Shown piece after piece: positions 1-64,000 of a stretch of DNA of 64,000 nt (positions are counted from its first letter, which is position 1; every line of letters begins with the position of its first letter). The stretch spans positions 4,457 through 68,456 of the forward strand of contig MFUM01000004.1 of NCBI GenBank assembly GCA_001786955.1, read 5' to 3'. The position numbers and the translations under genes are program-made. The stretch is from Candidatus Nomurabacteria bacterium RIFCSPHIGHO2_12_FULL_42_19 (GTDB lineage: Bacteria > Patescibacteriota > Minisyncoccia > Phycocordibacterales > UBA9973). A model generated the notes under the pieces. That model saw only the letters and a list, made by a program, of their open reading frames with translations, was not told where the DNA came from and made no database searches.

Positions 1-431
1 AGCTGGCCGCGAAAATCGGAAATATACGGCAGGCGGTCCCGGTCAAGCACATTAACAAATATTATGACTTTGCCCGGCCCGAAAATGTCGGACGGCAGGA
101 AACGGATACTGCCCCAGTCAATAAGCAGGCGCAGGTCGGATTCATGCTGCTGGCTGAAACCGCGGATAGAGGAGCCGTCAAAGGTCAGATTATTCGCCGA
201 GCCAAGCAGAAATTTTTTATCATAATCAAGCATATGAAAGCGGCCTTCCAGGTCCGTAAAGCAAAGCGTCACCGCCTTGATTCGTTTTTCTTTTTGCAGG
301 TATGCGCGATATTCTTTTTCAAGTTCCGCCGAGCTGGCCTTCTCCGCTCTATCTTGAGCGCGCAGGTTCATGGCCTCAAGCTCCCCGTAAGGAATTTCCA
401 AAAAGTTTTTCAATGCTTTATTATTTTCCAT
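1..431 (-). CDS. glnA: glutamine synthetase, N-terminal part (continues beyond window start)
   Basis: Own minus-strand translation from ATG 431-429: MENNKALKNF...CFTDLEGRFHMLDYDKKF...LTFDGSSIRGFSQQHESDLRLLIDW. FDGSSIRGF and ESD are typical of the GS N-terminal domain. Absent from the ORF track because it runs off the edge. Confidence 0.7.
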   Translation of the reverse strand, partial: MENNKALKNFLEIPYGELEAMNLRAQDRAEKASSAELEKEYRAYLQKEKRIKAVTLCFTDLEGRFHMLDYDKKFLLGSANNLTFDGSSIRGFSQQHESDLRLLIDWGSIRFLPSDIFGPGKVIIFVNVLDRDRLPYISDFRGQ

Positions 432-477
432 TGATTTTGCAAAATCACGTCGCGCAAACTCAATTAAAGCGCGACGC
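432..477 (-). promoter_or_regulatory. two-hairpin leader motif, copy L1, abutting the glnA ATG
   Basis: Perfect 16-bp palindrome TGATTTTGCAAAATCA (432-447). GC hairpin CGTCGCGC (448-455) / GCGCGACG (469-476). Same architecture at 4339-4418, 12259-12303 and 63274-63325. Confidence 0.55.
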
Positions 478-592
478 TCTTTTATATTAATTTAATAAAT
501 ATTTAATATAATTAAATACTAAATTAAACTAATTATATACTATTTTTATATAATAGCTGTGGATAACCCCTCACATACGTGCACGTGAGGGG

Positions 593-676
593 AAAATAAA
601 CAAAACCCCGCCTTACGGCGGGGTTTTGCGGCACATATACTGTCTATATAAAAATGTGAGAACACCTCACACTCAC
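593..676 (-). ncRNA. candidate short transcript or leader (promoter + hairpin + intrinsic terminator)
   Basis: Lies downstream of the minus-strand promoter TTGCAA-17-TGcTATACT. Hairpin TGTGAG/CTCACA (655-671), then CCCCGCC/GGCGGGG stem and a U-run. No homology identified. Confidence 0.3.
602..627 (-). terminator. intrinsic terminator hairpin (A-run/T-run flanked, bidirectional shape)
   Basis: aaaaCCCCGCCttacGGCGGGGtttt. A second hairpin CCCCTCAC...GTGAGGGG follows at 567-592. Confidence 0.55.
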
Positions 677-682
677 AAAAAG

Positions 683-711
683 AGTATAGCATACTTGTCA
701 GAAAATTGCAA
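683..711 (-). promoter_or_regulatory. sigma70-like promoter TTGCAA-17-TGcTATACT (minus strand)
   Basis: -35 at 711-706 and -10 at 688-683, read on the minus strand. The -35 hexamer is palindromic and shared with the rnpB promoter. Confidence 0.45.
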
Positions 712-734
712 GTAAAAAGCAAATAGTGTAGAAT
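706..734 (+). promoter_or_regulatory. sigma70-like promoter TTGCAA-17-TAGAAT for rnpB
   Basis: -35 at 706-711, 17-nt spacer, -10 at 729-734. The P1 stem of RNase P RNA starts 7 nt downstream. Confidence 0.6.
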
Positions 735-740
735 ATCGGG

Positions 741-1141
741 GCAGGCATCGGGTAGCTACCCAGCTCCACTTTCAATACTGAAAGTAAAATTAGGTAAAAA
801 ATAGGTTGCTTATTTTACACAAAGTGATGAAATTGATTGAGTGTTGAAAGTGGGGCTGGGAGGAAAGTCCGAACACAGACCAGTTTAGTCTAGGAAAGTA
901 GAGGGTAACGCCCTCCCATAGCGATATGGAGTTGCGAACAGAAACGACCCGGTTAAGTCCGGCTGAAACGGCTAAATACTTACTCCTGTGCAAGATCGTG
1001 TCCAGCCCCACTTTTCAAAAAGTGGAGCTGGGAGAATCGCTTGAGCCTATCAGTAATGACGGGCCTAGATAAATTGCTATCCCTCTCGTATGCTTAATCG
1101 CATGTAAGGGGCACAGAATTCGGCTTATAGATGCCTGCAAA
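741..1141 (+). ncRNA. rnpB: RNase P RNA (bacterial)
   Basis: Universal P4 strands GGAGGAAAGTCCGAACAC and ACAGAATTCGGCTTATAG. Terminal P1 pairing GCAGGCATC (741-749) / GATGCCTGC (1130-1138). GGTAACGCC element present. Own promoter and terminator. Confidence 0.85.
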
Positions 1142-1151
1142 AAAACGAGAG

Positions 1152-1176
1152 TCCCCCGCCCAAAGCGGGGGATTTT
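1152..1176 (+). terminator. intrinsic terminator after rnpB (bidirectional; also ends the DUF192 gene)
   Basis: TCCCCCGCccaaaGCGGGGGAtttt. Confidence 0.7.
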
Positions 1177-1179
1177 CTA

Positions 1180-1647
1180 TTAATATACAAATAAAACCCT
1201 GTCCCCTTCCTTTAAATTATTTTTATCTGAAAATCCGGCATTAATCTCCAAAATATATTTCGCATTAATATCCGGTCCAAAAGTTTCCGGATAGGACTCT
1301 GGCCACGCGTCTTTTTTTATATATATCACTTTCATATCTTCAGTAATCCAAACGATGTCTATTGGAAAATTCATTCCCTTCATCCAAAAATAATATTTGC
1401 CGGGATGTTCAAAAACAAACAGCATACCCTCGTTTGTTTTTAATTCATTCCGTCCTCCGAGACCTTTTTGCCGTTCGGCGTCAGTCAAAGCCAAATCAAC
1501 TTTAATATTGGCCCCCGTCAATCTCACATACTTTATATTTTCCGGACTAAGGTTCTTGACAGGCTGATTGATTAGAAAAAATCCTATTACAAAAAAAACA
1601 ATAACCAAGGCGAAGCTAGAGAAAGAAGAAATATTTTTTTTATTCAT
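1180..1647 (-). CDS. DUF192 domain protein with N-terminal membrane anchor
   Basis: GLGGRNEL..GMLFVF......FWMKGMNFPIDIVW pattern typical of DUF192. Confidence 0.75.
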   Translation of the reverse strand: MNKKNISSFSSFALVIVFFVIGFFLINQPVKNLSPENIKYVRLTGANIKVDLALTDAERQKGLGGRNELKTNEGMLFVFEHPGKYYFWMKGMNFPIDIVWITEDMKVIYIKKDAWPESYPETFGPDINAKYILEINAGFSDKNNLKEGDRVLFVY

Positions 1648-1656
1648 AATTCAGGG

Positions 1657-3060
1657 CTATTTAGGATCTCCGTTCCAGCCGAAAAGTTTCCCAATAGAAT
1701 CCGCGCTCTCGCGTTTGCGGGCGATTTTAATCATCCCGTCCCGGGCAATAATTTTTAGCGGTGTCGCCAGAAGACAATGATGCGAAGCCAGGCCGTCTTG
1801 ATACGCACCGGTATCCAAGACCGCCACAAACTGGTCCTGGTTGTCATGAAGCTTCGGCAAAAGAATATAATTTCCCCCAGCTGTGTATTTATCATCTGAA
1901 TCGCAAGTGCTCCCCGCTAGCCAGGTTGTTTTCAGGGCGCCATGCATATTGTTTGCCGGAATGACGTGGAACTTTTGGTGTATAGCCCAAGTATCCTTAA
2001 TGTCGTTCATAAAAGATCCGTCAATAATATACCAGGCTTTGGCATTCGCTTTCGGTATAAATTTTTTGGAAAGCACTTTGTAAATCGTCATTTCTGCCGG
2101 AGCCACGATGTATTGCCCCCACTCTACTATAAGATTTGGATGCCTGATTCCCGCTTTGTCTGATAAATTTTTAAGTATTTTGATAATCTTACTGGAAACT
2201 CCTTTAGCGGTATAAAATTTTTTCTTTTCATAAGGAATGCCAAATCCGCCGCCAATGTCCAGCGTATCAAGCGAAGGATGGATTTTTTGCAATTGTATAT
2301 ACATACTAAAAGCATGCTTTATGCCGTTTAAAATACTTTTTTGTGTTTTAATCTGCGACCCCAGATGGTAATGCATCACTTTAAGGTTTTTCATTTTGTT
2401 TAATTCAAGAGCATCTTTTTCTGAAAGTCCGAAACGGTCAAATTTTTTATCCCAATGCGAATCGGTTTTAATATTCAAATCTATCCGAGCTCCGATGTCG
2501 CCTTTATATTTTGAAAGCCTTTCAATTTCATCCAGACTTTCTATAATCGGCACAATATTCATACCTTTAGCGCGAAGTTCTTCTATTAAATCCAAATACT
2601 GGTCGGTTTTCGGGCCGTTGCAAAGTACGCGGATTTTGCTGTTGAATTTCTCTCCTTCCCAAAGTTTCTTTACAATCCAAAGCTCGTTGGCGGATGTCGC
2701 TTCCAGATTGGCGCCCTCGGAAAGGAGTGAAAGGATAAATTCCTTATTTTGATTCACTTTCATTGGATAGTGATAGAAAAATTTCCCCCGATAGCCGTAT
2801 ATTTTCATATAGGCTTGAAAATAGCCAATCAAGTCTTTTAATCTGTCTTCAATGATAAAAGGGAAAATTACCTGCAGTGGCGTGCCATATTTATACGCCA
2901 GGTCGCTTAAATTATAAATGTGATGGCCTTCAGTGGCTGTCAGTTCGCCGTCCTTATTGACACCGAAAAACTGGGTGTTGAATTCATCCGCTCCGAGCTT
3001 CCAAAATTTCTTCCAATTTTTCTGCGGTCTTTTGGGCTTTTTGGGTTTTTTCTTCGGCAT
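1657..3060 (-). CDS. speA: PLP-dependent fold-III decarboxylase, arginine decarboxylase-like
   Basis: YPMKVNQ, HLGSQI, LDIGGGFGIPY and GSTCDSDD motifs resemble biosynthetic arginine decarboxylase. Lys-rich N-terminus. Confidence 0.6.
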   Translation of the reverse strand: MPKKKPKKPKRPQKNWKKFWKLGADEFNTQFFGVNKDGELTATEGHHIYNLSDLAYKYGTPLQVIFPFIIEDRLKDLIGYFQAYMKIYGYRGKFFYHYPMKVNQNKEFILSLLSEGANLEATSANELWIVKKLWEGEKFNSKIRVLCNGPKTDQYLDLIEELRAKGMNIVPIIESLDEIERLSKYKGDIGARIDLNIKTDSHWDKKFDRFGLSEKDALELNKMKNLKVMHYHLGSQIKTQKSILNGIKHAFSMYIQLQKIHPSLDTLDIGGGFGIPYEKKKFYTAKGVSSKIIKILKNLSDKAGIRHPNLIVEWGQYIVAPAEMTIYKVLSKKFIPKANAKAWYIIDGSFMNDIKDTWAIHQKFHVIPANNMHGALKTTWLAGSTCDSDDKYTAGGNYILLPKLHDNQDQFVAVLDTGAYQDGLASHHCLLATPLKIIARDGMIKIARKRESADSIGKLFGWNGDPK

Positions 3061-3100
3061 CTAAGTAAAAATAATTATAGCAAGTGCTGATAAAATGTAA

Positions 3101-3130
3101 ACCCCCACATCTATATATAAGTGTGGGGGT
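3101..3130 (-). terminator. intrinsic terminator after tgt
   Basis: ACCCCCACAt...GTGTGGGGGT hairpin followed by a U-rich tract on the minus strand. Confidence 0.6.
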
Positions 3131-3138
3131 AAAGGATT

Positions 3139-4338
3139 TTAGGATTTTAAATACCCTTTTAAAAATTCCTTCTTGAATTCAAAGAAGTTGTCGTCCAGGA
3201 TTGACTGCCGGATTTTTTTAACTAAATTAATAATGAAATACAAATTATGTATTGAAGCAAGAGTTGCGGCCAGTATTTCTTTACCATGAAAGAGATGGGC
3301 GAGGTAAGCGCGGGAATAGTTCGCGCATAAATAGCATTTACAATTCTCTTCAACCGCATTAAAGTCATTTTTATATTTAGCATTCATTATATTTATTTTC
3401 CCATTTTTGGTATAGAGTGAGCCATTGCGGGCATTGCGCGTCGGCGCAACGCAATCAAACAAATCCACGCCGTTTTCTATGCCCATAAACAAATCCTCCG
3501 GCTCGCCGATGCCGAGCAGATGCCGAGGCTTTTCTTCCGGCAATATTTCATTTACCCATCGGACCGCTGTCTGCATATCTTCCTTGGCAAAAGAGCCGCC
3601 GATACCAAAACCGTCAAAATCTAAACTCTTTAGAAAGTTTGCCGATTTTTTTCGGAGCGTTTCGTCTCTTCCGCCTTGCACAATACCGAACAATGCAATG
3701 TTGTTTTTTTTATTTAATTTATCATGTTCTTCTAAACTTCTTTTTGCCCAATTATGAGTTCGTTCCAACGCCTCTGTCTGATATCTAAAATCTTCCGCCG
3801 GGCTGGTGCACTCGTCAAAAGCAAAAATTATATCTGCGCCCAGGTTGTGCTGGATTTGGATTGATTTTTCCGGAGTGATGTAATGGATGCTGCCGTCCAA
3901 GTGCGATTTAAAAGAAACCCCGTCCTGTCCGATTTTAGCCAAACGAGGAGCACCAGAGTCATCAAAGCGTTCCGGAATCAACAAGGACGAATCGGTAATT
4001 TTTGTGATTTTAGAAACCTGCTTACCATAAGCTGCGCCCAGGGAAAAAACCTGAAAGCCGCCGGAATCGGTAATTATAGGGCTATTCCAATTCATAAATT
4101 TATGCAGACCGCCCGCTTTGGCTACCAACTCATCACCAGGCTGTAAATATAAATGATAGGTATTGGCTAAAATTACTTCAGCTCCCAGATCCCTAGCCTG
4201 CTCGGGGGTCAGAGCTTTCACGCTGGCTTTCGTGCCGACCGGCACAAAAGCCGGAGTCTGAATAACTCCATGCGCTGTAGTGATGACTCCCACCCTTCCT
4301 AAACAATTTTCCAATTTTTTCTCTATTTTGAAATGCAT
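3139..4338 (-). CDS. tgt: queuine tRNA-ribosyltransferase (tRNA-guanine transglycosylase)
   Basis: TPAFVPVGT, ILANTYHL, TDSGGFQVFSL, FAFDECT, LFGIVQGG and a CxCxxC zinc site (CKCYLC). Confidence 0.9.
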   Translation of the reverse strand: MHFKIEKKLENCLGRVGVITTAHGVIQTPAFVPVGTKASVKALTPEQARDLGAEVILANTYHLYLQPGDELVAKAGGLHKFMNWNSPIITDSGGFQVFSLGAAYGKQVSKITKITDSSLLIPERFDDSGAPRLAKIGQDGVSFKSHLDGSIHYITPEKSIQIQHNLGADIIFAFDECTSPAEDFRYQTEALERTHNWAKRSLEEHDKLNKKNNIALFGIVQGGRDETLRKKSANFLKSLDFDGFGIGGSFAKEDMQTAVRWVNEILPEEKPRHLLGIGEPEDLFMGIENGVDLFDCVAPTRNARNGSLYTKNGKINIMNAKYKNDFNAVEENCKCYLCANYSRAYLAHLFHGKEILAATLASIHNLYFIINLVKKIRQSILDDNFFEFKKEFLKGYLKS

Positions 4339-4418
4339 TGATTTTGCGAAATCACGTCACGCAAGTTAATTCTGATGAATTATGTCGTGTTCTCCTTTAA
4401 AACACGACCGGCGCGACG
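4339..4418 (-). promoter_or_regulatory. two-hairpin leader motif, copy L2, abutting the tgt ATG (with an extra internal hairpin)
   Basis: TGATTTTGCGAAATCA (4339-4354). CGTCACGC (4355-4362) pairs with GCGCGACG (4411-4418). Inserted hairpin GTCGTGTT/AACACGAC at 4384-4408. Confidence 0.5.
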
Positions 4419-4421
4419 CTT

Positions 4422-5252
4422 CTATATTTCCACTTCCACGAATTTTAACTCCTGAATATTGACCGGGCTGGAAAGCAACGCTTTGGCAAAAGGATTGCGT
4501 GGGTCAGAGATTATCTTTTCAACAACAGCCAAAAGCAGAGAATTAATGCCGGGCAAAACCACCTGATCTCCTTTTTGCAAGATAAAATCTTTAGGCATTG
4601 TCATTTCAAAATTTCCCCCGCCCCGCCCGACAACTTCCATAAAAACATCCCCGCCTGCGTGAGCAGACCGACCCGCAATTATAGCCTGCGTTCTTTCTCC
4701 TGCATTTGAAAACAAAATTACTTTGGAAGAATTGTCATAAGCAAGGCTCACGCGCCCAATCGGCACATTACCTAGGGCAAAAACTATATTCCCCGTTTTT
4801 ACTCCCCTGTTCGTGCCCGTATCAATGATAAGCGTATCATAAGGAGATTGATTCGGTTTGGACAAAATAGCGGATAAAATCATCTTAACCTTTTCGTTTT
4901 TCCCTGCCTTGCCGACAGGCAGACGTCCTAAAATTTCCTTGATTTTTAAATTCTCATCCAAAATAGAATTGTAATTCGCTGTTCTTGCTTCTTGTTCGTT
5001 CAGTCTCAATTTCAAATCTTCATTTTCCCAAAGAAGAGATTTTTTGGAATAAAAATAGGAACCGGCATCTGATAATTTTCCATTTATGTTATTTCCTAAA
5101 ATTAAAACCGGGCGGAAAAGCCATCCGCTCATATAGGACAGCCCGTTAAAAATTCCCGTTCTGAAATAAAATAAAACAATCAAAACAAAAGCGCTAAGCG
5201 CAATATTTAAAAATTTTTTTCTTTTATTTTTTTTATCTAGGAGGTAGCTCAT
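4422..5252 (-). CDS. mreC: rod shape-determining protein MreC
   Basis: N-terminal TM, coiled coil and beta-rich C-terminus, immediately after mreB. The ATG at 5252 is preferred over the TTG at 5264. Confidence 0.7.
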   Translation of the reverse strand: MSYLLDKKNKRKKFLNIALSAFVLIVLFYFRTGIFNGLSYMSGWLFRPVLILGNNINGKLSDAGSYFYSKKSLLWENEDLKLRLNEQEARTANYNSILDENLKIKEILGRLPVGKAGKNEKVKMILSAILSKPNQSPYDTLIIDTGTNRGVKTGNIVFALGNVPIGRVSLAYDNSSKVILFSNAGERTQAIIAGRSAHAGGDVFMEVVGRGGGNFEMTMPKDFILQKGDQVVLPGINSLLLAVVEKIISDPRNPFAKALLSSPVNIQELKFVEVEI

Positions 5253-6279
5253 CTTGGTTGCCAATCAGAATTTCTTTATAAAGAGGAAGATTGTCCAGAA
5301 TTACCCCCGTCCCGCGAGCCACGGCCGAGAGCGGATCTTCCACTACATAAACCGGAATTTTAAGAACTCTTTGTAAAAGCTGGTCAAGCCCCGGAAGCAA
5401 AGCCCCGCCGCCGGACAAAGTAATCCCCCGATGCATTATGTCGGATAAAATTTCCGGCGGTGTCGTTTCCAGCATGTCTTTCACGCCTTCTACCAGACTT
5501 TTGATTGAAGATGAAAGCGCTTCACGAATATCGGAATCCGTCACCACTACTTCGCGCGGCAATCCGGTAAGAAGGTCCCGTCCGTGGACTTCTGTTTCCA
5601 TGTATTCTCCCTGGACAACGGAACCGATGGCAATCTTGACCATCTCGGCTGTCCGCTCTCCAATCAGTATTTTAAATTCATCGCGCATATAAGTGATAAT
5701 GTCATTATTCAGCCGGTCGCCGGCTATTTTCAGATTTTTTGACTTGACGATTCCGCCCAAGGAAATTACCGCAACATCTGTCGTTCCGCCGCCGACGTCT
5801 ATAATCATGGAACCAACGGGGTCTTTGATTGGAAGCCGGATGCCGATGGCGGCCGCCATCGGTTCTTCTACCAGGAAAACTTCCCTGGCGCCGGCGGAGC
5901 GCGCCGCATCGTAGACTGCCCGCGTTTCAACGTTAGTCGTGCCGGATGGCACGCCGACCAGGACTCTCGGCCGCGCCAACTTTTTGGACATTTTGTCGGC
6001 TTTGTTTATCAGATAGGAGAGCATTTCTTCGGTTACTTCAAAATCGGAAATAACGCCATCCACCAGCGGACGGATAGCTTTGATGTGCCCGGGAGTGCGC
6101 CCGAGCATTTCTTTGGCCTGCACGCCAACTGCCAGGATTTGATTGGTTTTGATGTTGACTGCCACGACTGAAGGCTCGTTGATTACGATACCGTGGCCTT
6201 TCAAATACACCAAGGTATTGGAAGTGCCCAGATCTATGCCGATGTCGTTGGAGATTAATTTGTAGAATTTTTCAAACAT
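5233..6279 (-). CDS. mreB: rod shape-determining actin-like protein MreB
   Basis: DLGTSNTLVY, DVGGGTTDVAVISLGG and LSGGGALL motifs. Confidence 0.95.
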   Translation of the reverse strand: MFEKFYKLISNDIGIDLGTSNTLVYLKGHGIVINEPSVVAVNIKTNQILAVGVQAKEMLGRTPGHIKAIRPLVDGVISDFEVTEEMLSYLINKADKMSKKLARPRVLVGVPSGTTNVETRAVYDAARSAGAREVFLVEEPMAAAIGIRLPIKDPVGSMIIDVGGGTTDVAVISLGGIVKSKNLKIAGDRLNNDIITYMRDEFKILIGERTAEMVKIAIGSVVQGEYMETEVHGRDLLTGLPREVVVTDSDIREALSSSIKSLVEGVKDMLETTPPEILSDIMHRGITLSGGGALLPGLDQLLQRVLKIPVYVVEDPLSAVARGTGVILDNLPLYKEILIGNQDELPPR

Positions 6280-6281
6280 AA

Positions 6282-6323
6282 TTAAGAACGGTTCTTAAGA
6301 AGTTTCCCCAAGAACCGTTCTTG
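6282..6323. repeat. two copies of the palindrome AAGAACsGTTCTT
   Basis: TTAAGAACGGTTCTTAA (6282-6298) and CAAGAACCGTTCTTG (6309-6323). Third copy at 49213-49225. Confidence 0.6.
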
Positions 6324-7551
6324 TTAATTCTTCTAAAGAAACAATTTTTCCTTTCTCTTCAGCACGTTTTTTTAATTCTATTCCTTTTTCTTTTATACTC
6401 CGTAGAGATACAACCGCGCGAAATGGTATTCCAAGTAAATCCGCATCAGAAAACTTTTCTCCAGCCGATATGTTCATTCGGTCATCGAACAGGACTTCAA
6501 TACCCGCTTTCGATAAGCTTTTATAAACTCTATCAGCTTCTGCCGAAGTTGTTTCATCGTCCCCAAGCGCAAGCAAATGCACCTGAAATGGCGCTATAGA
6601 TTCCGGCCAAATTATACCTTTATCGTCGGCCAGAACCTCTACCACCGTGCCCAAGAGACGCCCCAGCCCTATGCCATAACAACCCATTAAAACAGGGTGT
6701 TTTTCCCCTTTTTCGTCTGTAAAGGATAAATCAAACGGCGCTGAGTATTTTGTTTTTAAGTCAAAAATATTCCCAACCTCAATAGCTCTTTGCTCGACTA
6801 ATTTTTCCTTTTTCAGATTAAGCTGGTTTAAAATCTCATCACTTAAAACCTCCTTATTCACGGCAACACCGCTCGCTTCATCAACATAGATAACATCTTC
6901 GCCCACGGGAGTAATGGTTTGAAATTCATGCGAATATTTTGCAAAAGTCCCGCCTGAAGCGAAAGTCATATAAGTCAGGTGCCCAATACCGACTCTGGAA
7001 AAAATAGTTTTATAAGCATCTTGCATTTTGCTGTAAAAATTTTCAAAGTCCCCAGCCGAAGTGTGAAAAGAATACATGTCTTTCATGATAAATTCCCTAC
7101 CACGCAACATTCCGGACTTGGCGCGAAGTTCCATTCTAAACTTATTTTGAATTTGATAAATATAGAGCGGAAAATCTTTATGCGAGGAAATATAATTTTT
7201 TAAAATTGGAACAACTATTTCTTCATGGGTGGGTCCCAGGGCAACTTCCCGACCGGAAGAATCTCCGACTTTGTATAAATCATCCATTGCCTGCCACCGG
7301 CCGGTTTTTTCCCAATTTTCTTTCGGCTGCATTGTGGACATCAGGACTTCCTGCCCACCGACTTTATCCATCTCTTCCCTGATTATATTTTCAATTTTCC
7401 TTAAAACCCGAAGCCCCAGCGGCAGGTAGCTATAAACTCCGGCCATTTCTTTGTGAACAAAACCCCCGCGAATAAGCAATTCGGCGTTTCTGGAAACTTC
7501 ATCCGCCGGACTCTCTTTTCTGGTCCTGGTAAAAAGCTTAGATTGTCTCAT
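6295..7551 (-). CDS. proS: prolyl-tRNA synthetase, short form apparently lacking the INS editing domain
   Basis: MRQSKLFTRTRKESPADEVSRNAELLIRGG N-terminus, class II motifs and a C-terminal anticodon-binding domain. About 418 aa. Confidence 0.9.
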   Translation of the reverse strand: MRQSKLFTRTRKESPADEVSRNAELLIRGGFVHKEMAGVYSYLPLGLRVLRKIENIIREEMDKVGGQEVLMSTMQPKENWEKTGRWQAMDDLYKVGDSSGREVALGPTHEEIVVPILKNYISSHKDFPLYIYQIQNKFRMELRAKSGMLRGREFIMKDMYSFHTSAGDFENFYSKMQDAYKTIFSRVGIGHLTYMTFASGGTFAKYSHEFQTITPVGEDVIYVDEASGVAVNKEVLSDEILNQLNLKKEKLVEQRAIEVGNIFDLKTKYSAPFDLSFTDEKGEKHPVLMGCYGIGLGRLLGTVVEVLADDKGIIWPESIAPFQVHLLALGDDETTSAEADRVYKSLSKAGIEVLFDDRMNISAGEKFSDADLLGIPFRAVVSLRSIKEKGIELKKRAEEKGKIVSLEELTRTVLGETS

Positions 7552-7631
7552 GCTGTTAATCATACTTGCATCTTACCCGAAAAAAGTCTTTTGGTCAAAG
7601 CAAAAACTCTTCCATAAAATAGAAGAAAAAT

Positions 7632-7660
7632 TTGCAAAAAAGAGAGTTTTCTGCTATATT
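7632..7660 (+). promoter_or_regulatory. promoter TTGCAA-17-TGcTATATT, 6 nt before the rpsB ATG (leaderless-type)
   Basis: -35 at 7632-7637, -10 at 7655-7660, ATG at 7667. Confidence 0.55.
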
Positions 7661-7666
7661 ATTCGT

Positions 7667-8392
7667 ATGCAAAAAACAGATATTAGGAAAGATTCAGATA
7701 CAATAATAGAAAAAATGTTCAAAGCCGGAGCGCATTACGGCTACAGCAAGACCAGAAGACACCCTTCTGTTTCTTCGTATATATACGCCACAAAAAATAA
7801 CGGAGACATCATAAATCTTGAAAAAACAGGTGTGATGCTGGATGAAGCCGTGAAATTTGTAAAAAACCTGGGAGCTCAGGGTAAAGTTGTCCTTTTCGTC
7901 GGCACAAAACCTGAAGCCAAAGAAACAATCAAAAATGTTGCGGAATCCCTGAATATGCCCTACGTCATGGAAAGATGGATAGGGGGCACCCTCTCTAATT
8001 TCATAGAGATAAAAAAAAGGATTGCCGAACTGGAAAATTACCATAAAGACAGCCTTGAGGGCGGACTGGATAAGTACACAAAAAAAGAACGAGTGATAAT
8101 GGCTAAAAAAATAGAAAAACTCACAAGATATTATTCCGGACTGATTGGCTTAAAAAAAACTCCGGATGCTTTATTTATTATAGACGGAAAAGCGGAGCAT
8201 ATTGCCCTAACTGAGGCAAAAAAAGGAAATGTGCCTATCGTTGCTTTGGTAAACTCTGATTCAAATATTAAAGGTATTGATTATCCGATTATTGCCAATG
8301 ATTCCGGAATTCCATCCATCAAATTTTTTGCCGCCGCTATTGCCGATGCTTATAGAGAAGGTCAAAATTCCGCGCCGGTTAAAACATTTTAA
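7667..8392 (+). CDS. rpsB: 30S ribosomal protein S2
   Basis: MFKAGAHYGYSKTRRHP and VLFVGTK motifs. The start at 7667 fits the promoter; the 7550 extension looks spurious. Confidence 0.9.
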   Translation: MQKTDIRKDSDTIIEKMFKAGAHYGYSKTRRHPSVSSYIYATKNNGDIINLEKTGVMLDEAVKFVKNLGAQGKVVLFVGTKPEAKETIKNVAESLNMPYVMERWIGGTLSNFIEIKKRIAELENYHKDSLEGGLDKYTKKERVIMAKKIEKLTRYYSGLIGLKKTPDALFIIDGKAEHIALTEAKKGNVPIVALVNSDSNIKGIDYPIIANDSGIPSIKFFAAAIADAYREGQNSAPVKTF

Positions 8393-8398
8393 ATCCAC

Positions 8399-9214
8399 AT
8401 GTCTATTCAAATCACCACAGAGCAAATAAAAGGGCTCCGCGATATGACTGGCATTTCGGTAATGCAATGTAAGCGCGCCTTGGAAGAAGCCGAAGGCGAT
8501 ATAAAAAAAGCGCTGGCTATCTTAAAAAAAACAAGCTCGGATATTGCGCTTAAAAAAGTTAATCGTGAAGTTAAAGACGGAAAAGTTTGCATTAAAACAG
8601 GAAACCTGCCTCCTGCCCGCGCAGGCGGGGCGCAGGCAGGTAAAAAAGCAGTCTTGGTGTCTTTGCGCTGTGAGACCGATTTTGTCGCCAGAAATGAAGA
8701 CTTCGCTAAGCTGCTGGAAAATCTTGCGGAAAAAGCGATAAAAGTCGGAGTAGAAGAAATGAAAAAGGAGGCCAAAGACATGATTGATGCTATAATCCAG
8801 AAAACCGGAGAAAATATCCAGCTTGGCGACACATATGAAGTAAATGGAGGTATTTTGGGAAATTACGTGCATAATAATAAGACTGGAGTTATCGTAAGCT
8901 TGACAGGGGGTGATGCGGAACTTGCAAAAGATATAGCCATGCACATAACTGCCATGAAGCCGGAATATATTTCGCAAGACGAAATAACAGAAGATGCCAG
9001 AAAAATAATGAAAGAAATTTTCGAAAAAGAAATAGCCAGTATGGACAAGCCTGCGGAAATAAAAGAGAAAATGCTTCTCGGAAAAATGGCGGCCTATTTC
9101 AAAGAAAAAACCCTGCTTGACCAGGCATTCATAAAAAACGGGGAAGAAACAGTGGGCCAGCTCCTGGAAAAAGCCAAGGCAAAAATAAAAGAAGTAAAAG
9201 CTTGCTTAATATAA
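8399..9214 (+). CDS. tsf: elongation factor Ts
   Basis: LRDMTGISVMQCKRALEEAEGDIKKA (UBA-like N-terminus), CETDFVARNEDF, HITAMKPEY. Confidence 0.9.
   Translation: MSIQITTEQIKGLRDMTGISVMQCKRALEEAEGDIKKALAILKKTSSDIALKKVNREVKDGKVCIKTGNLPPARAGGAQAGKKAVLVSLRCETDFVARNEDFAKLLENLAEKAIKVGVEEMKKEAKDMIDAIIQKTGENIQLGDTYEVNGGILGNYVHNNKTGVIVSLTGGDAELAKDIAMHITAMKPEYISQDEITEDARKIMKEIFEKEIASMDKPAEIKEKMLLGKMAAYFKEKTLLDQAFIKNGEETVGQLLEKAKAKIKEVKACLI
8605..8640. repeat. family B GC-rich palindromic insert (in frame in tsf)
   Basis: CCTGCCTCCTGCCCGCGCAGGCGGGGCGCAGGCAGG encodes LPPARAGGAQAG. It shares the GCGCAGGCAGG core with 35110-35131, 39984-40020 and 49558-49585. Confidence 0.7.
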
Positions 9215-9224
9215 GAATTAAAAT

Positions 9225-9626
9225 ATGTATTTTCTTTTAATTTTATTTTTTACATCGCTTCTCGGAATCATTTTTATGATCGGGAAAAAGTTGGTTTTAC
9301 TGAAAAACGGGCAGATATTGAGCAGAGAAGAAACTTTTTTAAAAGCCCCTTATTTGGAAGAATGGAAGCATTTGACCGTTAAAAACATAAAAAAGCACGG
9401 TTATACGGGGCTCGTAGCCACAATCAGACTCTATGTCCGATCTTCCAATCTTTTAAAAAATAAATATCAAGAAGTAAAAATTAGAATAAAAAATGTGCGC
9501 GAAAAGAGCCAAAACGGCGGCTTATCAGAAAAAAAGGAAGCCAGTAAGTTTTTAAAAATGATTTCGGAATACAAACATAAAATCAGAGAAATAAAGCATA
9601 AAATACACGAGGAAGAAAATTTGTAA
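9225..9626 (+). CDS. hypothetical membrane-anchored Lys-rich protein
   Basis: Single N-terminal TM helix and a charged tail. No family recognised. Confidence 0.4.
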   Translation: MYFLLILFFTSLLGIIFMIGKKLVLLKNGQILSREETFLKAPYLEEWKHLTVKNIKKHGYTGLVATIRLYVRSSNLLKNKYQEVKIRIKNVREKSQNGGLSEKKEASKFLKMISEYKHKIREIKHKIHEEENL

Positions 9627-9658
9627 ATGTGTTAGTATATTGAAGTTAAAATAATATT

Positions 9659-9731
9659 GCCGGCATAGCTCAGTTGGTAGAGCACTTCTTTTGTAAAGAA
9701 GATGTCCGGGGTTCGATCCCTCGTGCCGGCT
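9659..9731 (+). tRNA. tRNA-Thr (anticodon UGU)
   Basis: Manual cloverleaf: acceptor GCCGGCA/TGCCGGC, anticodon stem CTTCT/AGAAG, loop TTTGTAA, T-loop TTCGATC. Confidence 0.9.
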
Positions 9732-9741
9732 CAATAGATAA

Positions 9742-10431
9742 TTAAGGACTTGTTTTATTGTTCCCTGCGGATGTTGTTCCCTGAAGCTTGAAAGATTCCC
9801 TGACCCGGGATGAAAGCTCGTCTATGTCATGGAAACCGGTCAATACATCATCGTCAATCACCAGCGCCGGAAGCACAGTATCTTTTATCTTGTAAATTTG
9901 CAGCATGGATTTTACAGCTGAAAGGTCGGTACTATAATCAAAAGAATAAACGCGAAGCTCCGGATATTCCGTGCGCAGGCTTGAAAGCACTAGACTTTCC
10001 CGCTCACACAAGCCGCAATTTGCCGCTGTTGTATAAAAATAAAGAATAAATGCGGATTTTACCCCGCAGCGCGCGGAAATCTTTTTTGCCAGCAGATAAT
10101 CCTTAATCTGCAGCAATGAATAATATTTTTTCAAATAAGACACCTCATCCGTAGCGCCTAAATTTTTTTGGCTCCATTCCAGCTTATTGCCCAATTCGCC
10201 AAGCTCGTCAGAAAATACTGAATCGGAAATATTCTTGCAAGAAAGTTCGGAAAGCAGGGAAAATTGGGTTTCCGAGGAAAGAATATCTATGGCTATTTTA
10301 TCTTGAATCGCTTTCAGTTGATTGATTTTTTGACTGCCAAAATAATTGCTGAGATAGCTGGCACTGGCGAAAAGACCCACGGTAATCAAAAACACGATTA
10401 AATATTTTTTCCAGTCAATATTATTATCCAT
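9742..10431 (-). CDS. membrane-anchored thioredoxin-fold protein (CGLC motif)
   Basis: N-terminal TM and a C-terminal domain with a CxxC (CGLC) motif. Confidence 0.45.
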   Translation of the reverse strand: MDNNIDWKKYLIVFLITVGLFASASYLSNYFGSQKINQLKAIQDKIAIDILSSETQFSLLSELSCKNISDSVFSDELGELGNKLEWSQKNLGATDEVSYLKKYYSLLQIKDYLLAKKISARCGVKSAFILYFYTTAANCGLCERESLVLSSLRTEYPELRVYSFDYSTDLSAVKSMLQIYKIKDTVLPALVIDDDVLTGFHDIDELSSRVRESFKLQGTTSAGNNKTSP

Positions 10432-10435
10432 ATAT

Positions 10436-11686
10436 TTATCTCCAAGTCGGTTTTTTGGATAAAATGGTATTGTAAACTCCTTTTATAAGCCAAAATGGAG
10501 CGATAATGCTAAAAACGGGAAAGAAATAAAGCATATTAAGGGAAAAAAGAGTTTTCTCTTCGGTCATTTTCCGCCCAAAAATTATTGCAAAAATTACCAA
10601 AAAATATATGACGAACACAAGAAACATAAAAGACCGGGTATTTATAAAAAAGGTATCAAAATAAAGACTTTTGATGGAGAAATAGAATCCGATAGTATTC
10701 AAAACTATAATCTTTGAATATAAAAAATTTCCCAAGTTATATATAATCTGGCCGAAAAGGTAGCTGACCGAAAAAATGGAGATAATTCCCATAGGCAGGG
10801 TAAAAGTGGCGAAATTACCGTATTTTTTTCTGAATAAAACATCGCGGTAATCAATCGTGTTATTTATAAAACCATAAATCCAGCGCACTCTTTGGCGGTA
10901 AAGCTTTCCGATTGTCGGCGGCGTATTGGTATAAACATACGCATCATTGCAATGCTCTATTTTATAGCGATTTTTCTGCATGCGATAAGCAATTTCCATA
11001 TCTTCCGTGTTGTGGCCATGGCGATATGGTCCTAGTTCATCAAATACTCTTTTCCTGAAAATTGTCAGAGGTCCCGGAGTTACATTGATAGCTCCCAAAA
11101 AACCGAGCATCTTTTTAAGATAAACTCCCATATTGTACTCGGCTTTCTGCGCGTATTGGATAAAGTTTTTCGGATTATGCACAATCACTGAGGGGGCTAC
11201 AGCCATGATACTGGGATTTTTTTCAAAATAACCCATAATTCGGACAAGCGACTCCGGATCTGTCACGGAATCCGCATCAAGACAGCCAAAAAAATCAGTC
11301 TCTAGATTTTCCAGTCCCAGATTCAGCGCGGTATATTTTCCCCCATTTTTCTTGTAAAAAACTTTTATGTTGGGATATCCCGAAAATTTATTTATTACAT
11401 TCCAAGTGCCGTCGGTAGACCCGTCATCCACGAGAAAGATTTGAATCCTATCTTGGGGGTAATTCAAATCAAGCAGAGAGCGTACTGTTTTATAGACAGT
11501 TTTTTCTTCGTTCCAGCAAGGCACGGTAATCGTCACCTTTGGATAAAAGCTGAGCTTAATTTTTTCATTTCTTTTTCTGGTGACTATCTTTTTCCTGTTC
11601 TCAAAAAAAGTGACGAAAAAAAAGACCTGCACGTAAACAGAAAAAAAGACCAAGATATAAAATATAACATCCGAAATTGAAGTCAT
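10436..11686 (-). CDS. family 2 glycosyltransferase, processive type with C-terminal TM helices
   Basis: DDGSTDGT, CLDADS, TEDMEIAY and QRVRW (QxxRW) motifs. Confidence 0.85.
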   Translation of the reverse strand: MTSISDVIFYILVFFSVYVQVFFFVTFFENRKKIVTRKRNEKIKLSFYPKVTITVPCWNEEKTVYKTVRSLLDLNYPQDRIQIFLVDDGSTDGTWNVINKFSGYPNIKVFYKKNGGKYTALNLGLENLETDFFGCLDADSVTDPESLVRIMGYFEKNPSIMAVAPSVIVHNPKNFIQYAQKAEYNMGVYLKKMLGFLGAINVTPGPLTIFRKRVFDELGPYRHGHNTEDMEIAYRMQKNRYKIEHCNDAYVYTNTPPTIGKLYRQRVRWIYGFINNTIDYRDVLFRKKYGNFATFTLPMGIISIFSVSYLFGQIIYNLGNFLYSKIIVLNTIGFYFSIKSLYFDTFFINTRSFMFLVFVIYFLVIFAIIFGRKMTEEKTLFSLNMLYFFPVFSIIAPFWLIKGVYNTILSKKPTWR

Positions 11687-11726
11687 GCGCTTACTGCCAA
11701 TATAGCATTTTAGAAGTTAGATGTAA

Positions 11727-11796
11727 ACCCGTCACACTTACTTTTATGACACAACTAAATTAAATTATTACATATCGTTAAAGTAAGTGTGCGGGT
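11727..11796 (-). terminator. long hairpin (17-18 bp stem) downstream of the DUF378 gene
   Basis: ACCCGtCACACTTACTTT (11727-11744) pairs with AAAGTAAGTGTGCGGGT (11780-11796). Confidence 0.4.
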
Positions 11797-11813
11797 AAAT
11801 GAAAAAACAAAAA

Positions 11814-12107
11814 TTACATTTTCTTGTCCATACCCCCCGCTTCACAAGAAGCACAAGCTTCCATGCATTTCTTGCACCTGCAGCCAAAAATCTTCATAAC
11901 TGCGGCGAGACCCACAAGAACATAGACGACTCCTTCAGCAACCGGCCAAGAGCCGAGAAGTAGATTGACAACATTCCAATTGCTGCCATTGCCCATCAAC
12001 AATGCCACGCCTACCAAACCCCAATTCAAGCCTCCTATAATCAATAAGGGCTTCCTGACTTTCCTTACAACACACCCACTTTTACAACAACCTTTTCCAT
12101 TACACAT
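11814..12107 (-). CDS. DUF378-like membrane protein with Cys-rich N- and C-terminal tails
   Basis: Core LLIIGGLNWGLVGV...YVLVGLAAV resembles DUF378. Tails are MCNGKGCCKSGC and CRCKKCMEACASCE. Confidence 0.55.
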   Translation of the reverse strand: MCNGKGCCKSGCVVRKVRKPLLIIGGLNWGLVGVALLMGNGSNWNVVNLLLGSWPVAEGVVYVLVGLAAVMKIFGCRCKKCMEACASCEAGGMDKKM

Positions 12108-12121
12108 ATATTTTTCTTAAA

Positions 12122-12170
12122 TTAATCCCAACGCTCTCGGGTCGGGACTCCGACTTTACATCGGGGTTAA
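12122..12170 (-). repeat. family F hairpin element, intergenic copy (5' UTR side of the DUF378 gene)
   Basis: The minus strand reads TTAACCCCGATGTAAAGTCGGAGTCCCGACCCGAGAGCGTTGGGATTAA. The 17-mer AGTCGGAGTCCCGACCC is identical to gyrB 36541-36557. Confidence 0.6.
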
Positions 12171-12258
12171 TAAAAAAGACCTTTATGTTAATACAGTTAT
12201 TATATCATATTCTTAAAATATGCTACAATGGTATATTACAAGTTAAATAGCAGAAGAA

Positions 12259-12303
12259 GTCGCGCTTCAATGGACAATTGCGCGACACGATTCTGCAGAA
12301 TCG
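12259..12303 (+). promoter_or_regulatory. two-hairpin leader motif, copy L3, 4 nt before the dsbA-like ATG
   Basis: GTCGCGC (12259-12265) / GCGCGAC (12280-12286), then the palindrome GATTCTGCAGAATC (12289-12302). An upstream TGcTACAAT is a possible -10. Confidence 0.55.
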
Positions 12304-12307
12304 AAAT

Positions 12308-12991
12308 ATGCAAAACAATGACCAAAAACCGATAGCCGGGGCAATCCTTATCGTAGGGGTTCTCATCGCCGGAGCAATTCTGTTAAAAGACAGCAAGGCG
12401 CCAATAGTAAATGCACCAGCTGCAAACAATGAAAAAAATCCGACAACCGGAAGACCGGTCTCATCGGCTGACCATATAATAGGAAGCCTGAATGCAAGAT
12501 TAGTTATAGTAGAATATTCGGATCTTGAATGTCCGTTTTGCAAAGTATTTCACGACACAATGCATAAAGTGGTAGATAACAGCAACGGCAAGGTTGCTTG
12601 GGTGTTTAGGCATTACCCGATTCCCCAACTTCATTCAAAAGCTTTTCGCGAAGCCGAGGCCACGGAATGCGCTTGGGAGCAGGGCGAAAATGACGCTTTT
12701 TGGAAATATACAGACAGGTTGTTTGAGATTACTCCATCCAATAACGGCCTGGATGCGGCTTTACTGCCTGAGATTGCCGAATATGCCGGATTGAATGTCG
12801 CGTCTTTTAATGATTGTCTGGTTAGCGGAAAATTCACAAATAAAGTTCAAGCTGATATTGATGATGGAATCAAGGCAGGCGTAAATGGAACCCCGTCTTC
12901 TTTCATCCTGCAAAAGGGTTCCCGCGTTGATACTATCCCGGGTGCCCAGCCGTATGAATCGGTGATGCAAAGATTAAGCGAGATAAAATAA
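12308..12991 (+). CDS. DsbA-family thiol:disulfide oxidoreductase, membrane anchored
   Basis: The CPFC active site follows EYSDLE, and GVNGTPSF is DsbA-like. The ATG at 12308 is preferred because it follows the leader motif. Confidence 0.75.
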   Translation: MQNNDQKPIAGAILIVGVLIAGAILLKDSKAPIVNAPAANNEKNPTTGRPVSSADHIIGSLNARLVIVEYSDLECPFCKVFHDTMHKVVDNSNGKVAWVFRHYPIPQLHSKAFREAEATECAWEQGENDAFWKYTDRLFEITPSNNGLDAALLPEIAEYAGLNVASFNDCLVSGKFTNKVQADIDDGIKAGVNGTPSSFILQKGSRVDTIPGAQPYESVMQRLSEIK

Positions 12992-12997
12992 ATAAAA

Positions 12998-14206
12998 CTA
13001 GTCAAAATAATTTTTCAGACGGGAAATTTTGTCGTGTTGGCGAAGTTTTTCGTGAACCTTGGCTTCAATTTGGCGAATACGCTCGCGGGTAACACCGAAT
13101 TCTTCCCCTACTCTTTCCAGCGTATGCTGAATGCCGTCAAGCAGGCCATAGCGCATTTCAAGAATTTTCCGCTCTTTCGGGTTAAGTTCATCCAAAACTT
13201 CGCGAATCTGGTCGGAGAGAATCCGGCGGGAAGATTCCTGGTCGGGACGCAAGATTTTATCGTCCGGAATAAAGTTTTCCAGGGTTGACTTGTCGTCATC
13301 GTCCCCCACCGGCTGTTCCAGGGATACAGTCTCCTGGCTGATATTTTCAATAACATGGATTTTTTCAACCGGGATGCCCATCTCGGTCGCAATTTCTTCG
13401 GCTAGCGGTTCCCGGCCTAAATCCTGGCTGAGCCTCCGGTGTGTCTGCTTATATTTGGAAATTGTTTCCACCATATGCACCGGTATGCGAATAGTTCTGC
13501 TCTGATCAGCCAAGGCACGGGTAATGGATTGGCGAATCCACCAAGTAGCGTAAGTAGAAAATTTATATCCTTTGGTCCAATCAAATTTTTCCACCGCCTT
13601 GAACAAGCCCAAATTCCCCTCCTGAATCAGGTCAAGCAGAGTTAAATTCGCGCTCCGGCCGACGTATTTTTTTGCGATTGAAACCACCAGACGCAAATTA
13701 GCGCGGGCCAATAAATTCTTTGCTTCCATATCCCCGCGCTCGATGCGCTTGGCAAGATCCTTCTCGTCACCCGCACGAATGAGAGGATATTGCCCTATTT
13801 CTTTCAGATACATTTGAATTGAATCATGCAAGCTTGATTTATTTAAATCTTTATCATTAAGGTCAAGGTCGAGATTAAGCAAATTTCCGCCTTCCAACAC
13901 ATCAATCGAGGCTGCAGAAAATTTCTCATAAAGCTCGTCTAAAAACAAAATATTGTTTTCGATGTCCGGAAAAGTTTTTAATATCTCGTCATAAGTGATA
14001 AACCCGCGCTTTCTTCCTTTTTCTATAAGAATATTTGCCAAATGAGCTAGGTTTTCGGCTTTCTTTTCAGCATAAGATAATTTTTTGGTTTTCGGGGCTT
14101 TTTTAACTATTTTACGGGGCTTTTTTTTGATTTTTTTTACCTTTTTGCTTTTTCTCTTTTTCGCAACTTTCGCTTTTTTATTTAATTTTCTGTTTTTCTT
14201 TTTCAT
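12998..14206 (-). CDS. rpoD: RNA polymerase sigma factor RpoD (sigma-70) with a Lys-rich N-terminus
   Basis: Regions 2-4 present: [31 protein letters not shown]. Confidence 0.95.
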
Positions 14207-14213
14207 TAATTTT

Positions 14214-15950
14214 TTATTTACGATTATTTTTAATATTCTCTTTTTTCTTATTCAATTCATTTATTTCCTTCAAAATCTTTTTACCTATTTCCTCATTAGA
14301 CGTTTGTCTTAATTCCAGCATTTTCTTGCTTAACTCTTCATTAATATTTTCTTCTTCAAGATTCAGAAACATCTCCGTTATGCTATTTTCTAATTTTTCG
14401 TTGTTCGTATAAAATACTTCTGCTTCGAATATAAGATCTTGTTTGACAACTTCATACTTTTTATAAACTTCTCCTAATTTTTCAAAAATTGCCTTAAAGT
14501 CTATAGCGGACGTTGGACGTCCGAGTTCCGGACGTCCAACGTCCGCTAAGCTTTGCTGCCAAAGAGCGATGCCCAAGAGTTTTCGCTCTATGTAATCTTT
14601 TCTGTACATCTTGGTTAAGCTCTCTCCCGCTTCCTTAATTTCTTCTTTTTCATATCTGAACTCTTGCTCAATTTTTTTTAAATCATCCTGTAATGCATTT
14701 TGAGATATGCCCGAAAGGTCGCTAATCTTTTTTATAAAATGCATTTTTTCTATCGAGCTTTCGAGCGCATTTACAAACGGTAATATTGTGCCTTTTATTT
14801 CCCTACCGGCCTTACGGGTGTCATTGCTATAATTTTTTAAAACTTTACTTAAAAGAAATTCTATAACGTGTTTAGAGTTTTTAATGGCTTCGCGCCAGGC
14901 ATCCGAACCCGTCTTCCCAATCAAATCCGCCGGATCGACACCATCAGGCATATCCACCACTTTTACATCCATCCCCAAAGAAAGAGCGATTTTGCCGGCA
15001 CGAATGGTCGCACTTGCCCCCGCCTTATCAGCATCAAAAGCAAGCACTAGATTCTCCGATAGGCGCCGCACCAGTCCTAAATTGCTTACAACATTTTCTT
15101 TTGAAACAGTAGAATCCGATAAAGCTGTGCCGGATGTCGCGATTGTGTTTTTATATCCCGCTTGATGCGATAATATCAAATCCATCTGACCTTCCACTAA
15201 AACAGAGAAGTTGTTCTTGCGGATGGAATCCTTAGCCTTATCAATTCCGTAAAGCACCGCATTTTTGCTGAAAATGGGCGTCTCGGGAGAGTTTAAATAT
15301 TTCGGTTCTCCTTCCCCTGTAATTCTTCCCGAAAACGCTATAACTCTTCCGCTTGAATCATTCATGGGAAACATAATTCTATTGCGAAAACGATCATAGT
15401 ATCCTTTCTCCGTTTTTTTAATTAGCCCGGCACGCTCTATTTCTAAATCACTAAAACCTGTCAACTTCAAGTGTTCATAAAGCGTCCGCCAGTCATCCTT
15501 CGCAAATCCAATACCAAAATCTTTGATTGTTTTTTCGCTCAGTCCTCGAGATTTTAAATATTCTATTTGTTTCGTTTCTAAGTTAGAAATAAAGAACTTC
15601 TCTGCTTTCTCCATCGCCCTGTATAATTTTTCTTTTTCGCTTTCCGCTTCTTTCATTTCTTTGCTGTAAGCCTTAAGAGGCACTCCGGCCCTATCTGCAA
15701 GAAGTTTTAATGCGCCTTTAAAATCAAGCCCTTCAAATTCCTCGACAAAGGTAAAAATATCACCCGACGCCCCGCAGCCAAAACAGTAATAAGTGCCGCG
15801 GTCGGGAGAAATGAAAAACGAAGGGGTTTTTTCATTGTGGAACGGGCATTTCGCCTTCAGGTTTACGCCTGTCTTCTCGAGCTTTATATAGGAAGAGACT
15901 ACTTCTTCAATCGATAGCCTCTCCTTAATTTTTTGTACGGGGGAATTCAT
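14214..15950 (-). CDS. dnaG: DNA primase
   Basis: Zinc finger [11 protein letters not shown]...CFGCG and a TOPRIM domain ([16 protein letters not shown]). Confidence 0.95.
14506..14546. repeat. family D perfect 18-bp inverted repeat, in frame in dnaG
   Basis: GCGGACGTTGGACGTCCG-agttc-CGGACGTCCAACGTCCGC encodes [14 protein letters not shown]. Confidence 0.7.
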
Positions 15951-16044
15951 GAATCTTTATCTTTGGTTGTTTTTAAAATTTTCATAAATAAGCTTATAAA
16001 TTATAGATAATCTGGGTTTGATATACATGTTTCTAATAACTGCC

Positions 16045-16072
16045 TTGACACATATTTCATATTTGCTATACT
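16045..16072 (+). promoter_or_regulatory. near-consensus promoter TTGACA-16-TGcTATACT facing the 3' end of the MazF-like gene
   Basis: -35 at 16045-16050, extended -10 at 16064-16072. A terminator lies about 30 nt downstream. Confidence 0.45.
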
Positions 16073-16100
16073 TCGGTAGTAAATGGCTTCGGCCTCCGAG

Positions 16101-16128
16101 AAACCCCCGCAAGGGGGTTTCGTCTTTT
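16101..16128. terminator. bidirectional intrinsic terminator
   Basis: aaaCCCCCgcaaGGGGGtttcgtctttt. Confidence 0.65.
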
Positions 16129-16513
16129 ATGGAAGAATATTATGTATTTTCTTAATTATCGTACCAAAGTCATTCTCTTTTATCATACCAATTTTTCTTG
16201 AAAGCCTTCTACTATCCAAAAGTCTTATCTGTGATAAAATACCGGCATAAGTCTTTCCACTGAACTCATATTGGTGATAATAGTTATTGTTTTTCTTGGA
16301 GCTTGTTAATGGTATCGCTAAAAATATACTGTTATTGAATTTTCTAATAATAAGGATAGGTCTTTCAAATAATTCATTTTTCCCATCTTCTTCATAACCT
16401 ATATTTTTACCAAGTGAACAAAACCATATTTCTCTTTCGTGGAAAAAGACATTAGATTTCTTGGTTGATAAACTTTTTTTTAATTTATTCCAATCGTCAT
16501 ATTCTTTTTCCAT
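16127..16513 (-). CDS. PemK/MazF-family toxin-like protein, with no adjacent antitoxin ORF
   Basis: EREIWFCSLGKNIGYEEDGKNELFERPILIIRKFN...AIPLTS...IRLLDSRRL matches the MazF/PemK fold pattern. The ATG at 16513 avoids overlap with rpoC. Confidence 0.6.
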   Translation of the reverse strand: MEKEYDDWNKLKKSLSTKKSNVFFHEREIWFCSLGKNIGYEEDGKNELFERPILIIRKFNNSIFLAIPLTSSKKNNNYYHQYEFSGKTYAGILSQIRLLDSRRLSRKIGMIKENDFGTIIKKIHNILP

Positions 16514-16520
16514 ATTTTTA

Positions 16521-19500
16521 TTATTCTTTTTTAGAAACAACTTCTCTATTTTTAAATCCGGTTCCGGCCGGAATCAGTCGTCCAATAATGACATTTTCTT
16601 TAAGCCCCCGCAGAAAATCCACTCCGCCTTTAATGGCATTTTCAATCAGGACGCGATTGGTGTTTTGGAATGAAGCGGCCGAGAGCCAGCTCTTGGTGCG
16701 GAGTGATACTTCGGTAATGCCGAGCACTACTGTTTCGGCTTTTGCTTCTTTTCCGTTTAAGTCGGCGACTCTTTGATTTTCTTCTATAAAGGCCGTATTC
16801 TCAACGATATCGCCGATTGAAAAATTAGTTTCACCTGCATCTTTTATTTTTCGCCGAGAAAACATCTGACGAATAATTATTTCCGTATGCTTTCTGGATA
16901 TTGAGGCACTTTGAAGCTCATAAACTTTGTTTATTTCAGTAATGATATATTCTTCAACCAATTCTTTATTGCCCAATTTAAACATTTCGGCAATATCGGC
17001 CGATCCATCGGTCAAAAGCTGTCCTTTTTTTACCTGCTCCCCTATTTTTACGATTGGCATTCTACGGAAAGCCACAGTGTATTCCATCTCGTTTTTCTTG
17101 CCGTCAACCTTGCTGTCAGATAGAATTTTAATTATTTTCTCTTTCCCGTCTTTAGCTTTGATTTCTATTATCTCGCCATCGGTCTCGGAAATAACTGCGG
17201 GATTTTTTGGAATCCTTCTTTCAAATATTTCCTCAACACGCGGCAGACCGGTCGTGATATCGGTTCCCGCCACGCCTCCGGCATGAAAGGTGCGAAGCGT
17301 AAGCTGCGTGCCGGGCTCACCGATAGCTTGAGCCGCGATAATGCCGACAGCCTCGCCTTGTTCCACCAGATGATTGCGCCCCAAATCAAGCCCGTAACAC
17401 ATCACGCAAAGACCGTGCACCGTTTTGCACGTAAGCGGAGAACGGACGAATACTTCCGCAAAACCCGCTCCTTCAATATTGTATGCTTCTTCTTTGGTAA
17501 TCAAAAATCCTTTCTTGTAGATGACCTTGCCGTTTTTGTCTTTAAGGTCGCCTGCGAGTATGCGTCCCCGGATGTTTTTTGAAAGCGGAATTTCAATTCC
17601 GGAAATATTTTCCCTGGTAACTATTTTTCCTTCTTTCGTGCCGCAATCCTCTTCGGTAATCACAACATCCTGCGCCACATCCACCAATCTTCGAGTCAAA
17701 TACCCGGCTTTCGCGGTGTTAAGCGCCGTGTCGGAAGCGCCTTTTCTGGCGCCATGAGTGATAACGAAATATTCAATCGGGGAAAGTCCTTCTTGATAGC
17801 AAGGAATAATCGGAAATTCCAGTGTCTTGCCCTGGTTATTTTGAATAAGACCAATCATGCCTATCATTTGTACTAGAGAACTCATCGTACCGCGGGCTCC
17901 GGAAGTAACCAAGTCAAAGGTAGAGCCATTCTGGTCAAGAGTGCCTGGCAGGACTTTTTCCAAATCTCTCTTGGTATGGGTCCAGATTTCAATAATTTTC
18001 TGGTATTTTTCTTCTTCGGAAAGCAAACCTTCGCTCCATTGGGCCAATACTGCTTCTTCCAGTTTTTTACCTTGTTCTATAATCTTCGGCTTTAAGGGAG
18101 AAACCTCCACATTGTCCAATCCCCAAGTAGTGCCGGAAACTGTCGAGTATTTGAAGCCGAATTCCTTGATTTTATCCAGAATAGGAGGAGTATTGTCCAC
18201 GCCGCAGTGTATGATAAGCTCGTCCAAGAGCGAGGATAATCTTTTTTGGTTCATTTCATCGTTCACGTAGGTAAAATCGTTAGGCAAAATGCTGTTGAAA
18301 AGAAGTTTCCCCACAGAGGTCTCAAAAATTCCCCCGTCAAACTTTCTATATTTGTGCGTATCGGTCGCGAGAACTTTTATTTTGGCGCGCAGAGACACAA
18401 CTCCGTAATCATGGGCGGTAATAGCGGTATTCGGACTGGAAAAATATTTTCCTTCTCCTTTTTCCCCATCGACAGATTTGGTCATCCAATAAGCCCCTAG
18501 GACAATATCCCGGCTTGAATGTACTATCGGGTCTCCATTTTGCGGCTTGAGCAGGTTTTTATTGGCTGCCATTAATTCTCTGGCTTCCCATTGCGCTTCC
18601 TCAAGAAGCGGAACATAGACAGCCATCTGGTCTCCATCGAAGTCAGCGTTGAAAGCCTGGCAAACCAGGGGATGCACCTGAATAGCGTTGCCTTCAATTA
18701 AAATCGGATTAAAAGCCTGAATACCCAAGCGATGCAGGGTCGGCGCGCGGTTGAGCAGCACATATTTTCCCTGAATGACTTCTTCCAACATCGCCCAGAC
18801 TTCTCCGGTCCTCTCTTCTATAAGCTTGTTGGCTCCGCGGATATTGAATGCAAGTTCCGCCTGTAGAATTTTTGAAATTACGAATGGCCGGAAAAGCTCG
18901 AGCGCCATATGCTTCGGCAATCCGCATTGGTTGAGCTTGAGCTGGGGACCGACGACGATAACCGAGCGTCCCGAATAGTCTACGCGCTTTCCCAGCAAAT
19001 TCTGGCGAAAGAGGCCTTGTTTTGACTTTAGATTATCCGACAGGGATTTCAAGGGGCGTTTTTGGGACTGACTCATCGCCGCCGAATCGTTCTGCTTGGC
19101 AATCGAGTTGTCAATCAATGCGTCAACGGCTTCCTGAATGATTCTTTTTTCGTTTCGTAAAATTACATCCGGGGCATTAATTTCTTTCAATTTTTTCAAG
19201 CGATTGTTTCTATTTATCACCCGGCGATAAAGATCGTTCAAATCGGAAGTTGCGTGCCTGCCCCCGTCGAGAGCCACCATCGGGCGAAGTACCGGCGGAA
19301 TAACCGGAATAACCGTTAGAAACATCCATTCCGGCCTGATTCCCGCGTAAGTCATCGCGCGGATAAGGGAGAGCCTTTTTTGCAGTTTTTCTTTTTCAGC
19401 CGCGCTCGCTTTTTCCGCCATCTTCTCCGTGAGATGTTTTAATTTGTTTAAATCAAGATTCTTAAAAATAGAATAAATCGCCTCGGCACCGATATTGGCT

Positions 19501-20129
19501 TCAAAACAAGTACCGTATTTCAAAGAGTAATGATGGAAGGAAATTTCGTTCAATACTTTACCTTCGTAAATTTCTCCGATTTCTTTCTTGGTGATGGAAA
19601 GCAAAGTTTTCAGCTTCTCGCGGATGTCGTCATCAGCCGAATTTTTTAATTTGGTTTTATATTCCTTGTCCAGACCCGACAGAATATTTTCTTTTTCCTC
19701 TTCGTGAACCTTGGTAATGATATATCCGGCAAAATAGATTACTTTTTCAAGATCGGAAACGGAAATATTCAGGAGAATGCTCATGCGGGAAGGCACTCCG
19801 CGCAGAAACCAAATATGCGAGACCGGAGTGGAGAGCTCAATGTGTCCCATGCGCTCCCGGCGCACGATAGAGCGCGTAACTTCGACTCCGCATTTTTCGC
19901 AAATGATGTCTTTGTAGCGAATTCGGCGGTATTTTCCGCAGTAACATTCATAATCTTTTTCCGGTCCGAAGATTTTCTCATCAAAAAGGCCTCCGCGCTC
20001 GGACCGTCCGGTGCGGTAATTTATTGTTTCCGGTTTGGTAACTTCCCCAAAAGACCATTCTTTTATCTGCTCCGGAGACGCGAGCCGGAGCGCGATGCGG
20101 TCAAATTCAGTTGTGTTGAGAGTTTTCAT
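16521..20129 (-). CDS. rpoC: DNA-directed RNA polymerase subunit beta'
   Basis: NADFDGDQM catalytic motif, zinc-binding CxCGK, and [14 protein letters not shown]. Confidence 0.97.
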
Positions 20130-20135
20130 ATTTTT

Positions 20136-23100
20136 TTATTTATCTCCGGATTTTTTTAAATCGACATCAAGCGCAAGACCTCGCAGATAATTCAAGAGCA
20201 CATTGAAGGACGCGGGAGAATTTGGCGGCCTAATTTTTTCATTTTTGATAATGGAATCAAATGTCTGAGAACGGCCTAAGATATCGTCGGATTTGATGGT
20301 AAGCATTTCGCGCAAAGTATAAGCCGCGCCATAGCCTTCAAGCGCCCAGACTTCCATTTCTCCGAATCTCTGTCCCCCGCCCTGAGCTTTTCCGCCCAAA
20401 GGCTGCTGAGTAATAAGCGAATAAGGTCCGATGGAACGCATGTGAATCTTGTCTTCCACCATGTGGTGCAATTTGAGCATATACATATAGCCCACAGCCA
20501 CATCCTGCTGGAAAGCCTCTCCGGTACGGCCGTCAAAAAGTTTTAATTTCCCATTCTCCGGCAACCCGGCTTTAATCAATTCTTCTTTTATTTCTTCATG
20601 CCGCGCCCCCAAGAATGGCGGAACAATAGCCTGATAGCCGAGACTGTTGGCAGCCATGCCTAAGTGCATTTCCAAAATCTGCCCCAAATTCATGCGGGAA
20701 GGAACGCCGAGTGGAGTCAGGATAATATCAATCGGGGTTCCGTCTTCCGCGTAAGGCATGTCTTCTTCGGGAAGAATGGTTGAAATGACTCCTTTATTCC
20801 CGTGCCTTCCGGAAAGCTTGTCCCCGACTGAAATATTCCTGATCTGCGCGACTTCAACCACGATTTTTTTGATGATTCCGGCTTCAAGCGCATGCCCTAA
20901 ATCACGGGAGAAAATCTTTACGCCAATAATGCGCCCGCGCTTGCCATGTTCCATACGGAGCGACGTATCTTTCACGTCGCGCGCTTTCTCGGCAAAAATT
21001 GAACGAAGGAGCCGCTCTTCCGGGGTAAGCTCGGTCTCGCCTTTGGGGGTAATCTTGCCAACCAAAATATCATTTTCCCGGACTTCCGCGCCGATGCGGA
21101 CAATGCCGTCTTCGTCGAGATCTTTCAATTTTAATTCGCCGACATTCGGTATGTCGCGGGTGGTTATTTCGGGCCCGAGCTTGGTATCGCGGACCACGCA
21201 GGTAAATTCTTCAACATAAACGGAAGTGAATTTGCTATTTTTAACCAGGCGCTCGGAAACAATTATCGCGTCTTCGTAGTTGGATCCGGACCAGGACAAA
21301 AAAGCCACAAAAATATTTTGCCCGAGAGAAATCTGCCCATTTACCGTGCTGCTGGTATCTGCCAATATATCGCCTTTCTTCACTTTATCGCCTACGTTCG
21401 GGAGTGGGCGTTGATGAAAGACTGCAAAATTGTTATTTCTCAGAAAATTAATCAAGTTGTAAATTTTTTCTGTTTTTCCCTTGACGACTATTTTTTTTGC
21501 ATCTAAATAAGAAACAACCCCGTCTTCCAGGCAGATAACCAGCCGGCCTGAATCGCGCGAGGCCGATTCTTCAACGCCGGTTGCTACAAGTGGAGCCTCC
21601 GGAAGAACGCAGGGCACAGCCTGTTTCTGCATATTGGATCCCATCAGGGCACGGTTCGCGTTATTGTGTTCTAGAAATGGAATCATTGAGGTCGCGATAG
21701 AGAAAGCCTGGTTGGGGGCAACGTCGATAAAATCAATCTGGTCGCGGGAAACTCGTCCTGGTTCGGTTTTAATTCTGGCTTCCACTTTTTCCTCGGTTAT
21801 TTTCCCATTTTCGTCATAAGGAATTCCGGCGTGCGCGATGTTGTACTTTTCTTCTTCCAGCGCGTTCAAATACACAATCTCGCTGGTAATCTTCCCGTTT
21901 TTAACTTTTGCATAAGGGGTTTCAATAATTCCGAAATCATTTATTTTGGCATAGGTGGAAAGATGAAGAATAAGCCCGATGTTCGGGCCTTCCGGAGTAT
22001 GAATCGGACAGACTCTTCCGTAGTGCGAAGGATGCACATCGCGCACCTCCAGTCCGGCGCGCTCACGAGTAAGACCTCCGGGTCCCAGGGCGGAGAGAGT
22101 GCGCAAATGCTCTATTTCATAAAGTACATTTTCCTGCGCCATGAATTGCGAAAGCTGGTTAGTGGTAAAAAATTCCTTGATGCGGGCCTGTAGCGGCCGC
22201 TGGTTGATAATCTGAATCGGCATTGCCGTGTCAACGTCAATAATGGACATGCGGTCTTGAATATTCCTTTTAATCTGCATCATGCCGGTGCGCACTTTTT
22301 GCTGAAGTATTTCTCCGACAAAACGCACGCGTCTCTGGCCTAAATGATCTATGTCGTCGGCTTTTGCTCCGGGAGTATTGTTTAAAATAATGATATTAGA
22401 AATTACGGTCACTAAATCTTCCTTGGAAATAGTTCGGCGGGCGAGTTCCATTTCGTCCATCGATTTTAGAAAACGCTGATTAAATCTGAACCGTCCAACC
22501 GGGGAAAGGTCATAACGTTCCGCGGTAAACAAGGAATTGATAAATTCTTTGGCATTGTCAGCGGTTGCCATGTCGCCGTCCCGGAGACGCTTGTAGATTT
22601 CAATATATGCATCATTCAAGCTTCCTTCTTTATCTTTGGAAAGAGAATCTTTAATAGTTTTTTCCGCAACAGAATTTTTCTCAAATGCTTTTAGAATCAT
22701 TTCGTTCGTTTCATAACCCATAGTGCGCAAAAACGTTGTCGCAGGAAATTTTCTCTTTTTGTCTATTCTTATATAAATTCCCCCATCCGCTTCCGATTCT
22801 ATTTCAATCCAAACTCCGCGAGCCGGAATAATTTTTGCGCCGAAATATTTTTGACCCTTGCTTTCAGATTCGGTGAAAAAAACTCCGAAGGACCGTGCGA
22901 GTTGCGGCACGATAACGCGCTCTACTCCGTTTATAATGAAAGTCCCGTGCGAAGTCATCAAAGGAAGCTCTGACATGAAAATCTCCTGCTCTTTAACAGT
23001 ACCTAAAATTTTATTGGTCAGTCGGACCCGCGCTTTAAGCAATCCTTGATGGGAAAGCTTGTTTATTTTAGAATTATTTTCGTCGGATTTGGACTCACTA

Positions 23101-23303
23101 AGAGAAAAAGAAGTGAATTCCAGTTGAAACTTTTTTCCGGAGTAATCTGCGATTGGAGAAAATTCTTTAAAAACTTCCCCGATACCCTGTTCAATCAGCC
23201 ATTTGAAACTTTTTAACTGAGCTTCAATCAAATTCGGAAATTCCACCAAGGGTTTTTTGTATCTGGAAAAGTACTTTTTGGGACGCTTTGTTTCTACGTG
23301 CAT
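20136..23303 (-). CDS. rpoB: DNA-directed RNA polymerase subunit beta
   Basis: Conserved RpoB blocks GRHGNKGV, NLGQILE and GGQRFGEMEVWALE. The ATG at 23303 is preferred over the TTG at 23318. Confidence 0.97.
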   Translation of the reverse strand: MHVETKRPKKYFSRYKKPLVEFPNLIEAQLKSFKWLIEQGIGEVFKEFSPIADYSGKKFQLEFTSFSLSESKSDENNSKINKLSHQGLLKARVRLTNKILGTVKEQEIFMSELPLMTSHGTFIINGVERVIVPQLARSFGVFFTESESKGQKYFGAKIIPARGVWIEIESEADGGIYIRIDKKRKFPATTFLRTMGYETNEMILKAFEKNSVAEKTIKDSLSKDKEGSLNDAYIEIYKRLRDGDMATADNAKEFINSLFTAERYDLSPVGRFRFNQRFLKSMDEMELARRTISKEDLVTVISNIIILNNTPGAKADDIDHLGQRRVRFVGEILQQKVRTGMMQIKRNIQDRMSIIDVDTAMPIQIINQRPLQARIKEFFTTNQLSQFMAQENVLYEIEHLRTLSALGPGGLTRERAGLEVRDVHPSHYGRVCPIHTPEGPNIGLILHLSTYAKINDFGIIETPYAKVKNGKITSEIVYLNALEEEKYNIAHAGIPYDENGKITEEKVEARIKTEPGRVSRDQIDFIDVAPNQAFSIATSMIPFLEHNNANRALMGSNMQKQAVPCVLPEAPLVATGVEESASRDSGRLVICLEDGVVSYLDAKKIVVKGKTEKIYNLINFLRNNNFAVFHQRPLPNVGDKVKKGDILADTSSTVNGQISLGQNIFVAFLSWSGSNYEDAIIVSERLVKNSKFTSVYVEEFTCVVRDTKLGPEITTRDIPNVGELKLKDLDEDGIVRIGAEVRENDILVGKITPKGETELTPEERLLRSIFAEKARDVKDTSLRMEHGKRGRIIGVKIFSRDLGHALEAGIIKKIVVEVAQIRNISVGDKLSGRHGNKGVISTILPEEDMPYAEDGTPIDIILTPLGVPSRMNLGQILEMHLGMAANSLGYQAIVPPFLGARHEEIKEELIKAGLPENGKLKLFDGRTGEAFQQDVAVGYMYMLKLHHMVEDKIHMRSIGPYSLITQQPLGGKAQGGGQRFGEMEVWALEGYGAAYTLREMLTIKSDDILGRSQTFDSIIKNEKIRPPNSPASFNVLLNYLRGLALDVDLKKSGDK

Positions 23304-23501
23304 ATTGATTGAGTCCAAATAAAAGAAAATAAACGAAAGAAAAACATACGAGGAAATGCTTTTCTCTAGCTTCTTTAGATTTATTTAGATATGATTAAGT
23401 TAAAACCTTGTAATATATACACAGGATTGCATCCGATACTCAATCAATGAATCTCAGCCACCTTACTCCTTTTCAACTTTTTTGTCAACTAAAACTGGGG
23501 A

Positions 23502-24236
23502 TTATCTATTTTTCTTCCATTCCTCTATTTTTTTGTGGTTTCCAGAGAGTAAAACTTTCGGAACTTTGTAATTTTTATTCTTATATTTTAAAACTTCCGG
23601 GCGGGTGTAAACTTCACTACTAGAGACTCGTTCTTCTTCTAGTGATTCATATTTACCCAAAACCCTGGGAATCTGGCGAGAAATTGAGTCTATTAAAACC
23701 ATCGCCGGTAATTCGCCTCCGGTTAAGACATAATCCCCTATTGAAATATCTTCTGCCTTAAATATCTTTTTGACCCGCATATCTATGCCTTCATAACGGC
23801 CGGAAATCAAAATAATATCGGTGTATTTTTTTACGGAATTTTTTGCATATGCCGTATTAAATTTTTTACCGGATGGAGAAAAATTTATTATTTTAATTCT
23901 AGAGCGTTTAGAAAGTGTTCTTGCGAATGGTTGACGTTGCGTAGTAGGAAATCCTGAGCGAGAACACTTTCTAAGAGCGTATTCAATAGCCTTTAGCATC
24001 GGCTCGGCTCTCATCACCATTCCCGGCCCTCCGCCGTAAGGCTTATCATCTACCGGGCGATACCCATTGTCTTTAACCCTCCTCCGCTTAAAAGCTTCGG
24101 ACGGGCGAGTAAAATCCCGCGGATTGTAAAATTTCACTTCTATCAGCTTGTTCTTCAGAGCCCGTCCGACAATAGACTCATTTAGGTATGAACTGAACAT
24201 TTCTGGGAATATGGTAATAATGTGAAATTTAATCAT
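23502..24236 (-). CDS. trmD: tRNA (guanine37-N1)-methyltransferase
   Basis: ITIFPEMF, YGGGPGMVM, GRYEGID, IGDYVLTGGELPA. Confidence 0.9.
   Translation of the reverse strand: MIKFHIITIFPEMFSSYLNESIVGRALKNKLIEVKFYNPRDFTRPSEAFKRRRVKDNGYRPVDDKPYGGGPGMVMRAEPMLKAIEYALRKCSRSGFPTTQRQPFARTLSKRSRIKIINFSPSGKKFNTAYAKNSVKKYTDIILISGRYEGIDMRVKKIFKAEDISIGDYVLTGGELPAMVLIDSISRQIPRVLGKYESLEEERVSSSEVYTRPEVLKYKNKNYKVPKVLLSGNHKKIEEWKKNR
23908..23974. repeat. family E hairpin element, in frame in trmD
   Basis: 14-bp inverted repeat TTAGAAAGTGTTCT / AGAACACTTTCTAA around the core TGCGAATGGTTGACGTTGCGTAGTAGGAAATCCTGAGCG. Flanked by the direct repeat AGAGCGT. Sister copy at 38708-38769. Confidence 0.7.
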
Positions 24237-24250
24237 AAAAAATTGCTTTG

Positions 24251-24277
24251 CCCGTCCGTAGCTTTAGCGAAGGAGGG
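24251..24277. repeat. family G hairpin element, intergenic copy
   Basis: The reverse complement CCCTCCTTCGCTAAAGCTACGGACGGG is similar to CCCGCCTTCGCTAAAGCTTCGGCGG at 59673-59697. Confidence 0.5.
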
Positions 24278-24312
24278 TAATTATATGAAAACGCATTTTT
24301 ATATTATATTAC

Positions 24313-24337
24313 AAAACCCCGCTTTAGGCGGGGTTTT
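24313..24337 (-). terminator. intrinsic terminator after the KH-domain gene (bidirectional shape)
   Basis: aaaaCCCCGCtttagGCGGGGtttt. Confidence 0.7.
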
Positions 24338-24347
24338 GTTTCAAAAA

Positions 24348-24689
24348 CTAGATTCCCTTAAGGTCTTCCATTGCTTGGTCCACAGTCTTGAGCGTTGGGG
24401 CGGAACTCATTGATCCCGCGGGTCTCTCGGGTCTCATACTCCCCGCCGGTTCGTTGATTTTCAGATTCACACGGGCATTGTTCTTCATGCCAATAATGCG
24501 GAGCAAGGTGCGGATAGCCTTCGCAGTATTACCCATCCTTCCGATAATCTTGCCCATGTCGGCAGGATTTACGGTAAGACTGATGAGCACACCCATTTCA
24601 TCCACCGTGCGATCGATTTTTACATCGTTCGGATTGTCTACGAGAGCTTTTACTACATACTCTAGAAATATCTTGTCGGCTTCTTCCAT
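24348..24689 (-). CDS. KH-domain RNA-binding protein (YlqC/UPF0109-like) with a repeat-containing tail
   Basis: GKIIGRMGNTAKAIRTLL KH motif, in the rpsP-trmD operon context. The tail carries a PAGSM duplication. Confidence 0.8.
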   Translation of the reverse strand: MEEADKIFLEYVVKALVDNPNDVKIDRTVDEMGVLISLTVNPADMGKIIGRMGNTAKAIRTLLRIIGMKNNARVNLKINEPAGSMRPERPAGSMSSAPTLKTVDQAMEDLKGI

Positions 24690-24771
24690 ATGTGTTTCAG
24701 AATTTTATATTTTTAATCTAACTTTGCAGTGTTACGACCTGACATGCTGCCATACCTGTAATTATACGAAA

Positions 24772-25080
24772 TTATTTTTTCATTTTCAACTCCTTTCTCT
24801 TTAGTGTCGGCTTCTTTTTCGGCAGCACATTAACTTTTTTCCCTTCAATGACCTTGTCGTGCACCAAGAAATTATGCATCGTGTCAGAACATTTCGCGCC
24901 TTGGGAAATCCAATACTTTATCCGGTCAGCTATCAAGTTTTTCTCCCCGGCTTTTGGATTATAGGTGCCGAGTATTTCCAAAAACTTTCCACTCTTGGTG
25001 CTATTTTTTGAATCGGTCAAAACAGCCCGAAATGACGGATCATTTTTCCTGCCTATTCTCTGAAGCCTTATCTTTAACAT
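24772..25080 (-). CDS. rpsP: 30S ribosomal protein S16
   Basis: MLKIRLQRIGRKNDPSFRAVLTDS N-terminus. Confidence 0.9.
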   Translation of the reverse strand: MLKIRLQRIGRKNDPSFRAVLTDSKNSTKSGKFLEILGTYNPKAGEKNLIADRIKYWISQGAKCSDTMHNFLVHDKVIEGKKVNVLPKKKPTLKRKELKMKK

Positions 25081-25109
25081 GCAGTGAGTCTAACATAAAT
25101 TATATAAAA

Positions 25110-25138
25110 TGCAATCCGCCCCTATTTTATGCTATATT
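25110..25138 (+). promoter_or_regulatory. promoter TGCAAT-17-TGcTATATT, 7 nt before the rnr ATG (leaderless-type)
   Basis: -10 at 25133-25138, ATG at 25146. Confidence 0.45.
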
Positions 25139-25145
25139 TAAAAGA

Positions 25146-27167
25146 ATGAAGGAATCTAAAAACAAATTGCAAGGTATTATTTCCATCTCTTCAAAAGGCA
25201 CAGGCTATGTGGCAACCGGAGAAGTGAAGAATAAGGGCCAGGACCCGGAAATTGATTTCCAGCATTTAAATACCGCCCTGCACGGAGATATGGTAGAGAT
25301 AATCTTGCACCCGAAAGGTAAAAATCGCCAAACTGCTGAAGTTTCAAAAATAATATCGCGCGCAAAAATGAATTTCGCGGGAGTTCTGGAAGAAGAAAAC
25401 AAAATGTTCTTCCTGAAACCGGACGATACAAAAATGTATACAGATATTCTAATCCCAACCAAGTTTTTAAATAATGCGAAAGTTGGACAAAAGGTTTTTG
25501 TGGAAATAATTTCATGGAAAGATCCCCACAAGGCTCCGGAAGGAAAAGTAATAAAAGTTTTAGGCCGTCCGGGAGACAATGATACTGAAATGGAAAGTAT
25601 TGCGATAGAAAAAGGCTTTGATGCGAAACTTCCGCATAAAGTGGAAGAAGAAGCAAGGAAAATAAAGCAAAACGGCATTAAAGAAACCGACTATGCCGGA
25701 CGCAGAGATTTTCGCAAAACCCTGACCTTCACTATTGACCCCTCGGATGCGAAAGATTTTGATGATGCGATATCTTTCAGATTCCTCCCCTCCTTAAATA
25801 AGGAGGGGGCAGGGGGTGGTAATTCAAAAGACCACCCCGCCTCCGGCACCCCTCCTAAAAAAGGAGGGGAAGAGCAATATGAAGTCGGCATACACATCGC
25901 CGATGTCTCGCATTATGTAAAAATCGGCAGTGCTTTAGATGAAGAAGCGCGAGAAAGAGGAACTTCGGTATATTTGGTAGATAGGACGATACCAATGCTG
26001 CCGGAAACGCTTTCTAATGATTTGTGCTCTCTGGTGCCAAATAAAGACCGGCTTACTATGAGCGCAGTATTTATCATAGATAAAAATGCTCATGTAAAAA
26101 GCAAATGGTTCGGGCGCACGGTTATACATTCAAAAAAAAGATTTACTTACGAAGAAGCCGAGGAGTTAATAAAAAAATCCGCTGCGCCGTTCCATAAAGA
26201 ACTTTTTATCTTGAACAGCTTGGCAAAAAAATTAACCGGGGAAAGATTTGCGCAGGGCGCAATATCGCTTGACCAGGAAGAAGTAAAATTTGTTTTGGAT
26301 AAAAATGGAGTGCCGTTGAAAGTAATAAAAAAAGAGCGCGGCGATTCAAACAGGCTGATTGAGGAATTTATGCTCCTGGCAAATAAAAAAGTGGCGGAGG
26401 TCTTGTCTCCAAAAAATATAAAGGGTGTGAAAGATGAAGGCGTATCCATATACCGAGTGCACGATCTGCCGAGTAAGGAAAAAATGGCCGATCTGGCGTT
26501 TTTTTTGCGAAGTTTGGGACATAGAGTCTCCTTGCAGAACGGCCTTATCCCGACATATGAAATAAATAAGCTTCTAGAGAGTTTGGCCGGCAAAAATGAA
26601 GAAGATACGGTGCATCGCGCAGTTATCCGTTCTATGGCTAAAGCGCTTTATTCCACCAAAAATATCGGGCATTACGGTCTGGCTTTTCAATATTATACTC
26701 ACTTCACTTCCCCGATTAGGCGCTATCCGGACATCATGGTGCACAGACTTCTGGAAAAATTCCTCTCTGGCAAAAAAATAAAAAAGGAGGATTTAAAAGA
26801 GAAATTAATCGAATATGAAAAAATCGCCCTAAATGCATCCGAACAGGAAAAACGCGCCGCAGATGCCGAACGAGCTTCCATAAAATATAAACAAGTGGAA
26901 TATATGTCCAGATATCTGGGAAAAAGCTTCGACGGGGTAATCAGCGGGATAACCGAGTGGGGCATGTATGTGGAAGAACTAGAGACAAAATGCGAAGGTT
27001 TGGTGCGGGTACGTGATATGAATGACGATTTTTATATTTTCAATGAAAAAAAATTGGAATTAACCGGACAAAAAAAGAAAAAAAAGTACAGGCTCGGCGG
27101 CCGTGTCAAAATAAAAGTAAAATCGGTTGATTTGGAGAGAAAAACGATAGATTATATATTGACATGA
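25146..27167 (+). CDS. rnr: ribonuclease R
   Basis: RNB domain motifs (TIDPSDAKDFDDAIS, HIADVSHYV, YSTKNIGHYGLA..YTHFTSPIRRYPD) and a C-terminal S1 domain. The 24954 extension is rejected. Confidence 0.9.
   Translation: MKESKNKLQGIISISSKGTGYVATGEVKNKGQDPEIDFQHLNTALHGDMVEIILHPKGKNRQTAEVSKIISRAKMNFAGVLEEENKMFFLKPDDTKMYTDILIPTKFLNNAKVGQKVFVEIISWKDPHKAPEGKVIKVLGRPGDNDTEMESIAIEKGFDAKLPHKVEEEARKIKQNGIKETDYAGRRDFRKTLTFTIDPSDAKDFDDAISFRFLPSLNKEGAGGGNSKDHPASGTPPKKGGEEQYEVGIHIADVSHYVKIGSALDEEARERGTSVYLVDRTIPMLPETLSNDLCSLVPNKDRLTMSAVFIIDKNAHVKSKWFGRTVIHSKKRFTYEEAEELIKKSAAPFHKELFILNSLAKKLTGERFAQGAISLDQEEVKFVLDKNGVPLKVIKKERGDSNRLIEEFMLLANKKVAEVLSPKNIKGVKDEGVSIYRVHDLPSKEKMADLAFFLRSLGHRVSLQNGLIPTYEINKLLESLAGKNEEDTVHRAVIRSMAKALYSTKNIGHYGLAFQYYTHFTSPIRRYPDIMVHRLLEKFLSGKKIKKEDLKEKLIEYEKIALNASEQEKRAADAERASIKYKQVEYMSRYLGKSFDGVISGITEWGMYVEELETKCEGLVRVRDMNDDFYIFNEKKLELTGQKKKKKYRLGGRVKIKVKSVDLERKTIDYILT
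25784..25870 (+). repeat. family A element (modules Y then X), in frame in rnr
   Basis: CCTCCCCTCCTTaaatAAGGAGGGGGCAGGGGGTGGTaattcaaaagACCACCCCGCCTCCGGCACCCCTCCTaaaaaAGGAGGGG. A 30-nt stretch is identical to pheS 40782-40826. Confidence 0.8.
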
Positions 27168-29068
27168 ACTTTGTTTTTAATTCAAAAATAAAATTGTGGA
27201 AATGGATTTTAGCCGCTATTTTTGTAGGATTTTTTTTGACGTCATTATTTTTTAAAAATACGGAAAAAGAAGGAATATTCCGGCCGCAAAATAATAAAGC
27301 TTCGGTAATACAACTTATCGCCCCGGAACCAAAAACAATAAAACCCCGGTATTTTTACGTCAATAAAGACGCAAACGGACAACCTAAAGTCTCCGCCACG
27401 GCATATTTGGTCGGTGATTTGAATACCGGAGAAGTCGTTTTGGCAAAAAATCAAGACCAGAAATTCCCGATTGCTTCCATATCCAAGCTGATGACGGCAC
27501 TTGTTGCTAGAAAAATAACAACTTTGGACGATACGGCGCGGGTAAGCAAAACAGCTTTGGCAACTTACGGCAAAAACGGCGAATTAAGGTTGGGAGAAAA
27601 AATAAAAATCGCCGACCTGATATATCCTCTTCTTTTGGAATCAAGCAATGATGCGGCGGAAGTACTCGCCCTGCATTTTGACAGAAATAATTTTATTTCA
27701 AAAATGAACCAGGAGGCGGAAAAATTAAAGATGTCCGGAACGTTATACGAAGATCCGAGTGGGCTTTCTCCCAATAACCAGTCGACCGCTTCCGACATAT
27801 TTAAGTTGACAGGATATTTGATGCAGCAACAGCCGGATCTGCTGAAAATCACGACAAAACGAAGTTATTCCGATAAAAAACATTCTTGGTCAAATATCAG
27901 CCAGTTTCTGGGCAAAGACGGTTATTTGGGAGGAAAAAGCGGATATACGGATGAAGCGAAACAAACAGCTGTTTCTATTTTTTCTTTGCCTCTCGGGGAA
28001 AATAGCTACCGCCCTGTTGCTATTGCCTTATTGCAAAGCTCTGACCGCTACAAAGACGTAGAAAATATCCTAAATTATCTGAAGAAAAACATATACTACG
28101 GGGGAGAAGCAGATGCAAATACCAATTGGGTGCAGGAAAAAATCGGAGTGCCGGATATTAAAGATCCTAATTTTATAACTATTGTTTTCGCCGGCGACGT
28201 AATGCTTGGACGCGGAGTCCGAAATTCAGTTATAAAAAATTTCAATAATGATTATTCCGCGCTGTTTGGAAAATCAAAAGAACTGTCGGAATTATTAAAA
28301 AAATCCGATATTGTTTTTGCTAATTTGGAAGGTACCGCTTCGGACCAGGGCATTGACCAGAAAAATTTATATTCTTTTAGAATGGACCCGGCCGTCATTC
28401 CGGCCTTAAGGGGCGCGGGCATCAGCATTTTATCTATGGCTAATAACCATATTGCGGACTGGGGACGCCTGGCATATATTGATACGCTTTCGCGCTTGAA
28501 AGAAAATGAAATACTCTACACCGGTGGAGGAAATAATAAAACAGAAGCCGAAACGCCGGCAGTTATTGAAAAATACGGAATGAAAATCGGTTTTCTCGGT
28601 TTCTCCGATAAAGGACCGGACTATATGGCGGCAGACGCCGATAAAGCAGGCGTTCTTCTGGCCAACGATCCGGATTTTGATGAAATAGTTAAAAAAGCCA
28701 GCGCCAAAGTTGACTATTTGATAGTTTCGTTTCACTTCGGTGATGAATACCAGGCGAAGCATAATGCCAGGCAGGAATATTTAGCGCACAGGGCGGTTGA
28801 TGACGGCGCGAAAATTATTATTGGAAACCATCCGCATGTCATAGAAGATACGGAAGTTTATAAAAACAGCTTCATCGCCTACTCGCTCGGCAACTTTATC
28901 TTTGACCAGTCTTGGAGCAAGGACACGATGAAAGGCATGCTTCTGGAAATTAAATTAAACAGAGACGGTTCTATGACAGTCAAGAAAAATATTGTCCAAT
29001 TAAATTCCGCTTTCCAGCCGGATAAAATAATTAAAGGCAAAGAGGAGAAAGTGATTTTCGGGAAGTAA
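27164..29068 (+). CDS. fusion protein: D-alanyl-D-alanine carboxypeptidase (S11, SxxK) + CapA/PGA_cap metallophosphatase-like domain
   Basis: N-terminal half: IASISKLMT, ESSNDAA, KSGYT. C-terminal half: FAGDVMLGRG, NLEG, MANNHIADWG, FHFGDEY, GNHPHV, YSLGNFIFDQ. The ATGA overlap with the rnr stop suggests coupling. Confidence 0.75.
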   Translation: MNFVFNSKIKLWKWILAAIFVGFFLTSLFFKNTEKEGIFRPQNNKASVIQLIAPEPKTIKPRYFYVNKDANGQPKVSATAYLVGDLNTGEVVLAKNQDQKFPIASISKLMTALVARKITTLDDTARVSKTALATYGKNGELRLGEKIKIADLIYPLLLESSNDAAEVLALHFDRNNFISKMNQEAEKLKMSGTLYEDPSGLSPNNQSTASDIFKLTGYLMQQQPDLLKITTKRSYSDKKHSWSNISQFLGKDGYLGGKSGYTDEAKQTAVSIFSLPLGENSYRPVAIALLQSSDRYKDVENILNYLKKNIYYGGEADANTNWVQEKIGVPDIKDPNFITIVFAGDVMLGRGVRNSVIKNFNNDYSALFGKSKELSELLKKSDIVFANLEGTASDQGIDQKNLYSFRMDPAVIPALRGAGISILSMANNHIADWGRLAYIDTLSRLKENEILYTGGGNNKTEAETPAVIEKYGMKIGFLGFSDKGPDYMAADADKAGVLLANDPDFDEIVKKASAKVDYLIVSFHFGDEYQAKHNARQEYLAHRAVDDGAKIIIGNHPHVIEDTEVYKNSFIAYSLGNFIFDQSWSKDTMKGMLLEIKLNRDGSMTVKKNIVQLNSAFQPDKIIKGKEEKVIFGK

Positions 29069-29100
29069 AAACAATTGAAATAGATAAAACTAATTAATTT

Positions 29101-31374
29101 TTATTTCGCAATTTGAGTAGCTTCTTCGAATTTTACCGAGAGAAGTTTGGAAGCTTCGTTGGAGCCGATGGTGACGCCGTAAAGAATTCCGGCTCTGGAC
29201 ATCGTTTCGCGGTTGTGGGTAACGACGATAAGCTGGGATTGCTTGGAGAGCTTCTCCAGCATATCCCCGTATTTTCGGGAGTTTGCTTCATCCAGCGCCG
29301 CATCCGTTTCGTCCAGCACCAAAAAAGGCGGCGGATTGACTTGCGACATAGCGAAAAGAAGGGCAATGGAAGTAAGCGACCTTTCTCCCCCGGAGAAAGC
29401 GTGAAGTTCCTTGACTTTCTTGCGCGGCAAAGAGACATTGATTTCTATTCCTTTTTCAATAACGATGTTCTCATCATCTTCTGATTCCCCCATTTCATCG
29501 TCATCTTCATTGATTTCATCAACTTTTTTCTTCTTAGTTTCAATAATAGAAATAGATCCGTGTCCGCCGCCAAACATTAATGAAAAGAATTCTTGAAACT
29601 CTACGTTGATTTTTTTGACACCTTCCTTGAATTCCGTATCTATTTTTTCCTTCAAATCAGCAATAAGTATAACCAGAGATTCAATGCTTTTGGATAAATC
29701 TTCCATTTCTTTCGTTAAAAATTGATCCCGCCCGGAAACTTCTTTATATTCCTTTATCAATTCCGCTCCGTTGCCCAGGCCCGTATCTTCTAATTTTATT
29801 TTTATGCGCTCAATTTTTTTCTTTTGGTCTTCTTGGTTATGCAATTCCCCGTTGTTTTCAATTTTATAGTCCTTATAAGAAAAAACTTCCCGTCCAATCA
29901 GGATTTCCCCTTCTTTTATCTCATTTTCAAAAGATTCGGCCCTATTTTTCAAATTCCCTTCTTTGATAGCCACAAGTTCCAGAGCGGAAGACAATTCTTG
30001 TTGTCTGACTCTCCAGGCAAATTTCTCCCGTTCAAGATCGCGTAAGGCCTCCATTTCCTTGTTTATTTCTTGTTTCAGTATCTCTATTGATTTGGCAATT
30101 TCTTTTTCTTTGCTTTCAATCCCTTTCATTTCTTCCAAGATTGCCTGCTGGGTTTTTTTTAGTTTTTCAATTTCTAAATTGTGGCTGGATTCATCCTTGT
30201 CATTTTGAGAGAATTTTTTCAAAATATTCTTAATACTCTCCAAAACGGGCCTAATCTCCTCAATACTTTCTTTTAAAAAAGCCAAATCTATAGAATTATT
30301 TATCTCACTGATTATGGCTTTGATTTCTTCCTGTGAAATTTCTATAAATAGGGATTTCTGTTCTTTCCTGCGTTCTTCCATTTCAACCATTCCCTCTATC
30401 CGCCCAAGCTTGCGTTCTATTTCACTTTTTACTCCGCGAAGGGAGTTGAGGCCTTCCTCAATTTTTCTCAATTCTTCTATTTTACCCCCACCCATCCTCC
30501 CCCTTATTAAGGGGGAGGTGTCAGAATGACGGAGGGGGTCGTTGTTTTCAACAATAGAAATTTTACCAGTTACATTTTTAAGTTCATTTGAAAGCTTGTT
30601 CCTTTCAGATGATAAATCGGCTTTCTCTTTCTCCAAAAAGATGCTTTCTTTCTTCAGATATTCCCCGTAAAGAGCCGTCAGCTCTGTTTGCATTTCTTTT
30701 GTTTTTTCAAATTTTTCCACCTGTTTCTTGAGAAAGTTAAGATGTGGGGCATTTTCCCGCCGCATTAAGGAAACCTCTTTCATGTTTTCATTCGTCCGTT
30801 CAAGTTTTCTCTCGCTTTCTTTTATCTTATATTGATAAATTTTAAGTCCCAAGGCATCTTCTACCATTTCTTTTTTTTCTCTTGCATTGGCGCTCAAAAT
30901 CCTGTCTGTCTCGCCCTGAGAAATAATGTGATGCCCGGAAGAACCTATGTTGACCGAGGCCAGCAAATTGTGAATATCCTTCAGTCTGACTTCTGTGCCA
31001 TTTAAAATATATTTATTCAACCCATCGGAAAAAACCTCGCGGGAAATTGAAATAACATCATAATTCAAATTAATATTCTCTCCCCCGTCATTGGAAAGCT
31101 TGAAAATTTTGTCGGAATTATTGAAATAGATGGTGACGGACGCCCGTGAGGCTTTTGGCAGATTTTTAGAACCTTTAAAAATGAGATCCGAACCGCCTTT
31201 TCCGCGCATGGATTTCATGGATTGTTCGCCCAAAACAAAGCGGATGGATTCCACCACATTGGATTTTCCGGATCCGTTCGGGCCGACAATGGAAACAATG
31301 GGATTTTCAAACTCTAAAACAGTTTTTTGGGCAAAAGACTTAAAACCATTTAGCTGGAGTGTTTTGAGCCGCAT
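29101..31374 (-). CDS. smc: SMC-like chromosome segregation ATPase, short (757 aa), no recognisable hinge
   Basis: Walker A GPNGSGKSN, signature LSGGERSL and Walker B LVLDETDAALD. The middle is coiled-coil. Confidence 0.8.
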   Translation of the reverse strand: MRLKTLQLNGFKSFAQKTVLEFENPIVSIVGPNGSGKSNVVESIRFVLGEQSMKSMRGKGGSDLIFKGSKNLPKASRASVTIYFNNSDKIFKLSNDGGENINLNYDVISISREVFSDGLNKYILNGTEVRLKDIHNLLASVNIGSSGHHIISQGETDRILSANAREKKEMVEDALGLKIYQYKIKESERKLERTNENMKEVSLMRRENAPHLNFLKKQVEKFEKTKEMQTELTALYGEYLKKESIFLEKEKADLSSERNKLSNELKNVTGKISIVENNDPLRHSDTSPLIRGRMGGGKIEELRKIEEGLNSLRGVKSEIERKLGRIEGMVEMEERRKEQKSLFIEISQEEIKAIISEINNSIDLAFLKESIEEIRPVLESIKNILKKFSQNDKDESSHNLEIEKLKKTQQAILEEMKGIESKEKEIAKSIEILKQEINKEMEALRDLEREKFAWRVRQQELSSALELVAIKEGNLKNRAESFENEIKEGEILIGREVFSYKDYKIENNGELHNQEDQKKKIERIKIKLEDTGLGNGAELIKEYKEVSGRDQFLTKEMEDLSKSIESLVILIADLKEKIDTEFKEGVKKINVEFQEFFSLMFGGGHGSISIIETKKKKVDEINEDDDEMGESEDDENIVIEKGIEINVSLPRKKVKELHAFSGGERSLTSIALLFAMSQVNPPPFLVLDETDAALDEANSRKYGDMLEKLSKQSQLIVVTHNRETMSRAGILYGVTIGSNEASKLLSVKFEEATQIAK
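30484..30540 (-). repeat. family A module X copy, in frame in smc
   Basis: The coding strand GACCCCCTCCGTCATTCTGACACCTCCCCCTTAATAAGGGGGAGGATGGGTGGGGG encodes DPLRHSDTSPLIRGRMGGG. Confidence 0.65.
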
Positions 31375-31381
31375 ATTATTT

Positions 31382-32110
31382 TTAATCCAGCCAATTTTTT
31401 ATTTTTAATGCGGCTTCAGCCGCTTTCTGTTCGGCTTCTTGTTTTGATTTGCCCTTGCCCTCGGCAATCAAGTCCGGTCCGAAATAAATACCCACGGTAA
31501 AATGCTTGTCGTGGTCCGGGCCCGACTGATGCAAAACCTTATAGGCGGGAGTAACCAACACGAATTCCTGCGCTTTTTCCTGCACCAGGGACTTTGCATC
31601 GCGCCAAAGTTTTTTATTTACTATTTCTTCTGTCTTGGGCAGAAGAGTTTCAGCCACGAATTTATCTGCCGCATCATATCCTCTATCCAGATACATAGCT
31701 CCGACAAATGCCTCATAAGTATTCGCCAAAATATATTGCCTGGCTTTGCCGTAATCTTTGGCTTCGCCTTTGGACAAAAGTAAATAGTCGTTCATTCCTA
31801 TTTTTAAAGCAATTTCAGAAATAATAACGGCATTCACAAGAGCGGAACGAAGCGCGGTCAATTCTCCTTCCGTATAGTGCGGATATTTTTTATAAAGAAA
31901 ATCGGTGACAATGAGCTCGAGCACGGCATCGCCTAAAAATTCCAAACGTTCATTGTGGGAAAGAGAAGCCGCCGGATTTTCGTTTATATAAGAACGGTGC
32001 GTAAAAGCCTGTTTAAGCAAATCCTTATTCTTAAAAATTACTTTTATTTTTTTCTCAAAATTTGAAAAATGTGTCATGTTATCTGTTTGTTTTTTGTGAA
32101 ATAATTTCAA
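31382..32110 (-). CDS. rnc: ribonuclease III
   Basis: [13 protein letters not shown] signature and a C-terminal dsRBD (GPDHDKHF...[13 protein letters not shown]). Confidence 0.9.
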
Positions 32111-33041
32111 CCGCCTTGCTAATTAACGGGATAATGTCGTTATAAATACGGAGTTCCGGGATTGCGGAAAGCTCAAACCATCTTGCCCCATCCAGTCCGC
32201 CGGATTTTTCCAAGGCAAGTTCTCTGTATTCGCTCTTGGCTAAAAAATAAACCACCTTTTTCAGGCTTTTTCCTTTTTCTGGATGCGTTGCCACATATTC
32301 GTTTTCCCCCAATTTTTCTTCCATTTTAATATCAAGCCCGATTTCTTCCTTTATTTCTCTGATTGTCGCTTCTTCTTCGTTTTCTCCCTTTTCAATACTG
32401 CCCTTGGAAATAGTCCAATAGCCGAAAACATCATGCACTAATGCAAAAAAGACTTTGTTATTCTTTTTCGCATAAACAAGCGCTCCGCCTTTTTTCTCAA
32501 CTGGCAATTTTGCAGTATCCGGCACTTCTTCGTGTTTTTTCTTTCTGCTGACTTGTTCTTTTCCGGGCTCGCCTATTTCTTTATAAACCGCGCCTAAGAC
32601 GCCGTTGACGAATTTACCGGAATTCTCTCCGCCGAAAGTTTTTGCCAGTTCTATCGCTTCATTGATAGCCACTTTCGGAGGCACTTCCTTCCTGTCGCCA
32701 AAAAGGAGCTCCGTTAGGCCGATTCTCAGAATATTCCTGTCAACAACAGAAATCTTATCTATCGGCCAATCAGGCGCGGCCTTTTCTATGATTTCGTCAA
32801 TCATTGCGCGCTTCTTTAACACTTTATCCATAAGCGAGAACACAAAAACATCATCCTCCAACCCTGGGGCAAATTCTTTTAAATTTCTTTTGAGAATATT
32901 ATTTATCTCTCCGGAAATATCGGAATTGCTGATTTTCTTATCATCGGACCCGCCTGCGCTCGACTGTGGCGAGGCGAGCAGGAAATCCCACTCAAAAAGC
33001 GTCTGAAGAACTATTGATCTGGAAAGGTGCCTATTTGCCAT
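32079..33041 (-). CDS. nusB: NusB - NUDIX hydrolase fusion protein
   Basis: The N-terminal NusB fold ([13 protein letters not shown]...[27 protein letters not shown]) is followed by a Nudix box [23 protein letters not shown]. Confidence 0.8.
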
Positions 33042-33075
33042 AAAATAATGAACGGGGTGAACAATTTGTCAATTC

Positions 33076-33133
33076 ACCTCACCCCCGACCCCTCTCCTTA
33101 TCAAGGAGAGGGGTGCCAAAGGCGGGGTGAGGT
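33076..33133 (-). repeat. family A module Y-like nested hairpin, intergenic (between rpmF and nusB)
   Basis: Outer stem ACCTCACCCC/GGGGTGAGGT. Inner stem CCCCTCTCC-ttatcaa-GGAGAGGGG. Confidence 0.65.
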
Positions 33134-33357
33134 TATTTCTCCGCTTTTTTTGCTTTTGCTTTCTTTTGTCTCTTTTCCGTCTTTTTGACTAAATCCAAAA
33201 TCTTTTTCCCGCGGTAAAAACCGCAAGATGAGCACACTGTATGGCGTCTTTTTAGGGCTTTACAATTTTCACACTTGGAAAAACTCGTAGTTTCCAAGGC
33301 GTGGTGCGAGCGACGGTTTTTTGTATGCGATTTTGTATGCCTCATTCGTACTACCAT
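33133..33357 (-). CDS. rpmF: 50S ribosomal protein L32
   Basis: MRHTKSHTKNRRSHHAL and CxxC...CxxC (CENC, CSSCG). Confidence 0.9.
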   Translation of the reverse strand: MVVRMRHTKSHTKNRRSHHALETTSFSKCENCKALKRRHTVCSSCGFYRGKKILDLVKKTEKRQKKAKAKKAEK

Positions 33358-33432
33358 AATGAATACATCCTAGCATATTAAGGCCGAAAAGCAATTTTCA
33401 TATTGAAAATAATATGTTATTATAAACGAATT

Positions 33433-35208
33433 ATGGAAAAGACTGAAAAACTAGGCAATTTAAGGCATACTCTGGCTCACCTGCTCGCATCGGCCATCGG
33501 AGAGATTTATAAATTTGATAAAATCAAACTTACCCTCGGTCCGGCCATAGATAATGGCTTTTATTATGATATTGATTTTTGCGGCGAAAAAATGACCGAT
33601 GCGGATTTGAAAAAAATTGAAGATAAAATGCGGAAAAATTTGCCTAAATGGACAGAATGGGAACATAAAGAAATAAGCAAGGACGAAGCGTTAGAATTTT
33701 TCAAAAACGAATACAAGGCGGAATTAATAAATGAAATCGCCCTACGCGGAGAGAAAATTACTACTTATACTTGCGGAGGATTTACTGATTTATGCCGTGG
33801 TGGACACTTGGCGCATCCGTCTAAAGAAATAGATCCGGATTCTTTCAAGCTGGACCGCGTGGCCGGCGCTTACTGGCGAGGAGATGAGAAGAACAAAATG
33901 CTCACCCGAATTTACGGATTGGCTTTTGAGACCAAAGAAGAACTGGATGCATATTTAACACAAAGAGAGGAAGCAGAAAAAAGAGACCATCGAAAGCTCG
34001 GACAAGAGCTTGATATTTTTATTTTTGATGACGATGTCGGCCCGGGACTTCCGCTTTGGTTGCCAAATGGCGCCGTGATTATTGAAGAACTGGAAAAATT
34101 AGCAAAAGAAACGGAAGAAAAAGCCGGATATGTTCGTGTGCGCACTCCCCATATTGCCAAAGAATCAATGTATAAAAAAAGCGGGCATTTGCCTTATTAT
34201 GCAGACAGCATGTATTCGCCGATGGACTGTGAAGGAGAAAATTACTATCTCAAAGCGATGAATTGCCCGCACCATCATAAAATTTTTGCCGCGCGGCCAA
34301 AAAGCTATCGTGATTTGCCCCTGCGGCTTGCCGAATATGGCACAGTCTATCGTTATGAAAAATCCGGAGAACTTTTCGGGCTTATGCGCGTACGCTCCCT
34401 CTCAATGAATGACGCGCATATTTATTGTTCGGAAAAACAATTCGCGAATGAATTTCGCGCAGTTAATGAAATGTATCTTAAATATTTTAAAATTTTCGGA
34501 GTTGAAAAGTATATAATGCGATTCTCTACCCATGATCCGAAAGAACTTGGAAAAAAATATGTGGACGAACCGGAGCTCTGGCTGAAAACGGAAAAAATGG
34601 TCCGTGATGTTCTGATTGAATCAAAAATTCCATATGTTGAGGTGCCGAATGAAGCGGCTTTTTATGGGCCAAAAATAGATGTGCAAGTCTGGAGTGCTAT
34701 TGGGAAAGAGTTTACTCTGGCCACCAACCAGGTTGATTTTGCAGTGCCTAAGCGTTTTGATTTAACATTCACAAATAAAGAAGGCAAGGCAGAAACTCCG
34801 CTTTGTATCCATCGTGCGCCGCTCGGCACCCATGAAAGATTTATCGGCTTCTTGATTGAGCATTATGCCGGCATCTTCCCTCTTTGGCTCTCGCCAGTGC
34901 AGGTAAAAGTAATTCCTGTCCGCACAAATCATAATGAATATGCGAAGCAGATTTTTGAATTATTAAAAGAAAATAACATCCGTGCGGAATTGGATGATAG
35001 CGATGAAAACCTCGGCACAAAAGTCCGCGATGCAAAAAATAAAAAAATGCCTTACTGGATAGTCATCGGCGACAAAGAAATAGAAGCAAAAAAAGTAACT
35101 CTTGAATCCCGCCTGCCTGCGCAGGCAGGCGACGCTGGACAATTAGGACAAATTTCAAAAGAAGAACTCGTCGCAAAACTTGTGGCCGAGGTCAAAATTA
35201 AAATATAA
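33433..35208 (+). CDS. thrS: threonyl-tRNA synthetase lacking the N-terminal TGS domain
   Basis: Starts at the editing-domain HTLAHLL motif. Class II core and a C-terminal anticodon-binding domain. TATAAA lies 6 nt before the ATG at 33433. Confidence 0.93.
   Translation: MEKTEKLGNLRHTLAHLLASAIGEIYKFDKIKLTLGPAIDNGFYYDIDFCGEKMTDADLKKIEDKMRKNLPKWTEWEHKEISKDEALEFFKNEYKAELINEIALRGEKITTYTCGGFTDLCRGGHLAHPSKEIDPDSFKLDRVAGAYWRGDEKNKMLTRIYGLAFETKEELDAYLTQREEAEKRDHRKLGQELDIFIFDDDVGPGLPLWLPNGAVIIEELEKLAKETEEKAGYVRVRTPHIAKESMYKKSGHLPYYADSMYSPMDCEGENYYLKAMNCPHHHKIFAARPKSYRDLPLRLAEYGTVYRYEKSGELFGLMRVRSLSMNDAHIYCSEKQFANEFRAVNEMYLKYFKIFGVEKYIMRFSTHDPKELGKKYVDEPELWLKTEKMVRDVLIESKIPYVEVPNEAAFYGPKIDVQVWSAIGKEFTLATNQVDFAVPKRFDLTFTNKEGKAETPLCIHRAPLGTHERFIGFLIEHYAGIFPLWLSPVQVKVIPVRTNHNEYAKQIFELLKENNIRAELDDSDENLGTKVRDAKNKKMPYWIVIGDKEIEAKKVTLESRLPAQAGDAGQLGQISKEELVAKLVAEVKIKI
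35110..35131. repeat. family B perfect 22-bp palindrome, in frame in thrS
   Basis: CGCCTGCCTGCGCAGGCAGGCG encodes RLPAQAGD. Confidence 0.7.
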
Positions 35209-35217
35209 ACCCCCAAC

Positions 35218-35430
35218 CTAAAGTTCAAGTACCTCTTTCACAATTTGGTGTGCAACGATTTGAGCTTGTTTTCTACCCAACGCAGGAGTCATCTCCTCAA
35301 TTGCCTTTGCAATCAAAGAATCTCTTTCCTCTGGTTTGCTATCTGTCCTTTTAAGCCCCGTCATTAGCTCTACTCGCGCATCACGCAATCGCAAGTCTGG
35401 TGATTTTTGGTTTAGATCTGATTCTCTCAT
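35218..35430 (-). CDS. hypothetical 70-aa protein
   Basis: ORF only. A 25-nt segment (SKPEER region) resembles the 3' part of the neighbouring doc gene. Confidence 0.3.
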   Translation of the reverse strand: MRESDLNQKSPDLRLRDARVELMTGLKRTDSKPEERDSLIAKAIEEMTPALGRKQAQIVAHQIVKEVLEL

Positions 35431-35480
35431 TTTATATAAACTATTAAGCTAATAATGATCTAATCATACAAGTTAAGAAC

Positions 35481-35513
35481 TTATATATCAATCTCCGCCA
35501 GCTTGGCGTTGGA
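35481..35513 (-). pseudogene. displaced duplicate of the gyrB 3' end ([10 protein letters not shown]-stop)
   Basis: The minus strand tcc aac gcc aag ctg gcg gag att gat ata taa encodes the same 10 residues as the true gyrB end (36292-36324). A 14-nt core is identical. Confidence 0.7.
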
Positions 35514-35957
35514 TTATTTTGTTGCATCGTAATCTTCAATATTCTCTTCAATAAAAGAATTTATTATATTCATAATATTATGTCTTTCTTCTGGTTTGCT
35601 TTCAGCAACTTTACAGGCAAATTGATAGATATCTTGGTTGGGAGTAGAGAGCCATTTGCCATTTTGAACAAGAAAAAATAGCAGTGTTGTAACTGCAATT
35701 CTTTTATTGCCGTTTTGAAAGGGGTGATTTTTTACCATCAAATAAAAGAGTATTGCTGATTTCCCGATAAGGCCTTCGTATAAACTTTTTCTATCAAAAG
35801 TTTGAAATGGTGTTGCAATACAACTTTCCAATTTATCTGGAAAACGCGTTTCAAAGTCAGGAATTGGTTCATTCCATTCCATAAATTCCTTGGCGAGTTG
35901 AAAAGCGATATATTCCACATCTGCCAGATTAATACGTTTAATCGTTTGACGTGCCAT
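35514..35957 (-). CDS. doc: Doc (death-on-curing, Fic-fold) toxin
   Basis: HPFQNGNKRIAV matches the Fic/Doc motif HxFx(D/N)(A/G)NKR. Confidence 0.85.
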   Translation of the reverse strand: MARQTIKRINLADVEYIAFQLAKEFMEWNEPIPDFETRFPDKLESCIATPFQTFDRKSLYEGLIGKSAILFYLMVKNHPFQNGNKRIAVTTLLFFLVQNGKWLSTPNQDIYQFACKVAESKPEERHNIMNIINSFIEENIEDYDATK

Positions 35958-35967
35958 AAAATTTTAA

Positions 35968-36252
35968 TTATTCTTTTCCGAGTTTTCGCAATGCGGGACC
36001 ATATTTCTTTACCACACGCTTAACAACATCTTCTATATCCTTTTTGCGACGATCTGGCACAAAAACGCCTAAAATGGTCTCATATTCTTCTCTTGGAATA
36101 ATATAATTTCTTCCAATTTTTTCAGCATGTATTTGGCCTGACCGAATCTTCTTAAAAATAGCAACTCTGGAAACACCAAGAAGTTTCGCTATTTCCGGCG
36201 CAGAAAAGTACTTTTTGCTCTCTCCTTCAAAAATATGCTTATTTTTCAACAT
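35968..36252 (-). CDS. excisionase-type HTH DNA-binding protein, putative antitoxin of Doc
   Basis: SAPEIAKLLGVSRVAIFKKIRSGQIHAEKIG helix-turn-helix. Lies 10 nt upstream of doc. Confidence 0.65.
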   Translation of the reverse strand: MLKNKHIFEGESKKYFSAPEIAKLLGVSRVAIFKKIRSGQIHAEKIGRNYIIPREEYETILGVFVPDRRKKDIEDVVKRVVKKYGPALRKLGKE

Positions 36253-36290
36253 ATATATAGGTTAACATATGTTAACTCATAAATCAATGG
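36253..36290 (-). promoter_or_regulatory. putative cassette promoter with a palindromic operator
   Basis: TTGATT (36287-36282)-17-TAACCT (36264-36259), 6 nt before the ATG. The perfect 16-bp palindrome GTTAACATATGTTAAC (36261-36276) overlaps the -10. Confidence 0.35.
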
Positions 36291-36291
36291 G

Positions 36292-38397
<2,106 letters not shown>

Positions 38398-38412
38398 CTA
38401 TTATAGCAAATT

Positions 38413-40269
38413 TTACCGCACTTGCCAACCATTATTCTCCTTGATTTTATTGGTTATTTGAGTCATAACTGCATTTATTTCCGCATCTGTAAGAGTCCTA
38501 TCAAAAGACTGGAAAACTACCCTAAAAGCATAAGAGATTTTATCGTCCTTTTTAAACTCATCAAAGAGTTCCGGGCCACGAATTGCAAGACTTCCGGCAT
38601 TATTTTTTATAATTTTTTCTACATCTTTACTTTTAACTCCCTCCGGCACCCAGACGGCAATATCGCGTGCGATAAAAGGAAACAAGGACCACATCTTAAA
38701 AGCTCCGCCTGTGTGCTTTTGCGAACGGTGACGTTGCGAAGCAGGATATTCCTGAGCAAAAGCATCAGGCGAGGCTGATTTACAAAATTCTTCAAGACTC
38801 ATTTCTTTTACTTCTTTTTTATTTCCATAAGCCACATTCATTTCTTCCCCGCTCTTTTTAAACACCGTTCCAATTTCAAAAATTTTTATTTCGTCCATCC
38901 CCAACAAAGGCACGTTGAGTTGGTTTAATTTCAAACTTTCCTTCAGTCCGTCAGTCAGATTCGTCCGCAAAAATTTTTTATCCGAAGCGCTCTGCATCAC
39001 TTCCACTTCCCCACTATTACAAAAAGTATAAGTCATTACTTCACTATATCCTTCGCCGAGCAATTTATTTCTCGCCCAGGAAATCTTCGCATAAGTTTCA
39101 TTTACTTTTGTTTTAAAATTAATTTTTGGTATTTTTCCTTTTACTTTGTCATAGCCAATAATCCTTCCGATTTCTTCTGCCATATCTTCCTCAATTACTA
39201 AATCAAGCCGCATCGGTGGCACGGTGATTACGTATTCTTCTCCCCCTGCTAAGGGGGAGTGCCCATCGGGCGAGGGGGTCTTTGTATATTCAAAGTTATA
39301 TCTTTTCAAAATATCTTCCACTTGAGACACAGAAATGTCCAAACCAAGAATTTTTGAAATTTTTTCCACCGAGAAAGAAAGCTTTCTGATCTCCTGTTTT
39401 TGGGGATAGACATCGACAATGTTTTCAAAAATAGCTTCCGGACACATTTCTAAAATAAGCGCCGATAATTCCAGCATAGCGTGCGGGCCAAGTTCCGGAG
39501 ATAAATCGTTTTCAAAGCGCTTGCGTGCGTCCGTAAATATATTCAAAGCCTGCGCGGTTTTTCTTACGGAAGTTGGATTAAAATTAGCAACTTCCAGAAT
39601 TATATCTTTTGTATTATTATCTACTTCCGCAATTTTCCCGCCCTTGATGCCAGCAATGGCTAAGACATTCTTATCGTCCGAAATGACCATATTTGAAGAT
39701 TTGAACTTTATTTCTTTATTGTCCAGGGTGGTCATCTCCTCGCCGTCTTTACCGTTTCGGACAATTATGTCGCCCTGTATTTTATCCAAATCAAAAGCAT
39801 GTGCGGGCTGACCGCAATCAAACATCACAATATTCGCCGCATCTACCACATTATTTATGCTTCTCTGCCCTATTGACTCCAGATGCTTTATGACCCATTC
39901 CGGACTGGTGCCAATTTTAATATTCTTTACAATTCTCCCCATATATCTTCTACATTTATCTGATTGGACATCAATTTTTAATTCTGCCTGCCCCGCCGGA
40001 GCCTTGGGCGCAGGCGGGGGAATTTTATACTTCGGAGCAGGATCAACATACTTTATATTTAAAAGTGAAGCGAGTTCACGCGCCACGCCCTGGTGGCTAA
40101 GTAAATCATGCGCGCGGTTTGGCAAGATTTTCAAATCAAAAATATTATCATCCCCTTTTTTCTCTAAACTCTCAACTTCACAAAGATGGTAATTAAAAAC
40201 ATCCACAAATTTTTCTGCATCAGGTGCTTCCGGTATATACCATTTGAGCCAATTGTAAGAAATCAACAT
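38413..40269 (-). CDS. pheT: phenylalanyl-tRNA synthetase beta subunit (short form)
   Basis: B3/4, B5 and FDX-ACB-like C-terminal regions. Directly downstream of pheS. Confidence 0.9.
   Translation of the reverse strand: MLISYNWLKWYIPEAPDAEKFVDVFNYHLCEVESLEKKGDDNIFDLKILPNRAHDLLSHQGVARELASLLNIKYVDPAPKYKIPPPAPKAPAGQAELKIDVQSDKCRRYMGRIVKNIKIGTSPEWVIKHLESIGQRSINNVVDAANIVMFDCGQPAHAFDLDKIQGDIIVRNGKDGEEMTTLDNKEIKFKSSNMVISDDKNVLAIAGIKGGKIAEVDNNTKDIILEVANFNPTSVRKTAQALNIFTDARKRFENDLSPELGPHAMLELSALILEMCPEAIFENIVDVYPQKQEIRKLSFSVEKISKILGLDISVSQVEDILKRYNFEYTKTPSPDGHSPLAGGEEYVITVPPMRLDLVIEEDMAEEIGRIIGYDKVKGKIPKINFKTKVNETYAKISWARNKLLGEGYSEVMTYTFCNSGEVEVMQSASDKKFLRTNLTDGLKESLKLNQLNVPLLGMDEIKIFEIGTVFKKSGEEMNVAYGNKKEVKEMSLEEFCKSASPDAFAQEYPASQRHRSQKHTGGAFKMWSLFPFIARDIAVWVPEGVKSKDVEKIIKNNAGSLAIRGPELFDEFKKDDKISYAFRVVFQSFDRTLTDAEINAVMTQITNKIKENNGWQVR
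38708..38769. repeat. family E hairpin element, in frame in pheT
   Basis: TGCTTTTGC / GCAAAAGCA arms around the core TGCGAACGGTGACGTTGCGAAGCAGGATATTCCTGAGC. Compare trmD 23908-23974. Confidence 0.65.
39237..39280 (-). repeat. family A module X copy, in frame in pheT
   Basis: The coding strand GACCCCCTCGCCCGATGGGCACTCCCCCTTAGCAGGGGGAGAAG encodes TPSPDGHSPLAGGEE. Confidence 0.65.
39984..40020. repeat. family B-like GC-rich insert, in frame in pheT
   Basis: CTGCCTGCCCCGCCggagccttgggcgcaGGCGGGGG encodes PPPAPKAPAGQAE. Confidence 0.55.
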
Positions 40270-40280
40270 AAATTAAGTTA

Positions 40281-41072
40281 TTAAAACTGATTGAGGCGTA
40301 AATCTCCCTGATAAAAAAGTCTAACATCCGGAATACCCCATTTAATCATAGCAATACGGTCCAATCCTCCGCCGAAAGCAAAACCTTGGTATTTTTTAGG
40401 GTCCAAGCCGCAATTTTTGAGTACATTTGGGTGTAAAACACCTGAACCCATCATCTCAAGCCACTTCCCTTTGAACTTGGCGAAAACTTCCAGAGATGGT
40501 TCGGTAAAAGGGAAAAAACTGGGGCGAAATTCTACCTCCACATCATCACTCAACATTTTTTTGTAAAAATGGGTTAATACGCCCTTCAAATCAGCAAGGG
40601 AAACATTTTCTCCCACCATTGCTCCGTCTATCTGATAAAATTGCATTTCGTGCGTTGCATCCGTAGCTTCGTTGCGGAAAACTTTTCCGATGGAAATAAA
40701 AGCGGCTGGCAATCTGCCGTCTTTGCCCGCTTGCTCAATCGCGCGGGCGGTTACGGTCGTCGTATGTGTTCGCAACACAGATTTTGAATTACCACCCCCT
40801 GCCCCCTCCTTATCAAGGCGGGGAGGATTCTTTTCTCCTCCTGCCTGAGGAGGAGTGCCCGAAGGACGAGGTGGTTCTTTTATCCAAAATGTATCCTGCA
40901 TATCCAGCGCCGGATGGTCTTTCGAAAAATTCAAGGCGTAAAAGTTATACCAGTCGCTCTCCAGCTCCGGCCCGGTCGCGATTTCAAAACCAAGCTCCGA
41001 AAAAGCCCGATAAGCCTCCTCGGCTAACAGAGAAAGCGGATGTATTGTGCCCTTTTTTATGTCTTCGTTCAT
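40281..41072 (-). CDS. pheS: phenylalanyl-tRNA synthetase alpha subunit (catalytic core only)
   Basis: Class II motifs (LRTHTT, FRNEATDATH, GFAFGGGLDRIAM). The N-terminal coiled coil is absent. Confidence 0.9.
   Translation of the reverse strand: MNEDIKKGTIHPLSLLAEEAYRAFSELGFEIATGPELESDWYNFYALNFSKDHPALDMQDTFWIKEPPRPSGTPPQAGGEKNPPRLDKEGAGGGNSKSVLRTHTTTVTARAIEQAGKDGRLPAAFISIGKVFRNEATDATHEMQFYQIDGAMVGENVSLADLKGVLTHFYKKMLSDDVEVEFRPSFFPFTEPSLEVFAKFKGKWLEMMGSGVLHPNVLKNCGLDPKKYQGFAFGGGLDRIAMIKWGIPDVRLFYQGDLRLNQF
40782..40875 (-). repeat. family A element (modules X then Y), in frame in pheS
   Basis: The coding strand ACCACCTCGTCCTTCGGGCACTCCTCCTCAGGCAGGAGGAGAAAAGAATCCTCCCCGCCTTGATAAGGAGGGGGCAGGGGGTGGTAATTCAAAA encodes PPRPSGTPPQAGGEKNPPRLDKEGAGGGNSK. 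Confidence 0.8.
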
Positions 41073-41075
41073 TGA

Positions 41076-41297
41076 TTAATGATGCGGGTGAATGGAGCCA
41101 TCATGTCCTAATTTATATTCAACCGTTTTGCCATTAACATGAGCAGAAAAAACACCACTTTGATGATTTTCAACATGTTTAAATAATTGATCTCTTAGCT
41201 CATCACTCATGCCTGCTAGGGCAGCATACGCGTGAGGGTGATTAGTAGCGTTAATATCATGCTCACCTATTTTTAGTCTTACATTTTCGTCTGACAT
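41076..41297 (-). CDS. hypothetical His-rich 73-aa protein
   Basis: ORF ending 4 nt upstream of pheS. No family recognised. Confidence 0.35.
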   Translation of the reverse strand: MSDENVRLKIGEHDINATNHPHAYAALAGMSDELRDQLFKHVENHQSGVFSAHVNGKTVEYKLGHDGSIHPHH

Positions 41298-41358
41298 ATA
41301 TTTAATAAAAATTAACTTATAATAAACAGATTATACCAAAAAATACCTATTTTACCAG

Positions 41359-44256
41359 TCATTTTTTCTTATAAATTTCTGCCATCCGGCAGTATTCGCA
41401 TTCGGTATTTTTGCCGTAAGAATTGTAGCGGCACTCCCGCTCCAACCAACGTCCGTTTTTCACCGACTCATCGTAATCAGCAATATCTTTTTTTAGCAGT
41501 CTAATTTCTTTTTCGGTGATTATTCTCTCATAAAAACTTTCTTTTTCATCTTTCGCTTCTAGAAATTCTAGCCGGCTTTCACTGACACTTACTTTCCACT
41601 CGGGGCTTTGATTAATTAAAAAAGAATACATCGCAAGCTGCCGTAAATTTCCACTCATCCTTCCTTCTTCGTCAAGCTTCTCAATTTCGAACTTTTTTCT
41701 TACTCCTCCGGTCTTAAAGTCCGTCACCCGCACCTCTTTGCCGTTTAAGTTTTCAATAAGGTCGATTTTCCCGTAAATCTTCAGGTGCGGATAATCGTTG
41801 TCTTTTATGGCAATGCTTTCTTCGGTCTTGCGGCTGAATTTTATTTCTTTCAGGCGGTTCTCTGTCCAGGATAAAACTACGCTTAAAATTTCTTTTCCTA
41901 TTCGCATACGTTCTCTGGAATCTTCAAACTCCCGCTTCAAAACCTCTTCGGTAACGATATCCTCGACTTCGCCCGGAGTTGGAATATTTTTCATCTTCAA
42001 AATCCTGTCTATTGACGCATGGACGGCAATACCGAATTCCAAAACTTCAATTTTATCTTTAGGCAGCTGCAATAAATTTTCAAAATACCATTTCCACGGG
42101 CATTCAAAGAAATTATTAAGCAACGAGACAGAAACATACCTGTCTTTGTATTTGTCTTTCACCAGCTTCGCCAGATGTGAAAGGTTCGTATTTTTATGAA
42201 TTTTTTTCTTTAGGGCCTGAGCCTTCTCTTTTTTAAAGACTTGGGGAGGCAAATCCGCTATAACCCTAGCAAGCTCCTGACTTCCTCCTTTCAAAGATTC
42301 TTTGGAATAAGAAAGGGTGCAGAATCTTTTGGCCCGGGTTATGGCCACATAGAGTTTGCGTTTTATGGCATCTATGTCTCGTTCTTCAACCCCCTCCGCT
42401 ATACTCTCGGATAATGTAAAGCCCATATGCCTGCCACCCACCAGTGATTTCTCATCCATGTGCGCAATCCAAACATAATCGAATTCCAACCCCTTCGAAG
42501 AATGCATAGTAAGAACTTTCACCCCCTCAGAAGAAGTAGTGAGAATTGGTATATGTTCATTATAAAATTCCAATTTTTCCAAATACGAAACGAACTGTGT
42601 GAATGTGATGTTGGGATTCTTTTCTTCTTCCCGAATCAAAAGTCCTAAAACGGTATCTAAAATTTCTTTGCCTGAAATAATTTTTTTCTCCCTGTTTTCG
42701 TTCTCAAATAGTTCTTGTCCGATTATTTGAATTAATGATTTCAAATCATTATCTTTAGAATCATCTTTCCATTTAATAAGTTCCCTAATCCACTTCTCTA
42801 CATTATTGTCAGCGGAAAAAAGAGTCGGAACTTTTTCGGAGATTTTTTCGAAAGAAAATTCTCGCATATTTTGAGAAACTATAAAAGCATGAGCCGAAAG
42901 TGGTTCGATGCCTGATATCTTGTCAAAAAAAGACAGGGCTAGAGACGTAATATCTCCATTATTAATTATTTTCAAAACTCGGATGAGTGCCTGCGTTTCC
43001 TCCTGGTCGAAAAGGCTTAGAGCTTCAAGGGTTCCGACTGGCACTCCCCCTTCATGTAATAATTCAAGTGCTCTGCGGACTTGTCTGTTCTTTGGCACCA
43101 GTATCGCGCAATCGTTAGAGTTTATCCCCTTTTTTATTTTTTCTTTTATATCAATTAAGGCGGCATAAATTTCCTCTTCCGGATTATCGGCCTCAAATAG
43201 TCTTATTATATGTTTTTCTTTATTTTGGCTTTTCAGTTTCTGGTCGGATAATACACTTTGCAGGAGTGCATGAGAAGCATCCAAGATCACCTGCGTAGAG
43301 CGATAATTGTCTACCAAGGTGATAAGCTTGGCGTCCGGAAATGTCTTCTTGAAACCGGCAAAGTATTCTATCGAAGCTCCGCTAAATCCATAAATGAGCT
43401 GCCTATCGTCGCCGACCACAAAAATGTCCGGCCTTTCAACAGCAGCCCAAACGCTGGTTAAAAATTCATTTTGCACGCGGGAAGAATCCTGATGCTCGTC
43501 TATGAGAATATACAAATATCTTTCTCGGATGAGTGAAGCGGCTTCATTGGAAACTTCCACAATCTTTAACAGAGATTCCAAAATGTCGTCATAATCCAAC
43601 ACATTTTTTTCCTTCTTTTTTTTCTCATATAAATCAATAAATATAATAACCTCCTTGGTCCGTTCCAGGCTTTCACTTCTTTTGGCGTCTTTTTTAAATT
43701 TGCTTTCGCCCAAATCTGCAACTTCTTTATCGATGCTCTTTGAAAATTCTTTGAGTGTTATACGCCCCCTTTTTAAAAGTGAGATGAGAGACTTTAGGTC
43801 TTGAAAATACCGCATAGGATTACCCCGCGGGCGAAGGTATTCCCAATCATTGTCCCGTAATATTTGGTCGAAAAATATCGCCCGGTCGGTGTCTTCCAAA
43901 AGTTTCGGCGCTGCCGTGAGCCTAAGAACCTTAAAATGTTCTTCTATTATTTTCATACCAAAGCTATGGAAGGTAAAAATATTTACTTTTTCTCCCGATT
44001 TACCGATATAACGATTCAAGCGCTCTTTCATGGCATCCACTCCGGAATTTGTAAAAGTGAGACATAAAATCCCGTCTGCCTTGATGTCGGTTTTCTGTAA
44101 GATATTAGCAATGCGAAGCGCCAGAATCTGCGTTTTGCCCGTCCCGGGGCCTGCCACCACCATTACCGGACCGTCTATAGTGTCCACGGCCTCTTTTTGA
44201 GCCTTGTTTAGATTTTTATATTTCTCGCCAAAAACATCACTATCGCCCATAGACAC
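41359..44256 (-). CDS. UvrD/PcrA-type helicase fused to a C-terminal PD-(D/E)XK (RecB/Cas4-like) nuclease with a Cys cluster
   Basis: Walker A GPGTGKT, DEHQDS, and helicase motifs through VAITRAK. C-terminus: FECPWKWY...GKIDLIE..VTDFKTG...QLAMY...CRYNSYGKNTECEYC. Confidence 0.8.
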   Translation of the reverse strand: MSMGDSDVFGEKYKNLNKAQKEAVDTIDGPVMVVAGPGTGKTQILALRIANILQKTDIKADGILCLTFTNSGVDAMKERLNRYIGKSGEKVNIFTFHSFGMKIIEEHFKVLRLTAAPKLLEDTDRAIFFDQILRDNDWEYLRPRGNPMRYFQDLKSLISLLKRGRITLKEFSKSIDKEVADLGESKFKKDAKRSESLERTKEVIIFIDLYEKKKKEKNVLDYDDILESLLKIVEVSNEAASLIRERYLYILIDEHQDSSRVQNEFLTSVWAAVERPDIFVVGDDRQLIYGFSGASIEYFAGFKKTFPDAKLITLVDNYRSTQVILDASHALLQSVLSDQKLKSQNKEKHIIRLFEADNPEEEIYAALIDIKEKIKKGINSNDCAILVPKNRQVRRALELLHEGGVPVGTLEALSLFDQEETQALIRVLKIINNGDITSLALSFFDKISGIEPLSAHAFIVSQNMREFSFEKISEKVPTLFSADNNVEKWIRELIKWKDDSKDNDLKSLIQIIGQELFENENREKKIISGKEILDTVLGLLIREEEKNPNITFTQFVSYLEKLEFYNEHIPILTTSSEGVKVLTMHSSKGLEFDYVWIAHMDEKSLVGGRHMGFTLSESIAEGVEERDIDAIKRKLYVAITRAKRFCTLSYSKESLKGGSQELARVIADLPPQVFKKEKAQALKKKIHKNTNLSHLAKLVKDKYKDRYVSVSLLNNFFECPWKWYFENLLQLPKDKIEVLEFGIAVHASIDRILKMKNIPTPGEVEDIVTEEVLKREFEDSRERMRIGKEILSVVLSWTENRLKEIKFSRKTEESIAIKDNDYPHLKIYGKIDLIENLNGKEVRVTDFKTGGVRKKFEIEKLDEEGRMSGNLRQLAMYSFLINQSPEWKVSVSESRLEFLEAKDEKESFYERIITEKEIRLLKKDIADYDESVKNGRWLERECRYNSYGKNTECEYCRMAEIYKKK

Positions 44257-44366
44257 ATTTTAACACCTTAAGAGACTTTCTCCATCTGCATTATATAACC
44301 AAATTATGTGTCAAATAAACGGTAAAATGCTTTCTTTTTATTGGAAATAATGTAAATTAGAGACAA

Positions 44367-44392
44367 GGAGGATTCGCATAGCGGTCTAGTGC
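44367..44392 (+). pseudogene. 5' fragment (acceptor + D arm) duplicate of tRNA-Ser(GGA)
   Basis: GGAGGATTCGCATAGCGGTCTAGTGC matches GGAGGGTTCGCATAGCGGTCTAGTGC at 44452-44477 (25/26). CTTGGAAAGCG is also repeated (44408-44418 and 44483-44493). No T arm. Confidence 0.6.
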
Positions 44393-44451
44393 CGAAGGAA
44401 ATATAGACTTGGAAAGCGCTTTTTTGTTTGTTAGTATTTGAATTGAAAAAT

Positions 44452-44536
44452 GGAGGGTTCGCATAGCGGTCTAGTGCGCACGCTTGGAAAGCGTGTGTGG
44501 AGCAATCCACCAGGAGTTCGAATCTCCTACCCTCCG
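44452..44536 (+). tRNA. tRNA-Ser (anticodon GGA), long variable arm
   Basis: Manual cloverleaf: acceptor GGAGGGT/ACCCTCC, anticodon stem CACGC/GCGTG, loop TTGGAAA, T-loop TTCGAAT, discriminator G. Confidence 0.9.
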
Positions 44537-44561
44537 CCTTCGATTGCCGAAAATAATTTAT

Positions 44562-44783
44562 TTAGGCGGGGATATCTATTCGCTCTGATCGGTCTTCTTG
44601 ATCGGCTTTTTGTCTGGCACGAACAACTTCTTCCATGTGAGTAAGTTCCGTCCTGGCCTGCGTTTCATTTTTGCCTTGCGTCATAAGTTTTTTCATCTCT
44701 TCCTCCCATTCTTCCGGAAGATATTTAAAGCCAGAACCTTGATAACCCGAATTATTTAAATTTTTTGGTTTTTCTATTTTCAT
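44562..44783 (-). CDS. hypothetical charged 73-aa protein
   Basis: ORF only. Confidence 0.3.
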   Translation of the reverse strand: MKIEKPKNLNNSGYQGSGFKYLPEEWEEEMKKLMTQGKNETQARTELTHMEEVVRARQKADQEDRSERIDIPA

Positions 44784-44818
44784 AAATTTATTTACTTTTT
44801 ACACCTCTAATAAAGGCA

Positions 44819-47014
44819 TTATAACATACTTAAAAATTCTTTCTCGCTTAATATTTTTACACCCAGCTTTTCGGCAACTTTAAGCTTGGAGCCCGGGTCC
44901 GCTCCGGCTACGATATAGGAAGTATTTTTTGAGACGGAACCCGCGACTTTCCCTCCGAGAGCCAGGATTCTTTCTTTAGCAATTTCTCGGGACATTTGGG
45001 AAAGCGTCCCGGTCAAAACGAAATGTAATTCGGTAAATTTGTCGGCTTTCTTTTTTTCCGCTCTTTCCACGATTACGCCATTTCTTTGCAATTTTTTTAT
45101 GAAATTCAAATTATTTTTATTATTAAAAAAATCATAAACGCTTTTTGATACAGCCGGGCCGATGTTTTCTATACTATCTATCTCAGCAAGGACTCCCCTT
45201 GCTGAAGTTATTAATTTTTCCAGAGTGCCAAAGTGTAGCGCTAAATCTCTTGCTGTTTCCTCCCCCACATGCAGGATTCCGAGCGCCCACAGAAAGCGTG
45301 AAAAAGGGATTTTCTTTTTATTTTTTATTTCATTGATTATGTTTTCCGCCGATTTTTCCCCAAAGCGTTCCAGGAGCGCTATATCTTCTTTTTTAAGGGT
45401 GAAAATGTCGGCTGCGTCGGTAATGAGCCCTTCGTCCTTGAATCTTCTCAGTATTTTCGGGCCTAATTCATAAATTTCAAAGACAGAAACAAAATGCTCT
45501 AAATACCTTTCGTTTTTTGCCGGGCATTTAGGATTGCTGCAATAATGAGCGACAGAGATATTCTCCAGCTCGCAAGATTTCTGAGTCGCGTAAGTCCCAC
45601 CCGGTACCCCGGGAAGGGTCAAGCGCGAAGAAATCTCGTGAGCCGAAGAATCCCCCATCTTTTTCTTCCTAACTTTTCCTCCGCAGGCCGGGCATTTGTC
45701 CGGCATTTTGAATTTTTTTTCTTTGCCTGTCCGCATCCGAATCAGCACCTCCACTACTTTCGGTATCACATCGCCGGCTTTTTCTATCACGACCGTATCC
45801 CCGATACGCAAATCAAGGCGCTCTATCTGGTCCATATTATGGAGAGTAGCCTTGGACACCCGGGAACCCGCCACCAGCGTCGGCTCAAAAAGAGCGAGCG
45901 GTGTCAATACACCGGTACGCCCGACATTTACCTTTATATCCTTTACTATTGTTGTCGCTCTTTCCGCCGGATATTTGAATGCCACCATAAAGCGCGGCGC
46001 CTTGCCGACCACCCCTAGTGTCTCCTGTAATTTCAAATCGTCCACCGAGACAACGACGCCGTCCGTGCCGTAGAGAAAATCGGGCCTGATTTTTTCAAAT
46101 TTCTTTATGAAAGTAAACACTTCATTCATATTAGCGCACAGAGCCTCCAATTTCTCAACTTTAAATCCAATCCTGCGGAGCATTTGATGTTTTTCGGAGT
46201 GGGTTTGCATAGCCGAATCATGAATTTTCTGAGTCGCGTAAGTCCCACCCCGTACTCGGGGAAGGGTCAAGCGCGAAGAAAATTCATGATTCGGCGTAGC
46301 CTCGGCTATATCGTAAGCAAAAAAATCCAATTCCCTTTTGGCGGCTAATTTTGGATCCAGCTGCCGCAAACTTCCTGCCGCGGCATTTCGGGTATTGGCA
46401 AAAAGGGGTTTTCCTTTTTTCTCATTTTCTTTATTCAATTTAACGAGCATTTCTTTGCTCAAAAGCGCTTCTCCGCGGATTTCCAGGTGCGGAAGGTATG
46501 GTTTTTGGAGAAGAAGTGGAATTGAATGTATGGTTTTGAGATTTTGGGTTATGTCTTCCCCAATTAATCCGTCTCCTCTCGTTGCGCCGCGCATAAACTT
46601 GCCATTTTCATAAACAAGCGAAACTGCCAACCCGTCAAACTTGACTTCGCAAAAATAATTAAATTTCGCGCGCGCAGGTAAAAGCTTTTTGATTCTTGTT
46701 TCCCACTCATATAATTCTGTCTCACTAAAAGCATCATTAAGAGAAAGCATGCGGGTTTTGTGCTGAACTTTTACAAATTTATTAAGCGGTTTGCCGGCTA
46801 CTCTGTTTTCCGGAGCATTTAAATCGTTAAATTCGGGGTATTTTTTCAAAAGCTCTTTAAGCTCGTGAGTGAGAGAATCGTAAACATCGTCGGTTACACC
46901 GGGGGCGTTTTGGGTATGATATAAATCACGCAAACGCGCGATTTCTTTTCGTAATTTTTTTACCCGCTTGGATTCGGCGAGGCTGGTTCTTTTTTTATCT
47001 TCCACCTCTTTCAT
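44819..47014 (-). CDS. ligA: NAD-dependent DNA ligase
   Basis: Adenylation motif CEVKFDGLA, OB fold, Zn finger CPACG...CSNPKCPAK, HhH and BRCT domains. About 60 aa longer than usual because of two inserts. Confidence 0.95.
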   Translation of the reverse strand: MKEVEDKKRTSLAESKRVKKLRKEIARLRDLYHTQNAPGVTDDVYDSLTHELKELLKKYPEFNDLNAPENRVAGKPLNKFVKVQHKTRMLSLNDAFSETELYEWETRIKKLLPARAKFNYFCEVKFDGLAVSLVYENGKFMRGATRGDGLIGEDITQNLKTIHSIPLLLQKPYLPHLEIRGEALLSKEMLVKLNKENEKKGKPLFANTRNAAAGSLRQLDPKLAAKRELDFFAYDIAEATPNHEFSSRLTLPRVRGGTYATQKIHDSAMQTHSEKHQMLRRIGFKVEKLEALCANMNEVFTFIKKFEKIRPDFLYGTDGVVVSVDDLKLQETLGVVGKAPRFMVAFKYPAERATTIVKDIKVNVGRTGVLTPLALFEPTLVAGSRVSKATLHNMDQIERLDLRIGDTVVIEKAGDVIPKVVEVLIRMRTGKEKKFKMPDKCPACGGKVRKKKMGDSSAHEISSRLTLPGVPGGTYATQKSCELENISVAHYCSNPKCPAKNERYLEHFVSVFEIYELGPKILRRFKDEGLITDAADIFTLKKEDIALLERFGEKSAENIINEIKNKKKIPFSRFLWALGILHVGEETARDLALHFGTLEKLITSARGVLAEIDSIENIGPAVSKSVYDFFNNKNNLNFIKKLQRNGVIVERAEKKKADKFTELHFVLTGTLSQMSREIAKERILALGGKVAGSVSKNTSYIVAGADPGSKLKVAEKLGVKILSEKEFLSML
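45568..45642 (-). repeat. family C hairpin element copy 1, in frame in the ligA Zn finger (75 nt)
   Basis: Outer arms GCTCGCAAGATTTC/GAAATCTCGTGAGC. Core TTCTGAGTCGCGTAAGTCCCACCCGGTACCCCGGGAAGGGTCAAGCGCGAAGAAA. Confidence 0.8.
46212..46295 (-). repeat. family C hairpin element copy 2, in frame in the ligA adenylation region (84 nt)
   Basis: Perfect 17-bp arms GCCGAATCATGAATTTT/AAAATTCATGATTCGGC. The core differs from copy 1 at 3 positions. Confidence 0.8.
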
Positions 47015-47017
47015 ATA

Positions 47018-47509
47018 TTAATAAGATACTCTGATTTCACGTTCAATGCGATTCGGATTAGAGGGTAAACATCCGGAATCGCCAATATTATATCCCTTTG
47101 AGGTAACTGTCGTGATTATTGACGGTGCTTTAGTGATATTATCTTTAAAAACAGTCACATTGGCACAACCAAGCTCGCTATTACCCAGTCTGGAAACGAC
47201 AAAATTCCAGGATGGGAAAATGCCATTCAGGGTAATATTGCCACCGAGACACTGCACTGTGCCTGATCCTCCGCTCTGCACGAAAGAATTACTGGAAGGT
47301 TTGTCATTGTTGAGTGCGCATTCGGCGCCGGTATCAGCGGCAAAAAAAGCTTCATTGGTGTCTTTGGCGGAAGTGCCAAATCTGATTTCTTTCAAAGCAA
47401 TATTAGCAACACCCAGAGCGATGGCTAAAAGAATACTTGAAAGAGTAACTGCAAAAAGTATTACAAATCCCCTATTTTTTTTTATTTTTTTTATAATCAT
47501 TGCGTCCAA
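47018..47509 (-). CDS. pilus-cluster protein with a hydrophobic N-terminal segment (PilX-like?)
   Basis: NRGFVILFAVTLSSILLAIALGV N-terminus. Last gene of the pilin operon. Confidence 0.4.
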   Translation of the reverse strand: MDAMIIKKIKKNRGFVILFAVTLSSILLAIALGVANIALKEIRFGTSAKDTNEAFFAADTGAECALNNDKPSSNSFVQSGGSGTVQCLGGNITLNGIFPSWNFVVSRLGNSELGCANVTVFKDNITKAPSIITTVTSKGYNIGDSGCLPSNPNRIEREIRVSY

Positions 47510-47955
47510 TTAAATAAATTTTCTGAAAAAGTTATGCTGTAATTCCCTGAACCTTGAGTCCAGGAAACGGTTGAGAAAATTTTAACTTCCTCCGAATTTA
47601 CTATAGTTTTTTGAATTGTGCGGCTAAAACTAGAATCGGCAGGAGAGGAAGGAGTTATGTCGGCTATGTTGGCATCTCTGAAATTACTCCAATTTTTTCC
47701 TGTCGTTTCGGTATATAAAACATAAGTGTCACGCACATTCCTGGCATACTCGATGCCTTCTTGGGTCAAATAGGCGGCAATTATTTTCTTTTTGGCATAA
47801 TTGGTATCGGCAATTCCCTGAGACAAAATTATCAGCAGGCCTAAAATTGACACGGAGAAAATGGAAACAGCAACAAGCGTCTCTATTAAAGTGAATCCCC
47901 TCGGCAAGTTTGGAACTTTTTGATTTTTATTTTTTTGTTTAAAAAAATTTCTCAT
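47497..47955 (-). CDS. prepilin-type N-terminal cleavage/methylation domain protein (minor pilin)
   Basis: GFTLIETLVAVSIFSV class III signal. Confidence 0.7.
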   Translation of the reverse strand: MRNFFKQKNKNQKVPNLPRGFTLIETLVAVSIFSVSILGLLIILSQGIADTNYAKKKIIAAYLTQEGIEYARNVRDTYVLYTETTGKNWSNFRDANIADITPSSPADSSFSRTIQKTIVNSEEVKIFSTVSWTQGSGNYSITFSENLFNWTQ

Positions 47956-47959
47956 AATT

Positions 47960-48607
47960 TTAAATATCTATCAGTCTTTGGGACACTGAAGTCTGCAGAG
48001 AAAAGGGCGTGGCAACATTTTTAAAAGTTATCGTTCCAGTCAGTTTGATAGTAATAAAAGGTTGCTGCTGGTCGCCGGGAGGAGAAGTATAATTAGGGGG
48101 TTCGGCGCCCAATACTGAAAATCCGGAAACCGCCGAATCAATTACAACTTCGTCGGGAGTCAGTTGGATAAAATTAGATGCGCTATAAGGACCCGCCGTT
48201 GATTTGAAAATCTTGCCGCTGTCCAGATAGTAAATCCATTGATCGTCGTGATTAATCGGATCGCCGTCTGCAGCAGTAGAATCGCCATCGGCAGATTCAA
48301 AGGCTATGGCCCAGCCATTTATGCAACTCTTTGGAACGCTCACAATCGGAGAAGTAGTAGAAGGAATCGTGTCTCCGGCTGTAAAACAGTGATAATTATA
48401 TCCTGTTCTTAAATTTCTGGACATATCTTCCAGAATAAAACTTAAATTGTCTATTATTGAGCGCATGCTTTGCGATTTTTGGTGAAGCAGGTTGGCATTC
48501 AGGAGAGCGCCCATGCCGGCCATAATAATAATTATAAAAATAGACACGGCAATCATTGTTTCAATTATCGTATAACCGCCTTTAATTTTAAAATCTTTTT
48601 TAAGCAT
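47960..48607 (-). CDS. prepilin-type N-terminal cleavage/methylation domain protein (minor pilin)
   Basis: GGYTIIETMIAVSIFIII class III signal. Confidence 0.7.
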   Translation of the reverse strand: MLKKDFKIKGGYTIIETMIAVSIFIIIIMAGMGALLNANLLHQKSQSMRSIIDNLSFILEDMSRNLRTGYNYHCFTAGDTIPSTTSPIVSVPKSCINGWAIAFESADGDSTAADGDPINHDDQWIYYLDSGKIFKSTAGPYSASNFIQLTPDEVVIDSAVSGFSVLGAEPPNYTSPPGDQQQPFITIKLTGTITFKNVATPFSLQTSVSQRLIDI

Positions 48608-48608
48608 A

Positions 48609-49202
48609 TTAATTTATCTGCACTCTGCCGGAAGGGTATAATTTAATTACAGCCGTCATTGATTGGGGTGATTTAATGGTAATTTGAATATAATCAAAAT
48701 TATTAGTTAATGTTGTACCACTTGAATCTTTAAAAATTGCGCCGGAATCTGTCCGTTTAAAAATAATAGATAGGGGGCTAATTGGAACACTCGGAACACA
48801 AGCAACACCGGTGCATCTGTCTATTCCAAATATGTAATTATTTTTTTGAATATCTATAGTGTTTAATGCTTCTCCGGCTTCGTAACCATTAAGATTATTA
48901 AAATCAGCAAAATAAATAAAACTTTTATTATTACTGAGGTCAAAATAAGTTCCATAAGACGGCTTCCAGGGCGAAACGGTTGGCGCCTGGGTCGGCAATA
49001 AGCCGGATAGGGATGATTTCTGCGCCTGAACGATTTGCAAAGCAATATCGCTGGCAAGATTTTTTATGTCAACTTTTGCCTGAAAACCCCCGTAGTTAAA
49101 CATCACAATAGAAGACATGGCCGAAAAAATGCTCAGAACAACAATGAGTTCTACATAACTCATTCCCGCATTTGTTCTATTTTTTTTGTTTAATTTTTTC
49201 AT
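48609..49202 (-). CDS. prepilin-type N-terminal cleavage/methylation domain protein (minor pilin)
   Basis: AGMSYVELIVVLSIFSA class III signal. Confidence 0.65.
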   Translation of the reverse strand: MKKLNKKNRTNAGMSYVELIVVLSIFSAMSSIVMFNYGGFQAKVDIKNLASDIALQIVQAQKSSLSGLLPTQAPTVSPWKPSYGTYFDLSNNKSFIYFADFNNLNGYEAGEALNTIDIQKNNYIFGIDRCTGVACVPSVPISPLSIIFKRTDSGAIFKDSSGTTLTNNFDYIQITIKSPQSMTAVIKLYPSGRVQIN

Positions 49203-49212
49203 TTTTTAAAGA

Positions 49213-49225
49213 AAGAACCGTTCTT
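49213..49225. repeat. third copy of the palindrome AAGAACCGTTCTT
   Basis: Lies 11-23 nt upstream of the minor pilin ATG (49202). Compare 6282-6323. Confidence 0.5.
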
Positions 49226-49238
49226 GCTTAAAACTTGC

Positions 49239-50063
49239 CTAAAAAAGACGCAATTCAAAAAGAAACGCCAAGAGCGCGCCTAAAACCAGATATGGAGCAA
49301 AGGGAATTTCGCTTTTTATTCCGTATTTTTTAGAAAAAACAACAAGAGAAAGACCGACAATGGCCCCAAGCCAGAAAGCGACCACAAGGCCGGAGAATGC
49401 GCGCGCGAGCCCAAGCAGCCATCCCAAGCCGACTGCCAGTTTGGCATCCCCCAGCCCCATCCAAGTTCCGGAAGACACGAGCCAAAATAAATAAAAAGGT
49501 AAAGCAATCAAGAAGCCGGACAAAAATTCCAAAATTGAAGGCATGTGCGGATAAAAACCTGCCTGCGCCCAGCCTGCGCTGGCAGAAGACAGGCCAGAAT
49601 TGTTAAAAAAGAATAAGCCGATAAAACCAAGAGCGCCTAAGGCAAAAGCGAGCGAGTCGGGGATTATTTTATGCCGGAGGTCGTAGACGGCAATAACCAC
49701 CAGAAGCGCGAATATCGCGGCATAATAAGCATAAGCGATAATAAATGCGGGAGTAAAAAAACTAAACTGTCCGCCCAGGGCGGAAAACTTTAAAAAGAGC
49801 GCCGCAAAAATCAGGCCGGTCGCCAGCTCGACCAAAGGATAGGAAATTGAGATTCTTGTTTTGCAGGTTCGGCATCTACCTCCCAAAACAAAAAAACTTG
49901 CGAGCGGGACAAGCTCATACCAGCAAAGAGTATTCTGACAGGACATACAGGCGCTTCTCCCGCCGAAGGATCTCTCGGTGTTCAGCCGGGCAATGACAAC
50001 ATTTAAAAAACTTCCGATAATCAGGCCAAAAAAAAAGAAAATAATTGTAACTACAATGATCAT
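49239..50063 (-). CDS. pilD: prepilin peptidase (A24 family)
   Basis: N-terminal Cys motif CMSC...CRTC and a catalytic Asp context (GLGDAKL). Confidence 0.9.
   Translation of the reverse strand: MIIVVTIIFFFFGLIIGSFLNVVIARLNTERSFGGRSACMSCQNTLCWYELVPLASFFVLGGRCRTCKTRISISYPLVELATGLIFAALFLKFSALGGQFSFFTPAFIIAYAYYAAIFALLVVIAVYDLRHKIIPDSLAFALGALGFIGLFFFNNSGLSSASAGWAQAGFYPHMPSILEFLSGFLIALPFYLFWLVSSGTWMGLGDAKLAVGLGWLLGLARAFSGLVVAFWLGAIVGLSLVVFSKKYGIKSEIPFAPYLVLGALLAFLFELRLF
49558..49585. repeat. family B GC-rich insert, in frame in pilD
   Basis: CCTGCCTGCGCCCAGCCTGCGCTGGCAG. pilD peptide SASAGWAQAG. Confidence 0.55.
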
Positions 50064-50084
50064 ATTAATTAAAACTATCCGTAA

Positions 50085-50543
50085 TTAATCACAAATCGGG
50101 CCGGAAATATTACCTATTTCCCCTTTGGCGTTGCCTTGAGAATCAATACACCAATAATTGAAATTTCCTTCTTTGCTTTTTAGTAAAGCCGAAACCACAT
50201 AGGCTGAGGGATTAGCAGCACAGGTTGGCATTGTCCCGCCACTTTGTTTTTGCGCTTCCAGTATCGCTGCCCAAATTACAGTATTGCTAAATGGCGTACC
50301 GGCAGTCTGAGCGCAAGGTCCGATACTATGAGAATCAGTCCCATAAGCATTCGGAATATTATTCAAATACAACAACTCCGTTTGCTGCATTACGGTCCTA
50401 AGATTTGTTTTAACTCCGGCATTTGCCCCTTTGGCTCTTGAAGCGGAAGTGGAAGTTAGTATTACTCCGGTCAAAATAGCAATAATCGCGACAACGACCA
50501 ATAATTCAATTAACGTGAAACCTCGTTTAAAATTAGTTTTCAT
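50085..50543 (-). CDS. type IV pilin (second paralogue)
   Basis: [24 protein letters not shown]. The ATG at 50543 is preferred over the upstream extension. Confidence 0.8.
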   Translation of the reverse strand: MKTNFKRGFTLIELLVVVAIIAILTGVILTSTSASRAKGANAGVKTNLRTVMQQTELLYLNNIPNAYGTDSHSIGPCAQTAGTPFSNTVIWAAILEAQKQSGGTMPTCAANPSAYVVSALLKSKEGNFNYWCIDSQGNAKGEIGNISGPICD

Positions 50544-50604
50544 AAATTTATCTTTCCTATTAAAAGGACTTTCTAATCCATTTATTATACCAAACCAAAC
50601 AAGC

Positions 50605-50641
50605 AAAAACCACCCTGAGTTTTCTTGGAGGGTGGTTTTTG
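50605..50641 (-). terminator. strong intrinsic terminator after the first pilin gene (bidirectional shape)
   Basis: aaaaACCACCCTgagttttcttggAGGGTGGTtttt. Confidence 0.7.
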
Positions 50642-50665
50642 TTTGTTGTAATCTTTAAACAGATG

Positions 50666-51112
50666 TTATGAACATACGCCAACTGTTGGTACGGTGTTAT
50701 AGGCCTTTACCCATCCAGAGTTATCTACGCACCATGTTCCAGTGCCTTTTAACGCAGGAACACTCATAGACCACTTTTGTCCACTTGAACCAACAGAACA
50801 AGATGCGGTGCTGCCAGATTGAGTATTAACTTGAACAATTGCTGCTGCAATAACAGGATCAGCAAACATACCAGTAGCTGTGGTACATGCGGTAGCGCCA
50901 AAATCAGAAGCAGCATATTTATTACCACCAGTGACACTATCATAATAAAGTTCTGCTTGTGCACGAACATTTGCCATATTCGCTTTTACCGCCGCATCCG
51001 CGCCCTTGGAACGCGCCGAGTTCAATGATGCAAGCACGACTGATGCCAATATGCCGATAATCGCCACGACCACCAAAAGTTCAATTAACGTGAAACCTTT
51101 ATTCATTTTCAT
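50666..51112 (-). CDS. pilA: type IV major pilin
   Basis: [30 protein letters not shown] class III signal and N-terminal helix. Confidence 0.85.
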
Positions 51113-51163
51113 AATCTTAATTTCTAAACTAAATTAATAATAATTAATAATGCAATTTCGACT

Positions 51164-51190
51164 CCCGCCTGCTCCCATAGGGCGGGCAGG
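51164..51190. repeat. family B-like hairpin, intergenic between pilC and pilA
   Basis: CCCGCCtgctcccatagGGCGGGcagg. Confidence 0.45.
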
Positions 51191-51241
51191 TATTTTTAAT
51201 ACGTTCATTATAACATATATGCAAAAAAGTTATCCACACCC

Positions 51242-52450
51242 CTAACTTATCCCTCCCGCTAGATTGTAAATAGGCATTAATACGGAAACCAAAAGTACAC
51301 CTACTCCCAAGCCCAAGACCACAATCATTACAGGCTCTATCATGCCGACTAATGTATCAACCGCATCGTCCACTTCCCGCTTATAAAAATCGGTCAGAGT
51401 TTTTAAAATAGCGCCGAGAGAGCCTGTTTCTTCGCCGACTAAGACCATTTGCACCATAATTCCGGGTATTTGTTCTCCGTGCTTTTCAAGCGCCGCCGAG
51501 AAAGCCAATCCTGATTTTACTCCGTCTGCCACTTCTGCCAGCAGGTTTTTATATACCAGACTGCCTACGACTTGCCCGGTAATGTCTATTGCCCGAACTA
51601 TCGGGACACCCGACAGAAGCATAGTGTTCAAATTGTCCGTTATTCTGGAAAGATAAAGTTTTTTATATAAATTGCCTACAACCGGAGTGGAAAGACGCAA
51701 ACCATCAAGATATACTTTCCCTCTCTCCGTAGAAGCCAGCCGCCAAACCCAGATTCCTAAAAGCACGAGAAAAATCAGCGCAAAAAGACCGTAGTGAACA
51801 AAAAAATTAGAAACGGCAATCACTATTTTAGTATAAAAAGGCACGGCTTGGCCGGAATCCAGAATAATTGTGGAAAGTTTCGGGATTACAATCACGAACA
51901 TCAAACTCATCACGATAAAAAAGGTGGCAATAACAAAAGCCGGGTAAATAAGCGCGTTCCTGGTCTTGGAAGTAAGGGCGTATTGGCGATCCAGGTAGTC
52001 TGCCAAATGCAAAAACGTTTGGTTGAGTTTTCCCGTCTCTTCACCCACCTTAACCATATTTATATAAAAATCGGAAAAAACATCCGGATGATGGGAGAGA
52101 GAGCCAGAAATGGAAACCCCCGCCTGAAGATCGTCGCCAACTTGGGTAAGCTTATGCCCAAGAAGTTTGTTTTCGGTGTTCGCCGCAAGCATCGTAAAAG
52201 CTTTCAAGGCAGAAACCTGCGCTTCAAATAAAGTGGAAATCTGGCGTGAAAGAATCACTATGTCTTTCGGCTTTACTCTTTCAAAAAAGGAAAGCTGGAA
52301 AATCGATTTATTTTCTCCCTCTTCTTTGATAGAAATAACAACCAAGCCCCTGCGCTGAAGCCCGCTTATTGCTATGTCGCGGTTAGGCGCATCAATTTCT
52401 CCCTCTTTGTTTATACCCTTATCATCTATTGCCTTGTATTTAAATAACAT
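51242..52450 (-). CDS. pilC: type IV pilus platform protein PilC (GspF family)
   Basis: Two T2SS-F repeats and three TM segments. Confidence 0.9.
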   Translation of the reverse strand: MLFKYKAIDDKGINKEGEIDAPNRDIAISGLQRRGLVVISIKEEGENKSIFQLSFFERVKPKDIVILSRQISTLFEAQVSALKAFTMLAANTENKLLGHKLTQVGDDLQAGVSISGSLSHHPDVFSDFYINMVKVGEETGKLNQTFLHLADYLDRQYALTSKTRNALIYPAFVIATFFIVMSLMFVIVIPKLSTIILDSGQAVPFYTKIVIAVSNFFVHYGLFALIFLVLLGIWVWRLASTERGKVYLDGLRLSTPVVGNLYKKLYLSRITDNLNTMLLSGVPIVRAIDITGQVVGSLVYKNLLAEVADGVKSGLAFSAALEKHGEQIPGIMVQMVLVGEETGSLGAILKTLTDFYKREVDDAVDTLVGMIEPVMIVVLGLGVGVLLVSVLMPIYNLAGGIS

Positions 52451-52473
52451 AGAAATTTAAATTAACTTTTTGA

Positions 52474-52516
52474 CCACAGGTCGGACCTGTGGGTTTCCCA
52501 TAGGTCTGATCTGTGG
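52474..52516. repeat. two tandem 19-bp palindromes between pilT and pilC
   Basis: CCACAGGTCgGACCTGTGG (52474-52492) and CCATAGGTCtGATCTGTGG (52498-52516). Confidence 0.55.
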
Positions 52517-52521
52517 TCCTA

Positions 52522-53580
52522 TTATATCAAGCGCTCAAGCCCTTTTGGATTAAGCGAATATTGATAAGCGTTATCTATGGAAATTTCCCCGGCGCGCACA
52601 AGCTCTATCAATGAATGATTCAAATCCACCATTCCGGATTCCATTCCCGTTTCAATAACCACATCTATTTCGTGCGTGCGTTTTTCGCGGATTAAGTTGG
52701 CAACCGCATTATTATTCAAAAGAAGCTCATAAGCCGGAATAAGCCCGCCCGCAATTCTGGGAATAAGCCTCTGGGAAAAAATACCGAGCAGGCTGGCTGC
52801 AAGCTGGGCGCGGATTTGGTCCTGCTGGTCGCCCGGAAAAGAGTCAATTATCCTGTCAATGGTCTGGGAGGCGTTATTGGTATGTAGGGTTGAAAGCACG
52901 AGATGCCCCGTCTCAGCCGCCGTTACAGCGGTTGCAATGGTTTCCGGATTGCGCATCTCACCTACCATTATTACGTTCATATCTTCGCGAAAAGCCGATT
53001 TTAGCGCCGTATGAAAATCTTTCGTATCAATACCGACTTCACGCTGACTAACAATAGATTTGTCGGGCGTGTATACATGTTCAATCGGATCTTCTATGGT
53101 TATTATATTACGCGCTTGTTCATTGTTAATTACATTAATCATTGCCGATAAAGTGGTTGACTTGCCTTGTCCGACAGGACCAACAACCAGAAAAAAACCC
53201 TGTTTCTTGCGGGCTAAATCGGCCAAAATGGGAGGCAGACGCAATTCTGTCATAGTCTGAACTTTAGGCACTAGTCTGAAAACTATATTAATCAAGCCTT
53301 TTTGGTAAAAGGCATTGCCGCGCAGTCTCGCTTTGCCGCGAAAATCATAAGAAAAATCGGCTTCTTGGTTTTCCTTAAATCTGTCAATTTTTTCTTTTTC
53401 CAGTATTTCGCCCAAAAATCCCAACATATCTTCTTGGGTCAAGACCGGATGCTTGGCAAGAAAAATAAGTTCTCCGGATACGCGGATAGCCGGCGCGCGC
53501 CCGGCGCCCAAATGCAAATCCGAGCCATTTTCGTGAATAACATTCAAAACAAGTTCTTCAAGTTCTTTTTTATAATCCAT
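52522..53580 (-). CDS. pilT: twitching motility ATPase PilT
   Basis: GPVGQGKSTT, ITIEDPIE and TGHLVLSTLHTNNA, in 352 aa. Confidence 0.9.
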   Translation of the reverse strand: MDYKKELEELVLNVIHENGSDLHLGAGRAPAIRVSGELIFLAKHPVLTQEDMLGFLGEILEKEKIDRFKENQEADFSYDFRGKARLRGNAFYQKGLINIVFRLVPKVQTMTELRLPPILADLARKKQGFFLVVGPVGQGKSTTLSAMINVINNEQARNIITIEDPIEHVYTPDKSIVSQREVGIDTKDFHTALKSAFREDMNVIMVGEMRNPETIATAVTAAETGHLVLSTLHTNNASQTIDRIIDSFPGDQQDQIRAQLAASLLGIFSQRLIPRIAGGLIPAYELLLNNNAVANLIREKRTHEIDVVIETGMESGMVDLNHSLIELVRAGEISIDNAYQYSLNPKGLERLI

Positions 53581-53586
53581 GATTTT

Positions 53587-53988
53587 TTATTTTGGAATAA
53601 TAACTTTTTTTTCTAAAATTTTTATCACTTGGTCAATTACTTCTGCCGGAGTAGAATTCGCCTTCACGATATATCCGGCTACTCCCAGCCGATTGCCTTC
53701 GTCAATATCTGATTGCTGGCTTTTATTGGATAAAACTATTTTCAAGCAATTCGGACACAATTTTTGCATATTTATTTTCGCCAGCATCTCAAAACCGTCC
53801 ATCTCCGGCATAATGATATCCATCAGCATGACATCAGGGCTTAATCCGCCTTTAAGTTTTTCTAGAGCCTGTCCGCCGCTTGGCGCCGTATAAACCTCAA
53901 AATTATTTTGGCTGAATTTAAGCGCATACATATCCAAAAGAAAGCTATCGTCATCAACTATTAAAATTTTTCTTTTTTCGCCTTCCAT
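53587..53988 (-). CDS. single-domain response regulator (receiver only)
   Basis: KILIVDDD...LMDIIMPEMDG...VLSNK receiver motifs. ATG at 53988. Confidence 0.8.
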   Translation of the reverse strand: MEGEKRKILIVDDDSFLLDMYALKFSQNNFEVYTAPSGGQALEKLKGGLSPDVMLMDIIMPEMDGFEMLAKINMQKLCPNCLKIVLSNKSQQSDIDEGNRLGVAGYIVKANSTPAEVIDQVIKILEKKVIIPK

Positions 53989-54065
53989 ATAATATTCCTT
54001 CTTTAAGCCAACATCCCCAATTATACTATAAAACAGCCACCAAGAGAAATTCATTGTTGCACATT

Positions 54066-55808
54066 CTATTCGCTCTCATTGCTGAAATTGTAGACTTCCG
54101 TGAAAGGAATTATGCCTTGCAGGGACTTTAACATGGCATCTTCTCTCATCATCAGCATTCCTTTACTGCGGGCCAATTTGTAAATTGCCGCATTGGTGGG
54201 ATTTTTCAGTATTATAGCCTGCATTTCCTTGTCAATTTTAAACATTTCAAAAACAGCAATACGGCCGCGTGTTCCGGAAGGACATTCGGGAGACGGTACG
54301 GTATCGTACATCTTGTCGCCTATTTTCGGCTTGAATTCAGCCGGTAAATCTTTCATTTGCTCTTCAATCTGCATCCTGACGCTTTGATCCATCGGCATCT
54401 CTTTGCGTGAAGACGGAAAGGTCATCCGAGCCAGACGCTGGGCAATAGAAACAATCAATGTCGGCGCAATCAAATATGGGTCAACTCCCATGTCCACAAG
54501 GCGAGGGACCGCGCCAATCGCGTTATTGGTATGAAGCGTAGAGAGCACGAGGTGTCCGGTCAAAGCCGCCTGAATCGCGAGCTGGGCCGTCTCCTTGTCG
54601 CGGATTTCTCCAACCATGATTATGTCCGGGTCCTGGCGCAGGATTGAACGAAGTCCTGAAGCAAACGTATAGCCAATCTCGGGCATCATTTGCGACTGAT
54701 TAATATCCGGCATATGATACTCCACCGGATCCTCCAAAGACACAATATTGCTTTTTTCCTTATCCAGCTCATTCATCATTGAATACAGAGTAGTTGATTT
54801 TCCGGATCCTGTCGGGCCGGTAATCAGGATAAGCCCATACGGCTTTTTTATCGCTTCTCTGATTATGTTCAGATTTGTTTCCGATAGGCCTAATTGGTCC
54901 AGCGGCTTGACTCCTTTTTCGGAATCCAGAATACGCATGACAACTTTTTCGCCATAATATGCCGGCATGGTGGAAACGCGAAAATCAATCTTGCGCCCGT
55001 CAATATTAGCGCTAAAAGACCCGTCTTGAGGCTTACGTTTCTCGTCCAATCGCAGCTTGGAAAGAATTTTTATACGCGCTACAATCCCGCCATAAACATT
55101 CGGCGGCAATACTATTGTGGTATGAAGCGCGCCATCCACCCGAAAACGTACTTTTACTTTTTCCCCCGTGTATTCAATGTGTATATCCGAAGCGCCTCCT
55201 TCAATGGCGTTGCGAAGTATGACGGCGACAATTTTTATAACCGGCGCGTCTTCCACTATTTTTGCTTCTTCGCCCGGTTTTATATTTTTAATTTCTTTGC
55301 TTAAATTTTCCTCGCTCAAGCTTTTAACATTGGCCATCTCCTCCTGACTCAATTCTTTAAGAGCTTCTTCAACTTGGCTTCCTATGCCCTTGTAAGTTTC
55401 CATAATGCCTTCATAATCGCTTTTGGAAATAAGAAAAATTTTGAAGGGAATGCCGATTTTGGTGGAAATAAACTGCAACGCATCCATCGCCTGTATATTT
55501 TCCGGGTCCATTACTCCCACTTCCAATACTCCGTCTTTCAACTCAATCGGGGCAAAATGATAATGGGTCGCCGAGTCTTCCGAAATATATTTCAGGGCAT
55601 CAAAAGATGTTTCTGCCGGATTTATATTTTTCACCGGTATGCCCAAATATTCTCCTTTTAGTTCAAGAATTTTTTCTTCCGGAACGCCGGACTCAATCAG
55701 CACTTCGTCAACATCACCGTCATAATCCCGGCTTGCACGGCTTTTAATCTCGCTTATTTGGCCTTCTTTGATTACGCCTCTTTTAGCTAATTCTTCTAAA
55801 AAGCTCAT
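54066..55808 (-). CDS. pilB: type IV pilus assembly ATPase PilB (GspE family)
   Basis: GPTGSGKSTT, the Asp and His boxes, and the tetracysteine-position region. Confidence 0.9.
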   Translation of the reverse strand: MSFLEELAKRGVIKEGQISEIKSRASRDYDGDVDEVLIESGVPEEKILELKGEYLGIPVKNINPAETSFDALKYISEDSATHYHFAPIELKDGVLEVGVMDPENIQAMDALQFISTKIGIPFKIFLISKSDYEGIMETYKGIGSQVEEALKELSQEEMANVKSLSEENLSKEIKNIKPGEEAKIVEDAPVIKIVAVILRNAIEGGASDIHIEYTGEKVKVRFRVDGALHTTIVLPPNVYGGIVARIKILSKLRLDEKRKPQDGSFSANIDGRKIDFRVSTMPAYYGEKVVMRILDSEKGVKPLDQLGLSETNLNIIREAIKKPYGLILITGPTGSGKSTTLYSMMNELDKEKSNIVSLEDPVEYHMPDINQSQMMPEIGYTFASGLRSILRQDPDIIMVGEIRDKETAQLAIQAALTGHLVLSTLHTNNAIGAVPRLVDMGVDPYLIAPTLIVSIAQRLARMTFPSSRKEMPMDQSVRMQIEEQMKDLPAEFKPKIGDKMYDTVPSPECPSGTRGRIAVFEMFKIDKEMQAIILKNPTNAAIYKLARSKGMLMMREDAMLKSLQGIIPFTEVYNFSNESE

Positions 55809-55817
55809 AAATTAAAA

Positions 55818-56243
55818 TTAAGGAACGATTGGCGTCTGATTGTTTGGGATCGTATTTGGAACATTTGAGACATCGAGAGGCGCGGATATATTTTCAGCGC
55901 CAAATTGGGCAAAAGGATTTGGTCTGCCTTCGGTGCCATCCGGTATAAGATTTATTGGAGTATCGTGTAAATTAATAAACGCCGGATCGGAAAAAACAGC
56001 ATCATTCAATTTTATATTCTTGACATTCAATAGCAAGGTAAGAAAATCCCTGGCAACCAAAGAGGTCGGGTTTTGAATATTTATATCCGCAGGTAAATTA
56101 TTCGCGTCCGGCAATGAAGTATTGGAAGGCGATAAAACCAAACTACCTTGATCGGGGGATGATTTTATGAAAAAAACATAAATCAAAACAAAAATCCCGG
56201 CGATTATTACAAATATTATGATGTTTCTGATTTTGGGAATCAT
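55818..56243 (-). CDS. hypothetical membrane-anchored pilus-cluster protein
   Basis: N-terminal TM and a Pro/Asn-rich ectodomain. Confidence 0.4.
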   Translation of the reverse strand: MIPKIRNIIIFVIIAGIFVLIYVFFIKSSPDQGSLVLSPSNTSLPDANNLPADINIQNPTSLVARDFLTLLLNVKNIKLNDAVFSDPAFINLHDTPINLIPDGTEGRPNPFAQFGAENISAPLDVSNVPNTIPNNQTPIVP

Positions 56244-56244
56244 T

Positions 56245-56850
56245 TTAATTTTTTAGCCAATAAGTTCTAATGTGAAAATTATATTTGTAAACTTCGGAAG
56301 AAGAAGCCGATTTTGTATTGATGTTCACGCCCGTATCGGATGAAAAGGCAATTGATGATATGTCCACAATCCTGAGATTACTTTCCAGGTTCTTGGTAAA
56401 ATTAATAAAATTATGATAAGTTCCCGATGTGGAAAATTCCAAATCAAAAATTCCATAATCCTTGTGCGCCGGCTTGGCAATTCCGCCCTGGACCACCGCT
56501 GTTGTTGTAGTCGCCACGGCATTTGTATCCGTTGTGTTATATTTTACATCTTTCAAAACCATTCCATAAGGCGACGCCATTTGTTCTATTTCAAGAATCA
56601 GACGGATATTGTCAACATTCTCAGGCAGGAGTTTTTTAATTTTTATTAAATTTTCCGGATCAACAGCATTGTATTTGGCGGTCAATTTATCCCGTTCGTT
56701 TTCAAGCATTTTAGAATTGTCAAGCGCTTCATTATAAGCTGTGGCCTGGATTTTTAATGCGGACACATCTTCATAAAGGGGATTAGCAAATACGAAAAAG
56801 ACAGAGACTGCGATTCCTATCAAGATAATTGGCATGATAAATCTCATCAT
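56245..56850 (-). CDS. pilO: PilO-like pilus biogenesis protein
   Basis: N-terminal TM plus coiled coil, in the position after the pilN-like gene. Confidence 0.5.
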   Translation of the reverse strand: MMRFIMPIILIGIAVSVFFVFANPLYEDVSALKIQATAYNEALDNSKMLENERDKLTAKYNAVDPENLIKIKKLLPENVDNIRLILEIEQMASPYGMVLKDVKYNTTDTNAVATTTTAVVQGGIAKPAHKDYGIFDLEFSTSGTYHNFINFTKNLESNLRIVDISSIAFSSDTGVNINTKSASSSEVYKYNFHIRTYWLKN

Positions 56851-56856
56851 AAAAAT

Positions 56857-57447
56857 TTAACTCTGGAGTGTCTGTTTATAATTGACAAAACTCGGATCGA
56901 CCGAAAATTCCAAATCAAAAAGAACACTGCCTTTGTCGTCCAGGGTTAGGTTGGAAAAAATAGGATCAATCAAATTTTTATTTTTAGCGAACAAGTCAGA
57001 TTGAAGCGCCACCGAACTATAGCCGATTGCCTGTCCGGATATTTTAATGCTTATCCTGGTATTTTTATCCGTTTCAAGATTATAGCCGAATTTGGTATAG
57101 CGGATGGTTTTCATGGTAATGCTATCCAGCGTATTGAAAACGGGAGTAATGGCAATATGTTTGGATAAAATTTCGCTTGCTGCGCGCAGACGCCTGTCTA
57201 AAGTTTGCAATTCGGTTATTTTAGAAGGCTCAAAACGATTTTTGGCCAAGTTAAGGGTGTTCTCCATTTTCGTAATGTTTTTTATTACGATTCCTTTATA
57301 AAAATAAAGGCCTCCGGTTGCTAAAAGCACGGCGAATAAAACAAAAATAGAAGCAATAAGCAAAATACCGACAGGCCGCGCGGAAACAGCGCGCTCCCTG
57401 ACTATGGGTTTTTTGGGTATAAATGATGTTTGAAAATTTTGATCCAT
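56857..57447 (-). CDS. pilN: PilN-like pilus biogenesis protein
   Basis: Short cytoplasmic N-terminus, single TM and coiled coil. Follows pilM. Confidence 0.5.
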   Translation of the reverse strand: MDQNFQTSFIPKKPIVRERAVSARPVGILLIASIFVLFAVLLATGGLYFYKGIVIKNITKMENTLNLAKNRFEPSKITELQTLDRRLRAASEILSKHIAITPVFNTLDSITMKTIRYTKFGYNLETDKNTRISIKISGQAIGYSSVALQSDLFAKNKNLIDPIFSNLTLDDKGSVLFDLEFSVDPSFVNYKQTLQS

Positions 57448-57474
57448 CTTCTTTTCCTTGCTTTATTATCGCAC

Positions 57475-58602
57475 TTATTGTAATTTTCGCAATGCCAAAC
57501 CCAAGGCAACCGCGAATTCAGGGCCCATAGTTTCAAGAACTTTTTCCAGAAACGCCGGCGCACTTACCTTGGAAAAAGGACGGCCAATTTCTATTTCCGC
57601 CCGGAAATTATTTACCGCCACCTCTTTCAGTCCTTTCAAAAGGGACCCGCCACCGGTAAATATTACCTTGCTGATAGTCCGATTATACTTCTTTTCGTAT
57701 CCCAACAACACATTATTAATCTCGGAAAAGATATAATCAATATGAACTTTAATAATATCAGCCAAGCTTTTTTCTGCCGGGTTTCCAAAAAGGCCGAATT
57801 CCTTCTTTATTTTTTCCGCTTCCGAAAAAGAAATGCTCAAAGACTTGGAAATGGAATTGGAAATGTCCGCTCCTCCCCTGTCTATCGTGTGATAACCCTT
57901 AACCATGCCGAATTCAACGATAGAAAGCTTGGTATGCGACGCGCCGAAATCTATCAGTAAAACCGGGGAAAGCTCGTGTTCAAAGTTTGCCCGGATGGAA
58001 GAAAATATTTCAATCTCAAAAAAAGAAGCCGAGAGACTGCACTGGGAAACAATTGAACGGTACTTGGCAACCGCATCGTTTTGCGTGGCGACGACCAGCA
58101 CGTTTATCTTGTCTGCCGGCTGGGGCGGCAAATCGGCATTGTTCGCTTCCTCAAAAGAAGCTTCTCTTTTCGGCAATATGAAATAATCAATGGAAACCTC
58201 GGTAATCGGCACCGGGATATATTTGCGGGCTTCGGTAGGAATAATCGCGGCTATTTCGGCGTCTTGTATCTGAGCCGGGAGCTCAATGGTAAAAATCAGG
58301 CTTGATTGAACCGGAATGGAAAGGGCTGGAGAGGCGCCGGTCACGCCGGATTGCTTGAGAACTTCCTGCAGAGCCAGCACGATTTTTTCAATGGGAAGAT
58401 TGGTAACGCGCCCTGCATCAAGATCGGCGTAAGGACCAAGCGCTATCGCTCCATAAGTTTCAAGTACTGCTTTGCCTCCTTTTCTTTTAATTTCAACCAC
58501 CTTAATCGCCGAAGAACCGATGTCAACACCAACAGCGCTGTTTCCATCGCTGCCCTGAAGCCTGCTGAAACTTGAAAAAAGATTTTTTAATAAATTATTC
58601 AT
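57475..58602 (-). CDS. pilM: type IV pilus assembly protein PilM (actin-like ATPase fold)
   Basis: VGVDIGSSAIKVVE, DFGASHT and FTGGGSLLKGL. Confidence 0.85.
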   Translation of the reverse strand: MNNLLKNLFSSFSRLQGSDGNSAVGVDIGSSAIKVVEIKRKGGKAVLETYGAIALGPYADLDAGRVTNLPIEKIVLALQEVLKQSGVTGASPALSIPVQSSLIFTIELPAQIQDAEIAAIIPTEARKYIPVPITEVSIDYFILPKREASFEEANNADLPPQPADKINVLVVATQNDAVAKYRSIVSQCSLSASFFEIEIFSSIRANFEHELSPVLLIDFGASHTKLSIVEFGMVKGYHTIDRGGADISNSISKSLSISFSEAEKIKKEFGLFGNPAEKSLADIIKVHIDYIFSEINNVLLGYEKKYNRTISKVIFTGGGSLLKGLKEVAVNNFRAEIEIGRPFSKVSAPAFLEKVLETMGPEFAVALGLALRKLQ

Positions 58603-58641
58603 CCTTAATTTATGCTAAAATACCCCTTAAGTATAACATAT

Positions 58642-59292
58642 ATGAGTTTTTTAAACACCATATTAGGCATAGTTTTTCCCGTAAAATGCATATTGTGCGG
58701 CAAAACCGGGGTGGATTTATGCCTTGAATGCCTTAAAGACGCTCCGGCAGCCGAACGCGAGAGCGCAAGATGGATTTTCCCCCTTTATGATTATCGCCAC
58801 CCGGGCATCAAAAAGGCATTATGGTTCCTAAAATATAAAGGCAGGAAAAGATTGGCGGACGTTTTTGCGGAAATTATTTATGGCAGGATTTTGGAAGAAT
58901 TGTCCGATTTGTCCGTAATGGAAAACTTTAACAATGCTATTTTGGTCCCGATTCCCCTTTCGCCGAAAAGATACCGCGAACGGGGATTTAATCAGGCAGA
59001 ATTAATTTGCAAAAAGCTTATTGAGATAGATCAAGATGAAAATTTCAGATTGGAAGAAAATGTCTTGATAAAAATAAAAAATACCGAGCACCAGGTGCGT
59101 ATACAGGATCGGCGCGCCAGGTTAAAAAATCTAATTGGCTCGTTTGCGGTAAAAAATGAAGCATTGGTAAAAAATAAAAATATAATCCTGATAGACGATG
59201 TCACGACCACCGGCGCGACCTTAAACGAAGCGCGGAAAACTTTAAAGCAGGCGGGCGCACGAAAAATAATTGCTTTCACGATTGCGCATTAA
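58642..59292 (+). CDS. comF: ComF family phosphoribosyltransferase-domain protein
   Basis: N-terminal CxxC...CxxC and a C-terminal PRT motif ILIDDVTTTGATL. Confidence 0.8.
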   Translation: MSFLNTILGIVFPVKCILCGKTGVDLCLECLKDAPAAERESARWIFPLYDYRHPGIKKALWFLKYKGRKRLADVFAEIIYGRILEELSDLSVMENFNNAILVPIPLSPKRYRERGFNQAELICKKLIEIDQDENFRLEENVLIKIKNTEHQVRIQDRRARLKNLIGSFAVKNEALVKNKNIILIDDVTTTGATLNEARKTLKQAGARKIIAFTIAH

Positions 59293-59330
59293 GACATCTA
59301 TTTAAAAAATTTTATATTCTCATATTTTAT

Positions 59331-59339
59331 TGCTATAAT
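59331..59339 (+). promoter_or_regulatory. extended -10 TGcTATAAT, 7 nt before the ATG at 59347 (leaderless-type)
   Basis: The track start at 59338 lies inside the -10 hexamer. Confidence 0.45.
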
Positions 59340-59346
59340 GATTTTC

Positions 59347-60564
59347 ATGAAACACTGCAAGGATTGCGAGCCGGCGCAGGAGAGCCATTTCGTGGCATAT
59401 ACTTCCGTTGTTCTGAGCTGGATAGACGAGCCGTTTTTCGACCTGATGGAAAGAATTTTCAAAAATATCGCCGAGACGTTGGCGGATGAAATTACCCTGC
59501 CTTTTTTTAAATTAATGGTTTTTTTAAAGCTCGGGCATTGGAGCGACAAGCCTGACGGCAAAGATACTTGGCGCACGAAGTGCTTCTGGGAAGAAGCGGA
59601 ACGGCGCGGGATAAAGATGCGCGAATTCCATTTGGGCCCTATTAAAGACGCTTTCATCGCGGAATATAAAGGCCCGCCTTCGCTAAAGCTTCGGCGGACA
59701 AGCAAAACAATACTCTTTGACGGTCTGCCCCGCCCCGGTTTTAAAGAATCCCCGGCGCTCAAATGGATGGACAATAAAGGCATAATGAAAGTAAAATTCC
59801 TGAAAGAAGGCTTGCCAATCGCGAATGGCGGAGTGGCTTTTACTAAAAGAGGCGCATTAAAAATTTTTAATAGCATAGCAAAACCGGTTATCACTAAGCC
59901 GAATCTAGGTTCCAGGAGCCGACACACGATGATACACATAAATACCGGAGAAGGCCTGATTGCCGGCTTTAAAAAAGCGAAAAAGTTGTCTCCGCTTGTC
60001 GTGATTGAAGAAGAATTGCGCGGATATTTATTCAGAGGCACTTTAATCGGCGGGAAATTAGCCGGAGTGGTCCGGCGCGACCAACCGGAAGTCACCGGCG
60101 ATGGCATGCATACTTTGAAGGAATTAATGGAAGAAGAAAATAAAAGACCGGAACGCAACGGCCCGATTTTTCATAAAATAATCGTGGATAAAGAAATGGA
60201 AATAGAATTAAAAAGAGAAAATATAACCATGGATGATGTTCCGGAAACGGGAAAAGTCGTGACTTTTTCCCAAAAGACAAGCCGGAGCTGCGGCGGGACC
60301 ACGACTGAAGTTACGGACATTGTGCATCTCGAGAATGTGGAAATGCTGGAGCATGTTGCCAGATTTTTGGACGACCCGCTCATCGGTGTAGATTTTATAA
60401 TTGAAGATATTACCAAGTCGTGGAAAGAAGAACAGCATTGCGGAATAATTGAATGCAACAGCTTGCCTTTCATAGATTTGCACCACTATCCTCTTTTTGG
60501 GAAACCGAACAATGTCGCCGGCAAGCTTTGGGATTTGGTATTGCCGGAATCAAAAATAGATTAA
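59347..60564 (+). CDS. stand-alone ATP-grasp protein resembling the N-terminal module of cyanophycin synthetase
   Basis: PVITKPNLGSRSRH, VVIEEELRGYLFR, VTGDGMHTLKELMEEEN..RPE, and GGTTTEVTD..H.EN...IGVDFI..D all resemble the CphA ATP-grasp domain. No Mur-ligase part. Confidence 0.6.
   Translation: MKHCKDCEPAQESHFVAYTSVVLSWIDEPFFDLMERIFKNIAETLADEITLPFFKLMVFLKLGHWSDKPDGKDTWRTKCFWEEAERRGIKMREFHLGPIKDAFIAEYKGPPSLKLRRTSKTILFDGLPRPGFKESPALKWMDNKGIMKVKFLKEGLPIANGGVAFTKRGALKIFNSIAKPVITKPNLGSRSRHTMIHINTGEGLIAGFKKAKKLSPLVVIEEELRGYLFRGTLIGGKLAGVVRRDQPEVTGDGMHTLKELMEEENKRPERNGPIFHKIIVDKEMEIELKRENITMDDVPETGKVVTFSQKTSRSCGGTTTEVTDIVHLENVEMLEHVARFLDDPLIGVDFIIEDITKSWKEEQHCGIIECNSLPFIDLHHYPLFGKPNNVAGKLWDLVLPESKID
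59673..59697. repeat. family G hairpin element, in frame in the cphA-like gene
   Basis: CCCGCCTTCGCTAAAGCTTCGGCGG encodes PPSLKLRR. Confidence 0.5.
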
Positions 60565-61064
60565 ATTCGTTTTAGTGTTTCTATGGAAATCTCTGATTTA
60601 GGGTCAAAAGCGTCTGGATCCATTTTAAGATGCGATACATATTTTCTCTCAACAGCAAATTCGCCTAAGAATTTTAAAAAATCTTCTTTGGTTTCCCTCT
60701 CTCCTTTTTCCTCCAGGTGTTCAAGAGGATGCGCTTCCGGGGTAAATTCAAAATGCCCGCATATTTCTCCGTCTTTATAAACTCGTAAATGATACTGGTC
60801 TTGGAAATCCGTTAATTTCCTCCAGCTCAAAACTTGGTCCTCATCCACCCAAGCGATAAAGTGATTGCCGAAACCCCATTCATCGTGGAGATGCTGTTTA
60901 AGCCCTTCCAGAGTCTTTCCGGGCGTCAACCAGCCAATATGGTATTTTTGCCTGCCTTTCTTGTGCCAAATAAGACCGGCTTTTAAAAGAATTTTGCGAA
61001 AGGGCAGGAAAAAACTATATATAAAATCCCAAATTTTTTGCTTTAGTTTGTCTTCCGGAGTCAT
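60561..61064 (-). CDS. hypothetical protein (167 aa)
   Basis: ORF only. Confidence 0.4.
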   Translation of the reverse strand: MTPEDKLKQKIWDFIYSFFLPFRKILLKAGLIWHKKGRQKYHIGWLTPGKTLEGLKQHLHDEWGFGNHFIAWVDEDQVLSWRKLTDFQDQYHLRVYKDGEICGHFEFTPEAHPLEHLEEKGERETKEDFLKFLGEFAVERKYVSHLKMDPDAFDPKSEISIETLKRI

Positions 61065-61085
61065 AAAAACAATATAGCACGAAAA

Positions 61086-61487
61086 CTATTCGGTAGTCAC
61101 CCCGTCAAATTCCGGGCTATCGGCTTCTGCTTCGGCGCGAGTCGCCCGCATTACGCCGTCCTTGTGGTGCGCCGGGGAATAAATCGTGTAAAGTTTCAAG
61201 GCTTCGGTCTGTGAAATATTAACTACATTATGCTCCGCGCCAGCCGGCACGATGACCGCATCGCCGTCACCGACCGCGTATTCATTGCCGTCGATAAATA
61301 CCTTTCCTTCTCCTTTTTCAAAGCGGAAAAATTGGTCGTTGTCTTTGTGAATTTCAAGGCCGATTTCTTCGCCGGGCTTGAGGGCCATCAGCACAAGTTG
61401 GTTGTGCGCTCCGGTATATAAAACTTTCCGAAAATTATTATTTTCAAGAGTCAGTTTTTCTATATTATTTTTATATCCTTTTTTCAT
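61086..61487 (-). CDS. cupin domain protein
   Basis: GEEIGLEIH...GDAVIVPAGAEHNV two-motif cupin pattern. Confidence 0.75.
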   Translation of the reverse strand: MKKGYKNNIEKLTLENNNFRKVLYTGAHNQLVLMALKPGEEIGLEIHKDNDQFFRFEKGEGKVFIDGNEYAVGDGDAVIVPAGAEHNVVNISQTEALKLYTIYSPAHHKDGVMRATRAEAEADSPEFDGVTTE

Positions 61488-61553
61488 AAATATATTATAT
61501 CACTTTTTTAATTTTGGGCGGGACACTCGGATCGGCATGGCAGTCTGTTTATT

Positions 61554-62120
61554 TTAAAGATTTTTGCTCAACTGTTCTACAACCTTCCCTAACTCAATCC
61601 AAGATGTTTTACGCCCTCCGTTTTGTTCCAGCCAGGAGCTTTCCAAATCAATAAGTCGAACACTGTTTTTGCTTCCAAGAGATTTTTCAGGAACTACATA
61701 GAATAACCACTGTAAGGGATTTCGCTGATCACACGTTTTGTTGAAAATTCCATGCCACGCGAATATAAATAATTCGCAGAATCTTCCTTGTTCCTCAATC
61801 TGTTCATCTAGGTGATCTCGTTTAAAATAAGACGGTTTGTTTTTTATTTGTGTAGAAAAAGCGTGAATAGCTTTACTACGGGGCGTCCATAATTGTTTTG
61901 CCGCAGATTGTTTAAGCTGTATGCGAATCCGCTTTATTCCGTTGCCTTTCTGAAAATCCCACGGATGCCAACCTGCAGCCACCCACTCCCATGCAGGATC
62001 GGTGATGAAAAGTGCTTGCCATACCATAGCTTCTGCGTAACTGCCTCGCTCACGATTATCCATAATTTTTTGATTATAGAGATGGTCAATAAGTCTTTTT
62101 ATGATTTCTTTATTGGACAT
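61554..62120 (-). CDS. hypothetical protein, possibly PD-(D/E)XK-like
   Basis: GSYAE...WDF...IQLKQS spacing is reminiscent of restriction-endonuclease-fold motifs. Weak. Confidence 0.3.
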   Translation of the reverse strand: MSNKEIIKRLIDHLYNQKIMDNRERGSYAEAMVWQALFITDPAWEWVAAGWHPWDFQKGNGIKRIRIQLKQSAAKQLWTPRSKAIHAFSTQIKNKPSYFKRDHLDEQIEEQGRFCELFIFAWHGIFNKTCDQRNPLQWLFYVVPEKSLGSKNSVRLIDLESSWLEQNGGRKTSWIELGKVVEQLSKNL

Positions 62121-62148
62121 GTTTGGTTTAAGATTAAGGCAGCGGAGT

Positions 62149-62391
62149 CTACCGATAATAAATTAAATGCTTTTTTAAAAACGCTCGACCGGAGCCAGAT
62201 TTTAAATATTTTTCAAAATTAAAAGCCTTGTATTTGTCTTTTGTTGCAAAGTAAAAATCTAATTCCACTGGCAAACGAGTCGAGGTAGCGGGCACGTTAC
62301 CTTTTTTGTGTCTACTCAATCTGTCTTTCAAATTGTCAGTACAACCAATATAAAAACCATCTTTACATTTTAAACTGTACACATAATACAT
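62149..62391 (-). CDS. GIY-YIG nuclease superfamily protein (80 aa)
   Basis: YYVYSLKC.DGFYIGCTDNLKDRLSRH matches the GIY-YIG N-terminal motif. Confidence 0.8.
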   Translation of the reverse strand: MYYVYSLKCKDGFYIGCTDNLKDRLSRHKKGNVPATSTRLPVELDFYFATKDKYKAFNFEKYLKSGSGRAFLKKHLIYYR

Positions 62392-62476
62392 TGATAAAGT
62401 ATAACAGCGAAGGTCGCCTTCGCAAATCTCCTGGCGGATTTCATCACGCCGAAGGTTTGCTACTGCGAACCGAAGG

Positions 62477-62563
62477 CGGATGAGGTGGGATTCGAACCCA
62501 CGGTCCTTTTAAGGGGACGGCGGTTTAGTAAACCGCTACCTTAAACCACTCGGTCACTCATCC
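62477..62563 (-). tRNA. type II (long variable arm) Ser-like tRNA with anticodon ACU
   Basis: Manual fold: acceptor GGATGAG/CTCATCC, D stem ACC/GGT, anticodon stem GCGGT/ACCGC, loop TTACTAA, T arm GTGGG-TTCGAAT-CCCAC, discriminator G. Confidence 0.7.
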
Positions 62564-62568
62564 AATTT

Positions 62569-62596
62569 TTTATAATAACATAAGGGAGTATAGCAA
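62569..62596 (-). promoter_or_regulatory. promoter TTGCTA-16-TATAAA ending 5 nt before the tRNA(ACU) 5' end
   Basis: -35 at 62596-62591 and -10 at 62574-62569, read on the minus strand. Confidence 0.45.
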
Positions 62597-62610
62597 AAAA
62601 AATGGAAAAA

Positions 62611-62653
62611 TAGCATTAATATGCTAGAGTAATTACGTAATTGATTACGTAAT
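62611..62653. promoter_or_regulatory. cluster of palindromes between the divergent tRNA genes
   Basis: TAGCATtaatATGCTA (62611-62626), AATTACGTAATT (62631-62642) and ATTACGTAAT (62644-62653). Confidence 0.4.
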
Positions 62654-62661
62654 TAATTACA

Positions 62662-62677
62662 TAAAGGAGCCGTGTCT
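62662..62677 (+). repeat. 16-nt direct repeat of the tRNA-Ser(GCU) 5' end plus 4 upstream nt
   Basis: TAAAGGAGCCGTGTCT occurs at 62662-62677 and at 62797-62812. Confidence 0.7.
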
Positions 62678-62800
62678 ATGAAATATAAACTGCTTTATAT
62701 TTCATCTGTTTCGCCAAAGCGAATAGGATTATGCGCCAAAGGCGCAATCCTAAGGGAAGAGCCCGAGAGGGCGCGAAGACACGTGACTGAACGAAGTAAA

Positions 62801-62889
62801 GGAGCCGTGTCTGAGCGGTCTAAGGTACATCTTTGCTAAAGATGCAGGGGCTTTATACCCCCTCGCGAGTTCGAATCTCGCCGGCTCCG
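62801..62889 (+). tRNA. tRNA-Ser (anticodon GCU), long variable arm
   Basis: Manual cloverleaf: acceptor GGAGCCG/CGGCTCC, anticodon stem CATCT/AGATG, loop TTGCTAA, T-loop TTCGAAT, discriminator G. Confidence 0.9.
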
Positions 62890-62907
62890 CATTGGGAAAA
62901 TAAAATT

Positions 62908-63273
62908 TTAGGCTCTTTTCTTTTTTAAACTTTTAACTGCTTTGTTTGTAATTCCTTTCCACTCGCTTTTTAATTTTTTGGCTAGAGCTTTGATGTCTTT
63001 CTCATGTAATTTATACTGCTTGGCATAATTTTCGGTTACAACATCTACCGCTTTGTGATAAACAGGAGCGCTGACTTTTTTAGCCTTTTTAACTTCACTT
63101 ATTACCTCTTTCTTTATTTTATCCATCAAGACTTTCGCTTTCTTTTGATGCGCCTTAGCCTTAGGACCAAATAAATAATACGCTCCGGCACCAAGCGCCG
63201 CTACTCCCGCTCCCACTGCCGCCATTTCACCCCCCGACATCCCCTTTTTTTTATTTGTATTATTTTTTTTCAT
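62908..63273 (-). CDS. small Lys-rich protein with a Gly/Ala-rich N-terminal helix (YtxH-like?)
   Basis: GGEMAAVGAGVAALGAGAYYLFGPKA followed by a charged helical region. Confidence 0.4.
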   Translation of the reverse strand: MKKNNTNKKKGMSGGEMAAVGAGVAALGAGAYYLFGPKAKAHQKKAKVLMDKIKKEVISEVKKAKKVSAPVYHKAVDVVTENYAKQYKLHEKDIKALAKKLKSEWKGITNKAVKSLKKKRA

Positions 63274-63325
63274 TTGATTTGATTTTGCGAAATCATGCCG
63301 CGCAACCGTCCGTTTTAGCGTAGCG
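63274..63325 (-). promoter_or_regulatory. two-hairpin leader motif, copy L4, near the ATG of the YtxH-like gene
   Basis: TGATTTTGCGAAATCA (63280-63295). TGCCGCGC (63296-63303) partially pairs with GCGTAGCG (63318-63325). Confidence 0.45.
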
Positions 63326-63335
63326 TTAATAATTT

Positions 63336-63587
63336 TTAATCTTTTCGACTTTTTCTCTTTTTTCTAAAAAGAAAATTGAACACCGCGCTGTCCCTCACGT
63401 CTTCCAGCAATTCTTTCGTCGTATCACCCACATTGTCTATATTTTTTTCTATCTTGTCCATAATCCTTGAAAATGTGTTGGTGGCGCGGATAAGGTAAAA
63501 TAAAAATATCGCCGTTAAAATCCACAGCATAACAAAGCCGACGGATGATATAAAAAAGAAAACTTGTGATTGTAAAACGAGATCCAT
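63336..63587 (-). CDS. small membrane protein (DUF948-like)
   Basis: N-terminal TM followed by a charged helix (IDNVGDTTKELLEDV). Confidence 0.45.
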   Translation of the reverse strand: MDLVLQSQVFFFISSVGFVMLWILTAIFLFYLIRATNTFSRIMDKIEKNIDNVGDTTKELLEDVRDSAVFNFLFRKKRKSRKD

Positions 63588-63612
63588 AACTGCATTATAG
63601 TATATTTAGTTA

Positions 63613-63618
63613 TATAAT
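63613..63618 (+). promoter_or_regulatory. -10 TATAAT, 6 nt before the recG ATG (leaderless-type)
   Basis: ttaTATAATtcaaacATG. Confidence 0.4.
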
Positions 63619-63624
63619 TCAAAC

Positions 63625-64000
63625 ATGGAATTGAGCAACCAGTTAGAAATAAAATTCCGCCTGGATATAAATCAAAAGAAAGCTCTGCGTCGGCTGAAGA
63701 TTTTCTCGGTAGCCGATTTGCTGTTTCATTTCCCTGTCCGTTATAGCGATATCAGCGAAGTAAAAAAAATCGCGGAACTGATTCCGGGAGACATAGCAAC
63801 GGTATACGGTAAAGTTTCAAAACTGAAAACCAAAAAAGCTTTCCGCTCAAGAATACCGATGGCTGAGGGAGAGATTGAGGATTTGTCCGGAAAAATAAAA
63901 ATCATCTGGTTCAACCAGGCCTACCTCGCCAAGATGATTAAAAATGGCGAAAATGTAAAATTAACCGGAAAAATAACATTGGGGAAAAAAGGCATCTACC
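63625..64000 (+). CDS. recG: ATP-dependent DNA helicase RecG, N-terminal wedge domain (partial; runs past window end)
   Basis: Own translation: MELSNQLEIKFRLDINQKKALRRLKIFSVADLLFHFPVRYSD...GKIKIIWFNQAYLAKMIKNGENVKLTGK. This matches the typical RecG N-terminus. Confidence 0.8.
   Translation, partial: MELSNQLEIKFRLDINQKKALRRLKIFSVADLLFHFPVRYSDISEVKKIAELIPGDIATVYGKVSKLKTKKAFRSRIPMAEGEIEDLSGKIKIIWFNQAYLAKMIKNGENVKLTGKITLGKKGIY

Follow-up and report, generated by a model that had tools for sequence, protein, structure and literature searches.

What kind of sequence occupies 75 bases inside the trmD gene of this very small Candidatus Nomurabacteria bacterium from groundwater, and is it conserved as protein, RNA or DNA? 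An initial annotation of the 64,000-nucleotide stretch analysed here (the window) had described a member of a dispersed repeat family with a terminal inverted repeat and a possible target-site duplication. The perfect inverted repeat is present, since TTAGAAAGTGTTCT at 23908-23921 is the exact reverse complement of 23961-23974. Only three perfect local inverted repeats of at least 14 nt with a loop of at most 60 nt occur in the 64-kb window, where 0.1 are expected from first-order Markov simulations. The predicted fold extends beyond the perfect repeat, its outermost pairs being 23904-23978 and 23905-23977, and has a folding energy of -33.4 kcal/mol (z = -4.2) on the + strand and -23.2 kcal/mol (z = -3.9) on the - strand. 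The features of the element are listed in Table 1.

Table 1. Coordinates of the trmD element, its parts and the second copy, as positions in the window
Feature	Position	Strand	Basis or remark
Host gene trmD (244 aa)	23502..24236	-	PF01746; element adds residues ~88-113
Whole quasi-palindromic element in trmD (extended hairpin)	23904..23978	- (core-sense strand = gene strand)	Fold, family architecture
Left arm (3' arm in gene sense, codes ..ARTLSKR)	23904..23921	+ strand reading	Contains perfect 14-nt repeat 23908-23921
Right arm (5' arm in gene sense, codes ALRKCS)	23961..23978	+ strand reading	Contains perfect 14-nt repeat 23961-23974
Conserved family-E centre GCTCAGGATTTCCTACTACGCAACGTCAACCATTCGC	23923..23959	-	Translated (R)SGFPTTQRQPF(A); nhmmer profile match 45.2 bits
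GGATT (gene sense), 5' half of internal helix GG(A)YY/RRCC	23950..23954	-	Covariation
AACC (gene sense), 3' half of internal helix GG(A)YY/RRCC	23929..23932	-	Covariation
AGAGCGT, left copy of 7-nt direct repeat	23901..23907		Overlaps outer stem pairs
AGAGCGT, right copy of 7-nt direct repeat	23974..23980		Overlaps arm by one base, and outer stem pairs
Second family-E copy, in pheT (subfamily with +1/-1 indels)	38701..38776	-	Centre 38721-38757; arms GCTCCGCCTGTGTGCTTTTGC/GCAAAAGCATCAGGCGAGGC

The host protein has a counterpart of 100% identity in Candidatus Nomurabacteria bacterium RIFCSPLOWO2, on which PF01746 is recorded, and it matches E. coli TrmD (PDB 1P9P) over its whole length (E = 2e-43), the match being split exactly at the insert. 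Residues 88-113 (26 aa) replace residues 81-87 (7 aa) of the E. coli enzyme. The lengthening proposed in the initial annotation is therefore real, although its size had been put at ~27 residues against ~12. The segment, which that annotation called the TrmD linker, is not the interdomain linker but a loop joining a helix (77-90) to a strand (114-125) of the N-terminal domain. In the predicted structure residues 94-110 have pLDDT < 50 and lie between well-predicted elements; the trmD element thus adds about 22-26 residues, predicted to be disordered, between helix and strand. Insertion into this loop is borne out by both the alignment to 1P9P and the insert-free orthologues, which are 215-220 aa long compared with 244 aa here. 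Alignment of 120 TrmD orthologues revealed an empty site in about half; neither TrmD of other taxa nor that of the closest relative (P0016; 88.8% amino acid identity outside the insert) has the insert. For the DNA comparison of the empty site P0022 was used in place of P0016. Relatives carry at least 10 other insert families in this loop, two orthologues retain half-deleted remnants of the element, and diverged versions are found in P0095, P0118 and P0020. In P0036 and P0010 the palindrome takes in the host codons E-K/R-A-L.

A census by metagenome scan and core profile found about 70 non-redundant copies, which confirms that the trmD element belongs to a dispersed repeat family (family E). 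A pattern scan with one genome per species returned 41 loci. About 30 belong to Paceibacteria-type genomes, and in each of these a long hairpin surrounds the core. The remaining 11 are in unrelated GC-rich phyla and have no hairpin, in agreement with the ~13 chance matches estimated beforehand by hand from the information content of the pattern and the size of the collection. All true copies are confined to Paceibacteria-type genomes; the family, specific to Paceibacteria/Nomurabacteria (CPR bacteria), is made up of quasi-palindromic repeats of 65-85 bp, with roughly 10-20 copies per ~1-Mb genome or about one per 30-70 kb. Genomes of this kind are present in groundwater samples from Rifle and Sweden. 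A phage or plasmid vector was rejected, as no copy was found in IMG/VR or in phage and plasmid collections. No description of such repeats was found in the literature searched on CPR, Patescibacteria or Parcubacteria. Within the window, the trmD and pheT copies were the only matches to a 20-nt degenerate core pattern (0.04 expected) and the only hits of the core profile. An alignment of the 39-nt trmD centre (23922-23960) with 38720-38758 has 33 matches in 40 columns and two compensating 1-nt indels, so the similarity noted earlier holds at 82.5% rather than ~85% identity. The pheT copy, in an ORF at 38413-40269 (-), has arms unrelated to those of the trmD copy and forms a predicted hairpin of -38.4 kcal/mol (z = -4.6).

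The same architecture is found throughout the family. Every copy has the same ~35-nt centre flanked by long locus-specific arms (14-32 bp), and the family unit is this centre together with a short, semi-conserved T-run/A-run inner stem. These features bear on a classical miniature transposon, inserted into trmD by cut-and-paste with AGAGCGT as a 7-bp target duplication. The 14-nt inverted repeat is indeed perfect, a 7-nt direct repeat lies exactly where it had been reported, and an exact 7-nt repeat is improbable by chance at one fixed register. Comparison of the copies nevertheless largely refutes this explanation, which we consider very improbable. Each locus has its own arms, and what the copies share is the centre alone, so the 14-nt repeat is not a terminal inverted repeat of the family. 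The AGAGCGT copies lie within the extended hairpin and overlap its stem. They are 73 nt apart, which is not a multiple of 3, and precise excision would therefore frameshift trmD. Orthologous trmD copies have, at the same positions, either a AAGCGCTT-type self-complementary outer stem segment that mimics a direct repeat or no repeat. Flanking repeats of 6-7 nt occur at a few other copies, but 64 copies are no richer in them than shifted same-locus controls: the mean longest shared flank word is 3.52 compared with 3.03-3.42, and 5 copies have a repeat of at least 6 nt compared with 0-5. A weak excess by permutation across loci (62-64 copies, P = 0.002) was gone against the shifted same-locus controls. 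All of the ~70 copies are short, and neither a longer element containing the core nor a parent insertion sequence was found among them. Bacterial MITEs (Correia/NEMIS, ERIC, RUP) are likewise small non-coding dispersed repeats with inverted repeats, and they sometimes lie inside ORFs as in-frame fusions (PMC10969869). They have, however, terminal inverted repeats common to the whole family, target-site duplications and a related insertion sequence; family E lacks the first two, and no related insertion sequence was found among its ~70 copies.

The copies are found almost exclusively within genes. Sixty-nine of 70 lie inside long ORFs of 18 housekeeping genes, where they are stop-free and preserve the frame; the sole intergenic copy (L084) follows a tRNA gene. 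Mur ligase, YchF, UvrA, PurH, PolA, UvrD and Dus were confirmed as hosts by Pfam, as was TrmD via PF01746, and the other host names are those we presume from recognised motifs. The copies occupy permissive surface loops of these enzymes and, judging from the open frames, are probably co-translated with the host protein. Intragenic copies are oriented 57 sense and 12 antisense (by locus, sense copies only at 15 and both orientations at 3). They lie in either of two sense frames or in a single antisense frame and give the peptides QD[FL]LLRNV[ND]HS, SG[FS]PA.QR[QR]PF or FSNGDVAKQDILRK. Since the consensus is open in 3/3 sense frames and 1/3 antisense frames, a sense:antisense ratio of ~3:1 is predicted. 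A tie between orientation and replication strand was considered and rejected; antisense copies are likewise antisense to local GC skew and gene orientation. The host genes are skewed, 16/18 encoding nucleic-acid enzymes, and the reading that we favour below accounts for this skew by survivorship only.

To what level of information does the conservation of the centre belong? Among seven trmD orthologues, third-codon-position identity in the centre is 0.90, compared with 0.54 at the synonymous sites of the gene, and third positions are no less conserved than the others. Across 10 host genes core identity is 0.83-0.94, while synonymous third positions are saturated at 0.43-0.54; these values overstate conservation, because copies were found by a conserved-core pattern or recognisable peptides and decayed copies are therefore under-sampled. 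Outer arms have identities of 0.31-0.92 in the same genes, and at 7/10 loci both arms are below 0.55. The best-conserved cores (0.94) are those of the antisense UvrD copies. The asymmetric unpaired positions of the centre are its most invariant ones; GCAACGTC and CTCAGGA are invariant. The trmD copies have in common locus-specific inner arms, TGTTCTCGC/GCAAAAACA, and therefore descend from one old insertion in which the centre has nonetheless been kept. Selfish DNA seldom keeps its orthologous positions while synonymous divergence reaches saturation, and such stability would fit a host function equally well.

The least probable explanation is an adaptive protein insertion, in which selection on a functional extra peptide in TrmD and the other enzymes explains the conservation. 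The peptides are polar and basic and the hosts are mainly nucleic-acid enzymes, but the same DNA yields unrelated peptides in two sense frames and one antisense frame, and its third codon positions are equally conserved. The TrmD insert is, moreover, predicted to be disordered and is missing in the closest orthologue. Nucleotide conservation of the centre goes far beyond that of neutral sites, whichever frame or orientation is considered, and the constraint therefore acts on DNA rather than on peptide or mRNA. At the centre it seems to be the DNA itself, not the protein, that is read.

The stems were examined for covariation. In the trmD stem of seven orthologues 14/26 pairs have double-sided changes, a number reached in 0/500 shuffles and far above that of slid controls. 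The changes are mostly double-sided, transversions included (21 double-sided compared with 3 G-U). Nine of 10 inner-stem pairs covary over 68 copies. Inside the centre, a dinucleotide within 23929-23932 covaries with the one at 23950-23951 (TT..AA 30, TC..GA 14, CT..AG 2; 2 exceptions), the pair counts for the GG(A)YY/RRCC helix being UA 31/CG 15 and UA 65/CG 2, and the tip helix has one compensated pair. The symmetric rod fold containing this covarying helix is 1-6 kcal/mol less stable than a CAGG/CCUG mini-hairpin fold; the mini-hairpin is invariant and so carries no covariation evidence.

Covarying stems and a conserved loop are also properties of functional RNAs, and with the strong predicted hairpins and the sense orientation of most copies they might point to an RNA-level element: an mRNA hairpin acting as a regulatory or processing site, a small-RNA target, a self-cleaving or spliced sequence or a translational bypass signal. 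We consider this highly unlikely. Twelve copies are antisense, including the best conserved, and the sense:antisense ratio fits a simple open-frame filter. None of the 69 intragenic copies contains a stop or shifts the frame, a property needless in a removed segment; an intron, ribozyme or bypass was rejected because every intragenic copy keeps an open frame and some are inverted. Compensations seldom pass via G-U. Strand-specific G-U pairing was also considered as a sign of RNA: mismatches on the core-sense strand, in copies that are not independent, are 13 of G.U type and 45 of A.C type. Finally, Rfam found only three tRNAs over the window at the gathering threshold, with no match at the element, and only sub-threshold noise over the element region at E <= 10.

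The arms behave as expected of a mutational process. Template switching homogenises the arms of inverted repeats and inverts spacers in coding genes (PMC8604942), and hairpins can arise and be maintained by it (PMC8794818). Reports on coding sequences describe homogenised arms, double-sided changes of several nucleotides, inverted spacers and parallel events (PMC8604942, PMC8794818, PMC7202029). In family E the arms are homogenised by double-sided changes, and in three genes (RsmA, UvrD and the CCA-enzyme gene) the centre is found in either orientation between the arms at the same site, matching the reported events. Because paired arms, reach into host codons and flipped centres are known signatures of template switching, we infer that process here: by analogy with PMC8604942 and PMC8794818, switching of the replication template between the arms would homogenise them, extend them and invert the spacer. 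Covariation can come from template switching alone and is therefore no proof of selection for structure. As a mutational process, template switching accounts for the arms and the flips but not for the origin, spread or conservation of the shared centre.

Could the centre then be free of constraint, with copies that are young or overwritten, hairpins that are passive products of template switching and no reader of the centre? Ascertainment by a conserved pattern, the high turnover at the TrmD loop and the presence in the window of a second repeat family built in the same way would all be compatible with this. Centre sequence also appears to be exchanged between loci. A +1/-1 indel haplotype occurs beside the standard one at LeuRS, YchF, TsaD, CCA and PheT, and linked-change variants recur at several loci, suggesting that copies exchange centre sequence ectopically. 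We nevertheless judge the absence of constraint to be quite unlikely. The trmD copies with shared inner arms come from one old insertion, yet their centre is kept, and on population-genetic reasoning unbiased exchange among copies leaves between-species divergence unslowed. Furthermore, template switching should erase asymmetry, whereas the asymmetric unpaired positions are the most invariant.

The reading that we favour, with confidence a little better than even, is a translated repeat like the Rickettsia palindromic elements (RPEs), with arms shaped by template switching and a centre bound by a putative trans-acting DNA- or hairpin-binding factor. In vivo the DNA of the element would fold into a rod-like hairpin; it would not move by cut-and-paste as transposons with terminal repeats and target duplications do, and the constrained form may be the duplex or an extruded hairpin of either strand. 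The centre would be the recognition module for the factor, which would spread or maintain the repeats. The relationship would thus be REP/RAYT-like inside coding sequence, with an RPE-like outcome for the protein.

Alternatively, the centre, as hairpin or duplex, may be a binding site of the cell itself that is beneficial to the host or maintained by drive. Such a site might help to organise or segregate the chromosome, take part in replication-linked functions or be a DNA-uptake-type signal that biased uptake and recombination maintain, and with almost no intergenic space it would be placed in tolerant loops of conserved genes. Nucleotide-level conservation in all frames and both orientations, positions kept across species with saturated synonymous sites, a low and steady copy number and the limitation to core genes, DNA-repair genes included, are all consistent with a host site. 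One locus can hold different centre variants from genome to genome, so that a variant is not bound to its locus. Lineage 'dialects' could give this pattern but are not demonstrated by it, genome membership being known for only a minority of copies. DNA uptake sequences (DUS/USS) of Neisseriaceae and Pasteurellaceae are 10-12 bp long and occur about once per kb. They are often paired as inverted repeats, have lineage-specific 'dialects' and are maintained by drive, not coding function. Like them, family E is a DNA motif conserved whatever its frame or orientation in core genes, genome-maintenance genes included. Its unit is, however, 35 nt plus a hairpin, and one copy per 30-70 kb is far below uptake-signal densities. 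We know of no uptake bias in these bacteria and of no binding protein for such a site. The patchy distribution even among close TrmD relatives, with deletion remnants, the many unrelated insert families in the same TrmD loop and the several centre variants carried by one genome also argue against a host site, which we consider unlikely.

The favoured RPE-like reading can be compared with the systems it invokes. In-frame RPEs, which orthologues elsewhere lack, are reviewed in PMC10969869. In Rickettsia the inserts are said to sit at fold-compatible positions, and the TrmD insert here forms a low-confidence loop. Like RPEs, family E consists of short palindromic repeats dispersed in a reduced genome and lying in frame in unrelated housekeeping genes (69/70 copies, 18 genes; translation presumed from the open frames). 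By host and distribution it lies outside the described RPE families: the host is Candidatus Nomurabacteria, in another phylum, and the copies, presumably unrelated in sequence to RPEs, are all in Paceibacteria-type genomes. Family E is also about half as long (65-85 bp compared with ~100-150 bp), its family sequence is limited to the centre with locus-specific arms, its positions are kept between species with saturated synonymous sites, its centre flips at a fixed site, and all copies but one are intragenic, compared with roughly half of RPEs. For REPINs, recognition in single-stranded hairpin form by a trans-acting enzyme encoded in single copy has been proposed, and REPIN-RAYT systems persist (PMC3116915; 10.1101/2021.07.10.451892). 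Family E resembles REPs and REPINs in being hairpin-forming, non-autonomous and conserved, with long vertical persistence. REPs, however, are extragenic, whereas family E is intergenic in only 1/70 copies, and REP stems are conserved with a variable loop or spacer, the reverse of the arrangement here.

CPR bacteria account for much of bacterial diversity, and phylogeny and annotation draw on their conserved proteins. In-frame hairpin repeats that add 20-30 residues to many core enzymes, vary between close relatives and flip orientation affect gene calling, alignments and structure prediction. After Rickettsia, they are a second, independent example of repeats being tolerated within essential genes of reduced genomes, and they provide a large natural data set on how template switching shapes protein loops. 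Simple decay of selfish DNA foresees neither the DNA-level conservation of the centre nor insertion sites that are stable across saturated synonymous divergence. Whether DNA-level signals or a REP/RAYT-like partnership are hidden in the coding sequence of gene-dense genomes becomes testable. More tentatively, and with a probability well below even, family E and at least one further family in this genome may constitute a so far undescribed class of hairpin sites within genes of CPR bacteria, with an asymmetric centre that a dedicated trans-acting protein would read as DNA. The candidate reader would be a domesticated hairpin-specific recombinase that copies centres between hairpins, or a factor in chromosome function or uptake. 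If so, a genome with almost no intergenic DNA would keep its cis-acting signals in tolerant loops of essential proteins. Another repeat family in the same window has the same centre/arm architecture as family E.

A core profile search of the window returned copies of family E, a dispersed quasi-palindromic repeat, in trmD and pheT only, in identical orientation relative to their genes. In trmD the two arms are exact reverse complements enclosing a 39-nt centre, as the initial annotation had described, and the window has 3 perfect local inverted repeats of 14 nt or more, against 0.1 expected. Folding energies of the trmD hairpin are -33.4 kcal/mol for the + strand and -23.2 for the - strand (z about -4 each); the complementary strand always folds better than the core-sense strand. 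The trmD centre matches that of pheT in 33/40 columns with two compensating 1-nt indels and the pheT arms are unrelated, in agreement with the similar core and different outer arms noted initially. The CPR bacterium Candidatus Nomurabacteria bacterium RIFCSPLOWO2 has an identical TrmD protein.

Repeats, inserts and host reading frames in the window
Feature	Position	Strand	Sequence or remark
trmD copy, extended hairpin	23904-23978		
trmD copy, left inverted repeat	23908-23921		TTAGAAAGTGTTCT
trmD copy, right inverted repeat	23961-23974		AGAACACTTTCTAA
Direct repeat	23901-23907 and 23974-23980		AGAGCGT
trmD host ORF	23502-24236	-	
Second variable TrmD insert	~24068-24110		TRPSEAFKRRRVKD, residues ~43-56
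pheT copy	38701-38776		
pheT centre aligned to trmD	38720-38758		
pheT host ORF	38413-40269	-	
Second family, two copies	45561-45650 and 46212-46295		same design
ORF holding both copies	44819-47014	-	
Perfect 14-nt inverted repeat, one of the 3	14504-14548		GCGGACGTTGGACG / CGTCCAACGTCCGC, spacer 17 nt
Further GC-rich repeat families	25783-25873, 33083-33111, 40782-40823; 8605-8641 and 49557-49593		
Complementary 32-nt stretch	25798-25829 and 40782-40813		100% complementary
ORF with 32-nt family	24954-27167		presumably RNase R, from its sequence
KH-domain ORF	24348-24689	-	
GC-rich C-terminus of KH-domain ORF	24348-24440		GC 0.53-0.58 vs about 0.35 nearby

AGAGCGT is indeed present on both sides of the trmD element. 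Its proposed role as a target-site duplication was rejected. The two copies are 73 nt apart, so that loss of one with the element would shift the frame, and both overlap the G-C pairs that close the outer end of the extended hairpin. Orthologous trmD copies do not reproduce the repeat, having a AAGCGCTT-type or AGCGCGCGCT-type segment at the equivalent positions or lacking a repeat; these segments, being self-complementary, read as inverted and as direct repeats alike. Flanking direct repeats, which had been suggested as a check on other copies, are no commoner in the family at large than in shifted same-locus controls. A classical MITE is defined by shared terminal repeats and a target duplication; family E has neither signature, which makes this origin very improbable.

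One genome per species (GTDB) was scanned with the pattern CTCAGGAN{2,4}TCCTNNNNNGCAACGTC. Of 41 loci, about 30 lie in Paceibacterota, Nomurabacteria or Patescibacteria genomes and 11 in GC-rich phyla unrelated to these, a number near the ~13 chance matches that we had estimated beforehand by our own arithmetic from pattern information content and collection size. A long hairpin surrounds the core in CPR matches only. A metagenome scan added 59 further loci, and the scans and core profile together gave about 70 non-redundant copies, so the census of the core called for in the annotation establishes a dispersed family. The core had no match in IMG/VR, phage or plasmid collections, no Rfam family matches the element, and searches of the literature turned up no description of such a repeat in CPR bacteria.

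Every copy has a common centre of ~35 nt, CTCAGGA-YY-TCCTGC-NNN-GCAACGTC-RR-CCATTC, usually with an inner stem formed by a short T-run and A-run (GCTTTTGC/GCAAAAGC or TTTTTTC/GAAAAAA) and outer arms of 14-32 base pairs, each locus having its own arm sequence. Inside long ORFs, stop-free and with the frame kept, lie 69/70 copies. Stop codons are expected to make up about 8% of random codons in this AT-rich DNA and a 25-codon insert would be open about 1 time in 8; the universally open frame thus suggests that the copies are translated. Sense copies (57) use two of three frames, giving QD[FL]LLRNV[ND]HS or SG[FS]PA.QR[QR]PF, and 12 antisense copies give FSNGDVAKQDILRK. The consensus is open in 3/3 sense frames and one antisense frame. 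If insertion were random and only open frames were retained, sense should outnumber antisense about 3:1. Counted by locus the result is close to this, with 15 loci sense-only and 3 having both orientations.

The hosts are 18 genes of three kinds: RNA and translation (TrmD, Tgt, TsaD, MnmA, CCA enzyme, Dus, RsmA, LeuRS, PheT, YchF and a NifS-like desulfurase), DNA replication and repair (LigA, UvrA, UvrC, UvrD and PolA), and others (Mur ligase and PurH). Pfam confirms seven (Mur ligase, YchF, UvrA, PurH, PolA, UvrD and Dus) and TrmD was confirmed separately; the remainder (Tgt, TsaD, MnmA, CCA enzyme, RsmA, LeuRS, PheT, NifS-like, LigA and UvrC) we take to be as named from recognised motifs. 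The sole intergenic copy (census locus L084, 2300-2375) immediately follows a tRNA gene on its 3' side and is flanked by convergent genes, and its A-run, stem and T-run look like a bidirectional intrinsic terminator. In a CCA-adding enzyme gene (locus L015, ~6400-6520) a partial sense remnant, ..GQRHHSQKYTGSA, adjoins a complete antisense copy, which appears to indicate repeated events at neighbouring sites of one gene.

Alignment to E. coli TrmD (1P9P) breaks exactly at the insert, where residues 88-113 stand in place of E. coli residues 81-87. In an AlphaFold model with 58 orthologues as input, pLDDT is <50 for residues 94-110, which are flanked by a helix (77-90) and a strand (114-125), both predicted with confidence. 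From this position the insert is predicted to be a loop inside the N-terminal domain; the extra residues relative to E. coli noted in the annotation are real, and the interdomain linker is not their location. Among the 120 closest TrmD orthologues, compared as the annotation had advised, about half have a short loop (proteins of 215-220 aa), about a dozen contain the peptide of family E, CSRSG[FS]P..QR[QR]P[FL].KT.., and this loop also houses at least 10 further insert families that are unrelated. The site is empty in the nearest relative (88.8% identical outside the insert) and holds another family in the second-nearest. Two orthologues retain half-elements: P0099 has the 5' arm, and P0068 has the 3' arm together with the 3' end of the centre. 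The segment, then, is a lineage-specific insert that is gained and lost.

Other inserts at this loop (equivalent to window 23895-23985; orthologues P0004-P0115) include QKFSSGPRFSS..ARPFRK, TNYELRITNK, PHPRPLSI.KKNGEGWMRSRRGE, STPSRKRATPQEGN and SKKTKPKAKSRSELRSA. Judged from peptides, the QKFSSGPR...ARPFRK family appears opposite in design, with a variable middle and conserved ends that would form GC-rich arms. The second variable insert of TrmD, also of low model confidence, is common to few orthologues; most have a shorter IKAPK-N.

Among seven trmD orthologues, identity at third-codon positions is 0.90 within the centre, against 0.54 for synonymous third positions elsewhere in the gene. 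Across ten host genes, identity is 0.83-0.94 in the centre, 0.43-0.54 at synonymous third positions and 0.31-0.92 in the outer arms, with arms <0.55 on both sides at 7/10 loci. Whichever of the two sense frames is used, and in antisense too, the nucleotides stay the same, and the best-conserved copies are antisense in UvrD (0.94). Conservation therefore appears to act on DNA, not peptide, and an adaptive peptide is the least probable of the alternatives. The main rival, that the centre is a DNA site used by the host or maintained by drive, shares this DNA-level constraint and is a minority possibility. Copies were gathered by conserved pattern or recognisable peptides, so decayed copies are under-sampled; diverged trmD versions exist. 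We consider a pure recency artefact improbable.

Within the centre, the dinucleotides after GGA and GTC are reverse complements (TT/AA in 30 copies, TC/GA in 14, CT/AG in 2) with 2 exceptions; pair counts are UA 31/CG 15 and UA 65/CG 2. In the tip helix UGC-NNN-GCA the triloop varies and one change is compensated. All these pairs lie on the axis about which the element as a whole is symmetric; it is thus predicted to be a rod-like quasi-palindrome, and its asymmetric internal loops (CUCA/AUUC, UCC/ACGUC, bulged A) are conserved. The rod is 1-6 kcal/mol less stable than a fold with the invariant CAGG/CCUG mini-hairpin, so the covariation may record pairing during replication rather than stable structure. 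An RNA-level element, for which the covariation might speak, is very unlikely.

A linked +1/-1 indel haplotype (GGAATATCC ... GTCACC), carried by the window pheT copy, occurs beside the standard one at LeuRS, YchF, TsaD, CCA and PheT, within homologous arms at all five loci. The same double indel arising five times independently is implausible; centre sequence would have to move between copies.

The arms covary. Double-sided changes affect 14/26 stem pairs in a gapless alignment of seven trmD copies, a number reached in 0/500 shuffles, with slid controls far lower. Inner-stem pairs covary at 9/10 positions (68 copies), and arm changes are mainly double-sided, transversions included (21 versus 3 G-U intermediates in the trmD alignment). 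Inner-stem mismatches on the core-sense strand of alignment A2 comprise 45 A.C-type and 13 G.U-type cells over 68 copies that are not independent. In orthologues P0010 and P0036 the palindrome, of 24-26 perfect pairs, reaches the E-K/R-A-L codons of a host helix; these codons are found at empty sites too, and therefore it is the opposite arm that has come to complement the host sequence. Both orientations of the centre occur at one and the same site, in different species, in RsmA, UvrD and the CCA-enzyme gene, with T-run and A-run keeping their places; orientation shows no correspondence with local strand bias. Template switching by polymerase homogenises inverted-repeat arms and inverts the spacer in coding genes (PMC8604942), and hairpins can arise and be preserved through it (PMC8794818; see also PMC7202029). 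Family-E arms may be kept paired, lengthened and flipped in this way.

We are confident of the description: a presumably translated, in-frame quasi-palindromic family of one CPR lineage, with conserved centre, locus-specific covarying arms, flips, and turnover and decay at the TrmD site. As mechanism we lean, by a modest measure, towards centres that are constrained as DNA, exchanged between copies and recognised by a putative trans-acting factor, which would spread or maintain the repeats. By analogy, the logic would resemble that of REP repeats and their RAYT transposase partner and the outcome that of Rickettsia palindromic elements. Family E works like the latter, yet is not a member, differing in phylum, size and centre/arm design; REPs are extragenic with a conserved stem, and family E is neither.

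The second family in the window has a GC-rich centre of ~50 nt (TGAGTCGCGTAAGTCCCACCC.GTAC.C.GGGAAGGGTCAAGCGCGAAG), 91% identical between its copies. The arms are long and specific to the locus, AGCCGAATCATGAATTTTC/GAAAATTCATGATTCGGC for one copy and GCTCGCAAGATTTC/GAAATCTCGTGAGC for the second. Hence the phenomenon is a general one in this genome. Further GC-rich families include CCCC..CCTTATCAAGG.. units and a CCTGCC-rich 37-mer pair. The 32-nt complementary family also seems, from peptide, to recur in the TrmD loop of other species. The GC-rich end of the KH-domain protein encodes a repeated PAGSM motif (..EPAGSMRPERPAGSMSS..) and may be another short intragenic repeat.

What the first reader, a model, noticed from the sequence alone, without database searches (positions are those of the whole stretch)
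25784..25870. GC-rich triple-hairpin element inserted in frame in the RNase R catalytic domain (family A, modules Y+X)
A visibly AT-rich gene contains an approximately 87-nt GC-rich block made of three hairpins. These are CCTCCCCTCCTT-aaat-AAGGAGGGG, GGTGGT-aattcaaaag-ACCACC and CCCCTCCT-aaaaa-AGGAGGGG. The block keeps the reading frame. It adds LPSLNKEGAGGGNSKDHPASGTPPKKGGEE between the conserved DAKDFDDAIS and GIHIADVSHYV blocks of the RNB domain. A 30-nt stretch, AAGGAGGGGGCAGGGGGTGGTAATTCAAAA, recurs exactly in pheS, and related copies occur in pheT, smc and an intergenic spacer. This is the behaviour described for Rickettsia palindromic elements (selfish hairpin DNA tolerated inside ORFs). 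I am not aware of it being described for this kind of reduced, CPR-like genome.
Basis: partly seen in the sequence, partly recalled or inferred. Interest (0 to 1): 0.8.

Follow-up and report, generated by a model that had tools for sequence, protein, structure and literature searches.

The report
Mobile hairpin DNA inside RNase R
An 87-base palindromic piece of mobile DNA sits in frame inside an essential RNase R gene of a tiny groundwater bacterium, and it belongs to a hairpin repeat family found across many bacterial phyla whose full-length copies carry a small, uncharacterised nuclease gene (DUF559).

Summary
Window 25784-25870 holds three perfect 8-9 bp hairpins in frame in RNase R of Candidatus Nomurabacteria GW2011_GWC2_41_8. 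A 32-nt exact copy lies in pheS.

It is an insertion. Of the 120 closest orthologues, 54 have a 4-residue turn at this site. The rest carry one half of the element, both halves, or unrelated palindromes. The pheS site behaves the same way.

Modules "X" and "Y" are one ~40-nt unit: a pyrimidine arm, loop, purine arm, then a GGGGGTGGT tail. The two copies are inverted, like a REPIN doublet.

The unit is not confined to the candidate phyla radiation (CPR). A 19-base pattern hit the 120-locus limit across many phyla, isolates included, and almost every hit had the matching upstream arm.

The gene most often found nearby is DUF559, a Vsr-like nuclease. In 80 metagenome loci retrieved by DUF559 protein similarity alone, 56 of 74 genes have such a hairpin within 150 nt upstream and 43 of 65 downstream. 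Background is 0.009 per 150 nt. The commonest layout puts the ORF between the two inverted units.

I read the RNase R insert as an ORF-less member of a DUF559-associated element family. Mobilisation by DUF559 is inferred, not shown. I found no paper describing this.

The parts
25784..25870 (+). The element: an inverted doublet of one hairpin-plus-tail unit. Unit A is 25785-25821 (hairpin, then GGGGGTGGT). Unit B is 25831-25870 (ACCACCCC, linker, hairpin). A 10-nt central loop separates them. It is in frame and encodes LPSLNKEGAGGGNSKDHPASGTPPKKGGEE.
25787..25808 (+). Hairpin 1: CCCCTCCT(T)-loop-(A)AGGAGGGG.
25813..25838 (+). Hairpin 2: the tail of unit A (GGGGTGGT) paired with the tail of unit B (ACCACCCC). 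In full-length relatives a DUF559 ORF occupies this loop.
25849..25869 (+). Hairpin 3: CCCCTCCT-aaaaa-AGGAGGGG.
25149..27167 (+). Host gene, RNase R (CSD2, RNB and S1 domains). The element lies between catalytic motif I (DAKDFDDA) and the strand YEVGIHIADV. The start codon is approximate.
40782..40875 (-). Second doublet, in frame in pheS, with the units in the order B then A (tails outward). It shares 32 identical nt with the RNase R copy and encodes PPRPSGTPPQAGGEKNPPRLDKEGAGGGNSK.
33075..33133 (+). Intergenic copy between the nusB-like gene and thrS: ACCTCACCCC tail, hairpin CCCCTCTCCTT/AAGGAGAGGGG, then GGGGTGAGGT tail. Similar copies of this unit occur in L002 and L007, at other positions relative to the neighbouring genes.
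30484..30540 (-). Copy in frame in smc: hairpin CCTCCCCCTT/AAGGGGGAGG with a C-rich tail on the 5' side and GGGTGGGGGT on the 3' side. It encodes DPLRHSDTSPLIRGRMGGG.
39240..39280 (-). Single unit in frame in pheT: GACCCCCTC tail, 12-nt linker, hairpin CTCCCCCT/AGGGGGAG. It encodes TPSPDGHSPLAGGE.

Best explanation
The 87-nt block is a non-autonomous palindromic mobile element that inserted in frame into the turn of a beta-hairpin just after catalytic motif I of the RNase R RNB domain.

Anatomy. It consists of two inverted copies of one ~40-nt unit. The unit is a pyrimidine arm, a 3-6 nt loop, a purine arm, a linker of 2-12 nt and a G-rich tail (GGGGGTGGT). The two tails face each other and pair, so the element folds either as three hairpins or as one long hairpin.

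Family. The unit occurs in many bacterial phyla. Full-length members have the same two inverted units with a ~120-codon DUF559 gene between or beside them. DUF559 is a Vsr-like PD-(D/E)XK nuclease. The RNase R copy is the miniature version, with 10 nt in place of the ORF.

Inferred mechanism. A DUF559 nuclease encoded elsewhere in the genome or the community recognises the hairpin-plus-tail ends, as hairpin or cruciform DNA. It nicks or cuts there, and the element is then copied or moved. Half elements and short remnants arise by later deletion.

Why it survives inside genes. All-pyrimidine and all-purine arms cannot contain a stop codon in any of the six frames. They encode Pro/Ser/Leu followed by Lys/Glu/Gly/Arg, and the tail encodes Gly. 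That gives a flexible, hydrophilic peptide. Only copies of the right length, landing in permissive surface loops, survive selection. This would explain why the same loops in RNase R and PheS have been hit repeatedly by several palindrome families.

What is shown and what is not. Shown: the insertion polymorphism, the repeat family, its spread across phyla, and its association with DUF559 genes in an inverted-repeat layout. Inferred: that DUF559 is the mobilising enzyme, the mechanism of movement, and that the peptide is translated and harmless.
For: Insertion polymorphism at the RNase R site.
- Among the 120 closest RNase R proteins (74-100% identical) the site is empty in 54 (for example REVNESEYEVGI). 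17 have unit A only, 11 unit B only, 16 both, and 22 have unrelated palindromic inserts or remnants.
- DNA from seven related loci shows each insert type is itself a hairpin.
- On a neighbour-joining tree the filled and empty states need about 31 changes. The nearest homologue (P0002, 85%) is empty.
- B. subtilis and E. coli RNase R have a 4-5 residue turn here, and the HMMER alignment splits exactly at the insert.

The pheS site. Most orthologues read MQDTFWIK-x5-VLRTHTT. Seven carry the B+A doublet, and many carry other palindromes.

Dispersed family.
- A 32-nt exact copy lies in pheS.
- The window holds 7 pyrimidine/purine hairpins against 0.1 expected.
Almost every one of the 129 occurrences has the unconstrained upstream arm CCCCTCCTT. 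Hits include the isolates Pontibacter, Larkinella, Pedobacter, Erythrobacter and Novosphingobium.
- The same unit or doublet lies in frame in UvrB, TsaD, MnmA, LigA, HsdM, DapF, CoaBC, ApbA and an aminotransferase, in CPR, Kapaibacteria, Ignavibacteriota and Bacteroidota.

Link to DUF559.
- DUF559 (Pfam PF04480, 6.5e-31) is the top family shared by ORFs near the motif: 12 genes in 11 loci, each with a unit 5-60 nt upstream.
- In 80 loci retrieved by DUF559 protein similarity alone, 56 of 74 have a perfect hairpin of at least 7 bp within 150 nt upstream, and 43 of 65 within 150 nt downstream. Elsewhere in the same loci there are 13 in 215 kb, or 0.009 per 150 nt.
- The two flanks are inverted repeats of each other: 52% exceed the 99th percentile of controls. 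Flanks from the same gene match better than flanks from different genes (p = 1.8e-5).
- The commonest layout is hairpin, G-tail, ORF, C-tail, hairpin.
- A doublet nearly identical to the RNase R insert lies directly upstream of DUF559 in CPR loci L070, L128 and L130.
- Cultured Deinococcus, Picosynechococcus, E. coli and Neisseria show flanking hairpins too.
- DUF559 relatives 73-82% identical to the L070 protein occur in Nomurabacteria MAGs.
- D53, E64, D66, H70 and D79 are invariant among the 12 aligned proteins.
- The Vsr/DUF559 group includes a proven homing endonuclease (PMC3424549, PMC2677866).
Against: - No DUF559 gene lies in this 64-kb window. I could not search the rest of this genome.
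- No nuclease activity on these hairpins has been shown. Association does not give direction. DUF559 genes could instead prefer to insert into existing doublets, or the hairpins could be their expression signals.
- The purine arm (AAGGAGG) and the tail (GGAGGT/GGTGGT) look like Shine-Dalgarno sites at the right distance from many DUF559 start codons. A conserved ribosome-binding-site hairpin could therefore explain part of the conservation across phyla.
- No target-site duplication or exact insertion boundary could be defined.
- The neighbour-joining tree is poorly resolved, so the count of events is rough.
- The AlphaFold model of the RNB domain is poor (pLDDT below 50), so the surface position of the loop rests on homology to solved structures.
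- My hairpin detector requires perfect pairing, so the listed variety of stems is not an independent covariation test.
- Translation of the insert is untested.
Confidence: 0.6

Rival explanations
1. The element is a true REP/REPIN, mobilised by a REP-associated tyrosine (Y1, IS200-like) transposase, as in Pseudomonas and enterobacteria.
For: The architecture is REPIN-like: two inverted palindromic units that form a long hairpin, with singlets as well as doublets (PMC3116915). A relative's locus (L002) encodes an IS200-like Y1 transposase, PF01797 at 1e-7.
Against: The L002 transposase is flanked by different repeats (cgactacgga, ttacggaggc), not by the CCCCTCCTT unit. Clustering of ORFs near 129 motif occurrences gave DUF559 as the largest shared family, and none of the 15 largest clusters I examined looked like a Y1 transposase. 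REPs are extragenic and lineage-specific, whereas this unit is intragenic and shared across phyla.
Confidence: 0.07
2. The hairpins are mainly expression signals of DUF559 genes: a hairpin that sequesters the ribosome-binding site, plus a 3' structure. Short ORF-less copies would then be footprints left where a free-standing DUF559 homing-endonuclease gene was once inserted and later deleted. They would not be independently mobile.
For: The purine arm and the tail resemble Shine-Dalgarno sequences and lie 5-25 nt from many DUF559 start codons. Free-standing Vsr-like homing endonuclease genes in phage have such hairpins upstream, and one locus keeps the hairpin after losing the gene (PMC2677866).
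Against: The intermediate would split essential single-copy genes (rnr, pheS, uvrB, tsaD, ligA), yet no such split allele appears among 120 RNase R or 120 PheS relatives. Units far outnumber DUF559 genes. They occur in either orientation relative to the gene and on both sides of it.
Confidence: 0.13
3. The insert is kept because it is useful to the host. It might act as an mRNA structure (pausing, stability, or a Shine-Dalgarno/anti-Shine-Dalgarno mimic) or as a functional loop in RNase R.
For: The RNA fold is very stable (-54.8 kcal/mol, z = -5.8). Stem pairing is kept through changes on both sides between copies, for example CCCCTCCT/AGGAGGGG against CTCCTCCT/AGGAGGAG.
Against: Nearly half of the close orthologues lack it (54 of 120), and others carry unrelated palindromes at the same place. 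The same element sits in unrelated genes and in spacers. Conserved pairing is equally expected if the ends are needed for mobility.
Confidence: 0.1
4. The block is an assembly or binning artefact, or a local palindrome created by replication slippage rather than an insertion.
For: The genome is a metagenome assembly, and repeats often cause misassembly. Many DUF559 contigs are only 0.5-2 kb long.
Against: The identical protein is recorded on 27 contigs from several sources. Orthologous filled alleles occur in many independent assemblies. The reading frame is intact. A 32-nt identical copy in pheS and the shared consensus across genomes cannot arise from local slippage.
Confidence: 0.02

Closest known systems
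Rickettsia palindromic elements (RPEs; Ogata et al. 2000 and 2002, summarised in PMC10969869)
   Same: Both are palindromic repeats in a reduced genome, inserted in frame in unrelated housekeeping genes. Both add a peptide that appears compatible with the fold, and both vary in presence among relatives.
   Different: This element is 87 nt (units of ~40 nt), against about 100-150 nt for RPEs. It is built from pyrimidine/purine hairpins with a G-rich tail. The unit is shared across many phyla rather than one genus. A candidate partner gene (DUF559) can be named, whereas none is known for RPEs (my own knowledge). Sequence homology to RPE families was not tested.
REPIN/REP-RAYT systems (PMC3116915, PMC3337134)
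   Same: In both, an inverted doublet of a short palindromic unit forms a long hairpin, and singlets look like decayed doublets. In both, the associated gene is flanked by its own units, and copies are dispersed.
   Different: The associated gene here is a Vsr-like PD-(D/E)XK nuclease, not a Y1 transposase. Copies lie inside ORFs. The unit is shared between phyla, whereas REPINs are lineage-specific and inherited vertically.
[quoted passage not shown]
   Same: They are short, have terminal inverted repeats, lack an ORF, occur in many copies, and sometimes give in-frame fusions.
   Different: No target-site duplication was seen, and no IS-type transposase parent is known. The ends are themselves hairpins.
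Vsr-like (EDxHD) homing endonucleases such as I-Bth0305I, and 'fractured genes' (PMC2677866, PMC3424549)
   Same: They belong to the same structural group as DUF559. They are selfish, free-standing endonuclease genes with hairpins just upstream of the start codon.
   Different: Those live in phage introns and inteins and split their host genes. Here the small ORF-less hairpin doublet is what spreads, and host genes stay intact.
Coding palindromes and GC clusters in organelle genomes (Nematomorpha mitochondria, PMC6649704; yeast mitochondrial GC clusters, from my own knowledge)
   Same: These are G+C-rich or perfect palindromes embedded in frame in protein genes of A+T-rich, reduced genomes.
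   Different: They are organellar, have unrelated sequences, and have no associated nuclease family.

Membership tests
Rickettsia palindromic elements (RPE) | Palindromic repeat inserted in frame in unrelated protein genes, present or absent among relatives | tested here: met
Rickettsia palindromic elements (RPE) | Sequence similarity to one of the RPE consensus families; length about 100-150 bp; Rickettsia lineage | not tested
Length (87 nt) and host (Nomurabacteria) differ, so I treat this as an analogue, not a member.
REPIN / REP-RAYT | Two REP units in inverted orientation that together form a hairpin | tested here: met
   Unit B is the reverse complement of unit A. The RNA minimum-energy fold is one long hairpin.
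REPIN / REP-RAYT | A cognate Y1 (RAYT) transposase gene flanked by the same REP units | tested here: not met
   The only Y1 transposase seen (L002) has different flanking repeats. DUF559 was the top cluster among neighbours of the motif, and none of the 15 largest clusters examined looked like a Y1 transposase.
REPIN / REP-RAYT | Extragenic location | tested here: not met
   Four of the five window copies are inside ORFs.
MITE | Short, ORF-less, with terminal inverted repeats, in multiple copies | tested here: met
MITE | Target-site duplication, and derivation from an IS element with a matching transposase | tested here: inconclusive
   No duplication is visible when empty and filled RNase R sites are compared, but the sequences are about 20% diverged. 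The longer relatives carry DUF559, not a known transposase.
DUF559-associated hairpin elements (grouping proposed here) | Unit made of pyrimidine arm, loop, purine arm, linker and G-rich tail | tested here: met
DUF559-associated hairpin elements (grouping proposed here) | The same units flank DUF559 genes as inverted repeats | tested here: met
   76% of genes have a hairpin upstream and 66% downstream, against a background of 0.9%. The flanks from one gene match each other better than flanks from different genes. A near-identical doublet lies next to DUF559 in CPR loci.
DUF559-associated hairpin elements (grouping proposed here) | A DUF559 gene in the same genome as the element | not testable with these tools
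   None in the 64-kb window, and the rest of the genome could not be retrieved. Nomurabacteria MAGs do encode close relatives (P0141, P0236).
DUF559-associated hairpin elements (grouping proposed here) | The DUF559 protein acts on the hairpin ends | not testable with these tools
   This needs biochemistry or genetics.

The most novel reading that the evidence does not exclude
DUF559 proteins form a family of roughly 24,000 clusters at 50% identity and have no assigned role. In this reading they are the nucleases of a previously unrecognised, pan-bacterial class of hairpin-ended selfish elements. The system would parallel REPIN-RAYT but use a Vsr-like PD-(D/E)XK enzyme. Its miniature derivatives are stop-codon-free by construction. 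They therefore colonise surface loops of essential proteins, and they do so at high density in CPR genomes.
Probability: 0.4. Interest if true: 0.85.

Novelty: new variant of a known kind. Interest (0 to 1): 0.75.

Why it matters
Four consequences follow if this holds.

- It extends the Rickettsia phenomenon of selfish DNA inside protein-coding genes to the candidate phyla radiation, and apparently at higher density. This 64-kb window has about nine in-frame palindromic inserts. R. conorii is reported to have 44 RPE insertions in its whole genome (PMC10969869).
- It shows that one hairpin unit is shared by many phyla.
- It gives a concrete, testable role to DUF559, one of the large families of unknown function. 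Culturable carriers are available for the test: Deinococcus, Picosynechococcus PCC 7002 and Pontibacter.
- It has practical uses. These inserts inflate and distort protein alignments of marker genes. They break metagenome assemblies. They also generate spurious N-terminal extensions on gene calls.

Tried and rejected
- Rfam. Nothing real matched the element (only sub-threshold microRNA-like long hairpins). Nothing matched 20 DUF559 loci except tRNAs.
- Y1 transposase lead from L002. Rejected, because its flanks carry different repeats.
- AlphaFold2 model of RNase R from a 40-sequence alignment. The RNB domain came out below pLDDT 50, so I did not run a fold search. I used the alignment to solved RNase R chains instead.
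- Phage origin. The motif was found only 6 times in IMG/VR, and only 10 DUF559 relatives were found there. Three DUF559 hits turned up in the phage collection. Phages are therefore unlikely to be the main carrier.
- G+C islands alone do not pick out the elements. The hairpin scan does.
- A strict regular expression for doublets missed many real copies because A-rich loops blur the arm boundaries. For that reason I built no covariance model and did no formal covariation count.
- The smc alignment across loci failed because of truncated contigs. The smc copy was read directly instead.
- Literature searches on palindromic elements with CPR, on MITEs with Patescibacteria, on DUF559, and on Vsr-like with inverted repeats found no prior description.
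Full report
**1.

An exhaustive scan for perfect G+C-rich stems finds three at this place:
- 25787-25808
- 25813-25838
- 25849-25869

The block is 58.6% G+C, against 40.4% for the rest of the gene. Folded as DNA it gives the three hairpins (-28.6 kcal/mol). Folded as RNA, the minimum is a single long hairpin (-54.8 kcal/mol). Both have z near -5.8, and none of 200 shuffles folds as well.

The host ORF is RNase R, with CSD2, RNB (2e-106, full length) and S1 domains. It is 100% identical to the RNase R of Candidatus Nomurabacteria bacterium GW2011_GWC2_41_8.

The quoted 30-mer recurs exactly, extended to 32 nt, on the minus strand at 40782-40813 inside pheS. No such match occurred in 100 shuffles.

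**2. It is an insertion, and the site is a hotspot**

In the 120 closest RNase R proteins (74-100% identical), I examined the stretch between DDAISF and HIADVS:

| State at the site | Number of proteins |
|---|---|
| Short, 'empty' form (e.g. REVNESEYEVGI) | 54 |
| First half only (LPSLNKEGVGGG) | 17 |
| Second half only (RPPRPSGTPPSQGE) | 11 |
| Both halves | 16 |
| Unrelated inserts or short remnants (e.g. RILGGEVYEIGI) | 22 |

DNA from seven related loci shows that every insert type is itself a palindrome.

States are scattered on a rough neighbour-joining tree. About 31 filled/empty changes are needed, and the nearest homologue (P0002, 85%) is empty.

Solved RNase R structures from B. subtilis (8cdu) and E. 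coli (5xgu) have a turn of 4-5 residues here. The HMMER alignment breaks exactly at the insert.

My AlphaFold model puts the insert as coil between two strands. It is too poor in the RNB domain to say more.

The pheS site behaves identically. Most relatives read MQDTFWIK-x5-VLRTHTT. Seven carry the doublet, and many carry other palindromes.

Aligning the syntenic genes of the seven related loci reveals further lineage-specific inserts of this kind in rpoB, trmD, thrS and others.

**3. Anatomy: one unit, inverted**

The second half of the element is ACCACCCC, a linker, then the hairpin. That is the reverse complement of the first half, which is the hairpin, a linker, then GGGGGTGGT.

So the element is an inverted doublet of one ~40-nt unit, with the tails paired in the middle. 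In pheS the two units are in the opposite order, with tails outward.

Single units or variants also lie in the window:
- in frame in pheT (39240-39280)
- in frame in smc (30484-30540)
- in the spacer at 33075-33133

The window has 7 perfect pyrimidine/purine hairpins against 0.1 expected.

**4. The unit is not confined to the candidate phyla radiation**

I scanned one genome per GTDB species with AAGGAGGGGGNNGGGGGTGGT. The scan stopped at its 120-locus limit.

Almost every one of the 129 occurrences has the matching arm CCCCTCCTT plus a variable 3-6 nt loop upstream. The pattern did not require that arm.

Hosts include:
- Acidobacteriota, Ignavibacteriota and Kapaibacteria, Bacteroidota
- Desulfobulbaceae, Geobacter, Sphingomonadales
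- Armatimonadota, Nitrospirota, Chloroflexota
- several CPR lineages
- the isolates Pontibacter, Larkinella, Pedobacter, Erythrobacter and Novosphingobium

Terriglobia carry the same A-spacer-B doublets. Several genomes have many copies.

About 29 occurrences lie inside long open frames. For nine of these, Pfam confirmed real genes with the unit or doublet in frame:
- UvrB, TsaD, MnmA, LigA, HsdM
- DapF, CoaBC, ApbA
- a class V aminotransferase

The hosts of these nine are CPR, Kapaibacteria and Bacteroidota (including Chitinophaga).

**5. Link to DUF559**

I clustered all ORFs within 2.5 kb of the motif. The largest family shared between loci is a ~120-residue protein. It matches Pfam DUF559 at 6.5e-31 and PDB 3hrl, an 'endonuclease-like protein'. 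In each case a unit lies 5-60 nt upstream of the start codon.

To remove the bias of finding these by motif, I retrieved 80 metagenome loci by DUF559 protein similarity alone. The results:
- 56 of 74 have a perfect pyrimidine/purine hairpin of at least 7 bp within 150 nt upstream.
- 43 of 65 have one within 150 nt downstream.
- Elsewhere in the same loci there are 13 in 215 kb, or 0.009 per 150 nt.
- Upstream and downstream flanks are inverted repeats of each other. 52% exceed the 99th percentile of controls.
- Flanks from the same gene match better than flanks from different genes (p = 1.8e-5).
- The commonest layout is hairpin, G-tail, ORF, C-tail, hairpin.

That layout is the RNase R doublet with the ORF in place of the 10-nt loop. 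In CPR loci L070, L128 and L130, a doublet nearly identical to the RNase R insert abuts the DUF559 start codon.

Further support comes from several directions:
- DUF559 genes of cultured Deinococcus, Picosynechococcus, E. coli and Neisseria also have such flanks.
- Cluster representatives with long N- or C-terminal extensions read through hairpin peptides such as PLLxKEG and PPPxPSLxRRG.
- The family is large: 23,953 representatives at E of 1e-3 or better.
- Close relatives occur in Nomurabacteria MAGs.
- Many of their contigs are very short, as expected next to repeats.

**6. Why it fits inside genes (my own reasoning from the genetic code)**

Each stop codon contains both a T and a purine. 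An all-pyrimidine arm and an all-purine arm therefore cannot contain a stop in any frame of either strand. Only loops and linkers can.

In the RNase R copy, every stop in the other frames lies in a loop or spacer.

The arms encode Pro/Ser/Leu/Phe followed by Lys/Glu/Gly/Arg, and the tail encodes Gly. This composition suits a flexible surface loop. Selection then keeps only copies in permissive turns.

**7. Mechanism and rivals**

Best reading: this is a miniature, ORF-less member of a hairpin-ended element family whose longer members carry DUF559. It would be mobilised in trans by that nuclease. DUF559 belongs to the structural group of Vsr and of the homing endonuclease I-Bth0305I (PMC3424549, PMC2677866).

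The insertion polymorphism and the association are shown. The enzyme's role is inferred.

Rivals:
- A true REP/RAYT system. The only Y1 transposase seen has other flanking repeats.
- Hairpins as DUF559 expression signals, with doublets as footprints of lost genes. This has precedent in PMC2677866. It would require split intermediates of essential genes, and none is seen.
- A host-beneficial RNA or protein feature. This is unlikely given that nearly half of the close orthologues (54 of 120) lack it.
- An artefact. Independent assemblies exclude this.

One caveat is that the arm and tail look like Shine-Dalgarno sequences. That could explain some of the conservation across phyla.

**8. Novelty**

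Full-text searches found no description of coding palindromes in CPR, nor of DUF559 linked to dispersed hairpins. The library is limited to open-access papers and preprints.

I rate this a new variant of a known kind. It behaves like RPEs and REPINs but has a different candidate enzyme and a cross-phylum unit.

Noticed in passing
window 8603-8643, 35110-35131, 39980-40025, 49557-49593, 51157-51193: A second G+C-rich palindrome family (CCTGCCTGCGC...GCGCAGGCAGG) lies in frame in tsf (LPPARAGGAQAG), thrS (LPAQAG), pheT and the prepilin peptidase, plus one intergenic copy. The thrS copy is absent from four orthologues.
   Followed up: partly
window 36549-36572: Another perfect hairpin (TCCCGAC...GTCGGGA) lies in frame near the C-terminus of gyrB, encoding [10 protein letters not shown].
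   Followed up: no
window 23850-23960 (trmD, minus strand): There is a window-specific insert of about 18 residues (KCSRSGFPTTQRQPFART). L001 has a different insert at the same position and the other relatives have none.
   Followed up: no
L054 (Nomurabacteria LigA) and L093 (Kapaibacterium CoaBC): Single genes carry three separate hairpin-peptide inserts each, for example PPSPLQGEGQGGEV, NPLLNKEGVGGG and SSPLVKGGIEGGW in LigA.
   Followed up: no
L002 15035-15772: An IS200-like Y1 transposase (PF01797, 1e-7) in a close relative is flanked by its own short repeats (cgactacgga / ttacggaggc). These are unrelated to the element studied.
   Followed up: partly
proteins P0121-P0240 and P0361-P0510: Many DUF559 genes sit on contigs of only 0.5-2 kb. 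Many gene calls have N- or C-terminal extensions of 30-60 residues that are translations of the flanking hairpins. This is an annotation and assembly artefact worth flagging.
   Followed up: partly
window 45578-45641 and 46226-46289; 52871-52921 and 54520-54570: A 64-nt direct repeat (91% identical) lies within the ORF at 44819-47014. A 51-nt repeat (82%) lies between two neighbouring ORFs. These are probably internal or paralogous duplications.
   Followed up: no
L033, L035, L044-L046, L052, L075, L077, L102, L120 (uncultured bacterium SRP142039_co1_38 and an Armatimonadota MAG): In these genomes the unit is embedded in a longer conserved repeat (...attatattatcaagtaactaccataa-unit-ttggttgattatataattag...). 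That suggests a larger composite element built around the same hairpin.
   Followed up: no
L213 (Neisseria gonorrhoeae) and L212 (E. coli): The DUF559 gene solved as PDB 3hrl (NGO0050 region) is flanked by direct repeats that contain a pyrimidine/purine hairpin. The E. coli homologue has CCCTCTCCCT-gaaag-AGCGAGGGGG immediately after its stop codon.
   Followed up: no

What the first reader, a model, noticed from the sequence alone, without database searches (positions are those of the whole stretch)
30484..30540. Module X copy within the coiled coil of the SMC-like protein
The coding strand reads GACCCCCTCCGTCATTCTGACACCTCCCCCTTAATAAGGGGGAGGATGGGTGGGGG and encodes DPLRHSDTSPLIRGRMGGG. This places a Pro/Gly-rich break in an otherwise heptad-like coiled coil. 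All four X copies (rnr, pheS, pheT, smc) lie in the same orientation relative to the host coding strand. All encode P/G/S/T-rich peptides, although small indels shift the frame within the element.
Basis: seen in the sequence. Interest (0 to 1): 0.5.

Follow-up and report, generated by a model that had tools for sequence, protein, structure and literature searches.

The report
Selfish hairpin repeat inside SMC gene
A 57-base GC-rich hairpin repeat sits in frame in a flexible joint of this candidate-phylum bacterium's SMC-like protein, much as "selfish" palindromes sit in Rickettsia genes; the repeat belongs to a family that in many bacterial phyla surrounds small DUF559 nuclease genes.

Summary
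Window 30484-30540 (minus strand) encodes DPLRHSDTSPLIRGRMGGG, residues 279-297 of a 757-aa hinge-less SMC_N protein of Candidatus Nomurabacteria GW2011_GWA2_41_25. It is a secondary insertion: most of 120 orthologues have a short SxxGN linker there. The insert occurs in five separate lineages and is 87-98% identical at DNA level, against 72-78% for the gene.

AlphaFold models show that the coiled-coil break already exists, about 7 residues in an empty orthologue. The insert lengthens it to about 18 disordered residues.

The element folds as a three-way junction (outer stem, small hairpin, 10-bp pyrimidine/purine hairpin). Related copies interrupt rnr, pheS and pheT, and one lies upstream of nusB. 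All are sense-oriented here, but n is 4-5. Across other Patescibacteria the same family sits in frame in about 20 housekeeping genes in both orientations, so the orientation rule is not general.

Unexpected lead: the core is conserved across phyla and brackets DUF559 (Vsr-like) endonuclease genes. Of 80 loci chosen only by DUF559 similarity, 63 carry such hairpins within 150 nt.

Best reading: a tolerated, RPE-like selfish palindrome, possibly mobilised by DUF559 nucleases (inferred). I found no paper describing this.

The parts
30484..30540 (-). The 57-nt in-frame palindromic element in the SMC-like gene; it encodes DPLRHSDTSPLIRGRMGGG (aa 279-297)
   Evidence: Absent from most orthologues. 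87-98% nt identity among five lineages against 72-78% for the gene. pLDDT below 50 at 279-295.
30534..30539 (-). Outer-stem 5' arm (L), ACCCCC; pairs with GGGGGT at 30484-30489
   Evidence: Predicted fold as RNA and as DNA
30520..30530 (-). Small hairpin hp1, GTCA-TTC-TGAC; its sequence varies between family members but it remains a hairpin
   Evidence: Alignment A4 shows GTCA/TGAC, GCC/GGC, GTCC/GGAC, GTCGC/GCGAC, CTGCC/GGCAG, GCCCT/AGGGC and GGCC/GGCC.
30496..30518 (-). Main hairpin H, CCTCCCCC-TTAATAA-GGGGGAGG (pyrimidine arm and purine arm); the core conserved across phyla
30484..30495 (-). 3' tail and outer-stem 3' arm (R), ATGGGT GGGGGT
   Evidence: constant GGWTGGGTRGGGGT tail in more than 119 loci
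29101..31374 (-). Host gene: a 757-aa SMC-like ATPase (SMC_N, no hinge-domain hit); 100% identical to 'Chromosome partition protein Smc' of Candidatus Nomurabacteria GW2011_GWA2_41_25
25785..25869 (+). Composite copy in rnr, arranged H-R-AATTCAAAAG-L-hp1-H; encodes LPSLNKEGAGGGNSKDHPASGTPPKKGG
   Evidence: The module LNKEGAGGGN equals the read-through tails of DUF559 genes.
40782..40877 (-). Composite copy in pheS, arranged L-hp1-H-AAAAGAAT-H-R; encodes EPPRPSGTPPQAGGEKNPPRLDKEGAGGGNSK
39240..39280 (-). Truncated copy in pheT (L-hp1-H, no 3' arm); encodes TPSPDGHSPLAGG
33075..33133 (-). Intergenic closed copy (L-hp1-H-R), 33 nt upstream of the nusB-NUDIX ORF and on its strand
   Evidence: family D13; RNA fold -39.9 kcal/mol, z = -5.8

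Best explanation
The segment is a non-autonomous, GC-rich, multi-hairpin palindromic repeat. Its parts are an outer stem ACCCCC/GGGGGT, a small variable hairpin, a 10-bp pyrimidine/purine hairpin and a G-rich tail. It entered the SMC-like gene secondarily, in frame, at a coiled-coil discontinuity that already tolerated a loop. There it is translated into a disordered Pro/Gly-rich stretch and persists as tolerated, selfish or neutral DNA. This matches the behaviour of Rickettsia palindromic elements.

The element belongs to a family whose core is conserved across bacterial phyla and whose members cluster tightly around small DUF559 (YcjD/Vsr-like, PD-(D/E)XK) endonuclease genes.

I infer, but have not shown, two further steps. 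First, these nucleases nick or cut the folded repeats and so drive their copying or gene conversion, in the way RAYT transposases serve REP/REPIN elements. Second, only insertions into permissive surface loops of essential proteins survive, which would explain why the same sites recur.

Shown: the insertion status, the fold, the family membership, the disordered loop and the DUF559 association. Inferred: mobilisation by DUF559, and how the SMC-specific variant reached five lineages.
For: 1. The segment is an insertion.
- Most of 120 orthologues read TEDNN-SxxGN-KKIEEL at this site.
- The insert occurs only in the query clade and in P0013, P0051, P0052 and P0067. These are scattered on a neighbour-joining tree, each next to relatives without the insert.
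- The L003 gene is 84% identical at nucleotide level to insert-free L006, but only 73-75% identical to the other insert-bearing genes.

2. The insert behaves differently from the gene around it.
- It is 87-98% identical among lineages, against 61-78% for the 30 flanking codons on each side.
- All 7 amino-acid differences among near-identical alleles P0001-P0005 fall inside the insert.

3. It sits in a loop.
- In the window protein the break is at 278-295 with pLDDT below 50. In insert-free P0007 it is at 275-281.
- A different small GC hairpin occupies the same site in L007.

4. It folds stably. The RNA fold is -35.9 kcal/mol (z = -3.8) and the DNA fold has z = -4.85.

5. It belongs to a family.
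- The rnr, pheS and pheT copies are likewise insertions relative to syntenic orthologues.
- The core pattern occurs in more than 119 loci across phyla.
- It lies in frame in PurL, Fmt, UvrC, DnaG, TGT, RF, RluA, LeuRS, RNase H, RecA and others.

6. The family is associated with DUF559.
- The pattern-hit loci contain 11 DUF559 genes, nearly all flanked by such hairpins.
- In a reciprocal test of 80 metagenome loci chosen by DUF559 similarity alone, 63 have a perfect pyrimidine-arm hairpin within 150 nt of a gene end, and 38 have one on both sides. The background is 0.205 per kb.
- The flanking copies are related to each other more often than in mismatched-locus controls: 16 of 67 against 3 of 67.
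- DUF559 read-through tails such as LIKEGAGGGN match the module in the window's rnr and pheS inserts.

7. There are precedents: RPEs (PMC10969869) and REPs inside genes (PMC3733652).
Against: - No DUF559 gene lies in the 64-kb window. I could not establish whether the host genome has one.
- No target-site duplication or clean insertion boundary is visible. Each insert replaces a short variable loop.
- No PD-(D/E)XK nuclease acting alone is known to me to transpose DNA to new sites (my own knowledge).
- The hp1 variant GTCATTCTGAC was seen only in SMC genes. All five insert-bearing lineages also share a flanking Thr-to-Ile/Val change. These two points fit a single origin followed by lateral transfer, or selection, better than repeated transposition.
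- The DUF559 association could have the reverse meaning: the nuclease genes may preferentially insert into the repeats.
- A function for the loop or for the RNA structure is not excluded.
Confidence: 0.62

Rival explanations
1. The insert is an adaptive protein feature. In this reading it is a lengthened flexible joint (elbow) in the SMC arm that was selected and spread between lineages, and its origin as a repeat is incidental.
For: - The same variant sits at exactly the same site in five lineages, always with a flanking Thr-to-Ile/Val change.
- It lies about 100 residues from the N-terminal head. A second break, at 503-513, lies about 98 residues from the C-terminal head, so it falls at a natural joint.
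Against: - The same repeat family interrupts about 20 unrelated proteins and also intergenic DNA.
- Most orthologues do without the insert.
- All 7 substitutions among near-identical alleles fall in the insert, which suggests relaxed constraint on the peptide.
- The model is disordered there.
Confidence: 0.12
2. The element acts in the mRNA. The stable three-way junction, with its internal GGAGG (Shine-Dalgarno-like) motif, would slow ribosomes or stabilise the transcript. That would explain why all copies in the window are sense-oriented.
For: - Five of 5 window copies lie on the transcribed strand, including the copy upstream of nusB.
- The rnr copy lies on the opposite DNA strand from the other four although the cumulative GC skew falls steadily across the window, so orientation follows the genes and not the DNA strand.
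- The RNA fold is strong, z = -3.8 to -6.0.
- In L011, a related locus, the element supplies AAAGGAGG 5-11 nt before the DUF559 start codon.
Against: - Both strands fold equally well.
- Across the family, in-frame copies occur in both orientations.
- The sample is only 4-5 copies, and open frames exist in both orientations.
- No Rfam family matches.
Confidence: 0.1
3. The element is an ordinary REP/REPIN or an IS-derived MITE, moved by a RAYT or DDE transposase encoded elsewhere. In this reading the link to DUF559 is target preference or coincidence.
For: The element is a short GC-rich palindrome, dispersed and sometimes clustered. REPs are known inside genes (PMC3733652), and IS elements are known to target REPs (PMC1525189, listed).
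Against: - There is no GTAG or CGTC tag; the ends are (T/G)ACCCC...GGGGT(A/C).
- No target-site duplication was found.
- The gene bracketed by the repeats is DUF559, in 63 of 80 independently chosen loci.
- I did not scan for RAYT or IS genes, so this rival is weakened but not excluded.
Confidence: 0.12
4. The segment is ancestral to this SMC clade and has been lost repeatedly by hairpin-mediated deletion. It would then be conserved at nucleotide level by a structural constraint or by gene conversion.
For: - Palindromes are prone to precise or near-precise excision (my own knowledge).
- In L005 the empty-site linker AACACCAAGGGTAAT loosely resembles the pieces GACACC..AAGGG..GGTAA of the element.
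Against: - The SxxGN linker is shared by all outlying orthologues down to 68% identity.
- This reading needs many independent losses, against 3-5 gains.
- hp1 is identical in all five lineages although it varies freely across the family.
- The insert varies quickly within one population.
Confidence: 0.04

Closest known systems
Rickettsia palindromic elements (RPEs; Ogata et al. 2000, as summarised in PMC10969869)
   Same: Both are palindromic repeats inserted in frame in unrelated essential genes of a small-genome bacterium. Both are translated into an extra peptide that the host protein's fold tolerates, and both also occur between genes.
   Different: - RPEs are about 100-150 bp and are described only from Rickettsia. 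This element is 41-96 nt and GC-rich in a 41% GC genome.
- This element is built from pyrimidine-arm/purine-arm hairpins, and its core is conserved across phyla.
- This element is associated with DUF559 nuclease genes.
- I did not test sequence similarity to RPEs.
REP/REPIN elements with their RAYT transposases
   Same: In both, short hairpin repeats are dispersed in many copies. In both, copies flank a small nuclease gene that sits at a conserved chromosomal position: here DUF559 lies between a metG-like gene and tatD in five loci. REPs have also been seen occasionally inside genes.
   Different: - The bracketed gene here is a Vsr-like PD-(D/E)XK nuclease, not an HUH Y1 transposase.
- There is no GTAG or CGTC tag.
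- The flanking copies are direct or inverted in similar numbers.
- Frequent in-frame residence in essential genes is not typical of REPs.
MITEs (for example Correia, ERIC, Nezha)
   Same: Both are small, non-autonomous, palindromic elements that can create in-frame fusions.
   Different: No target-site duplication, no parent IS and no DDE transposase were found. The element is little more than its two arms and a loop.
Vsr-like homing endonucleases (I-Bth0305I family, PMC3239194)
   Same: A Vsr-fold nuclease is encoded by a selfish element and promotes spread by cutting DNA. This is a precedent for a Vsr-like enzyme in DNA mobility.
   Different: Those enzymes sit in group I introns or inteins and home to a single site. 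The DUF559 genes here are free-standing, surrounded by repeats, and their activity is unknown.
Integron cassettes and attC sites
   Same: In both, a single short ORF is bounded by imperfect palindromes that fold as single strands. In L011 and L117 the gene is bracketed by two direct copies.
   Different: No integrase or attI context was seen, and the repeats are dispersed as solo copies inside genes.

Membership tests
Rickettsia palindromic elements (RPE) | Palindromic repeat inserted in frame in protein-coding genes and translated with the host protein | tested here: met
   There are four in-frame copies in the window, each absent from orthologues. About 20 more hosts were verified with Pfam.
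Rickettsia palindromic elements (RPE) | Length of about 100-150 bp and membership of one of the Rickettsia RPE sequence families | tested here: not met
   The copies are 41-96 nt (and coordinates), and the host is a Nomurabacteria genome. I did not compare the sequence with RPE consensus sequences.
REP/REPIN-RAYT | Conserved GTAG or CGTC tetranucleotide at one end of the palindrome | tested here: not met
   The ends are (T/G)ACCCC...GGGGT(A/C) in the listed copies. The definition is taken from PMC3733652.
REP/REPIN-RAYT | Repeats flank a Y1 (HUH) RAYT transposase gene | tested here: not met
   The gene flanked by the repeats is DUF559, PF04480. I did not search the loci for RAYT genes.
MITE | Terminal inverted repeats plus a target-site duplication | tested here: inconclusive
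   The arms are inverted repeats. Comparison of filled and empty sites shows loop replacement with no duplication, but the nearest empty sites are only about 75-85% identical.
MITE | A parent IS with matching ends and a transposase | not tested
   I did not search the fetched loci for IS elements. The only recurrently associated gene is DUF559.
SMC family (the host protein) | Walker A/B ABC-type head split between the N and C termini (SMC_N) | tested here: met
   PF02463 matches at E=6.5e-57 and spans residues 3-741.
SMC family (the host protein) | Long antiparallel coiled-coil arm | tested here: met
   AlphaFold2 gives helices 178-277, 296-340, 398-502 and 536-601.
SMC family (the host protein) | Globular hinge dimerisation domain (PF06470) | tested here: not met
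   Pfam gives no hinge hit, and the middle of the model is helical. 'SMC-like' is therefore the right label.
DUF559-associated hairpin repeats (a grouping proposed here) | Pyrimidine-arm/purine-arm hairpin with the G-rich tail GGWTGGGTRGGGGT or a close variant | tested here: met
   The SMC copy matches the pattern used for the scan.
DUF559-associated hairpin repeats (a grouping proposed here) | A DUF559 gene present in the same genome | not testable with these tools

The most novel reading that the evidence does not exclude
DUF559/YcjD-type Vsr-like endonucleases and the CCTCCCC-loop-GGGGAGG hairpin repeats around them form a previously unrecognised class of nuclease-driven mobile or self-homogenising DNA found across phyla. 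It would be a counterpart of the REPIN-RAYT system built on a PD-(D/E)XK nuclease. In Patescibacteria its solo repeats would colonise even essential genes in frame and recur at the same permissive loops (SMC, RNase R, RNase H, RluA) by homing-like copying.
Probability: 0.3. Interest if true: 0.85.

Novelty: new variant of a known kind. Interest (0 to 1): 0.6.

Why it matters
On its own, the SMC insert shows that candidate-phylum bacteria with tiny genomes tolerate selfish palindromes inside essential genes. The phenomenon has been described mainly from Rickettsia.

This has practical consequences:
- Such inserts inflate and distort protein alignments, structure models and phylogenies of Patescibacteria.
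- They break metagenome assemblies. Many DUF559 genes sit on contigs of 0.5-3 kb.

The broader lead would give the large uncharacterised DUF559 family a concrete, testable role. It would also explain the Pro/Gly-rich tails, such as LIKEGAGGGN, seen on called DUF559 proteins.

Recurrent occupancy of the same loops in different lineages also maps insertion-tolerant sites in conserved proteins.

Tried and rejected
1. Rfam. Gathering and permissive scans of the window, the element and 15 DUF559 loci found no family; only tRNAs passed threshold.

2. Peptide searches.
It found nothing with a doubled peptide, which cost one search.
- The search of 1.84 billion representatives with a 30-aa peptide found only one SMC fragment (P0123) and unrelated repeats.
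- I therefore could not show whether the SMC-specific variant occurs in other genes.

3. Test for a recombination tract. The 30 codons on each side of the insert are no more similar among insert-bearing genes than the rest of the gene, so transfer of a long block is rejected. Only a few immediately adjacent codons are shared.

4. Stop-codon filter as the cause of sense orientation: rejected, because every copy has open frames in both orientations.

5. Statistical tests of hp1.
- A generic test for a small hairpin next to H did not beat shuffled flanks (145 observed against 128 expected).
- A regex-based test caught too few elements.
- MAFFT columns shift between copies, so I made no formal pair count.
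- The hp1 compensation is therefore reported only as seen in aligned examples.

6. A single terminal-inverted-repeat architecture around DUF559: rejected, because direct and inverted flanking repeats are equally common.

7. Viral contigs. There were only 7 hits, all high-GC and none next to DUF559, so there is no evidence for a phage vector.

8. DUF559 in the window: none, by tblastn or by profile search.

9. Literature. No paper in the library links DUF559 to repeats or contains the core sequence.
Full report
**1. The observation**

The minus strand of window 30484-30540 reads GACCCCCTCCGTCATTCTGACACCTCCCCCTTAATAAGGGGGAGGATGGGTGGGGGT. It lies inside ORF 29101..31374(-), which is 757 aa long. 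There it encodes DPLRHSDTSPLIRGRMGGG, residues 279-297.

The host protein matches Pfam SMC_N (E=6.5e-57, residues 3-741) and has no hinge-domain hit. It is 100% identical to 'Chromosome partition protein Smc' of Candidatus Nomurabacteria bacterium GW2011_GWA2_41_25, a protein recorded on 25 contigs. The window is about 41% GC, so the element is a sharp GC island. Its 23-nt palindromic core is not expected by chance: 0 matches in 100 shuffles.

**2. The other copies in the window**

Each carries an in-frame GC-rich insert, in the same orientation relative to its coding strand as the SMC copy.

| Host | Peptide encoded by the insert |
|---|---|
| rnr | LPSLNKEGAGGGNSKDHPASGTPPKKGGEE |
| pheS | EPPRPSGTPPQAGGEKNPPRLDKEGAGGGNSK |
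| pheT | KTPSPDGHSPLAGGEE |

- The rnr and pheS copies share 32 identical nucleotides (pair I2).
- The copies are read in different frames along the element.
- A fifth copy lies between genes at 33075-33133, 33 nt upstream of a nusB-NUDIX ORF and on its strand.
- Alignment with syntenic relatives shows that all three coding inserts are absent from close orthologues. Each replaces a short variable loop.

**3. Anatomy**

I use the following shorthand for the element's modules:
- L is a C-rich arm, for example ACCCCC or ACCACC.
- hp1 is a small hairpin.
- H is a hairpin with a pyrimidine-only 5' arm and a purine-only 3' arm (CCTCCCCC-loop-GGGGGAGG).
- R is a G-rich arm complementary to L, usually preceded by a short bulge such as ATGGGT.

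The copies combine these modules as follows:
- The SMC copy is a 'closed' L-hp1-H-R unit.
- The pheS copy is L-hp1-H-spacer-H-R.
- The rnr copy is the permuted form H-R-AATTCAAAAG-L-hp1-H.
- The pheT copy lacks R.

As a single strand, the SMC element is predicted to form a three-way junction.

| Strand and molecule | Energy | z-score |
|---|---|---|
| Sense RNA | -35.9 kcal/mol | -3.8 |
| Antisense RNA | -33.4 kcal/mol | -3.3 |
| DNA, either strand | about -20 kcal/mol | -4.8 |

Folding therefore does not tell the two strands apart.

In aligned examples hp1 changes sequence but stays a hairpin: GTCA/TGAC, GCC/GGC, GTCC/GGAC, GTCGC/GCGAC, CTGCC/GGCAG, GCCCT/AGGGC and GGCC/GGCC. My attempts at a formal test of this failed, so it remains a qualitative observation. 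No Rfam family matches.

**4. The SMC segment is not ancestral**

Among the 120 best orthologues, nearly all read ...S.TEDNN-SxxGN-KKIEEL... at the site. The insert is found only in the query clade (P0001-5) and in P0013, P0051, P0052 and P0067. On a neighbour-joining tree built with the region masked, these sit in five separate places, each next to relatives without the insert.

Nucleotide identities agree:
- L003 (with insert) is 84% identical to L006 (without), but only 73-75% identical to the other insert-bearing genes.
- The window gene is closest to insert-free L005, at 77%.

The insert itself is 87-98% identical among the five lineages, and hp1 is identical in all of them. The genes are 72-78% identical, and the 30 flanking codons on each side are 61-78% identical, no higher than the gene as a whole. 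A long recombination tract is therefore excluded.

Only a few adjacent codons are shared. All insert-bearing genes read S-I-(I/V)-E where empty ones read S-x-T-E. Three of them share SSL in place of KKI after the insert.

Within the query's own population, all 7 amino-acid differences among five near-identical alleles fall inside the 19-residue insert. The insert thus varies quickly at short range yet is nearly the same in distant lineages. That argues against long vertical conservation. It favours recent acquisition, lateral spread or homogenisation; which of these applies is not resolved.

A different small GC hairpin (CCCACGCCAAGGCGGGG, encoding NPRQGGA) occupies the same site in L007 and its relatives. 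The rnr site also carries a related but different insert in L003. These loops are therefore recurrent landing sites.

**5. Effect on the protein**

AlphaFold2 models were built from 71-sequence alignments. The mean pLDDT was only 67-68, so only the helical segments are trusted.

| Protein | Helix before | Break | Helix after |
|---|---|---|---|
| Window SMC (with insert) | 178-277 | 278-295 (pLDDT below 50 at 279-295) | 296-340 |
| P0007 (no insert) | 178-274 | 275-281 | 282-327 |

In the window protein the returning arm has its own break at 503-513. The two breaks lie about 100 and about 98 residues from the two head halves.

The insert therefore does not create a break in an otherwise continuous coiled coil. 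It lengthens an existing joint from about 7 to about 18 residues.

**6. Orientation**

In the window, 4 of 4 coding copies and the nusB-upstream copy are sense.
- The rnr copy lies on the opposite DNA strand from the other four, and the cumulative GC skew falls steadily across the window. I read this as no change of replication direction (inference), so orientation follows the genes and not the replication strand.
- Each copy has at least one open frame in both orientations. Under random insertion followed by an open-frame filter, 4/4 sense has p of about 0.08-0.13.

A scan of 185,579 representative genomes used the core pattern CCTCCCCC-N6-7-GGGGGAGGWTGGGTRGGGGT. In the Patescibacteria loci the element lies in frame in Pfam-verified housekeeping genes in both orientations:
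- Sense: SMC, PurL, Fmt, UvrC and DnaG.
- Antisense: TGT, RF-1/2, a class-V aminotransferase, two RluA-type synthases at one site, LeuRS, RNase H at two sites in four or five genomes, RecA, another aminoacyl-tRNA synthetase, a Wzy-like protein and a MiaB-like protein.

The orientation rule is thus not a property of the family. Copies that carry hp1 were all sense in this small sample, which may deserve a proper census.

**7. Distribution across phyla**

The same 28 specified bases also occur in other groups, with variable loops and variable flanks:
- Cultured Devosia, Arsenicitalea, Marinomonas, Zooshikella and Azospirillum.
- MAGs assigned to Dongia.
- Chloroflexota/Anaerolineae, Cellvibrionaceae, Rhodocyclaceae, Spirochaetota and others.

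My own estimate of the number of chance matches to so long a pattern, even in 65% GC DNA, is far below one. In one Cellvibrionaceae locus the element is a perfect palindrome with 20-nt arms (L034).

**8. The DUF559 lead**

In two Nomurabacteria loci (L011, L117), two copies exactly bracket a 117-aa ORF. That ORF is a DUF559 protein (PF04480, E=2.6e-33). DUF559/YcjD is a Vsr-related member of the PD-(D/E)XK nuclease superfamily (PMC1189080).

The 119 pattern-hit loci contain 11 DUF559 genes, from Patescibacteria, Marinomonas, Devosia and Arsenicitalea. Nearly all have such hairpins within about 5-100 nt of the start codon, the stop codon or both.

Those loci had been selected for the repeat, so I ran the reciprocal test. 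Eighty metagenome loci were chosen only by DUF559 protein similarity; their GC content ranged from 31% to 68%. The results were as follows:
- 63 of 80 have a perfect pyrimidine-arm hairpin within 150 nt of a gene end.
- 52 of 78 have one upstream, 48 of 75 have one downstream and 38 have both.
- More than 300 nt from the gene in the same loci, the density is 0.205 per kb. That predicts about 7% of loci by chance.

The usual layout on the gene's strand is H-(hp1)-R, then the gene, then L-(hp1)-H. The flanking copies are direct or inverted about equally often: 16 of 67 each with at least 12 nt shared, against 3 of 67 in mismatched-locus controls.

Further details tie the window's elements to this setting:
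- In L011 the element's asymmetric arm supplies AGAAAGGAGG just before the DUF559 start codon.
- Many DUF559 homologues have read-through tails such as LIKEGAGGGN or LVKEGAGGGN. This is the same module as LNKEGAGGGN and LDKEGAGGGN in the window's rnr and pheS inserts.
- In five loci the gene sits at the same place, between a metG-like gene and tatD. This resembles the stable, single-locus behaviour of RAYTs.
- The window itself has no DUF559 gene, and I could not examine the rest of the genome.

**9. Mechanism**

Shown:
- The SMC segment is a secondary, in-frame copy of a dispersed structured palindrome.
- It sits in an existing loop.
- Its family is tightly associated with DUF559 nuclease genes across phyla.

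Inferred:
- The nuclease acts on the folded or cruciform repeat and drives its copying or gene conversion.
- Selection then keeps only copies in permissive loops.

Points against this account, or unexplained by it:
- No target-site duplication is visible.
- I know of no PD-(D/E)XK enzyme that transposes DNA on its own.
- The SMC-specific hp1 and the shared flanking substitutions point to one origin plus lateral transfer for this particular copy.
- The DUF559 genes might instead be the ones that target the repeats.

**10. Comparison with known systems**

- The nearest analogue in behaviour is the Rickettsia palindromic element, with in-frame copies in many unrelated genes (PMC10969869). Size, composition and host differ.
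- REPs have also been seen inside genes (PMC3733652). The REP defining tag and the RAYT gene are not present here.
- A Vsr-fold homing endonuclease family exists (I-Bth0305I, PMC3239194, listed). It is a precedent for such an enzyme in DNA mobility.
- I found no paper in the searchable library that links DUF559 to repeats, or that contains the core sequence. Subscription-only literature was not searchable.

**11. Verdict**

The SMC insert is a new variant of a known kind, an in-frame selfish palindrome, and is of moderate interest in itself. The association of its family with DUF559 across phyla is the more novel result and needs a whole-genome census and biochemistry.

Noticed in passing
L011:6022-6464, L117:7434-7867, L127-L206 (metagenome loci): Small DUF559 (PF04480) Vsr-like endonuclease genes are bracketed by pyrimidine-arm/purine-arm hairpin repeats in many phyla. 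Of 80 loci chosen by protein similarity alone, 63 have one within 150 nt, against a background of 0.205 per kb.
   Followed up: yes
window 8594-8650, 35095-35151, 39976-40032, 49545-49601: A second GC-rich palindrome family (CCTGCC..GCGCAGGC..GGCAGG type) lies in frame in EF-Ts, ThrRS, PheT and a prepilin-peptidase-like protein. It encodes Ala/Gly/Pro-rich peptides such as LPPARAGGAQAG and PPPAPKAPAGQA.
   Followed up: partly
window 36517-36585, 14499-14552, 12125-12169: Further GC-rich palindromes (GTCGGGAC and GGACGTCC types) lie in frame in GyrB ([16 protein letters not shown]) and DnaG ([15 protein letters not shown]). A related copy sits upstream of ORF 12278.
   Followed up: partly
window 45578-45641 and 46226-46289: Two 64-nt direct repeats, 91% identical, lie in frame 648 nt apart inside the NAD-dependent DNA ligase gene. 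Each encodes about SSRLTLPxVxGGTYATQK around a small GC hairpin.
   Followed up: no
P0001-P0005 (alleles of window 29101-31374): All seven amino-acid differences among five 99-100% identical SMC alleles fall within the 19-residue insert (positions 279, 285, 286, 291, 294). The insert is either a mutation or gene-conversion hot spot, or an error-prone region for assembly.
   Followed up: partly
L071:4202-4236 and L124:6288-6322; L012, L068, L009; L052 and L098; window rnr and L003:16042-16062: The same loop of the same protein is occupied by the element in different lineages. Examples are RNase H at two sites (including Nomurabacteria and Saccharibacteria), an RluA-type pseudouridine synthase, and RNase R.
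   Followed up: partly
window 29101-31374: The protein annotated as Smc is only 757 aa and has no hinge-domain hit; the middle of the model is helical. The orthologues fall into length classes of about 711 and about 746 aa.
   Followed up: partly
window 62475-62563 (-) and 62801-62890 (+): ARAGORN calls a tRNA-Ser with the unusual anticodon ACT, which Rfam also detects as a tRNA. It also calls a neighbouring tRNA-Ser(GCT) that Rfam did not report at gathering threshold.
   Followed up: no
window 32079-33041 (-); also L001-L007: NusB is fused to a NUDIX domain in one ORF, and the fusion is conserved in all syntenic relatives. In L077 a NUDIX domain is also embedded in a LeuRS.
   Followed up: no
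window 24954-25140: The mechanical rnr ORF starts at a TTG about 60 codons upstream of where all orthologues begin, so the true start is probably near MKESKNKLQG.
   Followed up: partly
L003:852-4229: In the syntenic relative JAQULK010000001, gyrB carries an intein (PF14890). The window's gyrB does not.
   Followed up: no
L207-L213 (viral contigs): The core pattern occurs in seven IMG/VR contigs, all 62-70% GC, with no DUF559 gene nearby.
   Followed up: partly
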